This document shows positions 1-64,000 of a stretch of DNA of 64,000 nucleotides, piece by piece (positions within the stretch are counted from its first letter, which is position 1; each line of letters opens with the position of its first letter). Source of the DNA: an uncultured Rhodobacterales bacterium (GTDB taxonomy: Bacteria > Pseudomonadota > Alphaproteobacteria > Rhodobacterales > CAZPXZ01). Location: positions 563 to 64,562 of the forward strand of contig CAZPIN010000125.1 in assembly GCA_964586735.1 (NCBI GenBank), read 5' to 3'. The notes beneath the pieces were generated by a model. It was not told where the DNA came from, made no database searches, and saw only the letters and a list, made by a program, of their open reading frames with translations. The translations under genes were made by a program, and so were the position numbers.

Positions 1-1
1 G

Positions 2-1030
2 CATGCACAGCGCGTACTGCTGGGTCATCTGCCTGGCGTACAGTTGCCGCATGAGTGGCTGCCACAGGAAGGTGACCGGATGTGGACTCCCGCTGACTGG
101 GCTTGGATGGGTGGCTTGACCAACGTCATGATGCCATCGCTGCGATTCGGGGTACCGCTGGTGGCATATCGCCAAAGGCGTTTCGATCCCGAGTCGGCTC
201 TGGCAATGATACGTCGGGAAGAGGTACGCAACGTCTTTCTGCCGCCCACGGCACTACGCATGATTTACGAGGCGGCCCCAGCTGGTGGCGGCATCCAGCT
301 ACGGTCGCTGGCCAGCGGAGGCGAGTCGCTAGGTGCCGAGACGCTGGAGTGGGGCAGGGAGGCGTTCGGTCGAACCATCAACGAGTTCTACGGCCAAACT
401 GAATGCAACCTGGTTGTCGGAAACTGCGCTTCCCTCTTCGACCCGGTGCCGGGTTCGGCGGGACGGTCGTTGCCAGGGCATGAGGTGGCAGTACTGGATG
501 ACTCGGGTAGCGTCCTGCCGTCTGGCGAAGCGGGAGAGCTGGCCGTGCGCTGGCCTGATCCGGTCATGTTTCTGGGCTACTGGAAGCGCCCCGATACGAC
601 GCGGGACAAGTTTGCTGGGCTGTGGATGCGCACTGGCGATATCGCGGAGCTAGACGACAGCGGCTATGTGCGATTCGTCGCTCGAACGGACGACATCATC
701 ACCTCGTCGGGCTATCGCATAGGACCGACTGAGATCGAGGACTGCTTGGGCGGACACCCGGAAGTGGCGATGGCCGGGGTAGTGGGGATTCCAGATCCGG
801 TCCGCAAAGAAGCGGTGGCTGCTTTTGTCGTGCAGGCGACGGGCAGTATCTCGAGTCCCGACGACCTTGCAGCAACACTGAAGGAGCGGGTGCGGCAGCG
901 CCTGGGGGCACATCTTGCGCCGCGAAGAGTAGTGTATCTGGACTCGCTGCCAATGACGGCAACAGGCAAGATACTGCGCCGAGAGCTGCGCAACTGGACA
1001 CCCGAAAGTGCTGATTCGACCAAGGACTAG
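2..1030 (+). CDS. AMP-dependent acyl-CoA synthetase/ligase, C-terminal ~340 aa (5' end lies upstream of the window)
   Basis: The frame is open from base 2. Adenylate-forming enzyme motifs are present: 'EFYGQTE', 'TGDIAELDDSGYVRFVARTDDIITSSGYRIGPTEIE' and C-terminal 'TATGKILRRELR'. Confidence 0.85.
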   Translation, partial: HAQRVLLGHLPGVQLPHEWLPQEGDRMWTPADWAWMGGLTNVMMPSLRFGVPLVAYRQRRFDPESALAMIRREEVRNVFLPPTALRMIYEAAPAGGGIQLRSLASGGESLGAETLEWGREAFGRTINEFYGQTECNLVVGNCASLFDPVPGSAGRSLPGHEVAVLDDSGSVLPSGEAGELAVRWPDPVMFLGYWKRPDTTRDKFAGLWMRTGDIAELDDSGYVRFVARTDDIITSSGYRIGPTEIEDCLGGHPEVAMAGVVGIPDPVRKEAVAAFVVQATGSISSPDDLAATLKERVRQRLGAHLAPRRVVYLDSLPMTATGKILRRELRNWTPESADSTKD

Positions 1031-1267
1031 AGGTTCCCCTGTGGACGTGGTTCAGCAGCAGACGCAGCTCCGATGCATTTAGACGCTGGTACCGCTGCTC
1101 CAAGTGAGGCACATGACGCAGAGATGTCTCGGGTACAGGGAAGACTTCAAGGTAGCCAGGTATGTAGGCTGGTGCGCTTGCAGGGGTTGACAGAGAGGCA
1201 GAAGTCAGATAGAGTGGGCGGCGCAGCCAAGGGATCATGGCGAAGCCGTGCTGGCTAAGGGGGTAAC

Positions 1268-2245
1268 ATGCAAGAACAGGCACTATCGGCAGCGTGGTCC
1301 AGGGCGCCTAGAGGGCTGACAGACATGCGTCGGCTAGCCAAGCGTATTGTAGCCAGCAGGCCCTGGCTGCAGGCAGCTATACTGTTCGGATCGAGGGCGC
1401 GCGGCACAGCGCGCCCTGACAGCGACTGGGATGTTGCGCTACTTGCGTCAGAGCGCTATAGAGACGAGGTGCTGCGCCTCGCTCCTAGAGTGCCTGCCGT
1501 GAGTTACGTACCGCTTAGCCCCAGACGGCTGCGCGAGCGATACAATAGGCTTGGTACGCTAGAGAGGTCCATAGCCAGGGATGGCGTACTGCTGGCAGGG
1601 GACTGGATCATGCCTAAATCACAGAAGAGGCAGGTTGTCTCATACCCAGACTTGGCGAACGATCTTGAGGCGTCGGCAAGCAAGATTAGTTCGGCTATCG
1701 AACGTATTCGGCGGAAGATTCCGCATCAACCTTTATTTGGAGACAACCTTCTTTGCAGCGCTACACAGGACGCGGGAGAGTTGCTGTCCAAGGCCGCATT
1801 GCTACATATGGGCATCCACCCGCCACATACCCACAATGCGCTGGAGTTGGCTGACGAGCTGCGGAAAAAACAACTCGATCATGACTGGATTGATATGATT
1901 GAGTCATTGAATGGGCTGTCAAGAGAGCGTCATGTCGCGTTCTATACTGCAGCAATACTAGAGAGTTTTGAAGATTCCCTGCACCGTCTTCACATGGTGG
2001 TGGAATTCTATATGGAAGTGGTCGAAACAATTTTGGAAAAGCGTCCCGGCATGACAGGACACTTGCTGGAAATTTGTGAAGATATTGTCCATACAGTTTC
2101 AGATCATCAGCATGCAAGCAATTGGGATCTGCTGCCAGAAGACCTAAAGCAGACTTTGCTGCAGTGGAAAGGCATGGCCGAAGGGCTGCTGGATGCGGCG
2201 GCCGCCAACAAGCGCAAAGCTGCGAAACGCCGCCGTACTCACTGA
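1268..2245 (+). CDS. Fused minimal nucleotidyltransferase (MNT) - HEPN domain protein with a helical, basic C-terminal tail
   Basis: The N-terminal 'LFGSRARGTARPDSDWDVALL' matches the pol-beta NTase signature G-S-x(n)-D-x-D. The central 'ELLSKAALLHMGIHPPHTHNALELADEL ... LSRERHVAFY' resembles HEPN (PF05168-type) helices. The 3' two-thirds is visibly AT-richer than its neighbours. Confidence 0.7.
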   Translation: MQEQALSAAWSRAPRGLTDMRRLAKRIVASRPWLQAAILFGSRARGTARPDSDWDVALLASERYRDEVLRLAPRVPAVSYVPLSPRRLRERYNRLGTLERSIARDGVLLAGDWIMPKSQKRQVVSYPDLANDLEASASKISSAIERIRRKIPHQPLFGDNLLCSATQDAGELLSKAALLHMGIHPPHTHNALELADELRKKQLDHDWIDMIESLNGLSRERHVAFYTAAILESFEDSLHRLHMVVEFYMEVVETILEKRPGMTGHLLEICEDIVHTVSDHQHASNWDLLPEDLKQTLLQWKGMAEGLLDAAAANKRKAAKRRRTH

Positions 2246-2310
2246 TTTCGGCAGTTCAGGCAGGCTGACGCGCCCCTTAACATGCGCAGTATCACTCGGG
2301 CGAGACGAGG

Positions 2311-2805
2311 TTACTGCGATGGAGGCACCGCCGGGGAGTCGCCCTCTGCTGGAGCCTCGCTTGGCGCATCGGCGGGTGCTTCGGTCTGCGGTGATTCGGA
2401 CGACTCGCCCTGCTCGCCGGACGCGGGCGCGGCAGGTTCCAGCTGAATCTCGAACGGCGTGTCTTCCGACGTTTCGGGGGCGGGCGGCGCAAGTGGGTCT
2501 CCTAAATCTGGTATCAGCAGCTCGAACTCGCCCGACTCGGGTTCCACGCCGCGTACGACGCTCTCGTCGCGCGCGTCCCGCGACGCGAGAATGGTGAGCA
2601 GCAGGCTGGCGCCGACAAACGCCGCGCCGAGTCCCCAGGTCAGCTTTGTCAGCGCGGTGGCGGCCGAGCGGCCTGTCATCAGCCCGCCGCCTCCACCGCC
2701 GCCGCCGCCGATGCCCAGCGCGCCCCCTTCGGAGCGCTGCAGAAGCACCACCGCGATCAGGAACAGGGCGATGACCAGCAGTATGACGAGAACCACGTTT
2801 TCCAT
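2311..2805 (-). CDS. secG: Preprotein translocase subunit SecG with an acidic, Pro/Glu-rich C-terminal extension
   Basis: Has an N-terminal TM helix, then 'LLQRSEGGALGIGGGGGGGGG' and a second hydrophobic helix. This is the typical SecG layout. It is 164 aa, longer than the usual ~110 aa. Confidence 0.8.
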   Translation of the reverse strand: MENVVLVILLVIALFLIAVVLLQRSEGGALGIGGGGGGGGGLMTGRSAATALTKLTWGLGAAFVGASLLLTILASRDARDESVVRGVEPESGEFELLIPDLGDPLAPPAPETSEDTPFEIQLEPAAPASGEQGESSESPQTEAPADAPSEAPAEGDSPAVPPSQ

Positions 2806-2871
2806 GGGATGTTTCCGGCGAGTTGGAAGTGAAGGGGATAGACTAGCGGACCGCGGCGATTGGGCAAGTGG

Positions 2872-4445
<1,574 letters not shown>

Positions 4446-4447
4446 GG

Positions 4448-6202
4448 CTACACCATCACCTTGCCGGCGTCTCCCACCTCCGGCCTGTTGGTCTCGCCGC
4501 CGAGGATCATCTCGTTGTGGGCCTTGCCGGAGGGGATCATCGGATAGCAGTTTTCGGCGGGGTCGACCACGCAGTCGAACACCACCGGACCGTCGAAGGT
4601 TACCATCTCGTCGATCATCTCGTCCAGCTTGGCCGGATCATCGCAGCGAATGCCGTGGCAGCCGAACGCCTCGGCGAGCTTGACGAAGTCGGGCAGCGCC
4701 TCGGAGTAGCTGTGGGCGTAGCGCCCGCCGTGCAGCAGCTCCTGCCACTGGCGGACCATGCCGAGGTACTTGTTATTGAGGATGAACACCTTGATGGGTA
4801 GGTGGTGCTGCACGGCGGTGGACAGCTCCTGCAGTACCATCATCACCGAGGCTTCGCCGGCGACGTCGATGATCAGGCTGTCGGGATGCGCCATTTGCAC
4901 GCCGATGGCGGCCGGCAGCCCGTAGCCCATGGTGCCCAGCCCGCCGGACGTCATCCAGCGGTGCGGCTCCTCGAACGGCAGGAACTGGGCCGCCCACATC
5001 TGGTGCTGGCCCACCTCGGTGGTGATGTAGACGTCCTCGTCCTTGATGCGCTCGCGCAGCCGCTGCAGGGCGTACTGCGGCTTGACCACCTCGGTGGAGT
5101 TTTCGAAGGCCAGGCAGTCGACGGCGCGCCACTCGTCGATTCGCTTCCACCAGTCCTTGACGGCGTCGGCTTTGGTGCGCCGCCCTCCCGACTTCCACAG
5201 GGCGAGCATCCCCTCTAGAGCGTGGGCCGCGTCGCCGATCAGAGGCACGTCGACGTGGACGTTCTTGTTGATGGAGGAGGCGTCGATGTCGATGTGCACC
5301 TTCTTGGAGTGCGGGGCGAAGGCGTCGAGACGGCCGGTGATGCGGTCGTCGAAGCGGGCGCCGACGGCCAGCATGAGGTCGCACTCGTGCATGGCCAGGT
5401 TGGCCTCGTAGGTGCCGTGCATGCCCAGCATGCCCAGCCACTGGGAGTCGGAGGCGGGGTAGGCGCCCAGTCCCATCAGCGTCGAGGTGATGGGAAAGCC
5501 GGTGGCCTGGACCAGCTCGCGCAGGAGGGTCGAGGCATGACGGCCGGCATTGATGACGCCGCCGCCCGTGTAGAACAGCGGGCGCTCGGCCGACTCCATC
5601 AGCTCGACGGCCCTCTCCACGCTGGCCTGCTCGGGTCGCATGACGGGGTTGTAGCTGGGGTGGCGGATGTTGCCGGGCGGGCGGTACTGGCACTGGGCGA
5701 ACTGCACGTCCTTGGGGATGTCAACCACCACCGGACCGGGGCGGCCGGCGGTGGCCACGTAGAACGCCTCGTGCAGGGTGGTGGCGAGGCGGTCCGGGTC
5801 GCGCACCAGCCAGTTGTGCTTGGTGCAGGGGCGGGTGATGCCGACGGTGTCGGCCTCCTGGAAGGCGTCGTTGCCGATGAGGAAGGTGGGCACCTGGCCG
5901 GTGAGGCAGACGATGGGAACGGAGTCCATCAGGGCGTCGGTGAGGCCGGTGACCGCGTTGGTGGCGCCGGGGCCGGAGGTGACTAGCAGCACGCCGGGGC
6001 GTCCGGTGGAGCGGGCGTAGCCCTCGGCGGCGTGGGCGGCGCCCTGCTCGTGGCGGACGAGGACGTGGCGGATGCCGCTCTCGCCGAAGAGGGCGTCGTA
6101 GATGGGCAGCACGGCGCCGCCCGGATAGCCGAACACCACGTCGACCTGCTGGTCCTTGAGCGCGCGAATCACGGTCTCGGCGCCGGTGATGGTGTCTGTC
6201 AT
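4448..6202 (-). CDS. ilvI: Acetolactate synthase large (catalytic) subunit
   Basis: ThDP-enzyme motifs are present ('GYPGGAVLPIYDAL', 'GGLGTMGYGLPAAIG'). The ATG at 6202 ('MTDTITGAETVIRAL') is the likely start. The track ORF extends to 6274. Confidence 0.95.
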   Translation of the reverse strand: MTDTITGAETVIRALKDQQVDVVFGYPGGAVLPIYDALFGESGIRHVLVRHEQGAAHAAEGYARSTGRPGVLLVTSGPGATNAVTGLTDALMDSVPIVCLTGQVPTFLIGNDAFQEADTVGITRPCTKHNWLVRDPDRLATTLHEAFYVATAGRPGPVVVDIPKDVQFAQCQYRPPGNIRHPSYNPVMRPEQASVERAVELMESAERPLFYTGGGVINAGRHASTLLRELVQATGFPITSTLMGLGAYPASDSQWLGMLGMHGTYEANLAMHECDLMLAVGARFDDRITGRLDAFAPHSKKVHIDIDASSINKNVHVDVPLIGDAAHALEGMLALWKSGGRRTKADAVKDWWKRIDEWRAVDCLAFENSTEVVKPQYALQRLRERIKDEDVYITTEVGQHQMWAAQFLPFEEPHRWMTSGGLGTMGYGLPAAIGVQMAHPDSLIIDVAGEASVMMVLQELSTAVQHHLPIKVFILNNKYLGMVRQWQELLHGGRYAHSYSEALPDFVKLAEAFGCHGIRCDDPAKLDEMIDEMVTFDGPVVFDCVVDPAENCYPMIPSGKAHNEMILGGETNRPEVGDAGKVMV

Positions 6203-6494
6203 GTCTGGTCTCCCGCGCCGGGAGGCGGGTTGGGGAATGCGCTCGGCTGGAGTGACGGACTTGCGGAACGGCACGGCCGGCGCACGCCCTGCTCCGGGCG
6301 CGCGCTAGGTTACGACTACGACAACAATTGCCGTCCGATGCGTCATGCGTCGATCTTTCCGTTCCGCCGCGTCTCGCTGGACACGGACTCCGTTGGCGGC
6401 TAAGATAAGGTAATTTGCGGAGCGGTCAAGGCGCAGCCTGCGGAAACGTCTTGGGGGCCTAGGCGCGGGAGCGCCGAAGCCGGGAGGAAGTGGA

Positions 6495-6926
6495 ATGCGC
6501 CTGTGGAGCCTGCATCCGCGGTACCTTGATGTCCGGGGCCTCGTGGCCCTGTGGCGTGAGGCGCTTCTGGCGCAGGCGGTGCTGTGCGGGCGGACGAGGG
6601 GATATACTCGCCATCCGCAGCTGCGCCGGTTTCAGGAGCACGCCGCGCCACGGGCTGCCGTCGCCGCCTACCTGCGGAGGGTGCAGGCAGAGGCAGCCGA
6701 ACGGGGCTATAGTTTCGACGCCAGCCGCATCGAGTCGGCGAAGGGCGAAGTTGCTAGAATCGCGGTGCCCCGGGGGCAGGTGCGGTACGAGTGGGAGCAT
6801 CTGATGGCGAAACTTCGCATCCGCGACTCCGCGCGCCAGGCGCGGCTTGCGCCGCTGACGCGGCCGAGCACGCATCCGCTGTTTCGGGTGGTGCCGGGCG
6901 GCATAGCCGAGTGGGAACATCCATGA
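6495..6926 (+). CDS. Pyrimidine-dimer DNA glycosylase / endonuclease V (DenV-like) family protein
   Basis: The N-terminus 'MRLWSLHPRYLDVRGLVALWREALLAQAVL...GYTRHPQLRRF' matches the bacterial Pyr_excise-type family as I recall it. A strong RBS 'gggaggaagtgga' precedes the ATG. Confidence 0.7.
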   Translation: MRLWSLHPRYLDVRGLVALWREALLAQAVLCGRTRGYTRHPQLRRFQEHAAPRAAVAAYLRRVQAEAAERGYSFDASRIESAKGEVARIAVPRGQVRYEWEHLMAKLRIRDSARQARLAPLTRPSTHPLFRVVPGGIAEWEHP

Positions 6927-7180
6927 CCGGGATCAGAATACGGACAGAAGCTGCCCGCGTCCGACGGGCTGTCGCTGGGCACGATGGCGGGGCCTCAGCG
7001 GCGGCGCGGTCGGCGAGGGGAATGGACGCTTGCAGCGGGAGCATTGACAGGCAGGGCGGACTGTGGAAGATGCCACCGCAAACGGCAGTGGTACCGGTAA
7101 GGCCGCCGTGGGCAGGTCGCGGCGCGGTTGGAACGTACCCGCTGGAAAGCGGAACGCTGAGGTGGAGCAGGTAGAGCATC

Positions 7181-10100
7181 ATGCAGGCTGCACAGCTAGA
7201 AGGCATTTGCGGACGCCGGAGGGACGGAGACGGTCTGTCGGTACCGCGAGAGGGCATTGGCGGCGGAACTCGACAGGTGCGTCGAAAGCGAGGCGTCTGC
7301 TGGAGTCGGGGGGCACTGTGGGGAATCTGCCTGCTGATGGTGCCCGCGACGGTGCCCCTGTATGCTCCGTCCGCCGTCGCACAGACGCCCGCAGCGACGA
7401 TCGATTTTCGGCGGGTTACCGTCGACTCCCAGCCTGACGGCGAACGTTCAGCATGGGTTGGATTCTTGCTGCGAGGAGGACTCGACAATAGGCCAAGCGG
7501 TGTTACAGAGAATGACCTCAAATACGAGTGGAGGAGCGCGAGCACTGTCGATACCGGACAAGACATAAATCCACAGTTTAGTCCGATTGCTGGCGCGACT
7601 GGTCCAGCCTATAGGCTTACTTCCACCGACGACGACCATTACATTCAGCTGCGGGTTTACGTGGAAGGCGGCGATTCTTGGTATAGGAGACTGCAACGCG
7701 ACGACGGAACAGACCAAAAAATTGATACTATAACCAATCACTGTACTCGTACTGCGGACAATGATACTGAAACGGTTAATCTTACTGGCTTTACGCGCGA
7801 GCTAAATGACGAAGGAACATATAGCAACGTGTATAGAGTGGGAAACACTCTGTCTATCGAATTTACCGATAATGGAGGGCTGCAAGATATGCTGGCCGAC
7901 CGCCCTATCCCCGGCCGTACCGGGTGGACTTATGGTGACAGTGGCAACACCCACGGCCAGGGCATAGCCTACGGGTGGGAGCTGGTAGATGAAAACGGCG
8001 ACTCATTCGATCCCGCCAAGTTCCTTGGCGGAGAAGCGACATATGAAATTCCGGCAACCACCACTGAAGGCGATACGGTTGCGGGCAATAGAATCAAAGG
8101 CGCCGTTCTCTACACGGACGACTGGGGGTGCCCTGAGGTACTTGCGCAGACATCCGAAGTAGTAGTAGGCGATGAAACCACCAATAGTGACGCAACCGGT
8201 CGGCCATTGATTTTATTCAATGCCGGCAACAACGCAGGAGAGTCGGCAATCGGTATACCAGTGGAATCCGGCCAAGTGCTTAGGTATGACAGGGGAAGCA
8301 TCGATGATTCCAACGGCTGGGATGGAACGGTTCACGAGTACCAGTGGCAGTCGCAGACCAAGCCCGATACCTCCGACTGGGAAGACATTGCGGGAGCCAG
8401 CGGAGCCACCTACACCATCCCCTCAGCAACTGACGCCAACGACATATTGAGGTTCAGAATCAAGATCACTTATAGGGATGACGACTACGCTCAAACATCC
8501 ATGGAAGAGGTAGTGGAAAGCATGCCCACGGGGTACATCAACATTCCGCCAGGAGGCGCGCCGCAGATAGGAGTTACCAACAATCTTACAATGGTTGGCA
8601 ATGACATGAGCGTCGCTCCAGCCGCTGAACAAGAGTTTATTGAAATCCTGTCTGATCCGAATGGAGCCGCCGCCCCATTTGCGTACCGGTGGGAAAAATG
8701 CGCGGCAGGACAGGACTGCGGCGCGGACGGGGGCGGCTGGACGAACTTGACGAATGTTGAGGCAGACCCAGACACCACGGATACGGCGGGCCAGCAGTTC
8801 ACGGGTAGTTCATTCACGCTGCTAGTGACGCACGCGGGATACAGGTTTCGCTATATTGTTTCCTACACGGACGAGGACGGCAGCGATGAGGAGGCTGTTT
8901 CTGCCGTTTCCGAGGCGGTCAACGCCTCCGCAACCGGCTCAGTGACAATTGTGTTCAGCAGCCCCAGATACCCGACAGAAACGCCATATAGCAGGACGCC
9001 AGTGGTAGGCGAAGTCCTGCAGGCCGACACGAAAAGCATCGCTGACCTCAATGGACTGGGCGACTTCACGTACAGTTGGTTCAGGGAAGACAAGGATGGC
9101 GCTAATCGCGTGCCGATATCGGGCAGTACCCAGCCGCTCTACACGCTGCAGGACGAGGACGCCGGCAAGAAGATCTCGCTGGAGGTGCGGTTCACCGACG
9201 GGGAAGGGAACCCGGAGGAACCGGGTGCGAGCAATCCCACAGACATTGTCAACGACCCCGTCAAGGGATTTCAAGTCAATGCTGGCGCTCCTTCGGGGGC
9301 TCCGGAGTATGAAGTTGGCGGCGTGTTCGCCGACCGGTTGCAGGTATCGACAGCCAGTCTCAGGGACTTAAACGAGAATCAATTGGCGATAGCGAACAGG
9401 TTTGACCCAATCACCTGGGCATGGGCAAGGGTGAACTCTGATGGCGTGGCCACCACCGTTTCCGGCCAAATAGCAGCGGTTTACACGTTGACTCCTGAGG
9501 ACGCGGGCTTGCGCATTCGGGCGACGGCGAGCTACACGGACGAAGATGGCTTTGACGAGACAATCAGCGCCACAAGCGATGTCGTCAACGCCCGTGCATC
9601 AGGAAGTCCGACAATATCCGGCCCTGTTTCACCCGAGCCGGGCAGCGTATTGACAACTGAAATTTTGTCCGTCGTCGATAACAACGGGTTTGACCGGTCG
9701 AAAGCTATCCTAACCTGGATCCGGGTCGCGGCGGATAACATCGCCTCCGACATAGCTGGGGCGCACGGCGACACCTACACCTTGGCGGAAAACGATGCGA
9801 ACAGCAGGATTATGGTCAGGGTAGACTTCACTGACGATGACGGCTTTGCAGAATCACGGTTCAGCGCCCTCTATCCGGCTGGTACTGTTGCGGACGGCAC
9901 CTTCGCGACGGTCAATGGCCGCCCGACGGGAGCCCCGGTACTGGAAGGCTCGGCGCAGGTTGACATGATGGTCGAGGTCAATACCGACGGTATTGACGAT
10001 GCCAATGGTCTTGCTGGTTTGGAGGCGCGAGGAGGCTACGCCTATACCTGGATCCGCCTCAACGCTGATCGCACGGGTCCTGTTACGCTTGTTGGAGAGA

Positions 10101-12733
10101 ATTCTGATAGCTACACGCTGGTTAAGGATGACGAGGGGAAGCGTATTCAGGTAGTAGTAAGATTTGTTGATGACAAGGGATATGATAACGTAATACCCAG
10201 CAACCCCAGTGCGGTGGTCCAGCGCAGGGAAAACTCCGCGCCTCAAGGTCTGCCGGTAGTCTCTGCTGTGGAAAATTGCAGTTCTTCCACTTCTGCGGCT
10301 CTGAAGGTTGGTGTGGCTGTGAAAGCAAGTACGGCGGGCATCATGGATGACAACCAAATGACAACCGCTAGGTCCTCCGCAGCGTTTAGCTATCAGTGGG
10401 TGCGCCTGAATGCTGACGGCAGCAGCCCCCTCAGCATCGGCACTGATTCGGACTGCTACACGCTTCAGAAGGCGGACGAGGCAAAGAGGCTGCAGGTGGT
10501 GGTGCGCTACATCGACGACGATGGCTATGAAGAGACAGTCAGGAGTCTGCCGACAGGCTCCTCCGTGGTGCGCAGGGATCAGGTCCCGGCTACTGGTATG
10601 CTAGCTATTGTCGGCACGGCGCAGGTTGACGCGACGCTTACGGCGGATGCGTCAAGCATCGTAGATCCCGTCAACGGGCTGGATGCGGCGACAATGCAGT
10701 ATCGGTGGGAGCGGCTCGACTCTCCGAACGATCCAAACCCGGTTACGGTAGGCGAAGGCCCTAGCTATACCCCCGTCAAGGCTGACGCGCGCAGTTTCCT
10801 GCGGCTGACTGTGATCTTCCATGATGACGATGACCATCCCGAAAAGTTGAGCGTACTGTTCACTGGCCCCGACGGCGTTACTCCTGCGAGAGTCGAGCGC
10901 CGTGCCAACGCGGAAGCCACGGGTGCACCGGTTATTCGCGGGGCGGCGCGGGTAGGCGAGACGCTGGAGGCGTTTCGCGGCTCCATTGAGGATGACAACG
11001 GAGTGCCAAATGCCGGTACCTTTACCTGGCAGTGGTTCCGCGTGGACGCGAATGGCGACCGCGAGCAGATAACCGGTGCGACAAGGGACCGCTATGCCGT
11101 TACGCCCGATGACTCCGAGAAGCGGCTTATGGTGAGGGCTACGTTCGATGACCTTGATGAGTACGAGGAGTCTTTAGATAGCTCTCTCACTGGACTGGTA
11201 ACCGAAATTGCCGCGGTGCGCTCAAGTGGCCTGACCCACCTGCTCTCCGGTATGGGGCGTACTTTTTCCATTAGCCTCGTCGACGTGGTTTGGGAGCGCG
11301 TTGGCAGCTTGGAGTCGTGGAGGAGCGGACCGACGGCCTCGGCATCGATTGGCGGACGTGTCATTGACACTGGCGCCTTTACGGAAGACGACGTCGGCAG
11401 GGCAGTGGAGGAGGTCGCCGGCTTTCTAGGACTGAAGGCTGTTTCGCCAGAATTGATCGATCTGGAAGCCGGGCGGGGGACGACGTCTGGTTCTGGGCTT
11501 GACGCCTACAGCGCCTGGGCCGGGCTGCCCACTGGACGCGACCTCTTTGGCAGATCGCGAATTTCGATGCTCCTTGGCGGGGGGAAAAGATCGGATGGGG
11601 GCGGCCTGTCTATGTGGGCGCAGGGAGACATGGGCGCTTACGAGCGGGAGCGGGCGGACAGCGAATTCTCTGAGGCCAATTCCGAAGGCACAATGTTGGC
11701 TGGGCATCTGGGTTTCGAGTACGCCTCTTCCGGCGGCGGGCTGATGGGGGTCGCGCTGAGCCACTCGCTGGGAGAGGCAGAATACGCTTTCGCTGACGAT
11801 CGGCACAGTGACGCCACGGTAGATACTGCAGTGACCAGCGCCATGCCGTATCTGTATTTCCGTTCCGAAGGCGGCGCGGGCGTCTGGGCCTCTTACGGTC
11901 AGGGCAACGGCACTTTGGAGCTGGCAGACGACGTTAGTGATGTTGAAACCGACATTGCGCTGCAAACAACGGCCGCTGGTTTCCATGGTGGAGCGCTGCC
12001 CTACGGAGACGTCGCCCTTCGACTCAAGGCCGATTACTTCCGTACCGACGTTACGGCCGACGAGGTTGACGACGGAAGCAGCCTGATCGGGGTGGATACC
12101 TTCAGCTCACGGGCTCGTTTGGTTCTTGAAGGCACTGTGCAAAGTTTTTCCGATGGTGGTGGCAGAACAACAGGCAAGTTCGAGCTCGGCGCCCGTATTG
12201 ACGACGGGGACGTTGGCGAAGGAATCGGGGCGGAAGCTGCTGCCGAGGTTCGCTTTGGCAGCACGAATACGGGCCTCGAATTGCGTGGCCGGGGCAGCGT
12301 CCTGTTCTTCCACGAGCAGGAAGGGTATCGCGAGTGGGGTGCCAGCCTTGGCTTGATATACGACCCCGGCCGCAGAGGGCGAGGGGTCAGCCTGACGCTG
12401 GAACCTGCCTGGAATGCCCCCAGCACGGGTGTGGCGAGCGCCATGTGGGACACCGACTCGTTGCCGGACTACAGCGGGCAAACAGCCTCCAGTGACGACG
12501 CTTCCTTCCGGGCGAGGCTTGGATACGGCGTTGGCGCACTGCACGAGAGCGGACTGGTAACCCTCTACAGCGAGGTTGAAGACGACGATGACCGCCGCCT
12601 GCGGCTTGGCTCCGAATTTGACGGTATCGGGACAGGTTTAGGGGGGCTGCGGCTTGACCTATACGGCGAGCGGCGCGACAGCGGCGACGACCCGGAAAAC
12701 GCGGCCATGTTCAAGGGCACAATTGGCTTCTAG
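7181..12733 (+). CDS. Giant autotransporter-type surface protein (1850 aa): signal peptide, repeat-rich passenger, C-terminal beta-barrel
   Basis: Sec signal 'RRKRGVCWSRGALWGICLLMVPATVPLYAPSAVA/QT'. There are 11 degenerate ~100-140 aa repeats. The C-terminal ~390 aa has alternating beta-strand character and ends in the OMP signature '...FKGTIGF' (terminal Phe). Confidence 0.85.
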   Translation: MQAAQLEGICGRRRDGDGLSVPREGIGGGTRQVRRKRGVCWSRGALWGICLLMVPATVPLYAPSAVAQTPAATIDFRRVTVDSQPDGERSAWVGFLLRGGLDNRPSGVTENDLKYEWRSASTVDTGQDINPQFSPIAGATGPAYRLTSTDDDHYIQLRVYVEGGDSWYRRLQRDDGTDQKIDTITNHCTRTADNDTETVNLTGFTRELNDEGTYSNVYRVGNTLSIEFTDNGGLQDMLADRPIPGRTGWTYGDSGNTHGQGIAYGWELVDENGDSFDPAKFLGGEATYEIPATTTEGDTVAGNRIKGAVLYTDDWGCPEVLAQTSEVVVGDETTNSDATGRPLILFNAGNNAGESAIGIPVESGQVLRYDRGSIDDSNGWDGTVHEYQWQSQTKPDTSDWEDIAGASGATYTIPSATDANDILRFRIKITYRDDDYAQTSMEEVVESMPTGYINIPPGGAPQIGVTNNLTMVGNDMSVAPAAEQEFIEILSDPNGAAAPFAYRWEKCAAGQDCGADGGGWTNLTNVEADPDTTDTAGQQFTGSSFTLLVTHAGYRFRYIVSYTDEDGSDEEAVSAVSEAVNASATGSVTIVFSSPRYPTETPYSRTPVVGEVLQADTKSIADLNGLGDFTYSWFREDKDGANRVPISGSTQPLYTLQDEDAGKKISLEVRFTDGEGNPEEPGASNPTDIVNDPVKGFQVNAGAPSGAPEYEVGGVFADRLQVSTASLRDLNENQLAIANRFDPITWAWARVNSDGVATTVSGQIAAVYTLTPEDAGLRIRATASYTDEDGFDETISATSDVVNARASGSPTISGPVSPEPGSVLTTEILSVVDNNGFDRSKAILTWIRVAADNIASDIAGAHGDTYTLAENDANSRIMVRVDFTDDDGFAESRFSALYPAGTVADGTFATVNGRPTGAPVLEGSAQVDMMVEVNTDGIDDANGLAGLEARGGYAYTWIRLNADRTGPVTLVGENSDSYTLVKDDEGKRIQVVVRFVDDKGYDNVIPSNPSAVVQRRENSAPQGLPVVSAVENCSSSTSAALKVGVAVKASTAGIMDDNQMTTARSSAAFSYQWVRLNADGSSPLSIGTDSDCYTLQKADEAKRLQVVVRYIDDDGYEETVRSLPTGSSVVRRDQVPATGMLAIVGTAQVDATLTADASSIVDPVNGLDAATMQYRWERLDSPNDPNPVTVGEGPSYTPVKADARSFLRLTVIFHDDDDHPEKLSVLFTGPDGVTPARVERRANAEATGAPVIRGAARVGETLEAFRGSIEDDNGVPNAGTFTWQWFRVDANGDREQITGATRDRYAVTPDDSEKRLMVRATFDDLDEYEESLDSSLTGLVTEIAAVRSSGLTHLLSGMGRTFSISLVDVVWERVGSLESWRSGPTASASIGGRVIDTGAFTEDDVGRAVEEVAGFLGLKAVSPELIDLEAGRGTTSGSGLDAYSAWAGLPTGRDLFGRSRISMLLGGGKRSDGGGLSMWAQGDMGAYERERADSEFSEANSEGTMLAGHLGFEYASSGGGLMGVALSHSLGEAEYAFADDRHSDATVDTAVTSAMPYLYFRSEGGAGVWASYGQGNGTLELADDVSDVETDIALQTTAAGFHGGALPYGDVALRLKADYFRTDVTADEVDDGSSLIGVDTFSSRARLVLEGTVQSFSDGGGRTTGKFELGARIDDGDVGEGIGAEAAAEVRFGSTNTGLELRGRGSVLFFHEQEGYREWGASLGLIYDPGRRGRGVSLTLEPAWNAPSTGVASAMWDTDSLPDYSGQTASSDDASFRARLGYGVGALHESGLVTLYSEVEDDDDRRLRLGSEFDGIGTGLGGLRLDLYGERRDSGDDPENAAMFKGTIGF
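7478..11213 (+). repeat. Passenger-domain repeat array: 11 degenerate modules ending in 'Y-T-L-x3-D-x-G-x-x-I-x-V-x-V-x-(F/Y)-T-D-(D/E)-D-G'
   Basis: Anchor motifs occur at aa 144, 288, 411, 545, 654, 768, 866, 978, 1093, 1196 and 1305. Examples are 'YTLTPEDAGLRIRATASYTDEDGF', 'YTLAENDANSRIMVRVDFTDDDGF' and 'YTLVKDDEGKRIQVVVRFVDDKGY'. Confidence 0.85.
11558..12733 (+). other. Autotransporter beta-barrel translocator domain of the giant protein
   Basis: 'LSMWAQGDMGAYE...' is followed by regularly alternating aromatic/Gly strands, with terminal 'GTIGF'. Confidence 0.7.
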
Positions 12734-12915
12734 CGCGTGGCGCGGCTTCCTTGTGGCAGGTACTTGTCGCTGTCCAATCGCGGCATGGCGTTTCGGCAAA
12801 GCTCTTGGTACCGTCCGGGTTATGAAATTGGGATATGGATTTAGACGGCCTGCCGTTCTGCCGCGGGACAGGACGGCGTGGCGCGGCTGGATCTGAAATC
12901 TGGGAGTAGTGCGCA

Positions 12916-14148
12916 GTGACCGACGCGTTTGTCAGCCACCTCGAGTGCTCGGCGACCGGCCAGCGCGTCGAGGCGCGTCAGGTGCACGGCCTGTCAGAGG
13001 CAGGACGGCCGCTGCTGGTGCGCTACCACTTGGACCGCCTGAAGGACGTCTGGCCCCGTTCCAGCCTGGCAGGGGAAAGCGTTCCTGGCTTTTGGCGCTA
13101 CGCCCCGCTGCTGCCCGTGCAGGACCCCCAAAACAGAATCTCGCTGGGCGAGGTGGCGACGCCTCTCATCTCGCTTCCCGCCGCGGCCAAAGAGCGCGGG
13201 ATGGACGCGGACCGGGTGCTGGTCAAGGACGAGGGCCGCCTGCCAACCGGCTCCTTCAAGGACCGCGGCCTAGCGCTTGCAGTCTCCATGGCCCGCGAGC
13301 TGGGCCTCAAGCATCTGGCGATGCCCAGCAACGGCAACGCCGGAGCCGCACTGGCGGCCTACGCCATGCGCGCCGGGCTGCGCGCAACCGTGCTCTGCCC
13401 CGAGGACTCGCCCGACATCAACCTGCGCGAGATACAGCAGCGCGGCGCCGAGGTCTGGAAGGTGGATGGCCTCATCGATGACTGCGGAAAGATTGTACGC
13501 GAGGGGGTCAAGGAGGCTGGATGGTTCGACGTGTCGACTCTCAAGGAGCCGTATCGCATCGAGGGCAAGAAGACCATGGGACTCGAGCTCGCCGAGCAGC
13601 TGAGATGGCGGCTGCCGCAGGCCATCTTCTATCCCACGGGAGGGGGCACCGGCATGATCGGCATGTGGAAGGCGTTCCGGGAGATGATCGAGCTCGGCTG
13701 GATCGAGGGCGACCTGCCAAAGATGATCGTCGTGCAGGCCGAGGGATGCGCGCCCATCGTAAGGGCCTGGGAGGAGGGGACGGAGCACGCGGAGCGCTGG
13801 GAGGATGCGCATACCGTCGCCGCTGGCATACGCGTGCCGGCGGCCATTGGCGACGTGCTGATCCTGGGAGCGGTGCGCGAGTCGGGCGGTTTTGCGATGG
13901 CGATATCCGACGACGACCTGCTTGCAGCCCGCGACCGGGTGGCCCGCGACGAAGGACTGCTGCTGTGCCCGGAGGGCGCGGCGACCTATGTCGCCTGGCA
14001 GCGGTCTCTCGACGAGGGGCTGATCGATGGCAGCGGCCAGTCGGTGCTGTTCAACTGCGCGACGGGCCTCAAATACCCTATGCCTCCCGTAGGGCTGTCG
14101 CTTCGCCGAGACAGCGTGGACTTTGGCAGGTTTGGCGCACCGACCTGA
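12916..14148 (+). CDS. thrC: Threonine synthase family PLP enzyme
   Basis: PLP-lysine motif 'PTGSFKDRG', 'NGNAGAALAAYA' and 'TGGGTGMIG'. GTG start with RBS 'gggag'. Confidence 0.8.
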   Translation: MTDAFVSHLECSATGQRVEARQVHGLSEAGRPLLVRYHLDRLKDVWPRSSLAGESVPGFWRYAPLLPVQDPQNRISLGEVATPLISLPAAAKERGMDADRVLVKDEGRLPTGSFKDRGLALAVSMARELGLKHLAMPSNGNAGAALAAYAMRAGLRATVLCPEDSPDINLREIQQRGAEVWKVDGLIDDCGKIVREGVKEAGWFDVSTLKEPYRIEGKKTMGLELAEQLRWRLPQAIFYPTGGGTGMIGMWKAFREMIELGWIEGDLPKMIVVQAEGCAPIVRAWEEGTEHAERWEDAHTVAAGIRVPAAIGDVLILGAVRESGGFAMAISDDDLLAARDRVARDEGLLLCPEGAATYVAWQRSLDEGLIDGSGQSVLFNCATGLKYPMPPVGLSLRRDSVDFGRFGAPT

Positions 14149-14676
14149 CGCCTCCTTCTACGTTGGCGGGCTGGTTTCCTGCTGCGCACAGTACGTTGCG
14201 GGCTGCGGGGCATTCGCTAGCCCATGACTGGTCTTCTCCGCCGCTGACTGCGGCGGTATCCGGTCGTCCGAAGCGGAGCACCCGACCGTCGTCGCCTCAG
14301 AACTCTGCGCAGGCCTTGTAGTCTAGGGCGGCCAAAACGCAAGCCCTCTGTTGGGCGGCTGCACTATCCCTCCCTGCTGATTCCCTTCACGGCGGCATAG
14401 GGGTACGTATCAAACAGAGTCACATTGCGGCAAACAAATTTTCCGCGTTAATTAATGCTGCTCCGGGATGGGCCCCTCCCATGTGGCGACGGCCGTGCCG
14501 CTGCGCCCTTTGGTCCGTCCGCTTTCCGCCGCCTCCCTCAATGTCTACCCCGCCATCAATTGTGCGCTGCTCGAGGGACATGTGCATACGATGCCAGCAG
14601 ACTGCCGCCAACTGCCTCTTGAGGCGTCTATTTCTCTACAGCCTCCAGTGGTACAATCAGCGCTGCTTATCGGCCT

Positions 14677-15624
14677 CTATGCTGGAGGCGCAGCCTGCCG
14701 CCATTCAGCCCGCTCAAGCAGCGGCAGATGGCTCTTGGGATTGCCGCTCGGCCAGTCGGCCAGCCGGTTGCGAAACCACGTCCTCTGACGCTTCGCGTAC
14801 TGCGCGGTAGCGGCGATGGCGCGCTCCACTGCCTGTTCTCTGCTGATTTCGCCGTCAAGGCAGGCGGCCAGATCGCGTCCACCCAGCGGCCATCGCCCGT
14901 CCGGCACAGGCCCCGTCTCTCTTGCATTCGCCACTTCCTCCATCGCGCCGGCCTCCATCATCAGGGCAAACCGCCGCGCGATACGCCCGCGCAGTTCTTC
15001 TGCGTCAGGCGCCAGTACCATCGCCTCGGTTTCCTCAAGGCGCAGCAAAGGCGGCTCCGTGCTCTGGTGCCAGGCGGCTAGACCCTTGCCGGTGTGGCGA
15101 AGCACTTCCAGCGCCCGGGTCACCCGGCGGGGATTGTCGAGCGCCACCGCGTCCGCGGTCGCAGAATCAAGGCGGCGCAGCTCGTCGGCCAGCGAGTCCA
15201 GTCCTCGTTCGACCAGTTCGGCTTCCACCTGCCTGCGCAGATCTGCGGGGATGCGCGGTATGGGAGCGATTCCGCTGGTCAGCGCCGTGAAGTAGGCCCC
15301 CGTACCGCCTGCAATGACCGGGGGAGGAGCGTTGGATCCAGGCGGCGGTAGGACGGATTTCAGGTCGTCAAGCCAATGTCCCATGGAATAGGGCGACCGA
15401 AGCCCAACATGCCCGTACAGCAGATGCGGTACCCCCTGCATTTCCTCCTCGGATGGCCTTGCCGTGAGGATGCGCCACTCGCGGTACACCTGCATCGAGT
15501 CGGCGTTGACGACGGCGGAGCCCAGGCCGCAGGCGACTTCCACCGCCAGCGACGACTTGCCGGACGCGGTTGGGCCGGCAAGCAGGATGGCGCGCAGGGG
15601 TGGGGGGGTCACTCCACCCGCCAA
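14677..15624 (-). CDS. miaA: tRNA dimethylallyltransferase
   Basis: P-loop 'ILLAGPTASGKSSLAVEVA' and 'VNADSMQVYREWRILTARPS'. An alternative GTG start at 15612 forms a GTGA overlap with the korB stop. Confidence 0.9.
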   Translation of the reverse strand: MAGGVTPPPLRAILLAGPTASGKSSLAVEVACGLGSAVVNADSMQVYREWRILTARPSEEEMQGVPHLLYGHVGLRSPYSMGHWLDDLKSVLPPPGSNAPPPVIAGGTGAYFTALTSGIAPIPRIPADLRRQVEAELVERGLDSLADELRRLDSATADAVALDNPRRVTRALEVLRHTGKGLAAWHQSTEPPLLRLEETEAMVLAPDAEELRGRIARRFALMMEAGAMEEVANARETGPVPDGRWPLGGRDLAACLDGEISREQAVERAIAATAQYAKRQRTWFRNRLADWPSGNPKSHLPLLERAEWRQAAPPA

Positions 15625-16616
15625 GTACGCGCATGGCGTACCAAGCCAGCCACCTCCTCGAAAGGATTGCCGCCGCGGGCAGCGGTGTCCGCTGGCGTAG
15701 CCGCCGCCGAGGGGTGTACCGCCGTTTCGCGCCGGTGCAGCACACCGAGCGCCACGGGAAACGCGGGCGGCGCCAGCGAGGCCAGCAGCACCGCCAGAGT
15801 CGGGTCGGTTTCGTCATGCACTAGCAGGTCGTCCGGAGGCGAGGCCGGGTCAAATTCCATGGTCTCCATGCGCAGGGTGCCTGGCGTCAGGCGAAGTCCC
15901 CGCTGGCTGTCGCCGCCGTAAACCAGAGGCTTGCCGTGTTCCAGCAGAAGGCAGCTGTCGGCCGAGGAGGCGCGGTCGGTGAGGCTGTCAAAGGCGCCGT
16001 CATTGTAGATCGGGCAGTTCTGCAGCACTTCGACGAACGCGGCTCCGCGATGGGCGCGGGCTGCGGCGAAAACCGTCTGCAGGTGCTTCTGGTGTACGTC
16101 GACGCTGCGGGCGACGAAGGTGCCGCCCGCGCCCATAGCGTACCTGCACGGGTCCACCGGCTGGCTCTCGACGCCGCGGGGCGTGGAGGGCGTGCGCAGG
16201 CCCGGCAGCGAGGTGGGCGACGCCTGGCCTTTGGTCAACCCGTAAACCTGGTTGTTGCACAGCAGAATCTGCAGGTCGACGTTGCGCCGCAGTACGTGGA
16301 GCAGGTGGTTGCCGCCAATGCTCATGCCGTCGCCGTCGCCCGTCACGACCCATACCTCCAGGTCCGGCCGCGCCGACTTGAGGCCGGTGGCGAAGGCGGG
16401 CGCCCGCCCGTGGATAGTGTGCATGCCGTAGGTGTTCATGTAGTAGGGAAAGCGGGCGGCACAGCCTATGCCCGACACGAACACCGTCTGGTGCGGCTGC
16501 GCCCCGCCGTCGGCCAGCGCCTGGCGCATGGCCTTGAGAATGGCGTAGTCGCCGCAGCCAGGGCACCAGCGGACCTCCTGGTCCGTGGCGAACCGCTTGG
16601 CGTCCACGGCGTTCAT
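15609..16616 (-). CDS. korB: 2-oxoglutarate/2-oxoacid:ferredoxin oxidoreductase beta subunit
   Basis: 'RWCPGCGDYAILKAMRQAL' and the TPP-binding 'VVTGDGDGMSIGGNHLLH'. It has an ATGA overlap with korA. Confidence 0.9.
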   Translation of the reverse strand: MNAVDAKRFATDQEVRWCPGCGDYAILKAMRQALADGGAQPHQTVFVSGIGCAARFPYYMNTYGMHTIHGRAPAFATGLKSARPDLEVWVVTGDGDGMSIGGNHLLHVLRRNVDLQILLCNNQVYGLTKGQASPTSLPGLRTPSTPRGVESQPVDPCRYAMGAGGTFVARSVDVHQKHLQTVFAAARAHRGAAFVEVLQNCPIYNDGAFDSLTDRASSADSCLLLEHGKPLVYGGDSQRGLRLTPGTLRMETMEFDPASPPDDLLVHDETDPTLAVLLASLAPPAFPVALGVLHRRETAVHPSAAATPADTAARGGNPFEEVAGLVRHARTWRVE

Positions 16617-18493
16617 GAGTCCAGCATCCCGGCGATCGCGTCGCCGATTTCCCGCGCCAGAAACGGGCTTCCCGCTACCTTGTTGAAGGGGGTGATCCTC
16701 CGCGCAAGCCTTGCCGCCAGCACCGCCTGAAGCTGGCCGGCGTTGTTTTCGGGCAGCAGCACCTGCCCGAAGCCGTCGAGCAGTTCTTCAAGGTTTTCGG
16801 GCAGGGGACTGAGATGGCGCAGGTGGATGTGGCTTACTTCCTGTCCCGCCGCCCGCGCCCGCAGCACCGCAACCTGAATTGAACCGAACGTCGACCCCCA
16901 GCCCAGCACCGCGAGCTTGCCCGAGGTTTCGCCGAGCGCCGGCGCGGCGGGCGGCACGCCGATGCTGACGGCGGCGGTCTTGGCCACGCGAATCTCCGTC
17001 ATGCGCTGATGGTTGGCCGGGTCGTAGGAGACCCTTCCCGTCTTCTCGTCGCGTTCCAGTCCGCCTAGCCGGTGCTCGAATCCGGGCGTGCCCGGCAGGT
17101 GCCAGTCGCGGACGAAGGTCTCGGCGTCGCGCTCGAACATCGCCTCGGGATCCTGACCGCGCCTCGGCCTGAACGCCAGCTCCTCGATATCGCCCGCCTC
17201 CGGTATCCGCCAGGGCTCCGCCGCGTTGCCGATATAGCCGTCGGCCAGAAGCATAACCGGCGTCATGTGGCATACGGCGATGCGCGCCGCCTCGATGGCG
17301 GCGTCGAAGCAGTCGGCGGGACTCGTCGCCGCGACCACCGGTATGGGCGCGTCGCCGCTGCGTCCGTACAGCGCCAGAAACAGGTCCGACTGCTCCGCCT
17401 TGGTGGGCATGCCCGTGGAGGGACCGGCCCTCTGCATGTCCACCACCAGCAGCGGCAGCTCGGCGGCGACGGCAAATCCCAGCGCCTCGCTCATGAGGGC
17501 GATTCCCGGACCGGAGCTGGCCGTGGCGGCGAGGGCTCCGCCAAAGGAGGCGCCGATGGCCGCGCACACCGCGCCAATCTCGTCCTCCGCCTGAAACGTG
17601 GTCACGCCTTCCTCCTTGCCCTCCATGCCCGCCAGATGGTGGAGGATGGGCGATGCCGGGGTGATGGGGTAGGAGGCGAAATACAGCGGCAGGCCGGAGA
17701 TTCTGGCGGCGGCCGCCAGCCCCAGCGACAGCGCCTGGGTGCCGCTGACCGATCGGTACTCGCCGGGGCGCATGGCCGCCGGGGCGATGTCGTACGGGGC
17801 GGCGGCCTGCGGCATCTCCAGCGTTTCGCCGTAGGCATGGCCCGCGCGCAGCGCGGCGAGATTGGGCTCCACCGCCTCGGGCATGCGGGCGAACCGGGCG
17901 CGGATGTCCTCGACGGCGCTGTCGAGATCGCGCCCGAACAGCCACAGGGTCAGTCCCAGCGCCCACATGTTGCGCGACAGCAGCGCCTTCTTGCGGCCCA
18001 GATTCCAGGATTCGACCGCTGCCAGCGTTAGGGCGGAAACGTCCGCCTCGACCACCTGATAGCCGTCCAGCGCGCCGCTGCCGCGGGGGTCCTCGTCGTA
18101 GCATGCCCGCTTCCAAGCCCGCTCGCTGAATCCGGCGCTGTCGAGAATCAGCACGCCGCCCTCGCGCACGTCCTTGAGGTGCACCGCCAGCGCCGCGGCG
18201 TTGAGAGCCACCAGCACGTCGGGCTGGTCGCCGTGGGTGAAGATCATGGTGTGGCCGAGATTGATGGAGAAGGCCGAGACGCCCGCCAGGCTGCCGGCGG
18301 GGGCGCGGATCTCCGCCGGGAAGTCGGGGAAGGTGGCGAAGTCGTTGCCGTAGTCGGCGACGGTGTCGGTGAAGACCGACCCGATGGTCTGGATGCCGTC
18401 GCCCGAATCGCCGGCGAAGCGCACCCGCACGAAGTCGATGCCGGGATGCAGCGGGACGCCCTGGGTAGCGTCGGTCGGCGGGATGTAGTTCAT
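16613..18493 (-). CDS. korA: 2-oxoglutarate/2-oxoacid:ferredoxin oxidoreductase alpha subunit
   Basis: 'VRFAGDSGDGIQTIGSVF' and 'ASYPITPASPILHHLA'. The ATG at 18493 ('MNYIPPTD') is the likely start. The track ORF is over-extended to 18718. Confidence 0.9.
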   Translation of the reverse strand: MNYIPPTDATQGVPLHPGIDFVRVRFAGDSGDGIQTIGSVFTDTVADYGNDFATFPDFPAEIRAPAGSLAGVSAFSINLGHTMIFTHGDQPDVLVALNAAALAVHLKDVREGGVLILDSAGFSERAWKRACYDEDPRGSGALDGYQVVEADVSALTLAAVESWNLGRKKALLSRNMWALGLTLWLFGRDLDSAVEDIRARFARMPEAVEPNLAALRAGHAYGETLEMPQAAAPYDIAPAAMRPGEYRSVSGTQALSLGLAAAARISGLPLYFASYPITPASPILHHLAGMEGKEEGVTTFQAEDEIGAVCAAIGASFGGALAATASSGPGIALMSEALGFAVAAELPLLVVDMQRAGPSTGMPTKAEQSDLFLALYGRSGDAPIPVVAATSPADCFDAAIEAARIAVCHMTPVMLLADGYIGNAAEPWRIPEAGDIEELAFRPRRGQDPEAMFERDAETFVRDWHLPGTPGFEHRLGGLERDEKTGRVSYDPANHQRMTEIRVAKTAAVSIGVPPAAPALGETSGKLAVLGWGSTFGSIQVAVLRARAAGQEVSHIHLRHLSPLPENLEELLDGFGQVLLPENNAGQLQAVLAARLARRITPFNKVAGSPFLAREIGDAIAGMLDS

Positions 18494-18801
18494 GGGTTGC
18501 CTCTGACCTCGGCGGCGCCGCGGACGGGCGTCGCTCGCGGCGCTCTTTGCTACCGCGCCCTGTACCCAAGGTAGTGCAAAACCACGCATGATTCCGCGCG
18601 CATGCCTTGCCGGAGGCTTCCGACATAGCCGGCCGCCGCGGTTTGGCAATGCTGGATTGCCGCAGAGTGCCTGTCCAGTCTGCCGCTTGCCAAAGCCGCA
18701 TACCGCCTTAAGGGGCAAACGCAGGTACTGGCTACGATGAATTGGCGCCAGTCAAGACTACACTGTTCCGGCGAAAGCGACTCGCGCGTTTCGGGACTGC
18801 C

Positions 18802-19110
18802 TCACACAGGCGCTCCGTTCCCCCAGCTCCCGTTGCCTTTCATCGCCTCGTCGATGCTGGGCGCCCTCAACAGCCGGATCCGCCAGCTGTCCAGATCCTC
18901 CTCCGACGCCGCCCGCAGCCGTTCATCCAGATCGTCTGGAACCTCGCCGAAACGCTCTTGGGCAATACCTAAGAGTACCTCGACTTTGCCTTCCGCCCAG
19001 CCTTTCGCTAGGCCCCGAGCCTCGCCCCGAGCCTCGCGTTCCGCAAGCAGACCCGGGGACAGCTGCTCTATCGCCATGTCCATCATCTCTTTACCTCTCT
19101 CGTTTCCCAA
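18802..19110 (-). CDS. Stand-alone DUF4351-like C-terminal-domain ORF (copy of the C-terminus of the upstream Rpn-like gene)
   Basis: It aligns end to end with the last ~100 aa of 19174..20232 ('GNERGKEMMDMAIEQLSPG...RFGEVPDDLDERLRAASEEDLDSW...EAMKGNGSWGNGAPV'). It is in the same frame as the upstream gene and is offset from it by 348 nt. Confidence 0.6.
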   Translation of the reverse strand: MGNERGKEMMDMAIEQLSPGLLAEREARGEARGLAKGWAEGKVEVLLGIAQERFGEVPDDLDERLRAASEEDLDSWRIRLLRAPSIDEAMKGNGSWGNGAPV

Positions 19111-19173
19111 AGCCTCAAGCGCCAGGCGGCGGCACCGCTCCGGCGGGAGCGCCTCAGGCGATTCGGGGCCACC

Positions 19174-20232
19174 TCACACTGGCGTCCCGTTTCCCCAGCT
19201 CCCGTTGCCTTTCATCGCCTCATCGATGTTGGGCGCGTCCAGCACCCGGTCCAGCCAGTCGTCGAGCTTCTCCTCAGACGCCGCTAGAAGCTGCGCCTCC
19301 AGATCACTCGGCTCTACGCCGAAACGCTTCCGGACAACGCGCAAGATCGACTCGACTTTGACTTCCGCCCGGCCCTCCGCCCGGACTTCAGCAAGCCGAC
19401 CCGGGGACAGCTGCTCTATCGCTATGTCCATCATCTCTTTACCTCTCTTGTTTCCCAAAGCCTCAAGCGCCAGGCGGCGGCACCGCGCATTGTCCTTCAG
19501 GCCGTTGACGATGTTAACAGCAATCGCCGTGCCTTTCAACTGCAGCTCCTCCATGATGTACCGATAGGCAAAGCCATACAGATCCCGTATCAGACCGTCG
19601 GTAACGTCCTTGCGGTTCTCCAGCCCAATCGCCACCAGCAGCGCCCAGAAATCGGGGTTCGCGTACAGCCTTTCCAAGGGTATCTCTCCCAGCAGAAGCA
19701 AATGCGTCGGCCCCATGCTGAAAAAGCCGCCCTCGAAGCCCATTGCCTTCAGTATCTCCTCGACGGTCGGCGGGACTCTGTCAGCGGCGGGGCCATGTAC
19801 CACCAGCCCCGCCAGCATCAGTATGGTCTTGCCTTCAAACGGGCCCTTCGGCCTGGACAGGTCTTCCGCCGCCAAGGCCGCATTGGCGCTAAGCTGCATC
19901 CGCGCCATCCGCTCGTAGTTGTGCTTGTGCTCCAAGACAGCGGCGAGGACAGCCTCGTCTGAAAGGTCGCCGACGAGGAGACCGTCCAGCTCCCGTCGCC
20001 GGCCGCCTTTGGTGATGACCGTACCGGACAGGAGCCGGACATTGTACAGTCGGCTGACCCGCGCTTTCGCCACCTCGACGATCATCCACATCAGCCCGCA
20101 AATGGACCCGGAGTCGCCGGTTGCGATGCGGAACGACGTGTCGTAGGGATGATGCTCGAAGTCCACCCTGAATGGAGGAGGGGACTCCTCCGGGCCTTGC
20201 GGCGATTCAGCGGGTTGTATTCTGATGGTCAT
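19174..20232 (-). CDS. Rpn/YhgA-like PD-(D/E)XK nuclease family protein with DUF4351-like C-terminal domain (paralog A)
   Basis: N-terminal 'HHPYDTSFRI' resembles the Rpn 'HDxxFK' motif. 'RELDGLLVGD...AAVLEHKHNYERMARMQL' resembles the Rpn 'D...hhhEhQS' nuclease core, with K in place of Q. The C-terminal 'RAEGRAEVKVESILRVVRKRFGVEPSDLEAQLLAASEEKLDDWLDRVL' has the DUF4351 pattern. Confidence 0.7.
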   Translation of the reverse strand: MTIRIQPAESPQGPEESPPPFRVDFEHHPYDTSFRIATGDSGSICGLMWMIVEVAKARVSRLYNVRLLSGTVITKGGRRRELDGLLVGDLSDEAVLAAVLEHKHNYERMARMQLSANAALAAEDLSRPKGPFEGKTILMLAGLVVHGPAADRVPPTVEEILKAMGFEGGFFSMGPTHLLLLGEIPLERLYANPDFWALLVAIGLENRKDVTDGLIRDLYGFAYRYIMEELQLKGTAIAVNIVNGLKDNARCRRLALEALGNKRGKEMMDIAIEQLSPGRLAEVRAEGRAEVKVESILRVVRKRFGVEPSDLEAQLLAASEEKLDDWLDRVLDAPNIDEAMKGNGSWGNGTPV

Positions 20233-20235
20233 TGG

Positions 20236-20604
20236 GAGTCTCCTCGTCCGGCTGCGAATCGGCGGAGTGCCGACTCTGGCAGCGAGGCAAATCTTCGTAC
20301 AGCTTCTGAGTCGATGTCAAATCGCGGCTAGAAAATTTTCACTAACACCTTGCCGGCAAAGGGCAAACTGCCGCAGCGCGTTGTTTTTAAGACCGTCTAA
20401 AAAGAGCGCCGAAACGGCACCTTCCCCGATTCGCGGGTGGAGGGTGCGAGGTGATTCGCTGCTGCCCGCGAGGCGATTCGCCGCCGCCCGGAGTGATTCG
20501 CCAAGGGTGATTCGCTGCTGGCCTGTGTCCATGGCGCGAGGTGATTCGCCGCTGCCCGAGGGGTGATTCGCTCGCCACCCGCAATCCTTCGCAGAGCGAT
20601 TCGC
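20236..20604 (+). repeat. Intergenic GANTC-dense region. Its core holds 8 same-strand copies of GATTCGC within degenerate ~22-bp units (gag-gtGATTCGCyGCTGCCCG)
   Basis: GATTCGC starts at 20428, 20453, 20475, 20495, 20509, 20543, 20565 and 20598. Additional GANTC sites lie at 20236 (GAGTC), 20256 (GAATC), 20272 (GACTC) and 20308 (GAGTC). Confidence 0.85.
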
Positions 20605-20685
20605 CGCTGTCAAGGGGCACCCCGCCCCCGGCTCCGGTCGCCAGAGCGTACCAGTCTGCCTGCTGCCGTTTCGTACAAATTGAAG

Positions 20686-20708
20686 GCCGTCGCGGCGGCG
20701 GCTTTTTT
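20686..20708 (+). terminator. Candidate intrinsic terminator (7-bp GC stem, 3-nt loop, T6)
   Basis: 'GCCGTCG-CGG-CGGCGGC' is followed by 'TTTTTT'. It is plus-strand oriented only, and no annotated plus-strand gene lies upstream of it. Confidence 0.4.
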
Positions 20709-21050
20709 GCCTCGGTCAGGGTACGGAGGTCCGTCGACGGAGCGGCATCCCATCAGCGTCGCGGGCACGGGCGCCGACGCGGAGTCCGAAACCACCATGC
20801 TGGAGTCCGTCCGCCAGCTGCATCGCAGCGGCTGGCAGGCGATGGTTCAGCCTAGCCGGGAAATTTCCCGCTGCTCCGCCGCCGCTGCGCTTAGCGACTG
20901 TGAGCCGTGATTCTCTCGGGACTGCGCAGCGTACAGAAGCCGTCTGAAGCCGCGGCAGCTGACCGCCGCCGCACTGGCCGTACTGACGGAGACGGCACCT
21001 CGGCGGCTGCGGCAGCCCGACTGCCTGCCATTGCCGCCGCACGGGGCGGG

Positions 21051-21079
21051 TTGACGTTCCTGCCGTTGTTTGCCATATT
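21051..21079 (+). promoter_or_regulatory. Candidate sigma70-type promoter of rpsB-tsf
   Basis: TTGACG-N17-CATATT, about 110 nt upstream of the rpsB start. Confidence 0.35.
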
Positions 21080-21189
21080 GCCTCCATTCCACACGCAGGC
21101 AACGGGACGGCTGCGCCTGCGCCGCCGTCCCTCCGGTTGTCCGGCCGCTGGCCGGATCGCGCCTGCGGAGGCAGAAACCGGAGGGTAAC

Positions 21190-22812
21190 TTGAACATTCC
21201 GCATTTCACCATGCGCCAGCTGCTGGAGGCTGGCGTGCATTTCGGCCATCGCACCGACCGCTGGAACCCCAAGATGGCCCAGTACATCTACGGGGCGCGA
21301 GGCGGCATCCACATCATCGACCTGACCCAGACCGTGCCTCTGCTGCACCAGGCGCTGGTGGCCATCCACCAGTGCGTGGCCAAGGGCGGCCGGCTGCTGA
21401 TGGTTGCCACCAAGCCCCAGGCTCGGGAGCCCATCCGTCAGGCGGCGGTGAGCGGCCAGCAGTTTTACATCAACAACCGCTGGCTGGGCGGCACGCTGAC
21501 CAACTGGAAGACCGTCTCGGCCTCGATCAACCGGCTGGTCGACCTGGAGAAGACGCTCGACAACCACGAGGCGGGGTTTTCCAAGAAGGAGCGCCTGCAG
21601 CTGGAGCGGCAGCGCGACAAGGTGGAGCTGGCCCTTGGCGGCATCCGCAACATGGGCACGCTGCCGGACATGCTGTTCGTGGTCGACGTCAACGAGAAGC
21701 GCATCGCCGTGGCGGAGGCTCGCAAGATCGGCATACCGGTGGTGGCCATCGTCGACACCAACTCCGACCCCACCGGCATCGACTACCCCATTCCCGGCAA
21801 CGACGACGCCACGCGGGCGGTAAGCCTGTACTGCGACCTCATCCTTGGCACGCTGATCGACGCTCTCGAAGTGCAGCTTGGCAGCCAGATGGAGGATCCT
21901 GGCGAGGCCAACGCGCCGGCGGGCGAGGCGGCGCTGAAGGAGGCGGCGGCTTCGGCTGGCGCCGATTCGCCGGCTGCCGCGGAGGAGGCTGTTGCCCAGT
22001 CGGCGGCTTCTCCGGTCGCGACGGCCGCTGTCGGCGCCGCGTCTCCACCAGCCGCGCCCGAGGTGTCTGCCGCCGCCGCAGCCGTGTCGCCGGTCGCGCC
22101 CGCTCCAGCGGATGCGCCCGCGCAGTTTGCGGCTGAGCCGGTTTCTGCTCCCGCGCCTGCAGCGCCTGTCGCATCGCCACCTGCAGTGGAGGCTCCAGCG
22201 GCCCCATCTCCCGCAGCGTCTCCAGCGGCCGAAGTCCCCGCGGCTGCGCCGCCAGCGGTTGAGCCGCCCCCGGCTCCCGCGCCTGCAGCGCCTGTCGCAT
22301 CGCCAACTGCAGTGGAGGATCCGGCGACCCCATCTCCCGCAGCGTCTCAAGCGGCCGAAGTTCCCGCGGCTGCGCCGCCAGCGGTTGAGCTGGTACCAGC
22401 CCCCGCGCCAGAAGCGCCCGTCACATCGCCACCCGCAGTGGAAGCCCCAGCGGTCCCATTTCACGCAGCGTCTCCAGCGGCCGAAGTCCCCGTGGCTGCG
22501 CCGCCAATGGTCGAGGCGGTACCAGCCTCCACGCCGGAAATGCCTTCCGCCGCACCGTCGACAGTGGAGGCTCCGGTGGTTCCATCTCCCGATTCGTCTA
22601 CTGCAGTTGAGGTTCCAGCGGCTCCATCTCCCTCTCCGTCTCCTGTGGTCGAAACCCCCGTGGCAGCGCCGCCAGCGGTGGAGTCCCAGTCGGCCACAGC
22701 GCCCGTCGGCGGCGTCGCGGACCCTGTGCAGTCGCCAGCCGCCGCGCCCGCTGCAGAGGAGGCGGCGCCGTCGCCAGCAACGGACGGCACCGCCGGGGAG
22801 GCATCCCAGTGA
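21190..22812 (+). CDS. rpsB: 30S ribosomal protein S2 with a ~290-aa Ala/Pro-rich repetitive C-terminal extension
   Basis: '[24 protein letters not shown]...' is the canonical S2 core. The start is TTG at 21190 after RBS 'ggaggg', or ATG at 21211. The tail begins near aa 260. Confidence 0.9.
22147..22690 (+). repeat. 126-bp (42-codon) tandem repeat, ~4 copies, inside the rpsB tail
   Basis: The string 'gctcccgcgcctgcagcgcctgtcgcatcgcca' recurs at 22147 and 22273. Diverged copies begin near 22399 and 22525. The peptide unit is '[38 protein letters not shown]..'. Confidence 0.85.
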
Positions 22813-23720
22813 GCGTGCCCGCTACGCTGGTCAAGGAGCTGCGCGACCGCACCTCCGCCGGCATCCTCGACTGCCGCAAGGCGCTCGAAGCCTGCGAAGG
22901 CGACATCTCCGCCGCCGTCGACTGGCTGCGCAAGAAGGGGCTTTCGGATGCCGCCCGCAAAACCGGGCGTATCGCCGCCGAGGGCATGGTGGGCATCGCC
23001 GCCAGCGACGACCTTGCGGCCATGGTCGAAGTCAACTCCGAAACCGACTTCGTCGCCCGCAGCGAGGGATTCCAGAAGCTGGTTGGCGATATTGCCGCCG
23101 CCGCGCTGGAGGTGGGCAAGGAGGACCTTGAGTCGCTGCTGGCCGCGCAGGTCGGCGGCAAGGCGGTTAGCGATCTGGTGCAGGAAGCAAGCGCCAGCGT
23201 CGGCGAGCATCTGGCGCTGCGCCGCGTAGCCTGCCTGTCCGCCCAGGGCGGATGCCTCGCGACCTACATCCACAACCGCGTCGGACCGCAGATGGGAAGC
23301 ATCGGCGTGCTGGTGGCGCTGGACCCGGGCGGCCACGGCCGCGAGGAGGCCATGAATTTCGCCCGCCAGGTTGCCATGCATGTGGCTGCGAGCCGGCCGC
23401 TCGCCTTGGACGAGGGGGACCTTGACCCCGACGCGCTGGCGCGCGAGCGGACGGTGCTGGAGGAGCAGGCCCGGGAGTCCGGACGCCCGCCGGAGGTCAT
23501 CGAGAAGATGGTCGAGGGGCGGATGCGGAAATTTATCGGTGAAAGCTGCCTGCTCAAGCAGCCGTTTGCCATCGAGCCTAAAATTTCCGTGGCCGAGGCG
23601 CTGGCCAAGGCGGGCGAATCGATGCGAATCGCCGGCTTCCGCCGCTTCCAGACGGGGGAGGGCATGGAGACGCGGCAGGAGGACTTCGCCGAGGAGGTAC
23701 GCAAGGCGGCCGGAGGCTGA
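22809..23720 (+). CDS. tsf: Elongation factor Ts
   Basis: '[38 protein letters not shown]'. The GTG start overlaps the rpsB stop. Confidence 0.97.
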
Positions 23721-23737
23721 CCGCGCGCAAAGCTGGC

Positions 23738-24472
23738 ATGGAAGACGCTCAAGCGACACCGGTGGCCGAAGGCCGAATCCTGCTGAAGATCTCCGGCGAA
23801 GCGCTGATGGGCGACCGGGAATTCGGCATCTGCGCCGAGGCCGCCAGCCAGCTTGCCGAGGACATCTGCGAGGTGCGCGAACGGGACCGCCAGCTGTGCC
23901 TTGTCATCGGCGGCGGCAACATTTTCCGCGGGCTCTCGGCTGCGGGGCAGGGCGTCGACCGGGTCGCGGCCGACCAGATGGGCATGCTTGCGACCGTCAT
24001 GAACGCCCTCGCAGTGCAGAGCGCCCTAGAAAAGCGGGACGCGCCGACGCGGGTGCTGTCGGGCATACCGATGACCACCATCTGCGAGCCCTACATCAAG
24101 CGTCGCGCCGTACGGCATCTGGAAAGGGACAGAATCGTGATCTGCGCCGCCGGTACCGGCAACCCGTACTTCACCACGGACACGGCGGCAGTGCTGCGGG
24201 CGCTGGAGACCGGATGCGAGGCTCTGTACAAGGGAACCACCGTCGACGGGGTGTATGACTCCGACCCCAAGGCCAACGTCGACGCCAAGCGCTACGAGTC
24301 GGTTACCTACACGGAAATCCTGTCCCGCCACCTAAGGGTCATGGACTCCGCGGCGATTGCGCTGGCGCGCGACAACCGGCTTCCCATCAACGTGTTCGCC
24401 ATTGGCCGCGAACGCGCTCTTTCAAGCGTGCTGGACGGTAGCGCGCCCTGCACCAGTGTAACTGCCGGCTAG
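23738..24472 (+). CDS. pyrH: UMP kinase
   Basis: 'RILLKISGEALMG' and 'LVIGGGNIFRG'. Confidence 0.97.
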   Translation: MEDAQATPVAEGRILLKISGEALMGDREFGICAEAASQLAEDICEVRERDRQLCLVIGGGNIFRGLSAAGQGVDRVAADQMGMLATVMNALAVQSALEKRDAPTRVLSGIPMTTICEPYIKRRAVRHLERDRIVICAAGTGNPYFTTDTAAVLRALETGCEALYKGTTVDGVYDSDPKANVDAKRYESVTYTEILSRHLRVMDSAAIALARDNRLPINVFAIGRERALSSVLDGSAPCTSVTAG

Positions 24473-24499
24473 GCTGGCAACCATGGGAGGAACTGCACC

Positions 24500-25057
24500 A
24501 TGGACGAGGAACCGGATGTTGACGGCCTGAAGAGCCGCATGGACAAGAGCGTCGCCGGACTGCGGCGAGAATTCGCCGGACTGCGTACTGGCAGGGCCTC
24601 CGCCTCCATGCTCGACGCTGTGGTGGTCGACGCCTACGGGGCCAAGATGCCCATCCAGCAGCTGGCCACCATTAACGTCCCCGAGCCCAGAATGATTCTG
24701 GTCAGCGTCTGGGACCGCTCCGTGGTGGGGGCCGTGGAAGACGCGATCCGCAAGTCCAACCTGGGCATCAATCCGGTGGTGGACGGTACCGCCATCCGCC
24801 TGCCGATTCCCGAGCTCAACGAGGAGCGCCGGCGTGAGATCGTCAAGGTCGCCGGCGGTTTCGCCGAGCAGGCCCGCGTAGCCATCCGCAACGTCCGCCG
24901 CGACGGTATGGAAGAAGTAAAGAAGCTCAAGGGCAAGGGCATGTCCGAGGACGACCAGCGCCTCTGGCAGACGGAGATTCAGGAGCTGACCGACGCCCAT
25001 ATCGGCCAGGTCGACGAGGCGCTGGCGGCGAAGGAAGCGGAAATTCTGAAGGTATGA
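24500..25057 (+). CDS. frr: Ribosome recycling factor
   Basis: '[12 protein letters not shown]', '[18 protein letters not shown]'. Confidence 0.97.
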
Positions 25058-25773
25058 CCGGAGCGGAGAACGGGAGGGTGCCGCCGCGGCATATCGCCGT
25101 GATCATGGATGGCAATGGCCGCTGGGCGGCCGCGCGCGGCCTGCCGCGGGCGGACGGCCACCGCGAAGGAGCCGAGGCCGCCTATCGCGCTATACAGGGC
25201 TGCCTTGACCGAGGTGTGCGCTACCTGACCCTGTTCGCCTTTTCCACAGAAAACTGGAGCCGTCCCCGCGGCGAGATTCACGAGCTCATGGGACTCTTCT
25301 GCTCCCGCCTGCTGTCGCTGGAAGAGCGGCTGCCGGTCGGCGCGCGGGTGCGGTTCGTGGGGCGGCTCGATGCCCTGGGGCCGCGGCTGCGCGGCCTGAT
25401 CGCCGATGCCGAGCGCGGCGGCGGAGACGATGAGCGCCTGCTGGTCAGCGTCGCCATCAACTACGGCAGCCGCGCCGAAATCGTCGACGCCGCCCAGCGG
25501 CTTGCAGCCCGTGTCTCCAGCGGCGATCTGGATCCCGGGCGAATCTCCGAGGAGGAGTTCGAGAGCGAGCTGATGTTCAGGGGCGTTCCCGACCCGGATC
25601 TGGTGGTGCGCACCGCCGGCGAAAAGCGGCTGTCCAACTTCCTGCTCTGGCAGAGCGCCTACGCGGAGCTCATGTTCCTCGACATTTTCTGGCCCGACTT
25701 TGGCGAGGAGGCTCTGGACGGCGTGCTGGCCGAGTACGCGGCGCGGGAGCGCCGCTTCGGGGCCGTTGCCTGA
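25054..25773 (+). CDS. uppS: Undecaprenyl-diphosphate synthase (cis-prenyltransferase)
   Basis: '[13 protein letters not shown]', '[14 protein letters not shown]', '[15 protein letters not shown]'. Confidence 0.95.
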
Positions 25774-25810
25774 CATGAGGGGTGCCTGACATGAGGGGTG
25801 CCTGACATGG
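25767..25810 (+). repeat. 16-bp tandem repeat (TGCCTGACATGAGGGG x2.75) spanning the uppS stop and the cdsA start
   Basis: Units lie at 25767-25782, 25783-25798 and 25799-25810 (partial). Confidence 0.9.
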
Positions 25811-26619
25811 CCAGCGATTTAGCCAGACGTACCGCTTCCGGCGGGCTTCTGGGCCTGCTGGGACTGGGGGCCGTGTCGGTGGGAGGTCCCTGGCTGGTGG
25901 CCGTTGCCGCCCTTGCCGCCGCCGCGATGGCCATGGAATGGCGCCGCCTTCTCCATCCCGGCGGGGACCTCTGGCAGGGGGCGGGTTTCGCTCTGGGATG
26001 CGCTTCGGTTCCTTTTGCCGCGGCCGCATTTGGGGCGGTTGCCCTGGTACCCGCCGCTGCGCTGGCGGCCGTCTTGGGGTTTGCCGATGGCTCCGCCGTA
26101 CAGGCCCGCGCGGCGCCTCTGCTTCTGGCGGGCGCGATAGTTGCGGGCGGGGCGCCAGCTGCGCTTGTGGATCTTCGCTCGGTCGCCGGCGCTGGCCTTG
26201 GCATCGCGCTTTGGATATGCGTTGCGGTGGTGGCAACCGACGTGGCGGCCTACGCGGGCGGACGGATCATGGGCGGCCGCAAACTGGCCCCGCGCATCAG
26301 CCCGGGCAAGACCTGGGCTGGCCTTTGGGCCGGCCTTTTGGCCGGAGCCGCGCTTGGCGCGGCGGCGCATGCGTTCCTATTCCCCGAAGCCAGCCGAATC
26401 GCCGGAGTGGCGTCCTCGGCCGCGGTTGCGGCTGTTGCCGTGCTTGGCGACTTGGGCGAGTCGGCGCTCAAGCGGCGGGCGGGCGCCAAGGACTCCGGCC
26501 AGCTGATACCGGGCCACGGCGGCGCGCTGGACCGGTTCGATTCCCTGGCGGCGGCGCTTTTGGCCATCTGGGCGGCGCAGCCGGCGCACGCGTGGATATT
26601 TGGCGCGGAGGCAGGCTGA
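25798..26619 (+). CDS. cdsA: Phosphatidate cytidylyltransferase
   Basis: A multi-TM protein with the C-terminal signature 'SALKRRAGAKDSGQLIPGHGGALDRFDS'. The ATG at 25807 is the more likely start than the GTG at 25798. Confidence 0.9.
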   Translation: MPDMASDLARRTASGGLLGLLGLGAVSVGGPWLVAVAALAAAAMAMEWRRLLHPGGDLWQGAGFALGCASVPFAAAAFGAVALVPAAALAAVLGFADGSAVQARAAPLLLAGAIVAGGAPAALVDLRSVAGAGLGIALWICVAVVATDVAAYAGGRIMGGRKLAPRISPGKTWAGLWAGLLAGAALGAAAHAFLFPEASRIAGVASSAAVAAVAVLGDLGESALKRRAGAKDSGQLIPGHGGALDRFDSLAAALLAIWAAQPAHAWIFGAEAG

Positions 26620-27779
26620 TGCGCATAACCATTCTTGGCTCCACGGGCTCGGTTGGGCGCCAGGCCCTTCAGGCGCTGGAGGTCTGCGGCGTCGAGTTCG
26701 AGGCGGTGGCCCTGACCGGCTACGGCAATGCCGCTCTTCTTGCCGAGCAGGCGCTGGCGCTGCGTCCGCAGGTTGCCGCCATTGGTGATCCGGCGCAGGG
26801 GGGGGAGCTGGCGCGGCGGCTGGAGGGAAGCGGCATTGAAGCGGCGGTCGGGCGCGAGTCGGTGGTCGCAGCGGCGGGTCGCGGCGCGGACCTGTGCGTC
26901 GCCGCCATCGTCGGCTTGGAGGGGCTGGAGCCAACCGTCGCCGCGCTGGATTCCTGCCACACCCTTGCGCTGGCCAACAAGGAGTGCCTGGTGGCGGCGG
27001 GCGAGCTGTTCATGGCTCGGGCGGCGAAGGCGGGGGTCAGCGTCGTCGCCCTCGACTCCGAGCACGCGGCTATCAGCGAGCTGCTCGCGGCCCACGGCCG
27101 CGACCGCCTGCTGCGGGTGGTGATTACCGCCTCCGGCGGTCCTTTTCGCGGCTGGAGCCTGGAGGACATGGCGGACGTTACGTTCGAGGAGGCCGCCCGC
27201 CATCCAAAATGGGACATGGGCGACCGCATCAGCGTCGCCTCGGCGTCGATGTTCAACAAGGCGGCTGAGATCATTGAGGCGCACCATCTCTTCGGCCTCG
27301 AGTCCCGCCAGATCGAGGTACTCGTTCATCCCCAGTGCCTGACGCACGGCCTGGCCGAATACGCGGGTGGGCAGATCTACGCGCAGCTTGCCCCCACCAG
27401 CATGGCGGCCGTCATTGCCAACGCCCTTGACTGGCGCTTCGCTGAGGATGACCTGCCCCGCCTGCCGCTGGCTGACCTGACGCGTCTCGACTTCGATCCT
27501 CCGGACGAGGCCCGATTTCCAGCGATTCGCCTGGCGCGGCAGGCGCTGGCGGCGGGCGGCACGGCGGGATGCGTGTTCAACGCGGCGCACGAGTGCGCCT
27601 TGGAGGCTTTCATCGCCGGGCGCCTCGGTTTTCTCAACATGGCGGCGGTTGTCGAGGAGGCCATGGAGCGCTTCCCCGCCGCCGAGGCTTTCGCCAGTTT
27701 CGAGGAGGTCCGCGAAACCGCGCGCTCCGTCCACAGTCTGGCTGATGGCCTTGTCGCCGCCCGATTGGCGAATATCTAA
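26619..27779 (+). CDS. dxr: 1-deoxy-D-xylulose-5-phosphate reductoisomerase
   Basis: 'MRITILGSTGSVGRQAL' and 'LANKECLV'. It has an ATGA overlap with cdsA. The track ORF from 25938 is over-extended. Confidence 0.95.
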   Translation: MRITILGSTGSVGRQALQALEVCGVEFEAVALTGYGNAALLAEQALALRPQVAAIGDPAQGGELARRLEGSGIEAAVGRESVVAAAGRGADLCVAAIVGLEGLEPTVAALDSCHTLALANKECLVAAGELFMARAAKAGVSVVALDSEHAAISELLAAHGRDRLLRVVITASGGPFRGWSLEDMADVTFEEAARHPKWDMGDRISVASASMFNKAAEIIEAHHLFGLESRQIEVLVHPQCLTHGLAEYAGGQIYAQLAPTSMAAVIANALDWRFAEDDLPRLPLADLTRLDFDPPDEARFPAIRLARQALAAGGTAGCVFNAAHECALEAFIAGRLGFLNMAAVVEEAMERFPAAEAFASFEEVRETARSVHSLADGLVAARLANI

Positions 27780-27871
27780 GCGGGGGCGAGTCGCGACGTG
27801 GCCACATTCGTTTCTATGTTGCGCAGTGGCGGCAGCCCGCATACCACCGGTCAGGAGGCCTGATTCGAGCA

Positions 27872-29206
27872 ATGATGGAATTTCTGCTGTCGGTCCCATA
27901 TCTGGGAGCGACCCTAAAATACGTGGTTCCCTTCCTCGTCCTGCTAACGCTGGTGGTGGCGGTCCATGAGTTCGGCCATTACCTGGTCGCGCGCTGGTGC
28001 GGCGTGGTTTCGACCGTGTTCTCCGTCGGCTTTGGCCGCGAGCTCGTCGGCTGGACCGACCGGCACGGCACCCGCTGGCGCTTCTCGCTTATTCCGCTAG
28101 GAGGTTACGTGCGCTTTCTGGGTGACCAGGACGCCGCCAGCGTGGCGTCGGATGAGGACGCGGCGGAGACTCAGGGCACGATGGCGGCGGCTCCATTGTG
28201 GCGGCGGGCGGCCATCGTATTCGCCGGTCCTGCCGCCAATTTCCTGTTCTGCGGTGCGCTTCTGTTCGGCTTGGCGCTGGTGGAGGGCCATCCAGTCCTC
28301 GAACCGCAGGTGAATGTGGTGCGCAGTGAGCGCGGACTTGACGCGCTCGGCCTGGAGCGGGGAGACGTCATTCTCGAGGTCAACGGCAGGCCGGTATGGC
28401 TGTACGGCGAGGCTATCCAGGCGATTTTGACCAGCGACCGCGAGCGGATCGACCTGCTGGTGGAGCGCGGAGGAAACAGGGTGCGGACGGGGGGCGTTCT
28501 GCTTCAGGAGCCGCGCGTCGAATCGGTCGTGCGGGGCTCGGCGGCGGCCGAGGCGGGCTTCATGGCCGACGATCTGGTGCTGCTCGTGGACGGCGCGCCG
28601 GTAGACGACTTTGGCGGCGTGCAGCGCCTGGTGCGGGAGTCGGGCGGCGCGCTGATGGCGTTCACGGTCCAGCGCGGGGACGGCGAGGTGGAGCTGCGCG
28701 TCCGGCCGCGCTGGCAGGAGGGGACGGACCCGGTCAGCGGCCTTGCCGCCAGAACGCCGGTGCTCGGAATCACGGGCAGCGTCCAGCTGCCCTTCAGCTC
28801 CGGAATGGAGTCCGCCGGTTTTATCGAGGCGCTGAAGTACGGGGTCGTCCAGACTTACGAAGTGCTGTTCATCTCGCTGCGCACCGTTGGCGACATGGCG
28901 ACGGGCCAGGCGAGTTTCGACAACGTGGGCGGGCCTATCGCCATCGCTAGTTTCACCGGCGAGGCGGCGGAGCGGGGACTCTACGAGTTCATGTTCCTGC
29001 TTGCCCTGATCTCGGCTTCCATCGGCCTGATCAATCTTTTCCCGATTCCGGTGCTTGACGGCGGGCATCTGCTATTGTTTGCGCTGGAGGCGATTCGAGG
29101 CCGACCCCTCGGAGAGCGGGCGACCCAGACGCTGTTTCGGTTCGGGATCGTTCTGCTCATTGGCCTGATGGCGCTGGTGACCTTCAACGACATTGTCAAT
29201 CTCTGA
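27872..29206 (+). CDS. rseP: RIP zinc metalloprotease RseP (M50 family, PDZ-containing)
   Basis: 'HEFGHYLVARWCGV' and C-terminal 'NLFPIPVLDGGHLL'. Confidence 0.9.
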   Translation: MMEFLLSVPYLGATLKYVVPFLVLLTLVVAVHEFGHYLVARWCGVVSTVFSVGFGRELVGWTDRHGTRWRFSLIPLGGYVRFLGDQDAASVASDEDAAETQGTMAAAPLWRRAAIVFAGPAANFLFCGALLFGLALVEGHPVLEPQVNVVRSERGLDALGLERGDVILEVNGRPVWLYGEAIQAILTSDRERIDLLVERGGNRVRTGGVLLQEPRVESVVRGSAAAEAGFMADDLVLLVDGAPVDDFGGVQRLVRESGGALMAFTVQRGDGEVELRVRPRWQEGTDPVSGLAARTPVLGITGSVQLPFSSGMESAGFIEALKYGVVQTYEVLFISLRTVGDMATGQASFDNVGGPIAIASFTGEAAERGLYEFMFLLALISASIGLINLFPIPVLDGGHLLLFALEAIRGRPLGERATQTLFRFGIVLLIGLMALVTFNDIVNL

Positions 29207-29244
29207 CCAGACGAAGCGCTGGCGCGGCTAGGGAGCAAGGGCCA

Positions 29245-31563
29245 ATGATCTGCATGACTCGCGCCCGCGTCGCACTGCGTGGCTGGCTTGTGGCGATGGC
29301 TGTGGCCGGTGCAGTCCTAGCCGCGTGGCCTGCGGCCGCGCAGGAGTTCCAGATCGACCGCATCGTCATCGAGGGCAACCAGCGCCTCGACGAGGAGACC
29401 ATCCGCTCCTACCTGACCGTCGAGGAGGGGACGGTGGCCAGCGCGGGCGACATCAACGACTCGCTGCGCGCCCTCAACGAATCGGGGGTGTTCAACGAGG
29501 TGTCCATCGAGCCGCGTGACGGCGTCCTGGCGGTGCGCGTGACGGAGCGCCCGTTCATTTCAGAAGTGAGTTTCGAGGGCAACCAGAGCATCGCCGACGA
29601 CCTCATCTCGCCGGTCGTGCAGTCGCGCTCGCGCACCGTGTTCTCTCCGGCGCTCGTGGAGGAGGACGCGCTGCGCATCGTCGATGCCTACAGCCGGTCG
29701 GGGAGGCTGGGGGCGACGGTAGTGCCCAAGGTGATCGAGCGGGAGGAGAATCGGGTCGACGTCGTCTTCGAGATCGACGAGGGGTCGATTACCCGCATTC
29801 GCAAGATCTCGTTCATCGGCAACCGGGCGTTCTCCGACAGCCGCCTGCGGGGGGTGATTGAAAGCCGCGAAGCCGCCTGGTTCCGCATCTTCACCAGCAC
29901 CGACCGTTTCGACCAAGGCAGGGTCGAGGTCGATAAAGAGGCGCTCGTCCGCTACTACACCGGGCGCGGCTACGCCGACTTTCGCGTGCTTTCGGCAGTG
30001 CCTTCGCTCAGCGAGCTTGGCAGCGGCTTTGTGATCACCTTCACGCTGGACGAGGGGCCGCGCTACGCGTTTGGCGACGTCAGGGTGGTTTCGGAGGTGC
30101 CCTCCGTCGATCCGGGCGAGCTGGAGGACCTGCTGGTTTCCGCGCCAGGCGACGTCTTCGACTCGCTGGTGGTCGAGCGTACCGTCGGGGCGATGATCGA
30201 GCGTCTCGAGACTGGCGGCGCCCTGTTTCTGACCGTTGTCGAGGACATCCGCAAGGACCGCGATGCTCGCATCGTCAATGTTGACTTTCGCGTGCGCCGT
30301 ACCGCCGCACGCTACGTGGAGCGCATAGAGATCGAGGGCAACGTGCGCACCCTCGACTCGGTGATCCGCCGCGAGTTCAACTTCGCTGAGGGAGACCCGC
30401 TGAGCGCCGCCAAGCTTGCCGAATCGCGTCGCCGCGTGCGACGGCTGGGGTTCTTCGACCAGGTGGAGATGCAGGTCGAGCCGACGGAGCAGGAGGACAA
30501 GGTGGTGGTGCGCGCCACCGTTCAGGAGCGCTCCACCGGCTCGTTGAGCTTTGGCGCCGGCTACTCGTCGTCGTCCAAGGGGGTGTTCACCATCGCCCTC
30601 AGCGAGCGCAACCTGCTGGGCAAGGGGCAGCGACTGAGGTTCGAGTACGAAACCTCGGAAACGGGCAACCTCTACGACATTGGCTTCACCGAGCCGCGGC
30701 TGTTCGGCGCCAACCGGGCCGGGGGCTTCGACTTCTACCGCCAGGAAGAGACGTCGAGCAGCAGCTACGATCTCAACCGCACTGGCTTCACGCCTCGCCT
30801 TACGGTGCCGGTCTCCGACAACGCCACCCTGCGCGCGAGCTACACCTTCGAGCAGCGCGTGCTGGACGAGGGAACATCCGACATTTCGCCGCTGCTGGAA
30901 ACAACTGGCGGCTCAAAGAACCGCTCGACGCTGGGCTACCGCCTGACCTGGGACCGCCGCGACGACCCGATTTTCCCGGGGCGGGGATGGCTGGTGAGCG
31001 TCGAGCAGGACCTGTCGGGACTGGGCGGCGACGTGAAGCTCGCCAACGCCGAACTGTCGGGACGCTACTTCACCCCCCTCGATCGCGACGAGAAGGTCAC
31101 CGGCATCCTGACCGGCCGGTTCGGGGCGGTTACGTCCCTCGGCAGCTACGAGCTGGAGGCTGCGGACCGCTTTTTCCTCGGCGGAAGCCGCATCCGCGGC
31201 TTCGCAAGCCGGGGTCTTGGCCCGCGTGACCCGATTACCGAGGAGGCGCTGGGTGGCAAGTACTACGCGCTGGTCAGCGGCCAGGTGCTTAGCTCATTCC
31301 CATTCCCCGAGGAGACCGGCATCCGCACCGGGCTGTTTTTCGACTATGGCACGCTGTTCGGCCTCGACACCGACAGCTACCTTTCGGCATCCAACCAGAC
31401 TGTCGAGGTGGACAGCGAGGCGCATGCGCGAGCCTCCACTGGCATCGTCTTTTCCTGGTTCTCGCCGGCCGGGCCTATGCAGTTCATTTTCTCGCGGGCG
31501 CTGCTGAGCCAGGACGAGGATGAGACCGAGTCCTTCCGCTTCACCGTTGGAGCGCCATTCTGA
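29245..31563 (+). CDS. bamA: Outer membrane protein assembly factor BamA
   Basis: Has a signal peptide, POTRA repeats ('IDRIVIEGNQRL', 'IEIEGNVRT') and a barrel ending 'FRFTVGAPF'. Confidence 0.95.
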   Translation: MICMTRARVALRGWLVAMAVAGAVLAAWPAAAQEFQIDRIVIEGNQRLDEETIRSYLTVEEGTVASAGDINDSLRALNESGVFNEVSIEPRDGVLAVRVTERPFISEVSFEGNQSIADDLISPVVQSRSRTVFSPALVEEDALRIVDAYSRSGRLGATVVPKVIEREENRVDVVFEIDEGSITRIRKISFIGNRAFSDSRLRGVIESREAAWFRIFTSTDRFDQGRVEVDKEALVRYYTGRGYADFRVLSAVPSLSELGSGFVITFTLDEGPRYAFGDVRVVSEVPSVDPGELEDLLVSAPGDVFDSLVVERTVGAMIERLETGGALFLTVVEDIRKDRDARIVNVDFRVRRTAARYVERIEIEGNVRTLDSVIRREFNFAEGDPLSAAKLAESRRRVRRLGFFDQVEMQVEPTEQEDKVVVRATVQERSTGSLSFGAGYSSSSKGVFTIALSERNLLGKGQRLRFEYETSETGNLYDIGFTEPRLFGANRAGGFDFYRQEETSSSSYDLNRTGFTPRLTVPVSDNATLRASYTFEQRVLDEGTSDISPLLETTGGSKNRSTLGYRLTWDRRDDPIFPGRGWLVSVEQDLSGLGGDVKLANAELSGRYFTPLDRDEKVTGILTGRFGAVTSLGSYELEAADRFFLGGSRIRGFASRGLGPRDPITEEALGGKYYALVSGQVLSSFPFPEETGIRTGLFFDYGTLFGLDTDSYLSASNQTVEVDSEAHARASTGIVFSWFSPAGPMQFIFSRALLSQDEDETESFRFTVGAPF

Positions 31564-32117
31564 TGCTCCGCCGAGGGGCAATAGCGGCGCTGGTCGCCCT
31601 CGCGTTTTTGGCGCCCGCTGCGGTCGCGGCGCAGCAGAACGACGGCGCAATCCTCGTCGTCGACTGGGACCGGGCGCTTAGCGAGTCGATGGCGGGACAG
31701 GACATTCGCCGCCAGGTGGCGGAAATTGGAGAGCGGGTGCGCGTCGAGGTGCAGGGGCGCGACTCCGAGCTTCGCGCGGAGGAGGCTGACATCGCCAGCC
31801 AGCGCGGCGAGCTGGGGGCGGTGGAATTCGAGGAGAGGGTGCGGGATTTCGAGGAGAAGGTGGCCCGTCTGCGCGCCTACGTCCAGGCGAACGAGGAGGC
31901 GGCCGAGCGGGCTTTCCAGAGGGCGCTCGGCATGCTCGCCGTTGACGCCCAGCAGGCTCTCGGCGACGTCATGCGTGAGACCGGCGCGGCCTACGTATTC
32001 GACCGGCGGGTGGTGCTGGCGCATTCCACCAGCGAGGCGACGGATCTTCTGATTGAGCGGATCAACGAGCGCGTGCAGCAGATTGCGGTGGACTACGAGC
32101 CGCCGGAGCTGGAGTGA
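31563..32117 (+). CDS. OmpH/Skp family periplasmic chaperone
   Basis: Has a signal peptide and coiled-coil Glu/Arg-rich sequence. It lies between bamA and fabZ. Confidence 0.8.
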   Translation: MLRRGAIAALVALAFLAPAAVAAQQNDGAILVVDWDRALSESMAGQDIRRQVAEIGERVRVEVQGRDSELRAEEADIASQRGELGAVEFEERVRDFEEKVARLRAYVQANEEAAERAFQRALGMLAVDAQQALGDVMRETGAAYVFDRRVVLAHSTSEATDLLIERINERVQQIAVDYEPPELE

Positions 32118-32593
32118 CGGACATGGAGAGCCGGCGCGCGCGCATGGAGCTCGACGAGGCGAAGCGGTACATACCGCACCGCGCCCCCTTCCTGTTCATC
32201 GACGCCATCGAGGACATCGTGGTCGGCGAGAGCGCCGTCGGCGTTCGCCGGGTCGACCCCGGAGAGGACTATTTCCGCGGCCATTTCCCGGGACGTCCCA
32301 TCATGCCCGGCGTACTGGTGATCGAGGCGCTGGCGCAGACGGCCGCCGTGCTGGTCGGCTACAGCGAGGATGTGCCGGGCGACCGCGCCGAGATCTACTT
32401 CATGTCGGTGGAGCGGGCCCGCTTTCGCAAGCCCGTGGCGCCAGGCGACGAGCTGCGGCTGCGGGTGAGCAAAATCAATTCCCGTCGCCGCGTTTGGCGC
32501 TTCGAAGGCCTCGCCGAGGTCGACGGCGCGCCGGTGGCGGAGTGCCGTTTCACGGCAATGTTCAACATCGCCGGCGAATCCCGGGAGGCCTGA
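32114..32593 (+). CDS. fabZ: 3-hydroxyacyl-ACP dehydratase FabZ
   Basis: 'IPHRAPFLFID', 'FRGHFPGRPIMPGVLVIEALAQ'. Confidence 0.95.
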   Translation: MTDMESRRARMELDEAKRYIPHRAPFLFIDAIEDIVVGESAVGVRRVDPGEDYFRGHFPGRPIMPGVLVIEALAQTAAVLVGYSEDVPGDRAEIYFMSVERARFRKPVAPGDELRLRVSKINSRRRVWRFEGLAEVDGAPVAECRFTAMFNIAGESREA

Positions 32594-33405
32594 CGCTGCC
32601 CGCCGCGGTCCATCCCACGGCGACCGTCGAGGCGGGAGCGCAGCTGGGCGACGGCTGCGTAGTCGGCCCGTACTGCCACGTCGGCGGCGAGGCTGTACTC
32701 GGCGACTCCGTCGAGCTGGTTGCGCACGTCTGGATTGGCGGCAGGACCACGCTTGGCGACGGCGTGCGGGTGTTCCCTTTCTCCGCGCTGGGCGGAGAGC
32801 CCCAGCTTCTGCGCGACAGGGGCGATGGCTGCTCGCTGGAGGTGGGCGAAGGCACCGTGATTCGCGAGCACGTGACGCTGCACAAGGGAAGCCCGGTCGG
32901 CGCTGGGGTTACCCGTATCGGTCCCGGCTGCACGTTTATGGCCGGCACGCACGCCGCCCATGACTGCCAGCTCGGCAGCGGCGTACTGCTCAACCAGGGG
33001 GCCATTCTTGGCGGCCATGTCGAGGTGGGCGAGTCGGCGGTGTTCGGGGCGCAGTCAGGGGTGCATCCGTACTGCCGCATCGGGCGGCACTCCATGGCGG
33101 AGGCCAAGACGGGCGTGTTCCATGACGTCATTCCCTACGGCTACAGCCGGGGCACCAAAGCCTATCTCAAGGGAATCAACGCCAAGGGCCTCAAACACCG
33201 GGGATTTTCGACGGAGATCATCCGCGGCCTGAAGGACCTGCTTGGGCGAATTTTTGGCGAGGAAGGCACCCTGGCCGAGCGCTTGGCGGCGCTGGCGGCG
33301 GAGGACGGGCTTGGCGCCGAGGCGCGGGAGGTGGTGGACTTTGCCATGGCCCAGGACGCCAGGCGCAGTCTCATGCAGCCCCGCGCTTCCAGCGGCGACG
33401 GGTGA
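32542..33405 (+). CDS. lpxA: Acyl-ACP--UDP-N-acetylglucosamine O-acyltransferase LpxA (start uncertain)
   Basis: 'VHPTATVEAGAQLGDGCVVGPYCHVGG' hexapeptide repeats and 'GINAKGLKHRGFS'. The only canonical in-frame start near the N-terminus is GTG at 32542. CTG at 32590 would instead give a CTGA overlap with the fabZ stop. Confidence 0.85.
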   Translation: MPFHGNVQHRRRIPGGLTLPAAVHPTATVEAGAQLGDGCVVGPYCHVGGEAVLGDSVELVAHVWIGGRTTLGDGVRVFPFSALGGEPQLLRDRGDGCSLEVGEGTVIREHVTLHKGSPVGAGVTRIGPGCTFMAGTHAAHDCQLGSGVLLNQGAILGGHVEVGESAVFGAQSGVHPYCRIGRHSMAEAKTGVFHDVIPYGYSRGTKAYLKGINAKGLKHRGFSTEIIRGLKDLLGRIFGEEGTLAERLAALAAEDGLGAEAREVVDFAMAQDARRSLMQPRASSGDG

Positions 33406-34241
33406 TGGAGCCGGACAGGGCCAGTCTGGGCATTGTCGCTGGAAGCGGAGCGCTTCCGCGGATTCTCGCCGACTGCTGCCGCGCCGAGGGCAGGTCCTAC
33501 CAGGTCTACGGCGTGGAGGGTTTCGCTGGCGACTGGACCGAAGGGCATCCGGGCCAGCGGCTAAGCGTCTGGTCGCTGGCGGAGCTCGTGGAAAGCCTTC
33601 GCCAAACCGGATGCGCCGATGTGTGCCTCGCTGGCGGAGTGCGCCGTCCGTCCTTTGCCGGTCGTCCGGCGGAGGCGTCCGGCCTCGACCGGCTGGAGGG
33701 GGTATTTCGGGAGGGCGACGATTCGCTTCTGCGGGCAGTGTCCAGCGTACTCGCCGAAGCGGGGCTCAGGCTCGTGGGGGCGCATGAGGTCATGCCCGAT
33801 CTGCTGGCGCCGGACGGCCGCATTGCTGGTCCTGACCCTGCGCCCGGCCTGCAGGCCGACTCCGAGAGGGCGCGCGAGATCGTCCTGGCGATGGGGCGGC
33901 TTGACGTAGGGCAGGCCGCAGCCGTCGCCGAGGGCCGGTGCCTGGGCGTCGAGGCGGTGGACGGCACGGATGCGCTCCTTGCGCGAATCGCGGCGATGGA
34001 CGAGGCGGCGCGGGGCGGCGCGGCTCGAGGCGCGGGCGTGGTGGTCAAGGCGCCCAAGCCTCAGCAGAACCGTCGGCTGGATCTGCCGGCGATCGGACCC
34101 GAAACCGTGGAGGGCGCGGCCCGGGCGGGGCTGAAGGGCGTGGCGGTCGAGGCGGAAGGCGTGCTGCTGGTGGAGCGGGAGGCCATCGAGCGCGCCGCAG
34201 AGTCTTTGGAAATCAGCGTGTGGGCTTTCCCGCCAGAGTAG
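33402..34241 (+). CDS. lpxI: UDP-2,3-diacylglucosamine pyrophosphatase LpxI (DUF1009 family)
   Basis: 'LGIVAGSGALPRIL' and 'GVVVKAPKPQQNRRLDLPAIGPETV'. It lies between lpxA and lpxB. Confidence 0.8.
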   Translation: MMEPDRASLGIVAGSGALPRILADCCRAEGRSYQVYGVEGFAGDWTEGHPGQRLSVWSLAELVESLRQTGCADVCLAGGVRRPSFAGRPAEASGLDRLEGVFREGDDSLLRAVSSVLAEAGLRLVGAHEVMPDLLAPDGRIAGPDPAPGLQADSERAREIVLAMGRLDVGQAAAVAEGRCLGVEAVDGTDALLARIAAMDEAARGGAARGAGVVVKAPKPQQNRRLDLPAIGPETVEGAARAGLKGVAVEAEGVLLVEREAIERAAESLEISVWAFPPE

Positions 34242-34254
34242 GCGGACCGTATTC

Positions 34255-35454
34255 ATGAGCAGGATTTTTCTGCTTGCCGCCGAGCCTTCGGGCGACCAGC
34301 TGGGAGCGCGGCTTGCGGCAGCGCTGCGGGAGATGGCCGGCAACCGGCTGGAGCTTGCGGGCATGGGCGGGCCCGCCATGGCGGAGCATGGCATCGAGGG
34401 GCCGTACGACACATCCAAACTCGCCGTCATGGGGCTTGCCGAGGTGGTGCCGAAGATTCCCCAGCTGCTGCGGCGCATCCGGCAGACCTGCCGCTGGATC
34501 GTCAAGGCGCAGCCTGCGGCGGTGGTGACCATCGACAGCCCGGATTTCATGCACCGCGTGGTGGCGAAGGCCCGCCCGCTTTGCCCCAACACCGCCTTCG
34601 TCAACTACGTGGCTCCCACCGTATGGATGTGGCGGGCGAAACGGGTGCATCGGATTGCCCAGCTCTACGACCTGCAGCTTGCCCTGCTGCCGTTTGAGCC
34701 GCCTTACTTCGAAACGTCGGGAGTGCGCTGCGCGTTCGTGGGGCATCCGGCCGTAGAAACGGCCGCCGATGGGCTGCCTTCGAAACGGGAGGCGCGGCGG
34801 TTGCTGGGACTGGATGACGAGGCTCCGGTTGCTGTGGCGCTGCCTGGCAGCCGCAGGTCTGAGATCCACCGCCACGGAAAGGTGTTTGGCGAAGCGCTGG
34901 CCCTGCTTGCGCGGCAGGTTCCGGGACTGGAGGTGATCCTGCCCATGGCCCCCGGCGTCGAATCGAAGGTAAGGGGCATGACGGAGTCTTGGCAGCCGAA
35001 ACCGCTGCTGGTGGAGGCGGGGTCCGGCGGTCCGGCGTCCCGCTGGACGGCCTACGCCGCCGCCGACGTGGCCTTGGCGGCATCGGGCACCGTAACGGTG
35101 GAGCTTGCCGCGGCGGGCTTGCCGATGGCTGTCGCCTACCGCCTTTCGCCGCTGACCTGGACGGTGCTGCGTAGGCTGGCCAAGCGGCGCCATGCCAGCC
35201 TGGTCAACCTGATGCTTGACGAGGATGCGGTGCCGGAGTTTCTCCAAGGCCGGTGCCAAGCCAAGCCCATCGCCAAATCGCTGGCAAGGCTGCTGGAGGA
35301 CAGGGCGGCGGCAGCGCTGCAGCAGTCTTCGCTGGAACGGGCTGCCGCCATGCTGTGGGGGGTCGGCGAAAGCAGCCCGCCGTCCATGCGGGCGGCGCGG
35401 GCGGTCTGGGAACTCGCAAGCAGCCGGGCGGAGACAGGGACCGCGGCCAGCTGA
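34255..35454 (+). CDS. lpxB: Lipid-A-disaccharide synthase
   Basis: 'IFLLAAEPSGDQLGARL' and 'VTIDSPDF'. Confidence 0.95.
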   Translation: MSRIFLLAAEPSGDQLGARLAAALREMAGNRLELAGMGGPAMAEHGIEGPYDTSKLAVMGLAEVVPKIPQLLRRIRQTCRWIVKAQPAAVVTIDSPDFMHRVVAKARPLCPNTAFVNYVAPTVWMWRAKRVHRIAQLYDLQLALLPFEPPYFETSGVRCAFVGHPAVETAADGLPSKREARRLLGLDDEAPVAVALPGSRRSEIHRHGKVFGEALALLARQVPGLEVILPMAPGVESKVRGMTESWQPKPLLVEAGSGGPASRWTAYAAADVALAASGTVTVELAAAGLPMAVAYRLSPLTWTVLRRLAKRRHASLVNLMLDEDAVPEFLQGRCQAKPIAKSLARLLEDRAAAALQQSSLERAAAMLWGVGESSPPSMRAARAVWELASSRAETGTAAS

Positions 35455-35505
35455 AGCCGATTCGCAGCCGCCAGACGGCCGCCAGCAGAGCGGCGCATGC
35501 ATGGC
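35361..35505 (+). repeat. Left copy of an imperfect ~140-bp direct repeat (lpxB 3' end plus ~50 bp downstream)
   Basis: The 25-nt identical core 'tccatgcgggcggcgcgggcggtct' at 35383-35407 recurs at 37316-37340. The flanking sequence aligns with mismatches and indels. Confidence 0.8.
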
Positions 35506-35845
35506 GACAGCCGCCTGAATCTGGCGACGCCATTCTGTAGCCCCTTGGCTTGCAGGCATCTTCCGGCCGCTCAAAGAGCGGCATTTGGCATGGACAGTCC
35601 CCGCATCCGAAGCGGTCCGCGCGTCGGGGAGATTGCTCGCTATGGTGAGGTCAAGCTGGAATTGGCCCTCGGTTTCGAGATGCGTCCGAGGGAATTGCAT
35701 CTGACCTTCGTCACGGCGCATCGAGTACAGTCAGGTGCCTCCAGCTCCGCCGCGGCGTGCGCCGAGTGGACTGGGAGTTCCACCCGAAACCAGCCAGAAA
35801 CCGCCGCTGGCCGAGTCCAGAGGCGGGAGAAAGGAGAAAGCCAAA

Positions 35846-36904
35846 ATGGCCTACCCGATGGGAGAGCAGCCGCGCCAGAATCAGGGCGGCGAAGAGACCA
35901 CTGAGACCGAGCGGCTGGAGGCATGGATGCAGGGCTGGCCGAGCCAGTTCTACGACGGCTACAGCTTCAGGATACTCAGCAACATGGAAACAGCGTTGGC
36001 GGTCATCGTTTACGCCGTGCGAAAAGCCGGAAAGCACAGGCTTGCAAAGAAGCTGGAGGGAGGCTCGCTGGTAATGGCTCCCACTCGCCTGGTCGGTGAA
36101 ACCCTGCGCCAGAGATACCGCGACCTTTCGTACAGGTGGAAGCCCAAAAGAAAAGGTTCTAACGAGATTCGGATTGACATTGAGGCCACCAGTGGCTCCG
36201 ACCAGCTGGTCACGGTCCGCTCGACGGACTACTCGGTTCAGGGAGCGTTGCAGGAGGCAGCTTCGCAGAAGAGGGTCAGCCGCCGCGCCCCCGGATTCAC
36301 GATGGTCATCAATTTCGGCCCCAGGGGTCTTCGGGTGTCCTGCGTGTTCGAGGAGATGTTTTCGGACTACGACGAGCTTGAGGGGCTCGGGCCTCGCAAC
36401 ATAACTGTCCAGCTGGACCTTATGGCGATGACGCTTGAGGAAATCCTTGCGGCATTCGACTGCCGTACCGCGTGTGTCCTTGGGATACTCCGCATCGCCA
36501 ACAGGCCGCGGGAGTTTCGCAAGGCGGACATTTTCAGGGTGATCAAACTGGCGGCGGGGGACTGGGAGCGCGAGCAGATGGTCGCTCTCTGCATTGCATG
36601 CCGGTTCAAGGGAGTGTACTATAGGTGGGCGCTGCAGGCGCTGGACGAAGCAGGAATAGGGAGAGACAACGTGGAAGGCATGATGGAAATCCGGGAACGG
36701 GAGGCCAAGGCCGAGGGCGTGGCCGATGTGCTGCTGCGGCAAGTACGGGAGAAGTTCAAGGACATATCTGACCGGAGGGAGGCGCAGGTGCGGTCAGCTA
36801 CGCTTGAGCAGCTGGAGGAGTGGGCGGTGCGCCTTCTGCATGCCCGCGACATCGATGCGCTGTTCGCCGGAAGCGGCCGGGCTAGGAGCCAGCCTCAGGG
36901 ATAG
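35846..36904 (+). CDS. Divergent Rpn-like family protein with DUF4351-like C-terminal domain (paralog B)
   Basis: The ATG at 35846 follows RBS 'aaaggagaaag'. The C-terminal 'REREAKAEGVADVLLRQVREKFKDISDRREAQVRSATLEQLEEWAVRLLHARDIDALF' has the DUF4351 pattern. 'FYDGYSFRIL' resembles the Rpn N-terminal motif, but the nuclease core motif is not clear. Confidence 0.55.
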   Translation: MAYPMGEQPRQNQGGEETTETERLEAWMQGWPSQFYDGYSFRILSNMETALAVIVYAVRKAGKHRLAKKLEGGSLVMAPTRLVGETLRQRYRDLSYRWKPKRKGSNEIRIDIEATSGSDQLVTVRSTDYSVQGALQEAASQKRVSRRAPGFTMVINFGPRGLRVSCVFEEMFSDYDELEGLGPRNITVQLDLMAMTLEEILAAFDCRTACVLGILRIANRPREFRKADIFRVIKLAAGDWEREQMVALCIACRFKGVYYRWALQALDEAGIGRDNVEGMMEIREREAKAEGVADVLLRQVREKFKDISDRREAQVRSATLEQLEEWAVRLLHARDIDALFAGSGRARSQPQG

Positions 36905-37000
36905 CCGTCGGCGGCTTGGCTGCGGTAGCGGCGACTTACTCTCTCCTGCTGCTCTGGGCAGCGGCCGACGCTGGACGAGGCAGGAATTGGGAGAGACAAC

Positions 37001-37234
37001 GTGGAAGGCATGATGGAAATCCGAGAACGGGAGGCCAAGGCCGAGGGCAAGGCCGAGTTGCTGCTCCAACTTGTACGGCAGAAGTTCAAGGACATATCCG
37101 ACCGGAGGGAGGCACAGGTGAAGTCGGCCTCGCTTGAGCAGCTGGAGAATTGGGCGGCGCGTCTGCTGAGCCCTCGCGATCTCGATTCGCTGTTTGGCGG
37201 GAGTGGCCGGGCAAAGCGCCAGCCGCAGGGGTAG
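37001..37234 (+). CDS. Stand-alone DUF4351-like C-terminal-domain ORF (copy of the paralog B C-terminus)
   Basis: 'EGMMEIREREAKAEGKAELLLQLVRQKFKDISDRREAQVKSASLEQLENWAARLL' closely matches the last 77 aa of 35846..36904. It is offset by 330 nt and is in the same frame. Confidence 0.55.
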   Translation: MEGMMEIREREAKAEGKAELLLQLVRQKFKDISDRREAQVKSASLEQLENWAARLLSPRDLDSLFGGSGRAKRQPQG

Positions 37235-37299
37235 CCGTCGGCGGCTCGGCTGCGGCTGCAGCGACTGCAGAGTAAGGATGCATTCGGTTGACCGCAGCG

Positions 37300-37436
37300 G
37301 GTCGGTCAGCAGCAGTCCATGCGGGCGGCGCGGGCGGTCTTGGAACTGGCGAACGCCCCATACGGAGGAGGGCAGAGCAGCCGGCTGAAAGCGGCACGCA
37401 TTTGACAGACCGCCAGCAGCCTTGCGGTGCATAGAC
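37300..37436 (+). repeat. Right copy of the lpxB-3'-end direct repeat
   Basis: See 35361..35505. This copy is non-coding and more decayed. Confidence 0.8.
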
Positions 37437-37517
37437 TATGCTGGAGGCTAGGCAGAGGGCGGCAGCCGGAGCAGTAGCGGCAAGTCTTCGTCTCCGCGGC
37501 AGTACAGGAGCCCTATC

Positions 37518-38624
37518 ATGGCAAAGAAAATCAAGATCAGGAAATACAGGCCACCGAGGCTTTCCGCGTCGCACTACACCAGGTATGCGTTTGAGCAGCT
37601 GATCACTGGGTATTCGGACGAGCCTGCAGAGCGCTCGTCCCTCGTCCGTACCGCTACCCGTCTTCTTATCGAGGAAGCCTTGGAGGAGGAGGCCAAGGAT
37701 GTCATGGGCCGCGGCTATTACCAGCATGGAGGCGCGAATGGAGGGGGATACCGCAACGGCACCCGCATATGCCGCCTCAAGTCCGCCAGCAGCGTCATCG
37801 AATACGGTGCGCCGCAGATTACCGGCAGAGAGGGGGGATTCAGCTCCGGAATCCGGAGGCATCTCAAGAAGCGCGGTGAAGTGGCCGAGAGTCTGGCGAT
37901 GCACATTCTGGCCCGCGGCTGCACCGCCCGCGAAGTCAACTGCTCCTTCACCGGCGAGGACGGAAAGCCGCTTCTTTCGCGAGCCGCGGTGAAGCGGCTA
38001 GCCGAGCGGCTGCAGGAGGACTACAGCAACTTTTCCACCCGCGAACTGTACCGGTACAAGGTTGCCTATCTTGTCTTCTGCCCTGTCATCGAACGGCGAC
38101 ATCCGGGCAAAAAGAAGGAACGAGTCATGGCAGCTTGGGGGAGTATCGAAACGGAAAGATGGCGATACGTCGAAAAGGGAAAGAAAGTTCTGCTTGGGCT
38201 CATGGCCAGCGCAAAGGAGGACGAGGAGACCGTAACCGGCTTCTTCCAGGACATGCGTTCCCGCGGTCTCGCTGACCCTGTGATGGTGCTTGCCGACGGC
38301 GCGCCAGGAATTACCAAGGCGATCGAGGCATGCTTTCCAGACGCGGTGCGGCAGCGCAGACTGGTTAATAGGTATCGCGCTCTGGAATCCAAAGTGCCGA
38401 AGAGCGTTTGGCCAGAGTTCGAAACGCGGGTGAAGGCCGCCTATCAGGCTCCCGGCAGGTTCCTGTCCCGCGACCTGGCCAAAGAGGTGGAGAGGGACTT
38501 CGAGGGGAAGCATCCAGAAGCGGTAGCCTGCTTTCTGGACGATTTCGACGCGTGCAATGCGTATCTTCGCATGCCGGTCGACCATCGCCAAGAGATTGAA
38601 AACGTCAACCTGTTCGCGTGGTAG
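37518..38624 (+). mobile_element. IS256/Mutator-family transposase-like gene, degenerate (probably inactive)
   Basis: 'VMVLADGAPGITKAIEACFPDAVRQRRLVNRYRALESKVPKS' parallels IS256 'SDgh.Gl..ai...fp.a.wQRC.vH..RN'. Conserved residues are replaced: the first Asp region is 'YLVFCPV', and C->R, H->N. The ORF stops at 'IENVNLFAW', where 'irTTN.iE' continues in intact members. I found no inverted repeats. Confidence 0.65.
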
Positions 38625-38858
38625 CCGCATCTCGAGCGGCGGGCAGGCAGATGGCGGGAGCGCCTATGCGATTCTCGTCGATGCCATCAAGACGCGCCGC
38701 AGCCGCCAGCCCTGCAGCGGCCGCGCCGGTGAGAGAGGGGCTCAGCGCTGAAAATTTCCAATGTCGGCGGAGCCAGATAGGCAGCGCCTCCGGCGCCGCC
38801 GTGTGTCGCAGCGGCAGGGAAGCGGGCAGCGCTCCGATGCGCGGCTGGTAACCCGCCG

Positions 38859-40157
38859 CTACCGCTTTTTCTGCGGCACGTAGTCGCGCGGCCCTTCGCC
38901 GATGTAGAGCTGCCGCGGTCGCCCGATCTTGCTTTCATCGTCCTCGCGCATCTCTTTCCACTGGGCGATCCAGCCCACCGTTCGGCTAAGCGCGAAAATC
39001 GCGGTGAACATGGACGTTGGGAAGCCCAGCGCCTCGAGGATGATGCCGGAGTAGAAGTCGACGTTCGGGTAGAGCTTGCGGTTCACAAAGTACTCGTCAT
39101 CAAGGGCGATGCGCTCCAGTTCGCGGGCGATTTTGAGCAGGGGATTGTGCTCGTAGCCCAGTTTTTCCAGCACCTCTTCAGCGGACTTCTGCAGTATCTT
39201 CGCCCTTGGGTCGTAGTTCTTGTAGACCCGGTGGCCAAAGCCCGACAGGCGGAAATCGTCGCTATTGTCCTTGGCCCTGGCGACGTACTCCGCGACCCTG
39301 TCGGGGCTGCCGATTTCCTTGAGCATGTTGAGGCAGGCTTCGTTGGCGCCGCCATGGGCAGGCCCCCACAGCGAGGCGACGCCGGCGGCGACGCAGGCGA
39401 AGGGATTGGCGTCGGACGATCCCGCCAGCCGTACCGTGGAGGTGGAGGCGTTCTGCTCGTGATCGGCATGCAGCAGAAAGATCAGGTCCATGACCTTCGC
39501 CAGAATCGGGTCGGGCTCGTATTCCTCGCATGGCACGGCGAAGCACATGTGCAGGAAGTTGGAGGCGTAGTCGAGCGAATTGCGGGGGTAGATGAAGGGC
39601 TGCCCCAGAGCGTATTTGAAGGCCCAGGCGGCGATGGTGGGCATTTTCGAGATCATGCGAATCGAGGCGATCTCGCGCTGCTCGGGATCGTTGATGTCAA
39701 GAGAGTCGTGATAGAACGCCGACATGGCTCCTACCACGCCGCAGGTGATAGCCATGGGGTGGGCGTCGCGGCGGAAGCCGCGGTAGAAATACTGCATCTG
39801 CTCGTGCAGCATCGTGTGCATGGTTACGCGGTGGACGAATTCCTCCTCCTCCTCCGCCGTGGGCAGGTGGCCGTAAAGCAGCAGAAAGCACACTTCGAGG
39901 AAGTTGGAGTGCTCGGCGAGCTGCTCGATGGGAAAGCCCCGGTACAGCAGCTGGCCGTTGTCGCCGTCCACATAGGTGATGGCCGAGCGGCAGCTGGCCG
40001 TAGAGATGTAGCCTGGGTCGAAGGTGAAGCACCCGGTTTCTTTGTACAGCGGGCGGATGTCGATCACGTCGGAGCCGCAGCTGGCGTGCAGCACGGGGAG
40101 CTCGATGTCGCGGCCCTCGTAGGTGATGCGCGCCGTCTTGGTTTCGCCGTTTTCCAT
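38859..40157 (-). CDS. gltA: Citrate synthase (type II)
   Basis: '[14 protein letters not shown]' and '[12 protein letters not shown]'. Confidence 0.97.
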
Positions 40158-40175
40158 AAGGTCCTCTCGCCTGGT

Positions 40176-41579
40176 TCAGGGCCGCTCCACGCTGGAGACG
40201 CGCGCCAGAGTTTCCGCGCGGCCCAGCAGCGCCATCACGCTGAATATCCCGGGAGACACCGTCCGTCCGGTTAGCGCGGCTCGCAGCGGCTGCGCGACCT
40301 TGCCGAGTTTGGTCTCCCGGCTGTCCGCGAATTCGCGGAGGAGTCCCTCCAGCTCGCCGCTTTCCCACACCCTAGCGGCCGTCAGGACGGGGGTCAAATC
40401 GCGCAGCGTCTGCCGTCCCCCGTCATCGAGCGCCCGCCGCGCCTTGTCGTCGAGCTCCGGCCGGCTGTCGGAGAGGAAAAACTCCGAATACTCCCATAGC
40501 TCGTCGAAGGTTCTCACGCGGGGCATCAGCTCCGGCAGAAACTGCAGCAGCGCTTCGCGGCGGTCGTCGTTCAGGGTTTCGCCTCGTTCCTCGGCTAGAT
40601 GACGGGCGAAGGCTTTCACCGCTTCGCCGTGCTCCATGGCGCGCAGGTGCTGGGCGTTGAGATTGAGGAGCTTCTGGGGATCGAAGCGGGCCGCCGAGCG
40701 CCCGACCGCCTCCAGCGAGAACCACTCCGCCGCCTGCTCGGTCGAGAAAAACTCCTCGTCGCCATGCGACCATCCGAGGCGGGCCAGATAGTTGCGCATC
40801 GCCGCCGGCAGGTAGCCCTCCCGCCGGTAGGGTTCCAGGCCAACGGCGCCGTGGCGCTTCGAGAGCTTCTTGCCGTCCGTGCCGTGGATGAGGGGAATAT
40901 GGGCGAATACCGGGCGGGACCAGCCCAGAGCGTCGTACACCAGGCACTGACGGGCGGCGTTGGTCAGGTGGTCGGCGCCGCGTATGACGTGGCTGATCTC
41001 CATATCATGGTCGTCCACCACAACCGCCAGCATGTAGGTGGGGGTGCCGTCCGAGCGCAGCAGCACAAGGTCGTCGAGCTCGGCGTTGCTCCACGACACG
41101 CCGCCCTGCACCGCGTCTTCGATGGCCGTCTTGCCCTCCCGCGGCGCCCGGAGGCGTACGGCAAACGGGCCGCCATTGGCAGGTGGGGGCTGATCCCTCC
41201 ACGGGCTGCGGAAACGGAAAGGCTCGCGGGCGGACTGGGCTTTTTCCCGCGCCTGCTGGATTTCCTCCGGGGTGGCGTAGCAGCGGTAGGCGTTGCCGGA
41301 TTCCAGAAGCGCCTCCGCCGCCTCGCGATGGCGGCCAGCCCGCTCCCGCTGCGAGACCGCGTCTCCGTCCCAGTCCAGGCCCAGCCAGGCGAGTCCCTCG
41401 GTGATGGCGCGCTTGGCGTCCTCGGTGGAGCGCTCGGCGTCGGTGTCCTCGATGCGCAGCCTGAACGCGCCGCCGTGGTGGCGGGAGAACAGCCAGTTGA
41501 ACAGCGCCGTGCGGGCGCCGCCCAGATGGAGGTAGCCCGTGGGGGAGGGGGCGAAGCGGGTGATGACGGAATCGGCCAT
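40176..41579 (-). CDS. gltX: Glutamate--tRNA ligase
   Basis: 'RFAPSPTGYLHLGGARTALFNW' (HIGH) and 'KLSKRHG' (KMSKS). The ATG at 41579 is the likely start. The track ORF is over-extended to 42332. Confidence 0.95.
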   Translation of the reverse strand: MADSVITRFAPSPTGYLHLGGARTALFNWLFSRHHGGAFRLRIEDTDAERSTEDAKRAITEGLAWLGLDWDGDAVSQRERAGRHREAAEALLESGNAYRCYATPEEIQQAREKAQSAREPFRFRSPWRDQPPPANGGPFAVRLRAPREGKTAIEDAVQGGVSWSNAELDDLVLLRSDGTPTYMLAVVVDDHDMEISHVIRGADHLTNAARQCLVYDALGWSRPVFAHIPLIHGTDGKKLSKRHGAVGLEPYRREGYLPAAMRNYLARLGWSHGDEEFFSTEQAAEWFSLEAVGRSAARFDPQKLLNLNAQHLRAMEHGEAVKAFARHLAEERGETLNDDRREALLQFLPELMPRVRTFDELWEYSEFFLSDSRPELDDKARRALDDGGRQTLRDLTPVLTAARVWESGELEGLLREFADSRETKLGKVAQPLRAALTGRTVSPGIFSVMALLGRAETLARVSSVERP

Positions 41580-41581
41580 GG

Positions 41582-42769
41582 TCAGCGCAGCTCGATGTAC
41601 TCGATGGGATCTCCCACCGCGAGGGCGGGGGAGTTGATTGGCTGGATGGCGAGGGCGTCGGCGCGGGCAAGGTTGCGCAGGATCGAGCTGTCCTGTTCGC
41701 CAAACGGGTCGCAGCGCAGCCGCCCGTCCTGGGCCGTCAGGCGCGCCCGCATGTAGTGCTCCCGCTTGCCGTTGGCGGGGACCGTCCGTCCCAATGGCGC
41801 CGCATGCCGTTTGGCGGGACCGGCGGGCAGTCCCAGGGCGGCGTCCAGCGCGGGTAGCAGGAAGACGTGGGCGCAGACCAGCGCCGAGACCGGATTGCCG
41901 GGCAGTCCGATGAACACCGCGCCGCCGAGCCGGCCGGCGAGAGTGGGCTTGCCGGGGCGCATGGCGACTCTCTGGAACGCCAGCTGCAGATCCTCCCGCG
42001 CCAGCACTTGGCCGACGATGTCGTGATTGCCAACCGAGGCGCCGCCAAGGGTGACGAGGAACTCGGCCTCCTGCTCCAGCAGCCGTCCGCGGATGGCGTC
42101 GATGTCGTCGCCGGCCGGCGGCAGCAGCTCGACCTGCGCGCCGCGGCTTTCGAGCAGGGCGGCCAGTCCGTAGCCGGTGGAAGCGACGACCTGCGCGGGC
42201 CCGGGGTCCTGGCCGGGCAGCACCAGCTCGTCGCCGGTCGCCAGAATGGCTACCCGCGGCCTGGAGGCGACGGGCAGGTCGGGGTGGTTCATGGCGGCCG
42301 CCAGGGCCAGGTCCTCCGGCGTCAGCCGGCATGGCCCCCGAAGCAGCGTCTCGCCGCTGCGGAAGTCGAGGCCCTCGGGCCGCACGTAGCCGCCGGAGGT
42401 CACCGGCTCGCGCAGCCGTACGCGGTCGCCTGCCATTTCGACGGTTTCCTGCGGGGCCACCGCGTCGGCGCCTTCGGGCAGCATCGATCCGGTAAACAGC
42501 CGAAGCGCCTCGCCCCGGTCCAGTCCCGATTCAGGCTTCTGTCCGGCGGGGCACCGGCCGGTTATCCGCAGCCAGCCGCCGGCGGAGGCGTTTTCCGCCC
42601 GCACGGCGTAGCCGTCCATCGATGACACCGCCGCGGCGGGATGCGAGACCCGCGCCACCAGGTCCCGGCGCAGCACCCGCCCGGCGCACTGGCGCAGCGG
42701 CGCATGCTCGACCGCCGTCGGCTCGACCATCTCCAGGATGGACTGAAGGGCGCTGCTGACGCTGCGCAT
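41582..42769 (-). CDS. moeA: Molybdopterin molybdenumtransferase MoeA
   Basis: 'VSSMDGYAVRA', 'TGDELV', 'LVTLGGASVGNHD', 'VAMRPGKP'. Confidence 0.9.
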   Translation of the reverse strand: MRSVSSALQSILEMVEPTAVEHAPLRQCAGRVLRRDLVARVSHPAAAVSSMDGYAVRAENASAGGWLRITGRCPAGQKPESGLDRGEALRLFTGSMLPEGADAVAPQETVEMAGDRVRLREPVTSGGYVRPEGLDFRSGETLLRGPCRLTPEDLALAAAMNHPDLPVASRPRVAILATGDELVLPGQDPGPAQVVASTGYGLAALLESRGAQVELLPPAGDDIDAIRGRLLEQEAEFLVTLGGASVGNHDIVGQVLAREDLQLAFQRVAMRPGKPTLAGRLGGAVFIGLPGNPVSALVCAHVFLLPALDAALGLPAGPAKRHAAPLGRTVPANGKREHYMRARLTAQDGRLRCDPFGEQDSSILRNLARADALAIQPINSPALAVGDPIEYIELR

Positions 42770-42775
42770 CCGCGG

Positions 42776-43258
42776 TCAGTCCGCTTCCCAGTCGCCGGAG
42801 CGGCCGCCCGACTTCCGCATGAGCCGCACCTCTTCGATGCGCATGCCCCGGTCCACCGCCTTGCACATGTCGTAGACGGTCAGGGCTGCCACCGCCGCCG
42901 CCGACAGTGCCTCCATCTCTACGCCGGTGCGTCCGGTCACCGCCGCGGTGGCCTCGATGCGCACCGCGCTTGCCTCGGCGTCGGCGGTCAGACTGACCTC
43001 CACCGAATCGATGGGCAGGGGATGGCAGAGGGGAATGAGGTCGCTGGTGCGCTTGGCCGCCTGGATGCCGGCGATTCGCGCCACGGCGAAGACGTCGCCC
43101 TTGTGGTGGCCGCCGGCGACGATTCGCTCCAGCGTCTGCGGCTCCATGCGCACCGTGGCGCAGGCGGTGGCCTGGCGCCGGGTGGTGTCCTTGTCCGACA
43201 CGTCCACCATCCGCGCCGCGCCGTCGGCGTCGACATGGGTAAGGCCCTTGCCGTCCAT
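42776..43258 (-). CDS. moaC: Cyclic pyranopterin monophosphate synthase MoaC
   Basis: '[18 protein letters not shown]', '[29 protein letters not shown]'. Confidence 0.95.
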
Positions 43259-43261
43259 GCC

Positions 43262-44050
43262 TCAGCCCTCCAGCAGGGCGCGGGTTGCCGCGGCGAGGTC
43301 GTCCTGCCGCATCAGGCTCTCTCCCACCAGAAAGCAGCGTACGCCGCAGGCCGCCAGACGGTGGAGGTCCGCCGGGGCGACGATGCCGGACTCCGAGACG
43401 ACCAGCGTCTCTTCGTCCAGCAGGGGGCGCAGGCGCTCAGTAACCGCCAGGTCGGTCTCGAAGGTGGCGAGGTCGCGGTTGTTGACGCCCACCATGTCCG
43501 GCGCGAGCGCCACCGCCCGCTCGGCCTCCTCGGACGTGTGCGCTTCGGCGAGCACGTCGAGATTCCAGCGCCGTGCCGCTTCGGCCAGCTCCTCCGCCTG
43601 GCCGTCTCCCAGCGCTGCCATGATGAGCAGCACGCAGTCGGCGCCCATGGCCCGAGACTCGGCGATCTGCCAGGGGTCGATCATGAAGTCCTTGCGCAGC
43701 GCCGGCAGGCCGCAGGCGGCGCGGGCCGCCTCAAGGTCATCGGGGCCGCCGCGGAAATGGGCGCGTTCGGTCAGCACCGACAGGCAGGCGGCGCCTCCCG
43801 CCTCGTAGGCAAGGGCCGCGGCGGCCGGGTCAAGGTCGCGCCGGATCCATCCTTTGGAGGGACTGGCTCGCTTGATCTCGCCGATCAGTCCGTAGCCGCG
43901 CTCGGCGTCCGACCGCAGCTTCCTTGCAAAGCCTCTTGGCGGCTCGGCGCGTTCGGAGATGCGCGCTTCCAAATCGGCCAGCGGCTCCTGGTTCTGCCGT
44001 TTCCGGACGTCCTGACGGACGTCATCGACGATGTCCGCCAGCCTGCTCAT
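43262..44050 (-). CDS. trpC: Indole-3-glycerol phosphate synthase
   Basis: '[12 protein letters not shown]', 'LSVLTE', '[12 protein letters not shown]', 'GVNNRDL'. Confidence 0.95.
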
Positions 44051-45060
44051 GGTCCGGCGATTCCCCGCAGCGTCTCCAGCGCCTTCCGTGCGCTGCCGCT
44101 GTCGATGCTTTCAGCCGCCATGGCCGCTCCCTCGTCCAGCGCCTCGGTCCGGCCCGCCACCACCAAAGCCGCCGCCGCGTTAAGTATCGCCGCATCGCGG
44201 AAGCCTGAAGCCTCCCCGTCAAGCAGGGCGCGGATGCGGGCCGCGTTTTCGGCGGGGGTGCCGCCAGCCACGGCCGAGACCGGGTGTTCCGGCAGGCCGG
44301 CGTCCTCGGGGCGGATGGCGCCTTCGGTTACCGCTCCATCAGCAAGGCGGGCGACCCTCGTCGTACCCGATATGGAGATCTCGTCGCTGCCGTCCTCGCC
44401 ATGCACCACCCATGCCGCCTCGGATCCCAGCTCGCCAAGGGCCTCGGCCAGCGGGCGGCACAGGCTAGGGTCGTAGACGCCGGTCAGCTGGCGGGGGACG
44501 CCGGCCGGGTTGGTCAGCGGGCCCAGCGCGTTGAAGATGGTGCGCGTGCCCAGCTCCTGGCGGGTAGGGCCGACATGGCGCATCGCAGAGTGGTAGACGG
44601 GCGCCATCATGAAGCCGATGCCCGCCTCGCGCAGCTCCCGCTCGACGGCGTCGGGCTCGGCCGCGATGTCGACGCCAAGTTCGCCCAGCGTGTCGGCGGC
44701 CCCCGCCTTCGACGACAGCGCCCGGTTTCCGTGCTTGGCGACGGGTACGCCGCATCCAGCCACGATCAGGGCGGCGGTGGTGGAGATGTTGAGGGTGCCC
44801 TTGCCGTCGCCGCCGGTGCCGACGATATCCATGGCGCCCTCCGGCGCCTGCACCGGGCGGCAGCGCGCCCGCATCGCCCGCGCCGCGGCGGCGATCTCGG
44901 TTACGGTTTCGCCCCGCGTCCGCAGGGCCATGAGAAATCCGCCGATCTGCCCCGATGTGGCCTCGCCGGACATGATGATCTCGAAGGCTCGGGCCGCGTC
45001 CCCGGCGGAGAGCGGTCCCTGCGCGGCGAGACCGATGAGGGGCTTGAAGGCGTCGGACAT
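44047..45060 (-). CDS. trpD: Anthranilate phosphoribosyltransferase
   Basis: 'DIVGTGGDG', '[19 protein letters not shown]'. Confidence 0.95.
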
Positions 45061-45629
45061 CAGCGCAGTCCCGTCAGGGCGAGGAAGTTGGCGAGCAGGT
45101 CGTGGCCGCCCTCCGTGGCGATCGACTCGGGATGGAACTGGATGCCGTGGAGCGGGCGGTCGCGGTGGGCGATCGCCATCACGGTTCCGGCGCCGGTTGT
45201 GGCAGTTACGTCGATCATATCGGGCAGGGTCTCAGGCTTGACGACAAGCGAATGGTAGCGCGTTGCCCGAAAAGGGCTTGGCAGTCCGGCGAACAGTCCT
45301 TCTCCCTCGTGGCGGATGTCGCTGATCTTGCCGTGGACGATCTCGTCGCCGACGTCCACCGTTGCGCCATGGGCCGCGGCGATGGCCTGGTGGCCAAGGC
45401 AGACGCCCAGCAGCGGTACGTCCGAGCGGTGCGCAAGATCCATGGAGATGCCCGCGGTTTCGGGCCGTCCCGGTCCCGGCGAGATGATGATGGCCGCCGG
45501 GCGCAGCGCCAGGGCCTCGTCGGCGGTGAGCGAGTCGTTGCGGCGCACGTCGCACTCGGCGCCGAGCTCGCCCAGATAGTGGGCGAGGTTGAAGGTGAAA
45601 CTGTCGTAGTTGTCGATCAGCAGAATCAT
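45060..45629 (-). CDS. trpG: Anthranilate synthase component II (glutamine amidotransferase)
   Basis: '[15 protein letters not shown]', '[10 protein letters not shown]', 'GIQFHPES'. Confidence 0.95.
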
Positions 45630-45652
45630 CGGTCGGATTCCTTGCCGCTTTC

Positions 45653-47206
45653 CTAACGGTCGGGGGCTGCGGCCGCCAGCTGCGCCGCCCGCCGCAGCGC
45701 CAGGCCGAGCTCTGTCAATGGTTGCGGCTGGGCTTCGGCCGCCAGCTGCGCCGCCCGCCGCAGCGCCCAGGACTTCTGGATGGTCTCCTGAAGTTCAAAC
45801 TCGGGATCCGAATCGTGTACCACGCCGCCGCCGGCCTGGATGTGCATGCGACCGTCCTTGAACACGGCGGTGCGCAGGGCGATGCAGGTGTCCATGTCGC
45901 CCGAAGAGGAAAAGTAGCCCAGCGCGCCGGCGTAGACGCCCCGCTTGAGCGACTCGAGCTCGTCGATGATCTCCATTGCCCGGATCTTGGGAGCGCCGGA
46001 CACGGTGCCGGCGGGCAGGGCGGCCAGCAGCGCGTCGAGGGCGGTGAGGTCGTCGCGCAGGTTGCCCTCTACGTTGGAGACGATGTGCATGACATGGCTG
46101 TAGCGTTCGACCGTAAACTCCTCGGTGGGGCGCACCGTGCCCACCTTGGCGACCCGTCCGACGTCGTTGCGCCCCAGATCGAGCAGCATCAGATGCTCGG
46201 CGCGCTCTTTGGGGTCGGCCAGCAGCTCCTCTTCCAGCTGCCGGTCCTCCTCGGCGGTTGCGCCGCGGGGGCGGGTGCCGGCGATGGGCCGCAGCGTGAT
46301 CCTGCGGTCGCGGCAGCGCACCAGAATCTCCGGGCTGGCGCCGGCCACCTGAAAGCCGCCAAACTCGAAGTAGAACATGTACGGCGAGGGGTTGGTGCGG
46401 CGCAGCGCCCGGTACAGGTCGAAGGGCGAATGGGGGAAGTCGATGCTCCACCGCTGGCTTGGCACCACCTGGAAGATGTCGCCGGCGCGGATGTACTCCT
46501 TGGCGCGCAGCACAGTCTCGCGGAACGTCTCCGGCGCCGTCTGCGCCTCGAACTCCAGCTGCTGGCCATCGCCGTCGCGGGCGCGGGGCAGGGCAAGAGG
46601 GGACTCGAGCTTCCCTAGCGCGCTCTCCAGCCTGCCATGCGCCTCCTGCCAGGCGGATTCGGCGTCCACCTCGGGATCGTGCCAGGCCGGCGCGCACAGC
46701 ATGGTCTCGTCGCGGACGCTGTCGATGATGGCCAGCAGGCCGGGGCGAAGCAGCAGCGCGTCGGGCAGGCCAAGGGGATCCTCGTTGGGCGGCGGCAGCC
46801 GCTCGATCAGGCGCGCCATGTCGTAGCCGAGATAGCCGAACAGTCCCGCCGCCATCGGCGGAGCGCCCTCGGGCAGGTCCATGGCGCACGAGTCCAGCAG
46901 CGCACGGAGGTTTTCCAGCGGAGGAGCCGATTCTGGCCTGAAGTCGCCATCCGCCACGGCCGTCTCCGCCTGTCCGCCGCGGCAGCGCCAGACGAGATCG
47001 GGGGCGACGCCAACCACCGAGTAGCGTCCGCGGGTTTCGCCGCCGGTGACCGATTCGAGGAGGAACGCGCTGTCCTCGCCGCGGGCGAGCCGCAGGTACA
47101 GCGAAACCGGCGTGTCGAGGTCCGAGCTCACGTCCAGCCGCAGCAGCTGGCTGCGGCCTTCCCGCCAGCCGCGGGCGAAGGTCTCGGCATCAGGTGTAAC
47201 GCGCAT
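45653..47206 (-). CDS. trpE: Anthranilate synthase component I
   Basis: 'LLESV', 'GAPKIRAMEIIDELE', 'RGVYAGALGYF'. The ATG at 47206 ('MRVTPDAETF') is the likely start. Confidence 0.95.
   Translation of the reverse strand: MRVTPDAETFARGWREGRSQLLRLDVSSDLDTPVSLYLRLARGEDSAFLLESVTGGETRGRYSVVGVAPDLVWRCRGGQAETAVADGDFRPESAPPLENLRALLDSCAMDLPEGAPPMAAGLFGYLGYDMARLIERLPPPNEDPLGLPDALLLRPGLLAIIDSVRDETMLCAPAWHDPEVDAESAWQEAHGRLESALGKLESPLALPRARDGDGQQLEFEAQTAPETFRETVLRAKEYIRAGDIFQVVPSQRWSIDFPHSPFDLYRALRRTNPSPYMFYFEFGGFQVAGASPEILVRCRDRRITLRPIAGTRPRGATAEEDRQLEEELLADPKERAEHLMLLDLGRNDVGRVAKVGTVRPTEEFTVERYSHVMHIVSNVEGNLRDDLTALDALLAALPAGTVSGAPKIRAMEIIDELESLKRGVYAGALGYFSSSGDMDTCIALRTAVFKDGRMHIQAGGGVVHDSDPEFELQETIQKSWALRRAAQLAAEAQPQPLTELGLALRRAAQLAAAAPDR
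45671..45767 (+). repeat. 31-bp perfect direct repeat (two copies, 35-bp spacer) in the 3' end of trpE
   Basis: 'ggccgccagctgcgccgcccgccgcagcgcc' occurs at 45671-45701 and 45737-45767. It encodes a duplicated 'ALRRAAQLAA' in the TrpE C-terminus. Confidence 0.9.
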
Positions 47207-47306
47207 CGTCAAGGAGCGTCGGTTCGGCGGTTGTACGTCCGTCAGATAGAGGATGGGGCGGGCCGCCAGCGGCAAGCGTTACGTGCGTGTACAAGGCACG
47301 GCCTGG

Positions 47307-47687
47307 CTAGCTCGCTACCCGCTTCCGGCGTGGGGACCGGGCGGTAACTTCATTGAGGGCAGGGTCGCTGTCGGTGTCGTCGTCGAACACCGCGTTGATA
47401 CTGCTGGCCGTGAGTATCCGGCACAGCCAGGTGTCAATTTGCTGCTTCGAAGCGGTGCGCACCTGCGCCTGCCTGTCTTCGGGCACGCTCCCATACTTGC
47501 TCGTTGCCAGCATCAGGAAGTTCTCGAACTTGGCCTTGGCCCAGCCCTTATCCCATCCCTCGGACCAGTACTCGCCCCAGTCCTCGGCCACGCCCCTAGC
47601 CATGGTTTGCTTCCAGTCTTCGGCCCGAAGCGCCTCTAACGACGTGTCCATAATCTCCTCATTTGCCTTCGGTGCCGCAACACCCAC
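47307..47687 (-). CDS. DUF4351-like C-terminal-domain ORF (single module)
   Basis: 'EEIMD...WSEGWDKGWAKAKFENFLMLATSKYGSVPEDRQAQVRTASKQQIDTWLCRILTASSINAVF'. It has a GTG start. The N-terminal 'MGVAAP' is shared with 48160..48726. Confidence 0.5.
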   Translation of the reverse strand: MGVAAPKANEEIMDTSLEALRAEDWKQTMARGVAEDWGEYWSEGWDKGWAKAKFENFLMLATSKYGSVPEDRQAQVRTASKQQIDTWLCRILTASSINAVFDDDTDSDPALNEVTARSPRRKRVAS

Positions 47688-47825
47688 CGTTCACCCTCTT
47701 GAGGCAAACGCACGAAACGCCATGCCCGGCGATACGTGCCAACAGAACATACAGTTTTAGTTCTTCGTGTAAAACTTCGGCCTCCTGAACGGATTGGCAA
47801 TGTCCTCGTCATAAGAGGGGGCGGT
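47688..47825 (-). pseudogene. Remnant of the central part of an Rpn-like paralog
   Basis: Bases 47709-47822 align at DNA level with 49081-49194 of paralog C ('...YTKN' followed by an in-frame TAA where paralog C has Gln). Confidence 0.5.
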
Positions 47826-48059
47826 CGCCTGCCCGCCGCGGCGGCGCCAGGCGATTTCGGAGCGGCGCCGGTCACCAAGTAGCATCGGTGCGCTTTGCCT
47901 TCGGTGACCGATTCGAGAAAGAGCGTCATGTCCTCAATGGGGGAGCGCCTCAGGAACAGCGAAACCGGCGTGTCGATGTCCGGTCCTGCATTCAGGCGAA
48001 GCAGCTGGGTGCGACCCTCCTGCCAGCCGCGAAGTCTCGGCACCAGAGGCAACGCGCGT
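47826..48059 (-). pseudogene. Duplicated 5' fragment of trpE (about 75 codons) with its start codon destroyed
   Basis: 'RGWQEGRTQLLRLNAGPDIDTPVSLFLRR...FLESVTEGKAHRCYLVTGAAP' aligns with TrpE 'RGWREGRSQLLRLDVSSDLDTPVSLYLRL...LLESVTGGETRGRYSVVGVAP'. The ATG has become ACG (plus-strand 'cgt' at 48057-48059 versus 'cat' at 47204-47206), and there is a small indel. Confidence 0.75.
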
Positions 48060-48159
48060 CGCCAAGGAAACGTGGTCAGGCAGTCGTTCGTCTGTCTGGC
48101 TTTAGCTGGAACGGACCGCCGACGGCAAGCGCCAAACGGGTGCCCAAGACATGGCCAGT

Positions 48160-48726
48160 CTACTTGGCCGTACGCTTCAGCGGTGGTGACTTGACGGGAA
48201 CATCATTGACGGCGTGGCCGTTGCCTGCGTCTTCGTCAAACACCGCATTGAGACTTGTAGCAGTGAGTATCCGGGGTAGCCAGTATTCAATCTGCGGTAC
48301 CGAAGAGGCGCGCACCAGTTCCTCTATGTGACCTGGCACTCGCCGATACTTGCTCCTTGCCAGTATCAGGAAGTCCTCGGCCTTGGCTTCGGACCTGGCC
48401 TTGGCCTCGTTCTGGGTCATGCCCCTGTCATCGTCGAACACCAGGCTGAGACTGGGAGCCCTGAGAACCCGGAGCAGCCAGTTGTCAAGCTGCGGTATCC
48501 AAGCGGAGCGTACCTGCGCCTCTCTGTCCTCCGGCACTCGACCAAACTTGCTCCTCGCCAGCATCAGGAAGTCCTCGGTTTTGGCCGTGGCCTCGGCCTG
48601 TTCCATGCCATCGTCTGCGACTACCTCATAGGCTACGGCCATAATCTCTTCGACCAACGGCTTCGATGCCACTTTGTCCGACGTCTCCATGGTCTCCTCC
48701 ATCACTTCCGGTCCTGCGACGCCCAT
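48160..48726 (-). CDS. ORF made of two tandem DUF4351-like modules
   Basis: Module 1 is 'TEDFLMLARSKFGRVPEDREAQVRSAWIPQLDNWLLRVLRAPSLSLVF'. Module 2 is 'AEDFLILARSKYRRVPGHIEELVRASSVPQIEYWLPRILTATSLNAVF'. Confidence 0.5.
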   Translation of the reverse strand: MGVAGPEVMEETMETSDKVASKPLVEEIMAVAYEVVADDGMEQAEATAKTEDFLMLARSKFGRVPEDREAQVRSAWIPQLDNWLLRVLRAPSLSLVFDDDRGMTQNEAKARSEAKAEDFLILARSKYRRVPGHIEELVRASSVPQIEYWLPRILTATSLNAVFDEDAGNGHAVNDVPVKSPPLKRTAK

Positions 48727-48803
48727 AATCGCTGTCGGGCAACTACGGCAGTCTCAGCGATTCTGTGCTTACCCTCAGCACGGCTGCCAGTTCGCAGAAC
48801 CAT

Positions 48804-49910
48804 CTAGTCGGTGCGCTTGCCGCTGCCGTTGAACACCGCCTCGATGTCGGGCGCGGCATACAGGCGATCAAGCCAGTCATCGACCTGCTCCTGCGAAGCG
48901 TTGCGCACCTGGTCTGCCAAATGGTCAGGGACGCTCTGAAACCGCCTTTCGGCAGCCCGCAGAAATGTCACACTTCGGCCTTCGGCCAGACCTTCGGCCC
49001 AAAACATCTCGAATGACGGGTCCATAATCTCCTCCACCATGTCCTGTCCCAGAACGTTCGCAATCGCCTTCTCGATTCGAACGCGCGAAACGCCTTGCTC
49101 GGCGAGTGCACCTACAGCATACTGCCTCTGGTTCTTCGTGTAAAGCCCGAGCCCCTCTGCAATATATTCAAGGTCCTTGTCACTCAGCGGCGGTCCGTCA
49201 CGGGTTCCCCTTGCAACCAGCAGCGGCGCACCCGCCGCCGCGTTCTTGGTGAGTTCCTGCCGGCGAAGGTTCCCCAGGTAGAAGTGGACGACCTTCTCCG
49301 CCGTCAGCGTTTCCGCCTTTTCCTCGGGTGTCAGTTTCGCCAGCTCGGCCAGAGATTTCGGGCGGGTCTGCGTCGCCTTCCCGTTCAGTACAATAACGCC
49401 ATTGAGGATTGGCACTTCGCCCCATGTCGTTACTCCATCTTCCACCAGCTGGCGGGTAAGACGGAACGCGGAGCTGACCACCTGAAGCTCGGCCAGCTTC
49501 GTCTTGTCCGACTTGTGCTCATAGGCGCTGACCACGGGCCTCCCGTCGGTGTGCTTTGCCAGCAGGCCCAAATCGGCCTCGTCGATGAGGAAGTCTCCGC
49601 CCTCAACGCGAGTGGGAAGCGGGCGGGGATGAAAATTCCTGTCGAGATTCCGGTAGACCACACCCGCCAGCGTGAGGCGAAGCAGCTCCCAAAGGGTATC
49701 GGGGAAATTGGCGAGCCAGCGGATGTTGGCATCCCACGGGTGGGCCCTTCTCCTTGGTGGCTTCTCTGTTCCAGCCTGTTCCTGCTCCGGCTGGTTCGAC
49801 TCGTGTGTCTGTTCTGGCATGGCCATGCCTCCTCTGTCTGGGGTGACGCTTGGCATCGCCGCCCGGCGAATCACTCCGCCGCCGCGGCCATGCTCGTTTG
49901 TGCAGTCCAC
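48804..49910 (-). CDS. Rpn/YhgA-like PD-(D/E)XK nuclease family protein with DUF4351-like C-terminal domain (paralog C)
   Basis: 'HPWDANIRWLANFPDTLWELL' is an Rpn-like N-terminal motif. 'DEADLGLLAKHTDGRPVVSAYEHKSDKTKLAELQV' fits the D...EhK core. The C-terminus reads 'WAEGLAEGRSVTFLRAAERRFQSVPDHLADQVRNASQEQVDDWLDRLYAAPDIEAVF'. Confidence 0.7.
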   Translation of the reverse strand: MDCTNEHGRGGGVIRRAAMPSVTPDRGGMAMPEQTHESNQPEQEQAGTEKPPRRRAHPWDANIRWLANFPDTLWELLRLTLAGVVYRNLDRNFHPRPLPTRVEGGDFLIDEADLGLLAKHTDGRPVVSAYEHKSDKTKLAELQVVSSAFRLTRQLVEDGVTTWGEVPILNGVIVLNGKATQTRPKSLAELAKLTPEEKAETLTAEKVVHFYLGNLRRQELTKNAAAGAPLLVARGTRDGPPLSDKDLEYIAEGLGLYTKNQRQYAVGALAEQGVSRVRIEKAIANVLGQDMVEEIMDPSFEMFWAEGLAEGRSVTFLRAAERRFQSVPDHLADQVRNASQEQVDDWLDRLYAAPDIEAVFNGSGKRTD

Positions 49911-50266
49911 AGAGAATCAAGACGCGACCCGTGTCAAGTTGAAAGAATTTGTAACCGTTCCGAAAAAGATCACGCCATGAGGCAAATCCATATTCTACAA
50001 CGCGTTAGGGGCAAAAATTTGCCGTTTATCGGGAGGCCATTTTTCCGCCGGGATGACACGCCACTTCGTCACGTTGTCCGGAATCGTGCCTGTGCCGCGA
50101 CGCGATACCCGCGGATGCCTTGTGACCAATTCGCTCAGACCGTCCGCCACGCCGTCCATCCATGCGCACCCGCGTTCGGTTGGCGCGAGCGCTCGCTATC
50201 CGGCACGGGCCCGGCTGTCAAGCGGATGGGGCAGGCGGCCGATTCGCCTGCCGGAGGGATGGGGTT

Positions 50267-52162
50267 CTACAGGGACTCGGAAAGCAGGCCGAGGGCCGCG
50301 TCCACGCTGGCCGGGTTGACCGCCACGCCGTAGTCCTCGGACAGGTGGTCGATGAAGCGCACCAGAATGTCGCCGCCAAGGCTGGCGCGCAGCTGCGGGC
50401 GTATGGTTTCGACTTCGCCGTCCACCTCCTCCTCGTCGCCGGGGGTGATCTCGTCGAGCCGCGCCACCAGCGCCTGCCGCGGCGCGCGGGCCTTGCCGGC
50501 GAGATGGTCTCCTGTCTCGGCGCGGAACAGGTCGTCAGCCAGATCGCGGGTGAGGACGGGGTCGGGAGAGCGGCGGCGGAACGGCTCGCTGGTCGCCGTC
50601 TCCAGCTCCATGGACGCGGCGACATCCTCCAGGCTCTCGCCCGCCTCGACGCGCTCAAGGGCGGAGTCCGCGGCCGCCTCGGTGGCGGCCTCCCATGCCT
50701 CGTCCTCGAGGATGCGGACAATTTCCTCGCGGGCCTCGTCGAGCGTCTGGTCGCGGCTCTCGTCAATCGCGTCGACGCGCAGCGCGGCGATGCCGCCGTC
50801 GTCAAACTCCAGCAGGTCGAGATCCTCCTCGACCAGCGAATCGAACGCCGCCTCGAGGAAGGCGCGGTCCTGGGGCAGGCCCTCGGCCAGGGCGTCGTCG
50901 GCGTCGCGTCCGAAGCGGTCGAGGCCCTCGCGGACGCCCAGCTCGATCTCCATCTCACCGGCGATTTCCTCCAGGCTGAGGCCGGCGGCGCGGCGGTCCT
51001 CGATGTCGGCGATGATCTCGGGCATCTGGTCAAGCGCGGTTTCGAGGGCGAGGGCGCCGGCGATCTCCTCCCGCACCTCGTCGAACGGCCGCTCGCTGGC
51101 CTCCGCGGCCGCCACCACCTCCAGCGCCGCCCAGCCGAAGGGCGTCCGCGCGGGTCCGGCGGGTCCGGGCTCGGTGACCGCGAAGGCGGCCTCGGCGATG
51201 GTCTCGCTAAGGTCCTCGCGCAGCGCTTCGCCCAGATCCACCTCCGTTTCGGTGAGGCCCATCTCGCCGGCGATGGTCAGCAGGCTGACGTCCTCGCCCA
51301 GCCGGTCCAGCGCCTCCTGGGCCTCCTCCTCGGTCTCGAACACGATCTGCCGCAGGGTGCGCGTGGCGGGGGTGCTGTAGAGGTCGAGCTGGGACTGGTA
51401 GTACTCTTCGGCCTCTTCGTCGCTCACCGACTCGGCGTCGGCCAGGCTGTCGGGACTAACCCATATGTACGTCAGGCCGCGGCGCTCCGGGGTGCGGAAG
51501 TTGTCCTGGTTCTCGTCGAGGTAGCTGGCGATCGCCTCCTCCTCGGACGGGGCGGGGGCTTCGATCTTGTCCTCCTCGATCAGCAGGTAGGTGATGGTGC
51601 GGTTCTCAAGGCCGCGGAGGATGTACTGCCGGTAGGCTGCCTCGGGGGCTGCCGTGCCGGCGGCGACCGCCGACGTTAGATGCCTGCGCACCAGGTCCCT
51701 GCGGACGCTGGCCTCGAACTCCTTCTGCGACATGCCGACGCGGGCGATCTGGCTGGCGTACACGGCCGGGTCGAACCGGCCGCCGGCGTCCTGAAAGGCG
51801 GGCAGGGAGGCGATGGCCTCCGACACCGCGTCGTCGGGCGCCGAGAGTCCGAGGTCGACTGTGGCCTGGTTGACGGCCGCCCGGCGGGTGAGCTCCGCCA
51901 GCACCGTTCCGTCTATGCCCCGCTCGAGGGCCTCGGCGACGCTGAGCCTGCCGCCTTCGCCGGACGCCTGGTCGACGGCCGCCTGGAAGGCGTTGAGGAA
52001 CACGTTGGCGGAGACCTCCTGGTCGCCCACCGTCGCCACCGTCTGGCTGGCCCGGTTGATGAAGACGTCGCCCACGCCCCAGACGGCGAAACTGGCCACC
52101 AGCAGGGCGATCATCAGCTTCGCCAGCCAGGAGCGCACCATGTTGCGCATTCGGTTGAGCAT
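50267..52162 (-). CDS. ppiD: Periplasmic chaperone PpiD-like (SurA N-terminal/PPIase family)
   Basis: N-terminal membrane anchor 'WLAKLMIALLVASFAVWGVGDVF'. It has the length and Asp/Glu-rich chaperone body typical of PpiD, and the common trpE-adjacent position. Confidence 0.8.
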   Translation of the reverse strand: MLNRMRNMVRSWLAKLMIALLVASFAVWGVGDVFINRASQTVATVGDQEVSANVFLNAFQAAVDQASGEGGRLSVAEALERGIDGTVLAELTRRAAVNQATVDLGLSAPDDAVSEAIASLPAFQDAGGRFDPAVYASQIARVGMSQKEFEASVRRDLVRRHLTSAVAAGTAAPEAAYRQYILRGLENRTITYLLIEEDKIEAPAPSEEEAIASYLDENQDNFRTPERRGLTYIWVSPDSLADAESVSDEEAEEYYQSQLDLYSTPATRTLRQIVFETEEEAQEALDRLGEDVSLLTIAGEMGLTETEVDLGEALREDLSETIAEAAFAVTEPGPAGPARTPFGWAALEVVAAAEASERPFDEVREEIAGALALETALDQMPEIIADIEDRRAAGLSLEEIAGEMEIELGVREGLDRFGRDADDALAEGLPQDRAFLEAAFDSLVEEDLDLLEFDDGGIAALRVDAIDESRDQTLDEAREEIVRILEDEAWEAATEAAADSALERVEAGESLEDVAASMELETATSEPFRRRSPDPVLTRDLADDLFRAETGDHLAGKARAPRQALVARLDEITPGDEEEVDGEVETIRPQLRASLGGDILVRFIDHLSEDYGVAVNPASVDAALGLLSESL

Positions 52163-52174
52163 GGCCGCGTCTCC

Positions 52175-57432
<5,258 letters not shown>

Positions 57433-57471
57433 AGGGGCCGCGGCGGAACGCAGGCAAGCTGGAGCGAACAC

Positions 57472-57948
57472 ATGCCCAAACCATCCCTCAAGTCTTTTCC
57501 GGTCTCCTGGGACCAGCTGCACCGCGACGCGCGGGCGCTCGCATGGCGGCTGGCCGGCAAGGGGCCCTGGCGGACCATCGTTGCGATCACGCGGGGCGGC
57601 CTGGTGCCGGCGGCGATCGTCGCCCGCGAGCTGGAGATACGGCTCATCGACACGGTCTGCGTCGCCACCTACGACTACCAGACACGCGGCGAGGTCAACG
57701 TCATGAAGGAGGTGGCGGACGAAGGGTCGGACGTGCTGGTGGTCGACGACCTGGTGGACACCGGCACGACCATGAAGGCGGTGCGCGAGATGCTGCCCAA
57801 CGCCCATGTGGCGACCGTCTACGCCAAGCCGGACGGCCAGCCGATGGTGGACACCTACATCACCGAGGTCAGCCAGGACACGTGGATCTACTTCCCGTGG
57901 GACATGGATCTGCAGTTCGTGGCGCCCATCGCCAAGGCGGACAGCTAG
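57472..57948 (+). CDS. gpt: Xanthine-guanine phosphoribosyltransferase
   Basis: '[13 protein letters not shown]' PRPP motif, at the Gpt-like length of 158 aa. Confidence 0.9.
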
Positions 57949-57985
57949 GGGAATTGTCCGTTTGCGACATAGGCGCGTTGCGCGC

Positions 57986-58014
57986 TTGACAGGCTGTCGC
58001 GATGAGTCTATGGT
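57986..58014 (+). promoter_or_regulatory. Candidate sigma70 promoter of the ABC transporter operon
   Basis: TTGACA-N17-TATGGT, about 70 nt upstream of the ATG at 58085. Confidence 0.45.
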
Positions 58015-58084
58015 CCCGCCACCCAGGCTGGCAGGGGTGTCGGCCGCACAGCGCAGACCAGCGCGTTCTCAAGTGGAGGATTTC

Positions 58085-59761
58085 ATGAGCGACAGTATGA
58101 CAATCAACGGCAAGCCGTTGCATCCAGCGGTAGAGCAGCTCGCGGAGGCGGTCAGCCTCAGGCAGTTCGGCCGGCGCGAGTTTATCGCCGCGGCGACAGC
58201 TCTTGGCGTAACGGCGGCGGGAGCCTACTGGCTTCTGGGGTCGAGGCAGCCCGCTCCGGTAGGGGGCGGCGCGTTTCGCCAGGGCGGTACGATGCGCATC
58301 CAGACCGAGGTGCGCACGCTCAAGGACCCAAGGACCTACGACTGGAGCCAGATGGCCAACTACACCCGCGGCTGGCTCGAGTATCTGGTGCAGTACAACC
58401 GCGACGGCACCATCGAGGGCAAGCTGCTGGACAGCTGGGAGATCAGCGACGACGCGACCGAGTACACGCTCAACGTCCGCAAGGGGGTGACGTGGAACAA
58501 CGGCCAGCCGTTCACGGCGGAGGACGTGGCCCTGATCATCGAGCAGTGGGCGGACCTGAACGTGGAGGGCAACTCCATGGCCGCCCGCATGGGGTCGCTG
58601 GTGGACGACAGCACCAAGACTCTGCGGGCAGGAGGCGTCGAGGTGGTCGACAGCCATACCGTCAAGCTCAACACAAGCTTTCCGGACATCACCCTGATCG
58701 TCGGTATGGCGGACTATCCGGCCGCCGTCTACCACCACTCGATGAGGGGCGACCCGCTGGACAATCCCGTCGGCACCGGCCCATACCTGCCGGGCGAGTA
58801 CGAGGTGGGCGTGAAGGCGGTCCTCCAGCGCAACAGCGACCACAACTGGTGGAGAGGGGATGGCGGAGCGTTCATCGATACGTACGAGTATCTCGACTAC
58901 GGCACCGAGCCGGCGCAGTGGATGTCGGCGATCGAGGCGGACGAGGTGGACGTCATCTACGAGAACGTCGGCGACTTCATCGATGTCGCCAACAATCTGG
59001 GCTGGGTGGAGTCGGACGCCGTTACGGCGGCGACGGTGGTCATCCGGCCCAACCAGGATGCCGAGGTAGACGGAAAGAAGATCTACGCCGACCGCAACGT
59101 CCGCAAGGCGCTGCAGCTGGCGGTGGACAACCAGCCGCTGCTCGAGCTTGGAATTTCCGGGCGGGGCACGATCGCGGAGAACCATCACGTCTGCCCGATC
59201 CATCCGGAGTACGCGGAGCTGCCTCCGCTTGAGGTCGACCCAGCCAAGGCGAAGCAGATGATGGACGCGGCGGGGCTCGGCGATTTCGAGCATGAGCTGA
59301 TCTCCATCGACGACGACTACCGGCGCAACTCCAGCGACGCGGCGGCGGCCCAGCTGCGCGCCGCGGGCATCAAGGTCAAGCGCACCATCCTGCCTGGCAG
59401 CACGTTCTGGAACGACTGGGCGAAGTATCCGTTCAGCTGCACCAACTGGAACATGCGTCCGCTGGGCGTGCAGGTGCTGGCGCTGGCCTACCGCAGCGGC
59501 GAGGCGTGGAACGAGACCGGCTTCAGCAACGCCGAGTTTGACAGCACGCTTGAGCAGGCACTGGGCGTCGCGGATGTCGAGAAGCGCCGCGAACTCTCGA
59601 AGAGGCTTCAGACCATCATGCAGGAGGAGGGCGTGACCATCCAGCCGTACTGGCGGTCGCTGTATCGGCACTACCGTCCCGGCGTCGTCAACGCCGAGAT
59701 GCATCCGACCTTCGAGACTCACATTCTCGACTACGCGTGGTCGGACAGCGCGACCAGCTGA
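58085..59761 (+). CDS. ABC transporter substrate-binding protein (family 5, peptide/nickel type) with a Tat signal
   Basis: Twin-arginine '[21 protein letters not shown]'. RBS 'gtggagga'. SBP_bac_5-like body. Confidence 0.9.
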
Positions 59762-59878
59762 TCCATGCGGGCGGGGGCCTGGCACCCCCGCCCGTTAACC
59801 TATGCCAATTCTTCACAATTGCTGTTTTCCAACCGGGCGGGCGCCCGGCGGTAAAGGGCAGGGCGAGGCGTCAGTCTG

Positions 59879-60925
59879 ATGCTTCTGTTTCTCGCCAGAC
59901 GACTGGGCGTGATGGCCCTGACCGTCCTCTGCCTTTCTGCGGTGGTTTTCTTCCTGACAAACCTGCATCCCAATCTTGAGAAGCTGGCGAAGACCCAGGG
60001 AAACAACCGCATGACCGACGCGCAGGTGGTCACCTGGCTGGAGAACCACGGCTACGCCCGGCCCTGGATCGTGCGCTACGGCGAATGGCTGGGACTCGCC
60101 CCGGGCTGGCAGCACGTCGACTCGGATGGAGTAGTGAGCGGGCGGTGCATACGGCTTGGCGCGCCCGCCGTCGAGGAAAACCAATACTGCGGCGTACTGC
60201 AGGGTACCTTTGGGTGGTCGACGGTGTTCAGGGAAACCGTCGGCGAGGTGATTCTGCGCAAGCTGGGACTGACCGGCATCCTCATGTGGTGGGTGATGGT
60301 GGTCATGGTGCCCACCGCCCTGGTGGTTGGCGTCATGGCGGGCATGCGCGAAGGCACCCGGCTCGACCGCTCGCTGTCCACCTTCTCGATCGCCACGACG
60401 GCGACGCCCGAGTACGTGTCGGGCGTCATCATGATCGTGGTGTTTTCCAGCTCGATCGTCGGCCTCAAGTGGTTCAAGGGGTCGGCGGCCTCGGCCATGG
60501 ACGAGGTCACCTTCGTCAACTTCACGCTGCCGGTCATGACCATGGCGCTCTACGGCATGGGCTACATCGCCCGCATGAGCCGCGCCTCCATGGCGGAGGT
60601 CATGACCGCGCAGTACATCCGCACCGCCCGGCTCAAGGGCGTCAAGTTCAGCAGCGTCGTGATTCGCCACGCGCTGCGCAACGCCCTGATCGCTCCGTTT
60701 ACGGTGATCATGCTCCAGTTTCCGTGGCTGCTCACCGGGGTGGTGATCGTCGAAACGCTTTTCAACTACAAGGGATTCGGCTGGACTCTGGTGCAGGCGG
60801 CGACTGGCAACGACGTCGAGCTGCTGCTGGGATGCTCGGTGGTGGCCGTTATCGTGGTGCTGGTAACGCAGCTGATTTCGGACGTAGGCTACGTCTACCT
60901 CAATCCGCGAATCAGGGTGACCTGA
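59879..60925 (+). CDS. ABC transporter permease (DppB/OppB-like)
   Basis: Multi-TM protein with the EAA-loop region 'YIRTARLKGVKFSSVVIRHALRNAL'. Confidence 0.9.
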   Translation: MLLFLARRLGVMALTVLCLSAVVFFLTNLHPNLEKLAKTQGNNRMTDAQVVTWLENHGYARPWIVRYGEWLGLAPGWQHVDSDGVVSGRCIRLGAPAVEENQYCGVLQGTFGWSTVFRETVGEVILRKLGLTGILMWWVMVVMVPTALVVGVMAGMREGTRLDRSLSTFSIATTATPEYVSGVIMIVVFSSSIVGLKWFKGSAASAMDEVTFVNFTLPVMTMALYGMGYIARMSRASMAEVMTAQYIRTARLKGVKFSSVVIRHALRNALIAPFTVIMLQFPWLLTGVVIVETLFNYKGFGWTLVQAATGNDVELLLGCSVVAVIVVLVTQLISDVGYVYLNPRIRVT

Positions 60926-60938
60926 GGGGAGCGGGTTC

Positions 60939-62090
60939 ATGGAGGAGCTTGGCTGGGGACAGATTTTTCTGCAGGCGCTGATTCGGTTCTGGCCCGTCTG
61001 GATCGCCATGGCGGCGGTGTACGCCGTTTCGATCCGGTACCGCAGCCGCCTAGGGCTGTACGGACGTCTCTTCGACAGCCGGGTGGGGCTGATCGGTTTC
61101 GGCATCGTCCTGTTCTGGTTTCTCACGGCGATCTTCGCCGACCTGATCGCCATTCACGATCCGCTCCAGCAGATCTCCGGCCTCAAGAACAAGCGCCCCG
61201 GCGCCCCGGTGCCGGGCGCGGACACCTATTTCCTGTTCGGCGGCGACCATCTCGCCCGCGACGTGTTCTCGCGCATGGTGCACGGCTCGCGCACCGTGCT
61301 TGCCATCGCCCCGGCCGCCACGACCTTCGCCTTCATGGTGGGCATTACCCTCGGCCTGCCCGCCGGCTACTACGGAGGGCGGCTCGACACGGTGCTGACC
61401 TTTCTGGCCAATCTCGTTCTGGCGTTCCCGGTCATCCTGCTGTTCTACCTGCTGGTCACGCCCGAAATCCGCTCGACCGGCGTGCCCATCTATCTGGCTG
61501 GCGTGCTGTTCCTGTTCCCGATAATTTTCTTCTCCATGCTGTTCATATCGCGGTTCCTCGAGCAGCCGACCAAGCTGGTCTTCTATCTCGTTCCCACGCT
61601 GGTCCTCGGCTTCTGGGCCTACACCGGCCTGGCCTTCAACTCGGACCCGCTCGGCGTGTTCTATATGGACCCCAACCTTCTCAACATCTTCGTCTCGGTG
61701 GTCTTCGTAAACTCGCCGACCGTGTTCCGCATCGTCCGCGGCATAACTCTCGACATCAAGACCCGCGACTACGTGGCGGCGGCGCAGACCCGCGGAGAGG
61801 GGCCATGGTACATCATGCTGTGGGAGGTGCTGCCCAACGCCCGCGGGCCGCTGATCGTCGATTTCTGCCTGCGCATCGGCTACACCACCATCCTGCTGGG
61901 CACGCTGGGCTTCTTCGGCCTCGGCGTCAGCCCGGAGAGCCCGGACTGGGGCCTGACCATCAACGAGGGCCGCAAGCTGCTCTCCATCTACCCCCATCCG
62001 GCCCTGCCGCCGGCCCTGTCGCTGATGAGTCTGGTGCTGGGCCTCAACCTGCTCGCCGACGGGCTGCGCGAGCAGTCGCTGAAGGACTGA
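60939..62090 (+). CDS. ABC transporter permease (DppC/OppC-like)
   Basis: Multi-TM protein with 'YVAAAQTRGEGPWYIMLWEVLPNARGPL'. Confidence 0.9.
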   Translation: MEELGWGQIFLQALIRFWPVWIAMAAVYAVSIRYRSRLGLYGRLFDSRVGLIGFGIVLFWFLTAIFADLIAIHDPLQQISGLKNKRPGAPVPGADTYFLFGGDHLARDVFSRMVHGSRTVLAIAPAATTFAFMVGITLGLPAGYYGGRLDTVLTFLANLVLAFPVILLFYLLVTPEIRSTGVPIYLAGVLFLFPIIFFSMLFISRFLEQPTKLVFYLVPTLVLGFWAYTGLAFNSDPLGVFYMDPNLLNIFVSVVFVNSPTVFRIVRGITLDIKTRDYVAAAQTRGEGPWYIMLWEVLPNARGPLIVDFCLRIGYTTILLGTLGFFGLGVSPESPDWGLTINEGRKLLSIYPHPALPPALSLMSLVLGLNLLADGLREQSLKD

Positions 62091-62094
62091 GACC

Positions 62095-64000
62095 ATGAGC
62101 GGCGACCCCATCCTCGAAATCGACCGGCTGTCGATCAGCTTCTTCACCCGCGCTGGCGAAATCCCGGCGGTGATGGACTTCTCCTGCACGGTGCAGCCGG
62201 GCGAGGCGATGGGACTGGTGGGCGAGTCGGGATGCGGCAAGTCGACGGTGGCTTTGGGGGTGATGCGCGACCTGGGGGCCAACGGCAAGATCGTCGACGG
62301 CACCATCAAGTTTCAGGGCCGCGACATGGGCACCCTGTCGGAGGACGAGCTGCGGGACATTCGCGGATCGAAGATCGCCATGATCTACCAGGAGCCCATG
62401 GCCTCGCTCAATCCGGCCATGAAGATCGGCAACCAGCTGATCGAGGTGCCGATGATCCACGAGGGGGCGACGCTCGAGGAGGCCCGCAAGCTGGCGCTGG
62501 AAATGATCGAGGCGGTGAAGCTGCCCGACCCCGAGCGCATCTACAAGTCTTTCCCGCACCAGCTGTCGGGCGGCCAGCAGCAGCGAATCGTCATCGCCAT
62601 GGCGCTGATGTCCAAGCCGGCGCTGCTGATTCTCGACGAGCCGACGACGGCCCTCGACGTTACGGTGGAGGCGGGCATCGTCGAGCTGGTGCGCAGCCTC
62701 GGCAAGGACTTCGGCACGTCGATGCTGTTCATCTCCCACAACCTTGGACTGGTGCTGGACGTGTGCGACCGCATCTGCGTGATGTATTCGGGCGAGGCGG
62801 TGGAGACGGGGGCCATCGGCGAGGTGTTCGACCACATGCGCCATCCCTATACCCAGGGCCTGATGCGCTCGATTCCGCTGCCGGGGGCCGACAAGAACCT
62901 GCGCCCGCTGGTGGCCATACCGGGCAACTTCCCGCTGCCCCACGAGCGTCCGCCGGGCTGCAACTTCGGCCCCCGCTGCGACTACTTCGTGGCCGGTCGC
63001 TGCGACGCGGGCGACATCCCGATGGCGACGCTGCCGGACCGCGAGCGGCACGAGACCCGCTGCATTCGCTGGAACGAGATCGACTGGGAGGGCGAGATCA
63101 AGGCCGCCGCCACGACGGAGGCGACCGAGCCCGGCAAGGTGGTGCTCAAGGCGGTGGACCTCAAGAAGCACTACCAGATATCCGCCAGCGCCCTGTTTGG
63201 CGGCGGCGAGCAGAGGGTGGTCAAGGCCAACGAGGCGGTGTCGCTGGAGATGCGCGAGGCCGAGACCCTGGCGCTGGTGGGCGAGTCGGGATGCGGCAAG
63301 TCGACGCTGGCCAAGGTGCTGCTGGGCCTGGAGACGGCGACCGACGGCGAGGTGACCCTCGACGGCAAGCCCATCCAGGCCAGCCCGGTCGAGGAGCGCG
63401 ACACCCGCACGGTGGCCTCCATACAGATGGTGTTTCAGAACCCGTTCGACACGCTCAACCCGTCGCATTCGGTGGGCGGGCAGATCCGCCGGGTGCTGGA
63501 AAAGTTCCGCATCGGCAAGAACGGCCAGGAGCGCGAGCAGCGGGTCATGGAGCTGCTGGACCTGGTCAAGCTGCCCCGCGAGTTCGCCAAGCGCATGCCG
63601 CGGCAGCTGTCGGGCGGCCAGAAGCAGCGCATCGGCGTGGCGCGGGCGTTCGCCGGCGAGCCGCGGGTGGTTGTGGCCGACGAGCCGGTTTCGGCCCTCG
63701 ACGTCTCGGTGCAGGCGGCCGTCACGGACCTGCTGATGGAGATCCAGCGCACCAGCCGAATCACCATGCTGTTCATAAGCCACGACCTCTCGCTGGTGCG
63801 CTATCTGGCGGACCGGGTGATGGTCATGTATCTGGGCCACGAGATGGAGATCGGCAGCACCGACCAGGTGTTCGCGCCGCCCTACCACCCTTACACCGAG
63901 GCGCTGCTGTCGGCGGTGCCGATTCCAGACACCCATGTGCAGCGCAAGCGCATCGTGCTGGAGGGCGACATACCCTCGGCGATCGACCCGCCGCCCGGCT
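62095..64000 (+). CDS. Fused duplicated ABC transporter ATP-binding protein (DppD/DppF-like), 3' end beyond the window
   Basis: My translation gives MSGDPILEIDRLSISF... Walker A 'GESGCGKST' occurs twice (near 62220 and 63285), as does the signature 'LSGGQ(Q/K)QR'. No stop codon occurs before the window end. Confidence 0.9.
   Translation, partial: MSGDPILEIDRLSISFFTRAGEIPAVMDFSCTVQPGEAMGLVGESGCGKSTVALGVMRDLGANGKIVDGTIKFQGRDMGTLSEDELRDIRGSKIAMIYQEPMASLNPAMKIGNQLIEVPMIHEGATLEEARKLALEMIEAVKLPDPERIYKSFPHQLSGGQQQRIVIAMALMSKPALLILDEPTTALDVTVEAGIVELVRSLGKDFGTSMLFISHNLGLVLDVCDRICVMYSGEAVETGAIGEVFDHMRHPYTQGLMRSIPLPGADKNLRPLVAIPGNFPLPHERPPGCNFGPRCDYFVAGRCDAGDIPMATLPDRERHETRCIRWNEIDWEGEIKAAATTEATEPGKVVLKAVDLKKHYQISASALFGGGEQRVVKANEAVSLEMREAETLALVGESGCGKSTLAKVLLGLETATDGEVTLDGKPIQASPVEERDTRTVASIQMVFQNPFDTLNPSHSVGGQIRRVLEKFRIGKNGQEREQRVMELLDLVKLPREFAKRMPRQLSGGQKQRIGVARAFAGEPRVVVADEPVSALDVSVQAAVTDLLMEIQRTSRITMLFISHDLSLVRYLADRVMVMYLGHEMEIGSTDQVFAPPYHPYTEALLSAVPIPDTHVQRKRIVLEGDIPSAIDPPPG

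Follow-up and report, generated by a model that had tools for sequence, protein, structure and literature searches.

The e14 prophage, about 15 kb in size, provides the classical pattern of an element with an identical core, diverged arms and a surrogate end for the gene in which it sits. In E. coli K-12 it lies inside the 3' end of icd, which stays functional with a substitute end brought by the prophage (PMC6379469). Movement of the rpn genes, widespread toxin-antitoxin-like defence genes, is attributed to (unspecified) recombination or hitch-hiking and not to transposition of their own, and the genes are reported without target-site duplications or defined ends (PMC10400941). Separate RpnS genes have been described downstream of rpn genes, e.g. 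ypaA after rpnE in E. coli, and tandem direct duplication is reported as the origin of rpn arrays (PMC10400941), while RpnA cleavage products are able to prime template switching (PMC5350276).

The locus considered here (locus B) lies between lpxB and gltA in a window of 64,000 nt, i.e. the whole stretch of DNA of an uncultured Rhodobacterales bacterium that was analysed. Two copies of an lpxB 3' end bracket a cassette of ~1.8-1.9 kb that contains rpnB and a 77-aa DUF4351 ORF only. Its features, in order of position, are as follows.

34255-35454, plus strand: lpxB, lipid-A-disaccharide synthase, 399 aa (PF02684, 291 bits; 84% identical to P0002 of the relative L081)
35379-35498, plus strand: left repeat copy, attL-like joint (lpxB 3' end and ~45 nt downstream)
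35382-35407, plus strand: left exact core, proposed crossover segment, encoding S-M-R-A-A-R-A-V
35408-35498, plus strand: in-use lpxB tail (surrogate 3' end), which probably arrived with the insert (62% to the right copy and to L081; Trp for Leu)
35499-35845, plus strand: spacer X, upstream of rpnB, without BLAST match to L081
35846-36904, plus strand: rpnB, divergent Rpn/YhgA-like with a C-terminal DUF4351, 352 aa (PF14261, 27.2 bits; PF04754, 19.7 bits against a threshold of 21)
36631-37260, plus strand: tandem duplication with a 330-nt period (36631-36930 / 36961-37260, 84%), covering the rpnB 3' end and 26 nt past its stop
37001-37234, plus strand: free-standing DUF4351 (RpnS-like) ORF, 77 aa (PF14261, 34 bits against a cutoff of 25)
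37261-37311, plus strand: unique junction DNA that separates the duplicated module from the right repeat copy
37312-37432, plus strand: right repeat copy, attR-like joint (core 37315-37340), probably the original 3' end of lpxB with the DNA after it, now displaced
37518-38624, plus strand: IS256-family transposase gene, degenerate, outside the repeats (PF00872, 122 bits)
38714-40157, minus strand: gltA-proximal conserved intergenic DNA (38714-38858) and gltA (38859-40157; PF00285)

An earlier note on this DNA had named a paralog B and its orphan module as the sole content between the repeats, which is borne out by the ORF and domain scan, and the 330-nt tandem duplication that it saw reaching ~25 nt past the stop codon is likewise present. 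The 77-aa ORF has a GTG start preceded by GGGAGAG and is 80% identical in amino acids to the RpnB C-terminus (tblastn), while the final ~14 nt of the junction DNA may be a diverged lpxB pre-core (R-V-G-Q-Q-Q). The IS256-like gene to the right of the repeat, also described earlier as degenerate, matches NF033543 below the cutoff (143.2 versus 150 bits) and is C-terminally short (profile positions 3-301 of 338); it stands in place of ~316 nt found in L081, and a repeat search showed no terminal inverted repeats. Rfam, promoter and terminator scans of 35000-39000 returned nothing relevant, and spacer X gave no hits. The G+C content of the insert (~0.60-0.64) is lower than that of the lpx genes (0.68-0.71), but gltA is also at ~0.62 and the contrast is therefore uninformative.

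A profile built on the three Rpn paralogs of the window retrieves proteins that score 109-152 bits on PF04754. In the alignment, RpnB has D93 and E113 but reads E-A-T at the E-H-K catalytic motif, which is kept in RpnA, RpnC and outside relatives. A word-indexed protein search with RpnB gave no match at E<1e-5 other than RpnB itself, a full HMMER profile search found the family and no close relative, and a donor sequence for the insert was not found in the databases searched. A PDB sequence search with the orphan module gave no RpnS match. Neither the rpn locus A of the window nor the 2.7-kb contig of P0124 (a near Rpn relative) has a bracketing repeat; for two further near relatives, P0125 and P0128, no record was found.

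Pairwise BLAST aligns 35379-35498 with 37312-37432 at 71% identity over 121 columns with one indel (E = 3e-16). Its core is recovered by an approximate-repeat search as 39 nt at 92% identity between the copies, inside which lies an exact block, GTCCATGCGGGCGGCGCGGGCGGTCT (left 35382-35407, right 37315-37340), of 26 nt and not the 25 nt given earlier. The block, in which the 9-mer GCGGGCGGY is present twice, has no further occurrence on either strand of the window, and the longest common substring of 300 shuffles was 8.6 nt on average and 12 nt at most. The 70-nt tail without the core is still collinear, with a local score of 22 versus a shuffle mean of 11.4 (reached in 2 of 1000 shuffles). To the left of the core, ~18 nt (35361-35378 / 37298-37311) show weak similarity that was equalled in 48 of 1000 shuffles, with the best local match elsewhere; as this left edge is not significant alone, the supported repeat length is ~121 nt, possibly ~140. 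The direct repeats are thus present where the earlier note placed them and their similarity holds in proper alignment, while the ~140 bp that it gave is only a possible length. It also had the repeat as the last ~95 bp of lpxB plus ~50 bp, where the lpxB end and downstream DNA are indeed contained but as the final 76-94 nt of the gene (which ends at 35454) plus ~45-50 nt. As in e14/icd-type elements, the insert is bracketed by the repeats, and one of them, the left copy, supplies the end of lpxB with the stop at 35454.

The earlier note had proposed comparing the lpxB-gltA region with relatives, and this comparison reveals what the site looks like without the cassette. In L081 (LpxB 84% identical), lpxB is followed by 545 nt and then gltA, with a single copy of the sequence and without rpn or IS; the locus of this one relative, 15% diverged in DNA, is an empty site. 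The homology of the right copy to L081 extends to 37448 (L081 2152-2288 = window 37312-37448), collinearity resumes on the gltA side (L081 2604-2958 = window 38714-39066, 82%), and the lpxI-lpxB side as well as the gltA-gltX side is collinear with L081. A duplicated lpxB end was found at none of 83 other lpxB loci and an rpn-like gene near lpxB at none of 85, the relatives surveyed being distant (at most 53% identity) except L081 to L083. Together with the single copy in L081, this means that the same repeat was not encountered without the insert. A repeat downstream of lpxB in L049 is an unrelated terminator hairpin and not a duplicate. The best LpxB identity among GTDB representatives is 53%, and the useful relatives are Logan contigs found by protein search; exact-sequence protein look-ups gave no record of the window LpxB, the window GltA or P0001.

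The two copies differ in how they relate to L081 from one segment to the next. To the left of the core only the left copy corresponds to lpxB: it is 82% identical to L081, versus 48% for the right copy against either. Within the core the left and right copies agree at 36 of 39 positions, with 26 exact, and L081 differs from each at ~9-10 of 42 positions (~21-24%). In the tail, a comparison of ~80 nt, identity is 62% between left and right (50/80), 62% between left and L081, and 72% between right and L081, and left-right identity is unequal between core and tail (Fisher p = 4e-4). With a near-neutral benchmark of 73% between window and L081 (72% at lpxB third codon positions, 76% in gltA-side intergenic DNA), the right-copy tail fits orthology with L081 (p = 0.44), and the left-copy tail falls under the benchmark in its comparison with L081 (p = 0.017) as well as with the right copy (p = 0.025). 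Local alignment z-scores are 15.6 for right-L081, 7.6 for left-right and 5.3 for left-L081, and the homology of the right copy to L081 runs ~30 nt beyond the end of the left-right and left-L081 similarity. Moreover, the Leu that follows R-A-A-x-A-V/T in 7 of the 7 closest LpxB homologues is encoded by the right copy (TTG), while the copy in use reads TGG (Trp). By itself, the asymmetry of site patterns (15 unique to the left copy versus 7 to the right) does not reach significance (p = 0.13). LpxB relatives of 69% and 62% identity show no similarity to the left tail, and a metagenome scan with a degenerate 30-nt core pattern matching left copy, right copy and L081 gave 0 matches. Judged by sequence, an identical core with arms of apparently different origin is the mosaic expected of a recombinant joint.

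Following these results, a single-crossover (Campbell-type) insertion at the lpxB 3' end, with the two copies as its left and right joints, is tentatively preferred and given a probability of about 0.42. That an insertion brought a foreign surrogate lpxB tail, whatever the enzyme, is a matter of topology alone and is given somewhat better than even odds; the final ~15 lpxB codons would then lie in the imported tail. The donor would have been a circular or circularised DNA with spacer X, rpnB, the duplicated RpnS-like module and a homeologous lpxB 3' piece, from a related lineage farther than L081 and nearer than the relative with 69% LpxB identity. Crossover with the resident lpxB would have taken place within the 26-nt core, the sole long identical block, after which lpxB would end in the imported tail (35408-35454 coding, then 35455-35498) and the resident tail and downstream DNA would have moved 1.9 kb rightward (37341-37448). 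LpxB would still be intact, with a slightly altered and longer C-terminus. In E. coli, ~26 nt is about the minimum length for RecA-dependent exchange. Since the core is near this minimum and there is no recombinase gene, a homology-dependent crossover is favoured, where donor circularity, crossover point and enzyme are all things we infer from the layout. The earlier proposal of an insertion scar at the lpxB 3' end is upheld by the empty site, the lack of duplicated ends at the 83 other loci and the mosaic joint, and neither of the observations named as speaking against it was made.

A different origin, which appears rather unlikely, is that ~120-140 nt of the resident lpxB end were copied to both sides at insertion, or by a later tandem or template-switch duplication, and then decayed, the core being kept or re-homogenised by short-patch gene conversion. 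Locus C of the same window offers an example of such an event. There, 46967-47549 and 47826-48402 (72%) form a tandem duplication that takes in 241 nt of the trpE 5' coding sequence, and the extra trpE fragment resembles a decayed local copy (41 unique changes versus 1). The gene-end duplicate at locus C is explained by plain tandem duplication, which implies that local duplication is active at these rpn loci and counts against the insertion reading; the 330-nt duplication within locus B, the reported origin of rpn arrays (PMC10400941) and the template switching that RpnA cleavage products can prime (PMC5350276) point the same way. Uniform decay, however, cannot yield a core of 26/26 and 36/39 beside a tail of 50/80 (p = 4e-4), and the core is not intrinsically slow-evolving, as L081 differs from both copies there at ~21-24%. 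The left-right identity of the tail (62%) is also below the orthologous 73%, by which the duplication would predate the L081 split and L081 would need a precise loss of the insert. In addition, it is the in-use, partly coding copy that is more diverged, opposite to what is expected of a functional copy, and the second copy is followed by ancestral DNA and not by a second unit. The two loci are alike in that DUF4351 modules are accompanied by a diverged direct repeat made of part of a neighbouring housekeeping gene. At locus C, however, a whole unit (gene end, upstream DNA and module) lies head to tail at a uniform ~72% with a decayed spare copy, whereas the repeat at locus B consists of the gene end alone, varies strongly in identity along its length and has its deviating copy in use.

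Under site-specific integration, as put forward in the earlier note, the repeats would be the attL and attR sites of an integrative element whose recombinase gene (tyrosine or serine type) and the bulk of whose cargo were deleted later or acted in trans. The identical core, diverged arms and surrogate gene end follow the e14-in-icd pattern (PMC6379469), and the possible diverged pre-core in the right copy (R-V-G-Q-Q-Q-S-M-R) would suit an attP with its own gene-end mimic. The topology is as in a single-crossover insertion, and it is the enzyme that differs. This origin was nevertheless not borne out and seems improbable: neither between the repeats nor among the scanned ORFs of the window was an integrase or recombinase gene found, the insert measures no more than ~1.8 kb, other genomes show no reuse of the site (rpn-like gene at 0/85 lpxB loci, duplicated end at 0/83), and extra events would be needed to lose all but one toxin-antitoxin-like cassette yet keep both joints. 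Very improbable is an assembly chimera, in which two related strains or species were joined at the shared 26-mer and no single genome has the duplication. The core is short enough to mislead a small-k assembly graph, but some real molecule must contain the right joint with its module B2, unique junction and core, a strain switch at the core would have lpxB before it and not the rpnS module, and the lpxI-lpxB and gltA-gltX flanks are both collinear with L081. The G+C-rich sequence and the internal 9-nt repeat of the core might suggest a chance match, or a conserved regulatory or terminator element usually present after lpxB; the probability of this is negligible, as it is refuted by the 26-nt exact run (shuffle maximum 12; E = 3e-16), the single copy in L081 and the lack of a second copy at 83 other loci, and the repeat has no Rfam match or terminator-like site. 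A target-site duplication of an IS or transposon was also rejected, as the boundaries are without paired inverted repeats and the IS256-like gene lies outside the repeats, and a short target-site duplication does not match a repeat of 121 nt with 71%, strongly non-uniform identity.

Whether by single crossover or otherwise, the lpxB locus offers a modest clue to rpn gene movement, a single case and a lead rather than a result. For genes whose mobility is described as unspecified recombination or hitch-hiking (PMC10400941), it provides one concrete, datable joint, with an empty site, a proposed 26-nt crossover block, what looks like an imported end in an essential gene, and an apparently displaced original end; it also suggests that the LpxB C-terminus tolerates replacement. 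It is a long shot that rpn-rpnS cassettes are in general recombinase-less mobile units, which would pass between related genomes with a fragment of the adjacent housekeeping gene as the homology arm of a single crossover (perhaps promoted by breaks that Rpn nucleases make), replace the end of the host gene and turn the old one into a scar, with the lpxB 3' and trpE 5' duplicates (2 of the 3 rpn loci of the window) as footprints of one process. Should the pattern recur, small defence cassettes that lack a recombinase would have a simple way into the neighbourhood of core genes. That the scar has anything to do with the capacity of the cargo to promote recombination is entirely speculative.

Compared with the rpn loci of E. 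coli, in which the RpnL toxin gene includes an internal RpnS antitoxin, the cassette shares the likely domain plan (a putative N-terminal YhgA-like nuclease, with PF04754 below threshold, and a C-terminal DUF4351), a free-standing further DUF4351 gene just downstream and a tandem direct duplication at the locus (PMC10400941). It differs in that the rpnB locus is bracketed by a 121-nt homeologous repeat, whereas published rpn genes are reported without target-site duplications or defined ends, and in that RpnB is extremely divergent and lacks the K of E-H-K. With e14 it has in common an apparent insertion into a housekeeping protein gene, within its 3' end, a substitute end by which the target gene would remain functional with small amino-acid changes, and a displaced end kept on the far side as a direct repeat (163 bp in e14, ~120 nt here) (PMC6379469). 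Unlike e14, a prophage with its own integrase that excises site-specifically, the lpxB insert is ~1.8 kb without recombinase and has only rpn and an RpnS-like module, and the lpxB tails are much more diverged (62%). There is also a likeness to the sequential displacement of T6SS effector-immunity modules by homology-facilitated illegitimate recombination, in which foreign toxin/immunity modules enter by a conserved gene with a short conserved anchor, and displaced gene ends and orphan immunity genes remain (PMC5361080; PMC3240628). In that process, however, resident DNA is replaced and no second copy of the anchor is expected. At lpxB the anchor region occurs both before and after the insert, a layout more in line with a circular substrate or a replicative join.

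The 3' end of lpxB occurs a second time about 1.93 kb downstream, as was seen both by direct reading of the region and in a repeat search. An earlier note had claimed a direct repeat of about 140 bp with a 25-nt identical core. Sensitive pairwise BLAST confirms the repeat (35379-35498 with 37312-37432, 71% over 121 columns with one 1-nt indel, E = 3e-16), but the further ~18 nt on its left that the note had counted in are not significant on their own in a shuffle test; in the right copy they read R-V-G-Q-Q-Q in the lpxB frame, versus G-V-G-E-S-S-P-P in lpxB itself. The repeat search returned a 39-nt pair (35379-35417 and 37312-37350, 92%), and the longest uninterrupted identity spans 26 nt rather than 25, GTCCATGCGGGCGGCGCGGGCGGTCT, at 35382-35407 and 37315-37340 and at no third place in the window (longest match in shuffled controls: mean 8.6, maximum 12). 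Without the core, the 70-nt tail stays collinear, and just 2 of 1000 shuffles equal its score. The core at 35382-35407 is a tandem 9-mer, GCGGGCGGC GCGGGCGGT, a low-complexity G+C-rich block that may favour slippage or pairing.

As the earlier note stated, only rpnB and a 77-aa ORF lie between the copies (locus B), and these are indeed linked by a tandem duplication. The features are, together with the other two Rpn paralogs of the window:

35846-36904, plus strand: rpnB
37001-37234: DUF4351 (RpnS-like) ORF, 77 aa
36631-36930 and 36961-37260: tandem duplication, 330-nt period, 84% identity, to 26 nt beyond the stop
19174-20232, minus strand: Rpn paralog, locus A
48804-49910, minus strand: Rpn paralog, locus C

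RpnB scores 27 bits on DUF4351 and 19.7 bits on PF04754 (cutoff 21), and a word-indexed search of 5.8 billion proteins returned no homologue but itself at E<1e-5. The three paralogs are mutually ~24% identical, and a profile built from them retrieves 2773 proteins (free-standing and multi-module DUF4351 proteins included), members of which reach 109-152 bits on PF04754, through which the predicted membership of RpnB in the Rpn family is sound by transitivity. In the sequence alignment RpnB has E-A-T for the family E-H-K and Y-D for the family H-D, motifs that are intact in RpnA and RpnC, and it may be an inactive nuclease retained with antitoxin-like modules. Each paralog is followed by one to three free-standing DUF4351/RpnS-like modules (18802-19110, 37001-37234, 47307-47687 and 48160-48726, the last a single ORF encoding two modules in frame). 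For core chromosome, three Rpn loci within 64 kb are densely packed. Beside locus A, four 18-nt units, GGTGATTCGCYGCYGCCC, form a short array with spacings of 22, 34 and 34 (20443-20571).

The setting is ordinary alphaproteobacterial core chromosome (lpxI-lpxB converging on gltA-gltX, trpE/trpD, a ppiD-like gene, PFOR-type genes and others), and no integrase or recombinase domain was seen among the window ORFs scanned. Elsewhere in the window are an ORF that pairs a HEPN domain with nucleotidyltransferase (Polbeta/NTP_transf_2), a fusion of toxin-antitoxin or defence type (1268-2245), and a very long ORF of 1850 aa with a GC3 of just 0.64 (7181-12733). In 53 of the 85 related loci fetched, GltA is encoded no more than 8 kb from lpxB, so lpxB-gltA is the common arrangement. 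No LpxB above 53% identity is present in the species-representative genome set; a protein search gave three closer Logan contigs (84, 69 and 62%). Relatives of 81-89% identity are present in SRR26493825 and SRR26493824. The 84% relative (L081, 2958 nt) has the order lpxI, lpxB, 545 nt, gltA, and matches the window by BLAST as follows:

L081 2-2256 with window 33229-35488, 85%
L081 2152-2288 with window 37312-37448, 70%
L081 2604-2958 with window 38714-39066, 82%

Since the matches overlap, L081 2152-2256 has two counterparts in the window, one on each side of the rpn cassette, while no internal repeat was found in L081, which holds a single copy. The comparison with related genomes that the earlier note proposed thus yields an empty site, and neither outcome it had named as refuting, the repeat without an insert in relatives or a similarity failing in a proper alignment, was encountered. 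A second copy of the lpxB end was found at none of 83 lpxB loci tested, and an rpn-like gene near lpxB at none of 85. The lone match among the 83, at locus L049, is a 31-nt terminator-like hairpin after lpxB and again after gltA (9229-9259 and 10651-10681, an opposite-strand gene between), unrelated to the lpxB-end repeat. To the right, window 37449-38713 stands in place of 316 nt of L081; the degenerate IS256-like gene reported there is an IS256-family transposase, sub-threshold and C-terminally short.

A three-way alignment of the left copy (L), right copy (R) and L081 (O) reveals a mosaic:

Identity by segment
Upstream of core: L-R 48%, L-O 82%, R-O 48%
Core: L-R 37/42 (36/39 ungapped, 26 exact), L-O 33/42, R-O 32/42
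Tail: L-R 62%, L-O 62%, R-O 72%

The L-R identity is heterogeneous (core 36/39 versus tail 50/80, Fisher p = 4e-4). Against a neutral yardstick of window versus L081 (lpxB third codon positions 72%, gltA-side intergenic DNA 76%, pooled 73%), the R tail agrees with the yardstick (p = 0.44), while the L tail falls below it (p = 0.017 versus O, 0.025 versus R). Local alignment z-scores are 15.6 for R-O, 7.6 for L-R and 5.3 for L-O, and R-L081 collinearity extends ~30 nt past where L stops resembling both. All seven of the closest LpxB homologues have Leu after R-A-A-x-A-V/T; R and L081 have TTG, the in-use copy TGG (Trp). Tail singleton sites (L 15, R 7, O 9) follow the pattern expected with L as outgroup, though taken by themselves they fall short of significance (p = 0.13). 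L, R and O all lack a match in the tails of the 69% and 62% relatives.

The mosaic and the empty site favour insertion, by a single crossover, of a circular DNA that bore a homeologous gene end; whichever type of enzyme acted, we put the probability of this at roughly 0.6. R would then be the displaced end of the resident lpxB with the DNA downstream of it, and the tail that lpxB uses today a more distant homologue brought in by the insert; the two would be joined via the identical block, identical because recombination took place there. Of the earlier note's readings, site-specific integration fares less well than a recombination scar: a site-specific recombinase, since lost or acting in trans, is rather improbable, as the insert is only ~1.8 kb and contains none. 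About 26 identical bases is near the minimum for RecA-type exchange. Together these points favour a homology-driven crossover, tentatively our preferred route at somewhat under even odds.

The main rival, duplication in situ followed by decay of the copies, is credible because an event of this kind is seen in the same window, at locus C (46967-47549 with 47826-48402, 72%), and tandem direct duplications are reported at rpn arrays (Zhong et al., PMC10400941). The locus C unit takes in 241 nt of coding sequence from the trpE 5' end, the ~120 nt upstream of it and a DUF4351 module; its spare trpE fragment (pseudo-trpE, 47826-48066) is the decayed one, with 41 unique changes versus 1. Locus B shares none of these diagnostic features: identity is non-uniform rather than uniform, the odd copy is the one in use rather than the spare, and no repeat of the unit follows the second copy. 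Its tails, moreover, have diverged beyond the orthologous level; duplication in situ would then demand that the L081 lineage lost the insert precisely and that gene conversion was confined to the core, and we consider it unlikely. The RpnC locus, too, is an insertion relative to a relative with 89% TrpE (L084), where ppiD, 22 nt and trpE follow one another, so that the entire ~3-kb locus is absent. An assembly chimera is very improbable, since some real molecule must have carried the right joint (module, unique junction, core).

The separate RpnS-like gene at locus B is already known biology, corresponding to the RpnS genes that in E. coli are encoded separately downstream of rpnE (ypaA) and rpnC (PMC10400941). 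The unusual features are the cargo, which is a lone rpn-rpnS cassette from a gene class stated to be without target duplications and defined ends (PMC10400941), the absent recombinase and the clean homeologous mosaic. That rpn cassettes spread via captured neighbour-gene fragments serving as homology arms is a long shot. Gene-end duplication at an insertion is itself the classical pattern: in the E. coli prophage e14 the last codons of icd are supplied by the prophage and a 163-bp pseudo-icd' stays at the far end (PMC6379469), the same arrangement as proposed at lpxB, with an insert-supplied gene end and the displaced old end at the far side.

Follow-up and report, generated by a model that had tools for sequence, protein, structure and literature searches.

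How did the junction between two housekeeping genes, ppiD and trpE, come to hold a full-length Rpn-like gene, two small ORFs built from one kind of module, and broken pieces of both trpE and the Rpn-like gene? The array, locus C, is one of three Rpn loci (A, B and C) in the 64-kb stretch of DNA analysed here (the window). All of the features described at locus C are on the minus strand.

Inserted DNA between ppiD and trpE

Upstream, the locus is bounded by a ppiD-like gene (50267..52162; Pfam SurA_N_3 and Rotamase_2), syntenic with L002. Downstream is an intact trpE (anthranilate synthase component I; 45653..47206), which matches Chorismate_bind (E 9e-95) and Anth_synt_I_N (E 4e-30) and whose relatives align from residue 1. 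As the preliminary description had proposed, the ppiD–trpE spacer was compared in related genomes, using 77 alphaproteobacterial loci with both genes present. The distance from the ppiD stop to the trpE start is -6 to 260 nt in 76 of the 77, with a median of 8 nt, whereas the two genes at locus C are separated by 3,060 nt of low-GC DNA (58–62% GC within the block, against 70–73% outside). Modules of the locus C type are absent from the ppiD/trpE region in all 80 loci compared. Because of this difference in length and composition, the block of about 3 kb is interpreted as an insertion of foreign DNA.

The Rpn family has historically been annotated as a putative transposase, and it could be argued that the Rpn-like gene is an active transposase ('transposase_31') and that the repeats described below are products of transposition. 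The three paralogs do occupy three unrelated housekeeping junctions, and there is a 17/20 direct repeat close to both edges of the island, although its significance is only p~0.02. However, no terminal inverted repeats were found flanking the block, the repeats are head-to-tail with their ends inside genes, and Zhong et al. (2023; PMC10400941) saw no evidence of autonomous transposition. Moreover, the paralogs are only 16–19% identical in the N-terminal domain, and therefore nothing has moved recently. Transposition is thus a very improbable explanation.

Paralog C, a divergent member of the Rpn family

Paralog C had been reported as full length, which is confirmed: the longest ORF begins at GTG 49910, and the annotated product (P0001) has 338 residues from ATG 49820 (48804..49820). 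Pfam, NCBIfam and PADLOC gave no direct match. The 'Rpn-like' label nevertheless holds, since hhalign matches the N-terminal 250 residues to PF04754 members with 99.4% probability (E 9e-22). The family profile matches proteins containing both PF04754 and PF14261 at E 1e-17 to 1e-24, and among the 3,402 matches from a profile search are full-length proteins that combine PF04754 (E 1e-31 to 1e-35) with PF14261. The sole plasmid match is a Skermanella gene annotated 'Rpn family recombination-promoting nuclease'. Residues D30, D83 and E101-x-K103 are conserved, corresponding to the catalytic D/D/ExK residues, and the AF2 model has weak Foldseek matches to PD-(D/E)XK nucleases. On these comparisons paralog C is a divergent, RpnL-like member of the Rpn/YhgA-like PD-(D/E)XK nucleases, visible by profile methods only. 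It is predicted to consist of an N-terminal nuclease domain of this type and a C-terminal DUF4351/RpnS domain, the latter probably also being made alone from an internal promoter and start codon.

The internal reading frame (48807..49025) would encode 73 residues from Met 49025, preceded by GGAGGAG, and is of a type I DUF4351-like kind. This Met is invariant across 13 family members, whose mutual identity is only 20–54%. A promoter scan found a site inside the gene, TTTACA-17-TATGCT (49116..49144), 91 nt upstream of the Met; two sites were found in 3.5 kb against 0.5 expected, these being consensus matches only. Paralog A also has a promoter-like site upstream of its internal start.

The module and the orphan ORFs

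The repeated module is, by its sequence features, the DUF4351/RpnS domain. A module HMM finds exactly eight copies in the window, four of them at locus C. PF14261 scores above the Pfam threshold for the locus B modules and sub-threshold (12.2 bits) for the paralog C module; the three orphan modules at locus C have no direct match in Pfam, nor in NCBIfam or PADLOC. The AF2 model of the module is helical (pLDDT 75), and a search with it missed the RpnA-S crystal structure, 7TH0. Among all eight modules the length of helix 1 differs by multiples of 4 residues, and 12-nt tandem repeats are present. Four of the RpnS hallmarks defined in PMC10400941 can accordingly be recognised in the sequence: the internal Met with a Shine-Dalgarno-like sequence, the 4-residue steps in helix 1, the 12-nt repeats and the promoter-like sites.

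Both orphan ORFs that had been noted downstream of paralog C were recovered. The first (48160..48726; 188 residues from ATG 48726, annotated as P0020 with 176 residues from the conserved Met 48690) contains two type II DUF4351-like modules (module HMM E 5e-33 and 4.5e-30), which arose by a 198-nt in-frame duplication. The second (47307..47687; 126 residues from a GTG, or 114 if counted from the conserved Met 47651, with GAGGAG in front of it) contains a single module (E 5e-35), with a paralog-C-like leader, a type II core and a helix 1 expanded with W-containing 4-residue repeats. The orphan modules differ from the paralog C module in helix-1 length and, as judged from sequence, belong to a different lineage rather than being recent copies of it. 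At least 23 of the best 150 representative matches are small proteins with 2–4 modules, and such proteins recur across many genomes.

One could propose that the array stores alternative C-terminal cassettes, with recombination between the helix-1 repeats of paralog C and the orphan modules downstream replacing, in one step, the specificity/oligomerisation domain of the nuclease and its cognate antitoxin. Under pressure from phages this would diversify the system. The single-module ORF, in which a paralog-C-like middle and leader precede a type II core, is a hybrid of this kind, and P0013, from another genome, joins a type II module to a type I module. Similarities of the N- and C-terminal parts are also incongruent across relatives (37% and 36% for paralog C against P0006, 29% and 61% against P0007), but this could come from differences in rate. 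Against the proposal, the copies are 25–40% diverged, no recent exchange tracts are seen (in one genome), and a recombinase or dedicated machinery is absent. We therefore consider a cassette reservoir unlikely.

The trpE fragment and the duplication history

Self-BLASTN confirms 46967-47549 and 47826-48402 as a diverged direct repeat (72.3% over 584 nt, E 1e-86), close to the limits first suggested (46967-47560 and 47826-48420). It also finds module repeats at 47375-47541/48426-48592 (77.8%) and 48229-48412/48427-48603 (75%), and a match of 47618-47773 to 48992-49144 inside paralog C (70.6%). No sign of inversion or transposition was seen in the array.

The pseudo-copy of trpE, trpE' (47826..48059), covers codons 1–80 and is 77.4% identical to its parent, the first 240 nt of trpE (47206-46967). 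It has the ACG in place of the ATG start and the small indel noted earlier, the latter being resolved into 5-nt and 1-nt deletions that cause two frameshifts. Divergence is equal at the three codon positions (dN/dS 0.92), and the substitutions are biased from GC to AT (28 S>W against 17 W>S). The match of about 100 bp to the region upstream of trpE was also found: 48060..48159, the 3' flank of the module gene, is 66.7% identical with 2 gaps to the spacer between the single-module ORF and trpE (47207..47306), the original of the copy. Since the median ppiD–trpE distance in relatives is 8 nt, this '100 bp trpE upstream region' is island DNA and not the ancestral spacer.

At 47826/47825 homology to trpE ends abruptly at nt 240, and from there on the sequence is homologous to paralog C (starting at about 49196, ~codon 222 of the 338-residue protein), which places the duplication junction where it had been proposed, with microhomology of at most 3–4 nt, CGG(A). 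The DNA that follows (47688..47825) is a decayed remnant of the middle of paralog C (49196-49060; local alignment z=23 against shuffles), with several indels and the in-frame TAA described previously (47759-47757), standing where paralog C has CAG. ORF 47636..48052, already suspected to be a chimera, is a spurious read-through from trpE' (frame +1) into this remnant. The second promoter-like site, TTTACA-16-TATGTT (47773-47746), lies in the remnant at the place homologous to the paralog C site, with its -35 region within a stretch of 14/14 identity. The remnant is exactly the part of rpn that would carry the internal promoter of the small protein.

It might be objected that both the repeat and the trpE'/rpn junction are artefacts of read collapse or of chimeric reads. 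The junction is present in one assembly only; an independent Logan contig from SRR16090825 equals 49855-48682 at 100% and stops short of it. However, with differences at about 28% of positions over the main repeat (72–78% identity overall), the copies are too unlike for an assembler to confuse them, and a collapse is implausible. The pseudo-copy also has its own biased substitutions and indels, the pattern of real, old DNA, and the same kind of duplication occurs at the two other loci, as clean head-to-tail 3' duplications (19133-19486/18761-19138 and 36626-36936/36955-37266). We regard an artefact as scarcely credible.

The array is probably best explained by successive tandem duplications of the inserted Rpn block. 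The duplications are directly visible in the alignments, and we infer their order as follows. To begin with, paralog C would already have been followed by a small stand-alone RpnS-type gene, an arrangement also seen at loci A and B and at E. coli rpnE–ypaA. A tandem duplication of about 1.2–1.4 kb, from mid-paralog C to trpE codon 80, would then have joined a dead 5' fragment of trpE to an rpn copy lacking its 5' part. Because trpE stayed intact in the downstream copy, tryptophan synthesis would have been unharmed. That copy would next have lost DNA, probably inside its repetitive helix-1 region, fusing the paralog-C-like leader to a type II module to give the single-module ORF, and the 198-nt duplication in the upstream small gene would have produced the two-module ORF. 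The earlier suggestion of repeated rearrangement that spared trpE thus becomes head-to-tail tandem duplications and one secondary deletion.

Possible roles of the orphan ORFs

If E. coli Rpn is a guide, paralog C may be a toxic DNA endonuclease restrained by its own small C-terminal protein. The orphan ORFs would then be putative extra RpnS-like antitoxins or decoys, their transcription depending on the retained internal promoter or on read-through, with trpE' presumably an inert passenger. A possible but less favoured alternative is that the duplication history is the same and the orphans are functionless pseudogene debris of a horizontally acquired island, only paralog C and its internal RpnS being active. 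Long open frames arise by chance at 60–70% GC, and the orphan frames may have stayed open in this way; the adjoining trpE' and remnant are clearly decaying, and the lack of direct Pfam matches and the mismatch in lineage and helix-1 length to paralog C point in the same direction. For pairs of locus C modules the three codon positions have diverged almost equally and dN/dS is 0.46–0.71, with 1 inside the bootstrap intervals, so that selection on their amino-acid sequence is not demonstrated.

On the other hand, the module parts have no stops and no indels in 225 aligned nt (~450 nt-lineages), whereas the pseudo and non-coding parts of the same repeat have about 12 gap events in ~600 nt-lineages (roughly P 0.001). 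Each orphan keeps the conserved Met and its SD-like sequence, the remnant keeps its promoter-like element, and multi-module small proteins are widespread. At locus B the small gene shows a dN/dS of 0.30 (0.14–0.56), and therefore at least one such downstream copy is constrained. The orphans may, however, have no action on paralog C: neutralisation is lost in E. coli when repeat numbers do not match (PMC10400941), and the orphans differ from the paralog C module in lineage and helix-1 length.

Comparison with known systems

The E. coli Rpn proteins RpnL/RpnS form toxin–antitoxin systems encoded as genes within genes (Zhong et al., 2023, PMC10400941; Kingston et al., 2017, PMC5350276). Paralog C resembles them in its predicted N-terminal PD-(D/E)XK domain of the transposase_31 type with D / D / E-x-(Q/K) residues, its small helical C-terminal domain, the conserved internal Met after a purine-rich SD-like sequence, the promoter-like sites inside the gene, the 4-residue variation of helix 1 encoded by 12-nt repeats, and a patchy, island-like occurrence. 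It differs in being missed by the PF04754, NCBIfam and PADLOC models and linked by profile-profile comparison only, in having K (classical ExK) and not Q at the third catalytic position, and in its host, a 70%-GC alphaproteobacterium.

Stand-alone rpnSs genes and tandem-duplication arrays have already been described, examples being the DUF4351 genes ypaA (rpnE-Ss) and rpnC-Ss downstream of rpn (Zhong et al., 2023, PMC10400941). Loci A and B follow this pattern exactly, the small gene clustering with its upstream gene. Locus C shares the small DUF4351-type ORFs directly downstream of rpn on the same strand, arising from local tandem duplication. It goes beyond the published arrays in two respects: its orphans are of another lineage than the C-terminus of the upstream gene, and one ORF fuses two modules. 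It also differs in that one duplication overran into the neighbouring housekeeping gene, leaving part of trpE as a pseudo-fragment together with an rpn copy truncated at its 5' end.

The head-to-tail arrangement is that of ordinary segmental tandem duplication by illegitimate, microhomology-level recombination: the 3' end of the unit (trpE nt 240) abuts its 5' end (mid-rpn) at a novel junction, each interrupted gene persists in one intact copy, and the redundant fragments decay. Most segmental tandem duplications collapse quickly, whereas the locus C repeat is old (~25% divergence), has been retained, and has been remodelled by deletion and internal duplication. Locus C is a tidy natural example of a known process and not a new kind of system.

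Gene order and repeats at locus C

Locus C is the low-GC block between ppiD and trpE, and its pieces all read on the minus strand. It opens with paralog C, a full-length Rpn-like gene running from 49820 (49910 in the preliminary description) to 48804. A spacer of 77 nt (IG1, 48727-48803) separates this gene from an ORF of 188 aa (48726 to 48160) that contains two copies of the module, the DUF4351/RpnS-like C-terminal domain. The 100-nt stretch 3' of the two-module ORF shares 66.7% identity with the 100 nt just before trpE, and leads into trpE', a pseudo-copy of trpE codons 1-80 (48059 to 47826) that is 77.4% identical to trpE, has ACG in place of the ATG, and carries a 5-nt and a 1-nt deletion. 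At an abrupt junction, 47826/47825, nucleotide 240 of trpE is joined to approximately codon 222 of an rpn copy. The remnant that begins at 47825 is 138 nt of decayed sequence from the middle of paralog C, with a TAA at 47759-47757. It is followed by a single-module ORF of 126 aa (47687 to 47307), a spacer of 100 nt, and the real trpE from 47206. This order, and the identity of each fragment, had been proposed from the sequence by eye, and when the minus strand was read against self-BLASTN they proved right in every particular.

The ORF map, a repeat finder and self-BLASTN agree on four repeats at the locus. The largest is a pair of direct, diverged copies, 46967-47549 and 47826-48402, which are 72.3% identical over 584 nt (E 1e-86); the preliminary description had claimed such a pair at 46967-47560 and 47826-48420. 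The intervals 47375-47541, 48229-48412 and 48426-48592 are copies of a module some 170 nt in length, with a mutual identity of 75-78%, and 47618-47773 is 70.6% identical to 48992-49144 within paralog C. The local alignment of the remnant (47825-47690) with the middle of paralog C has z=23 against shuffles. The junction also falls where it had been placed, at about 47825: homology to trpE ends abruptly and paralog-C-like sequence begins. The 138-aa ORF at 47636..48052 is a read-through across pieces of trpE' and the remnant, and is thus the chimera that it had been taken for. A module HMM finds exactly eight modules within the 64-kb window, four of them at locus C. Homology of IG1 to the remnant or to the middle of paralog C was considered and rejected (z about 0).

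It is unlikely that this structure originated as an assembly artefact. The copies differ at about one quarter of positions, and are therefore not confusable in assembly. Furthermore, trpE' carries its own indels, its substitutions are biased from GC to AT (28 strong-to-weak against 17 weak-to-strong), and its GC content is 66.7%, compared to 71.7%. A like duplication is present at two further loci in the window. An independent Logan contig matches 49855-48682 exactly, and stops short of the junction.

Insertion between ppiD and trpE

A TrpE scan of 185,579 species-representative genomes yielded 80 alphaproteobacterial loci. The best match, in a Rhodobacterales MAG with the syntenic order gyrA-ppiD-trpE-trpGDC (L002), is only 66% identical, and no GTDB species representative is a close relative of the window genome. 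The spacer comparison suggested in the preliminary description covers the 77 loci with both genes. Of these, 76 have between -6 and 260 nt (median 8 nt) from the ppiD stop to the trpE start, the one remaining distance being an extension artefact; in the window this distance is 3,060 nt. None of the 80 alphaproteobacterial trpE loci contains a module. The GC content is 58-62% across 47300-50200, against 70-73% on either side. The block is an insertion, and the 100 nt upstream of trpE are therefore island DNA and not an ancestral spacer.

The block does not show the terminal inverted repeats, target-site duplication and defined ends of an insertion sequence or transposon, and is very unlikely to be one: there are no inverted repeats at its edges, and the direct repeat there is marginal. 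This direct repeat matches at 17 of 20 positions, and lies near both edges, just after the ppiD stop (50221-50240) and just before the trpE start (47248-47267). An extended alignment of the post-ppiD sequence with the trpE-proximal spacer is marginal (p~0.02 against shuffles). The repeat could be an attachment-site-like scar, or could have arisen by chance.

No minus-strand terminator-like site was found within the block, so read-through into trpE is plausible. A search of 46500-50500 against Rfam reveals neither a leader or attenuator nor any other RNA. When GTDB genomes were scanned with the family profile (described below), nothing was found, and two metagenome scans found no relative of paralog C. 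The 3' end of trpE carries a recent tandem duplication of 66 nt (45664-45701 against 45730-45767, 37 of 38 identical), which repeats the sequence ALRRAAQLAA and leaves TrpE about 22 aa longer than the ends of its relatives. Elsewhere in the window, an ORF for ribosomal protein S2 (21070-22812) encodes 580 aa, with the S2 domain at residues 51-261 followed by a repetitive, Ala/Pro-rich tail of about 320 aa.

Identification of paralog C

Scans of paralog C and of the locus C orphan ORFs with Pfam, NCBIfam and PADLOC gave nothing useful, and PADLOC-DB 2.0.0 has no matching model for an RpnL/RpnS-type system. In a word-indexed protein search, paralog C had only two relatives (54% and 51% identical), and the two-module ORF none beyond its own annotated form. 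A profile was then built from the full-length genes of the three Rpn-like loci of the window (paralogs A, B and C) together with the relative P0002, and was searched against 1.84 billion cluster representatives, giving 3,402 matches. The full-length matches (E 1e-17 to 1e-24) bear PF04754 (Transposase_31, YhgA-like, Rpn; E 1e-31 to 1e-35) and PF14261 (DUF4351). Because a match driven solely by the C-terminal module had to be excluded, the N-terminal 250 columns of the paralog C clade were compared alone with PF04754 proteins using hhalign, which aligned 225 columns with 99.4% probability (E 9e-22). By this profile-profile comparison, paralog C has the transposase_31-type PD-(D/E)XK N-terminal domain (PF04754, COG5464).

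The catalytic residues expected of an RpnL, the full-length nuclease, are also present. Those of RpnA are D11, D63, E82 and Q84 (PMC5350276), and the equivalents in paralog C, taken from the family alignment, are D30 (in a HPxD motif), D83 and E101-H-K103. They are kept in paralogs C and A and in PF04754 members, the last position being K and not Q; paralog B lacks the catalytic K (E-A-T). An AF2 model of paralog C (pLDDT 65) gives only weak Foldseek matches, all of them to PD-(D/E)XK nucleases, with EndoMS, EcoO109I, MspJI, Card1 and McrC at the top. Sequence searches of solved structures gave chance matches only. The sole plasmid match is to a gene annotated as 'Rpn family recombination-promoting nuclease'.

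The C-terminal module

The rpn genes of E. coli have an internal start codon, with a promoter of its own, from which their C-terminal domain is additionally made as RpnS (Zhong et al. 2023, PMC10400941), the antitoxin to the full-length nuclease. Specificity is set by four-amino-acid repeats, in which the first helix of RpnS varies, and stand-alone genes (rpnSs, such as ypaA, annotated DUF4351) arise downstream via local duplication (PMC10400941).

The eight modules of the window are all mutually homologous. When modules were scanned alone against PF14261, those of locus B scored above threshold (31.1 and 34.2 bits), those of locus A (22.1 and 16.6 bits) and of paralog C (12.2 bits) scored below it, and the three orphan modules of locus C, that is, those of the single-module and two-module ORFs, gave no match. 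The AF2 model of the module is helical (pLDDT 75); the RpnA-S structure 7TH0 was not recovered from it, Foldseek giving no significant match, nor was it recovered by profile search.

The module begins with a Met that is unchanged across 13 family members whose identity is otherwise only 20-54%, and every module in the window has GGAGGAG, GAGGAG or AAAGAG just upstream of this Met. At a distance of 58-91 nt upstream of the internal Met, paralog C (49144-49116), the remnant (47773-47746, the position homologous to the paralog C site) and paralog A (19539-19489) have sigma-70-like sites, with 2 found per scanned region against 0.3-0.5 expected; paralog B has no promoter-like site upstream of its internal Met. 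The in silico evidence therefore predicts the internal start, ribosome-binding site and internal promoter characteristic of RpnL/RpnS genes. The variation of helix 1 in steps of four amino acids, encoded by 12-nt repeats, is likewise present. The helix-1 gap lengths in the eight modules are 0, 8, 16, 20, 24, 28, 28 and 28 aa, all multiples of 4; there are 12-nt tandem repeats at 47559-47587, and a perfect 12-nt tandem repeat at 19012-19037 encodes EARGEARG. The relative P0003 is frameshifted exactly within the helix-1 repeat region.

Origin of the array

At loci A and B, the last 85-105 codons and a short 3' flank have been cleanly duplicated head to tail. Each duplication gives a stand-alone small module ORF, the copies being 75.7% identical at locus A (19133-19486 and 18761-19138) and 84% at locus B (36626-36936 and 36955-37266). 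The locus A copies differ in length by exactly 24 nt, which is two four-aa repeats. The locus B module array is directly followed, on its downstream side, by an ORF for a Mutator-family (IS256-like) transposase (37518-38624; PF00872, E 3e-35).

At locus C, the joining of trpE nt 240 to the middle of an rpn gene is the mark left by a tandem duplication, one that took in the sequence between mid-rpn and trpE codon 80. Microhomology at the junction (47826/47825) amounts to no more than 3-4 nt. A one-step origin is complicated by the module tree, where the three orphan modules cluster with P0013_1, P0014 and the C-terminus of the full-length relative P0006, which is from another genome (type II), and the module of paralog C itself clusters with P0002, P0007 and P0018 (type I). 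The remnant is paralog-C-like and so, less decisively, is the leader of the single-module ORF, which matches paralog C at 40 of 51 positions, compared to 33 of 50 for the two-module ORF. Descent of the remnant from a lost P0006-like paralog was rejected, since the DNA of the remnant matches that of paralog C at 70% identity and includes identical runs of 14-15 nt.

The most economical order of events, as we infer it, would begin with paralog C followed by a type II small gene. Some 1.2-1.4 kb, beginning in the middle of paralog C and ending at trpE nt 240, would then have been duplicated. A deletion in the distal copy, between the two leader/helix-1 repeat regions, would have fused a paralog-C-like leader to a type II core, which would account for the W-rich and unusually long helix 1 in the single-module ORF. 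Finally, an in-frame duplication of 198 nt within the proximal small gene would have given the two-module ORF. The pairwise identities, at 72-78%, are too close to each other to order the last three of these steps. The synonymous divergence of the tandem-duplicate pairs at loci A, B and C is in all cases 0.41-0.49, which suggests duplications of like age, or is a coincidence.

Maintenance and possible role of the orphan modules

The trpE'/trpE pair behaves as a pseudogene would, with equal divergence at the three codon positions, a dN/dS of 0.92, two frameshifts and a lost start codon. The module pairs are slightly more diverged (72% identity), their 225 aligned nt contain no indels, and both ORFs remain open. 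Counted as gap events, there are about 12 in ~600 nt-lineages of the pseudo/non-coding repeat against none in ~450 nt-lineages of the module (roughly P 0.001). Maintenance of the reading frame in the locus C orphans is thus supported. Their dN/dS values of 0.46-0.71 have bootstrap intervals that include 1 and so do not demonstrate amino-acid constraint; the locus B pair alone is clearly constrained, at 0.30 (0.14-0.56).

In E. coli, neutralisation requires a matching module type and helix-1 length (PMC10400941). By this rule, and given the module mismatch, paralog C would escape neutralisation by the orphans, which could act as decoys, pair with other paralogs, or be copies in decay. Among the relatives, small proteins with several modules are common, accounting for at least 23 of the best 150 of the 3,402 representative matches, and one of them, P0022, has three PF14261 stretches. 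The similarities of N- and C-terminal parts are incongruent: paralog C is 37% (N) and 36% (C) identical to P0006, and 29% (N) and 61% (C) identical to P0007, which hints at exchange of C-terminal modules between lineages. It is conceivable, but in our view improbable, that the orphans work as a library of alternative RpnS cassettes, including a two-module 'single-chain dimer', which would recombine with the four-aa-repeat region of paralog C to switch specificity, or would neutralise other or incoming Rpn nucleases. If this were true, the chimeric single-module ORF would be the fossil of one such exchange.

Comparison with known systems

The profile evidence places locus C in the Rpn RpnL/RpnS family, with downstream rpnSs genes. 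By likeness to E. coli, RpnL-like toxicity, DNA endonuclease activity, neutralisation by RpnS and an anti-phage role are putative functions of the locus. As with rpnSs of the ypaA kind, the small ORFs of locus C lie directly downstream of the rpn gene, on the same strand, and derive from local duplication. Phylogenetically, however, a small gene groups with the RpnS part of the rpn gene upstream of it at loci A and B only, and not at locus C. Formation of the array corresponds to the tandem direct duplication by which rpn arrays are already described to originate (PMC10400941), and no new mechanism is needed for any feature of locus C.

Particular to locus C are a sequence so extremely divergent that curated models miss it; orphan modules that belong to another lineage than the adjacent nuclease, together with a two-module fusion; and the overrun of a duplication into trpE, of which a pseudo-fragment remains. 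The overrun was without cost because the distal trpE copy remains whole, in line with the preliminary description, which held that rearrangement had not destroyed the gene. Locus C thus clearly exemplifies how a tandem duplication can run over into an important biosynthetic gene. The mismatch between orphans and nuclease, and the recurrence of multi-module DUF4351 proteins, provide testable leads on how RpnS specificity diversifies. The Rpn family of toxins with intragenic antitoxins extends into lineages where standard models give just 'hypothetical proteins', and the three loci of this one genome display, as a natural series, the process proposed from E. coli comparisons, in which 3' tandem duplication yields stand-alone RpnS genes that then undergo fusion or deletion.
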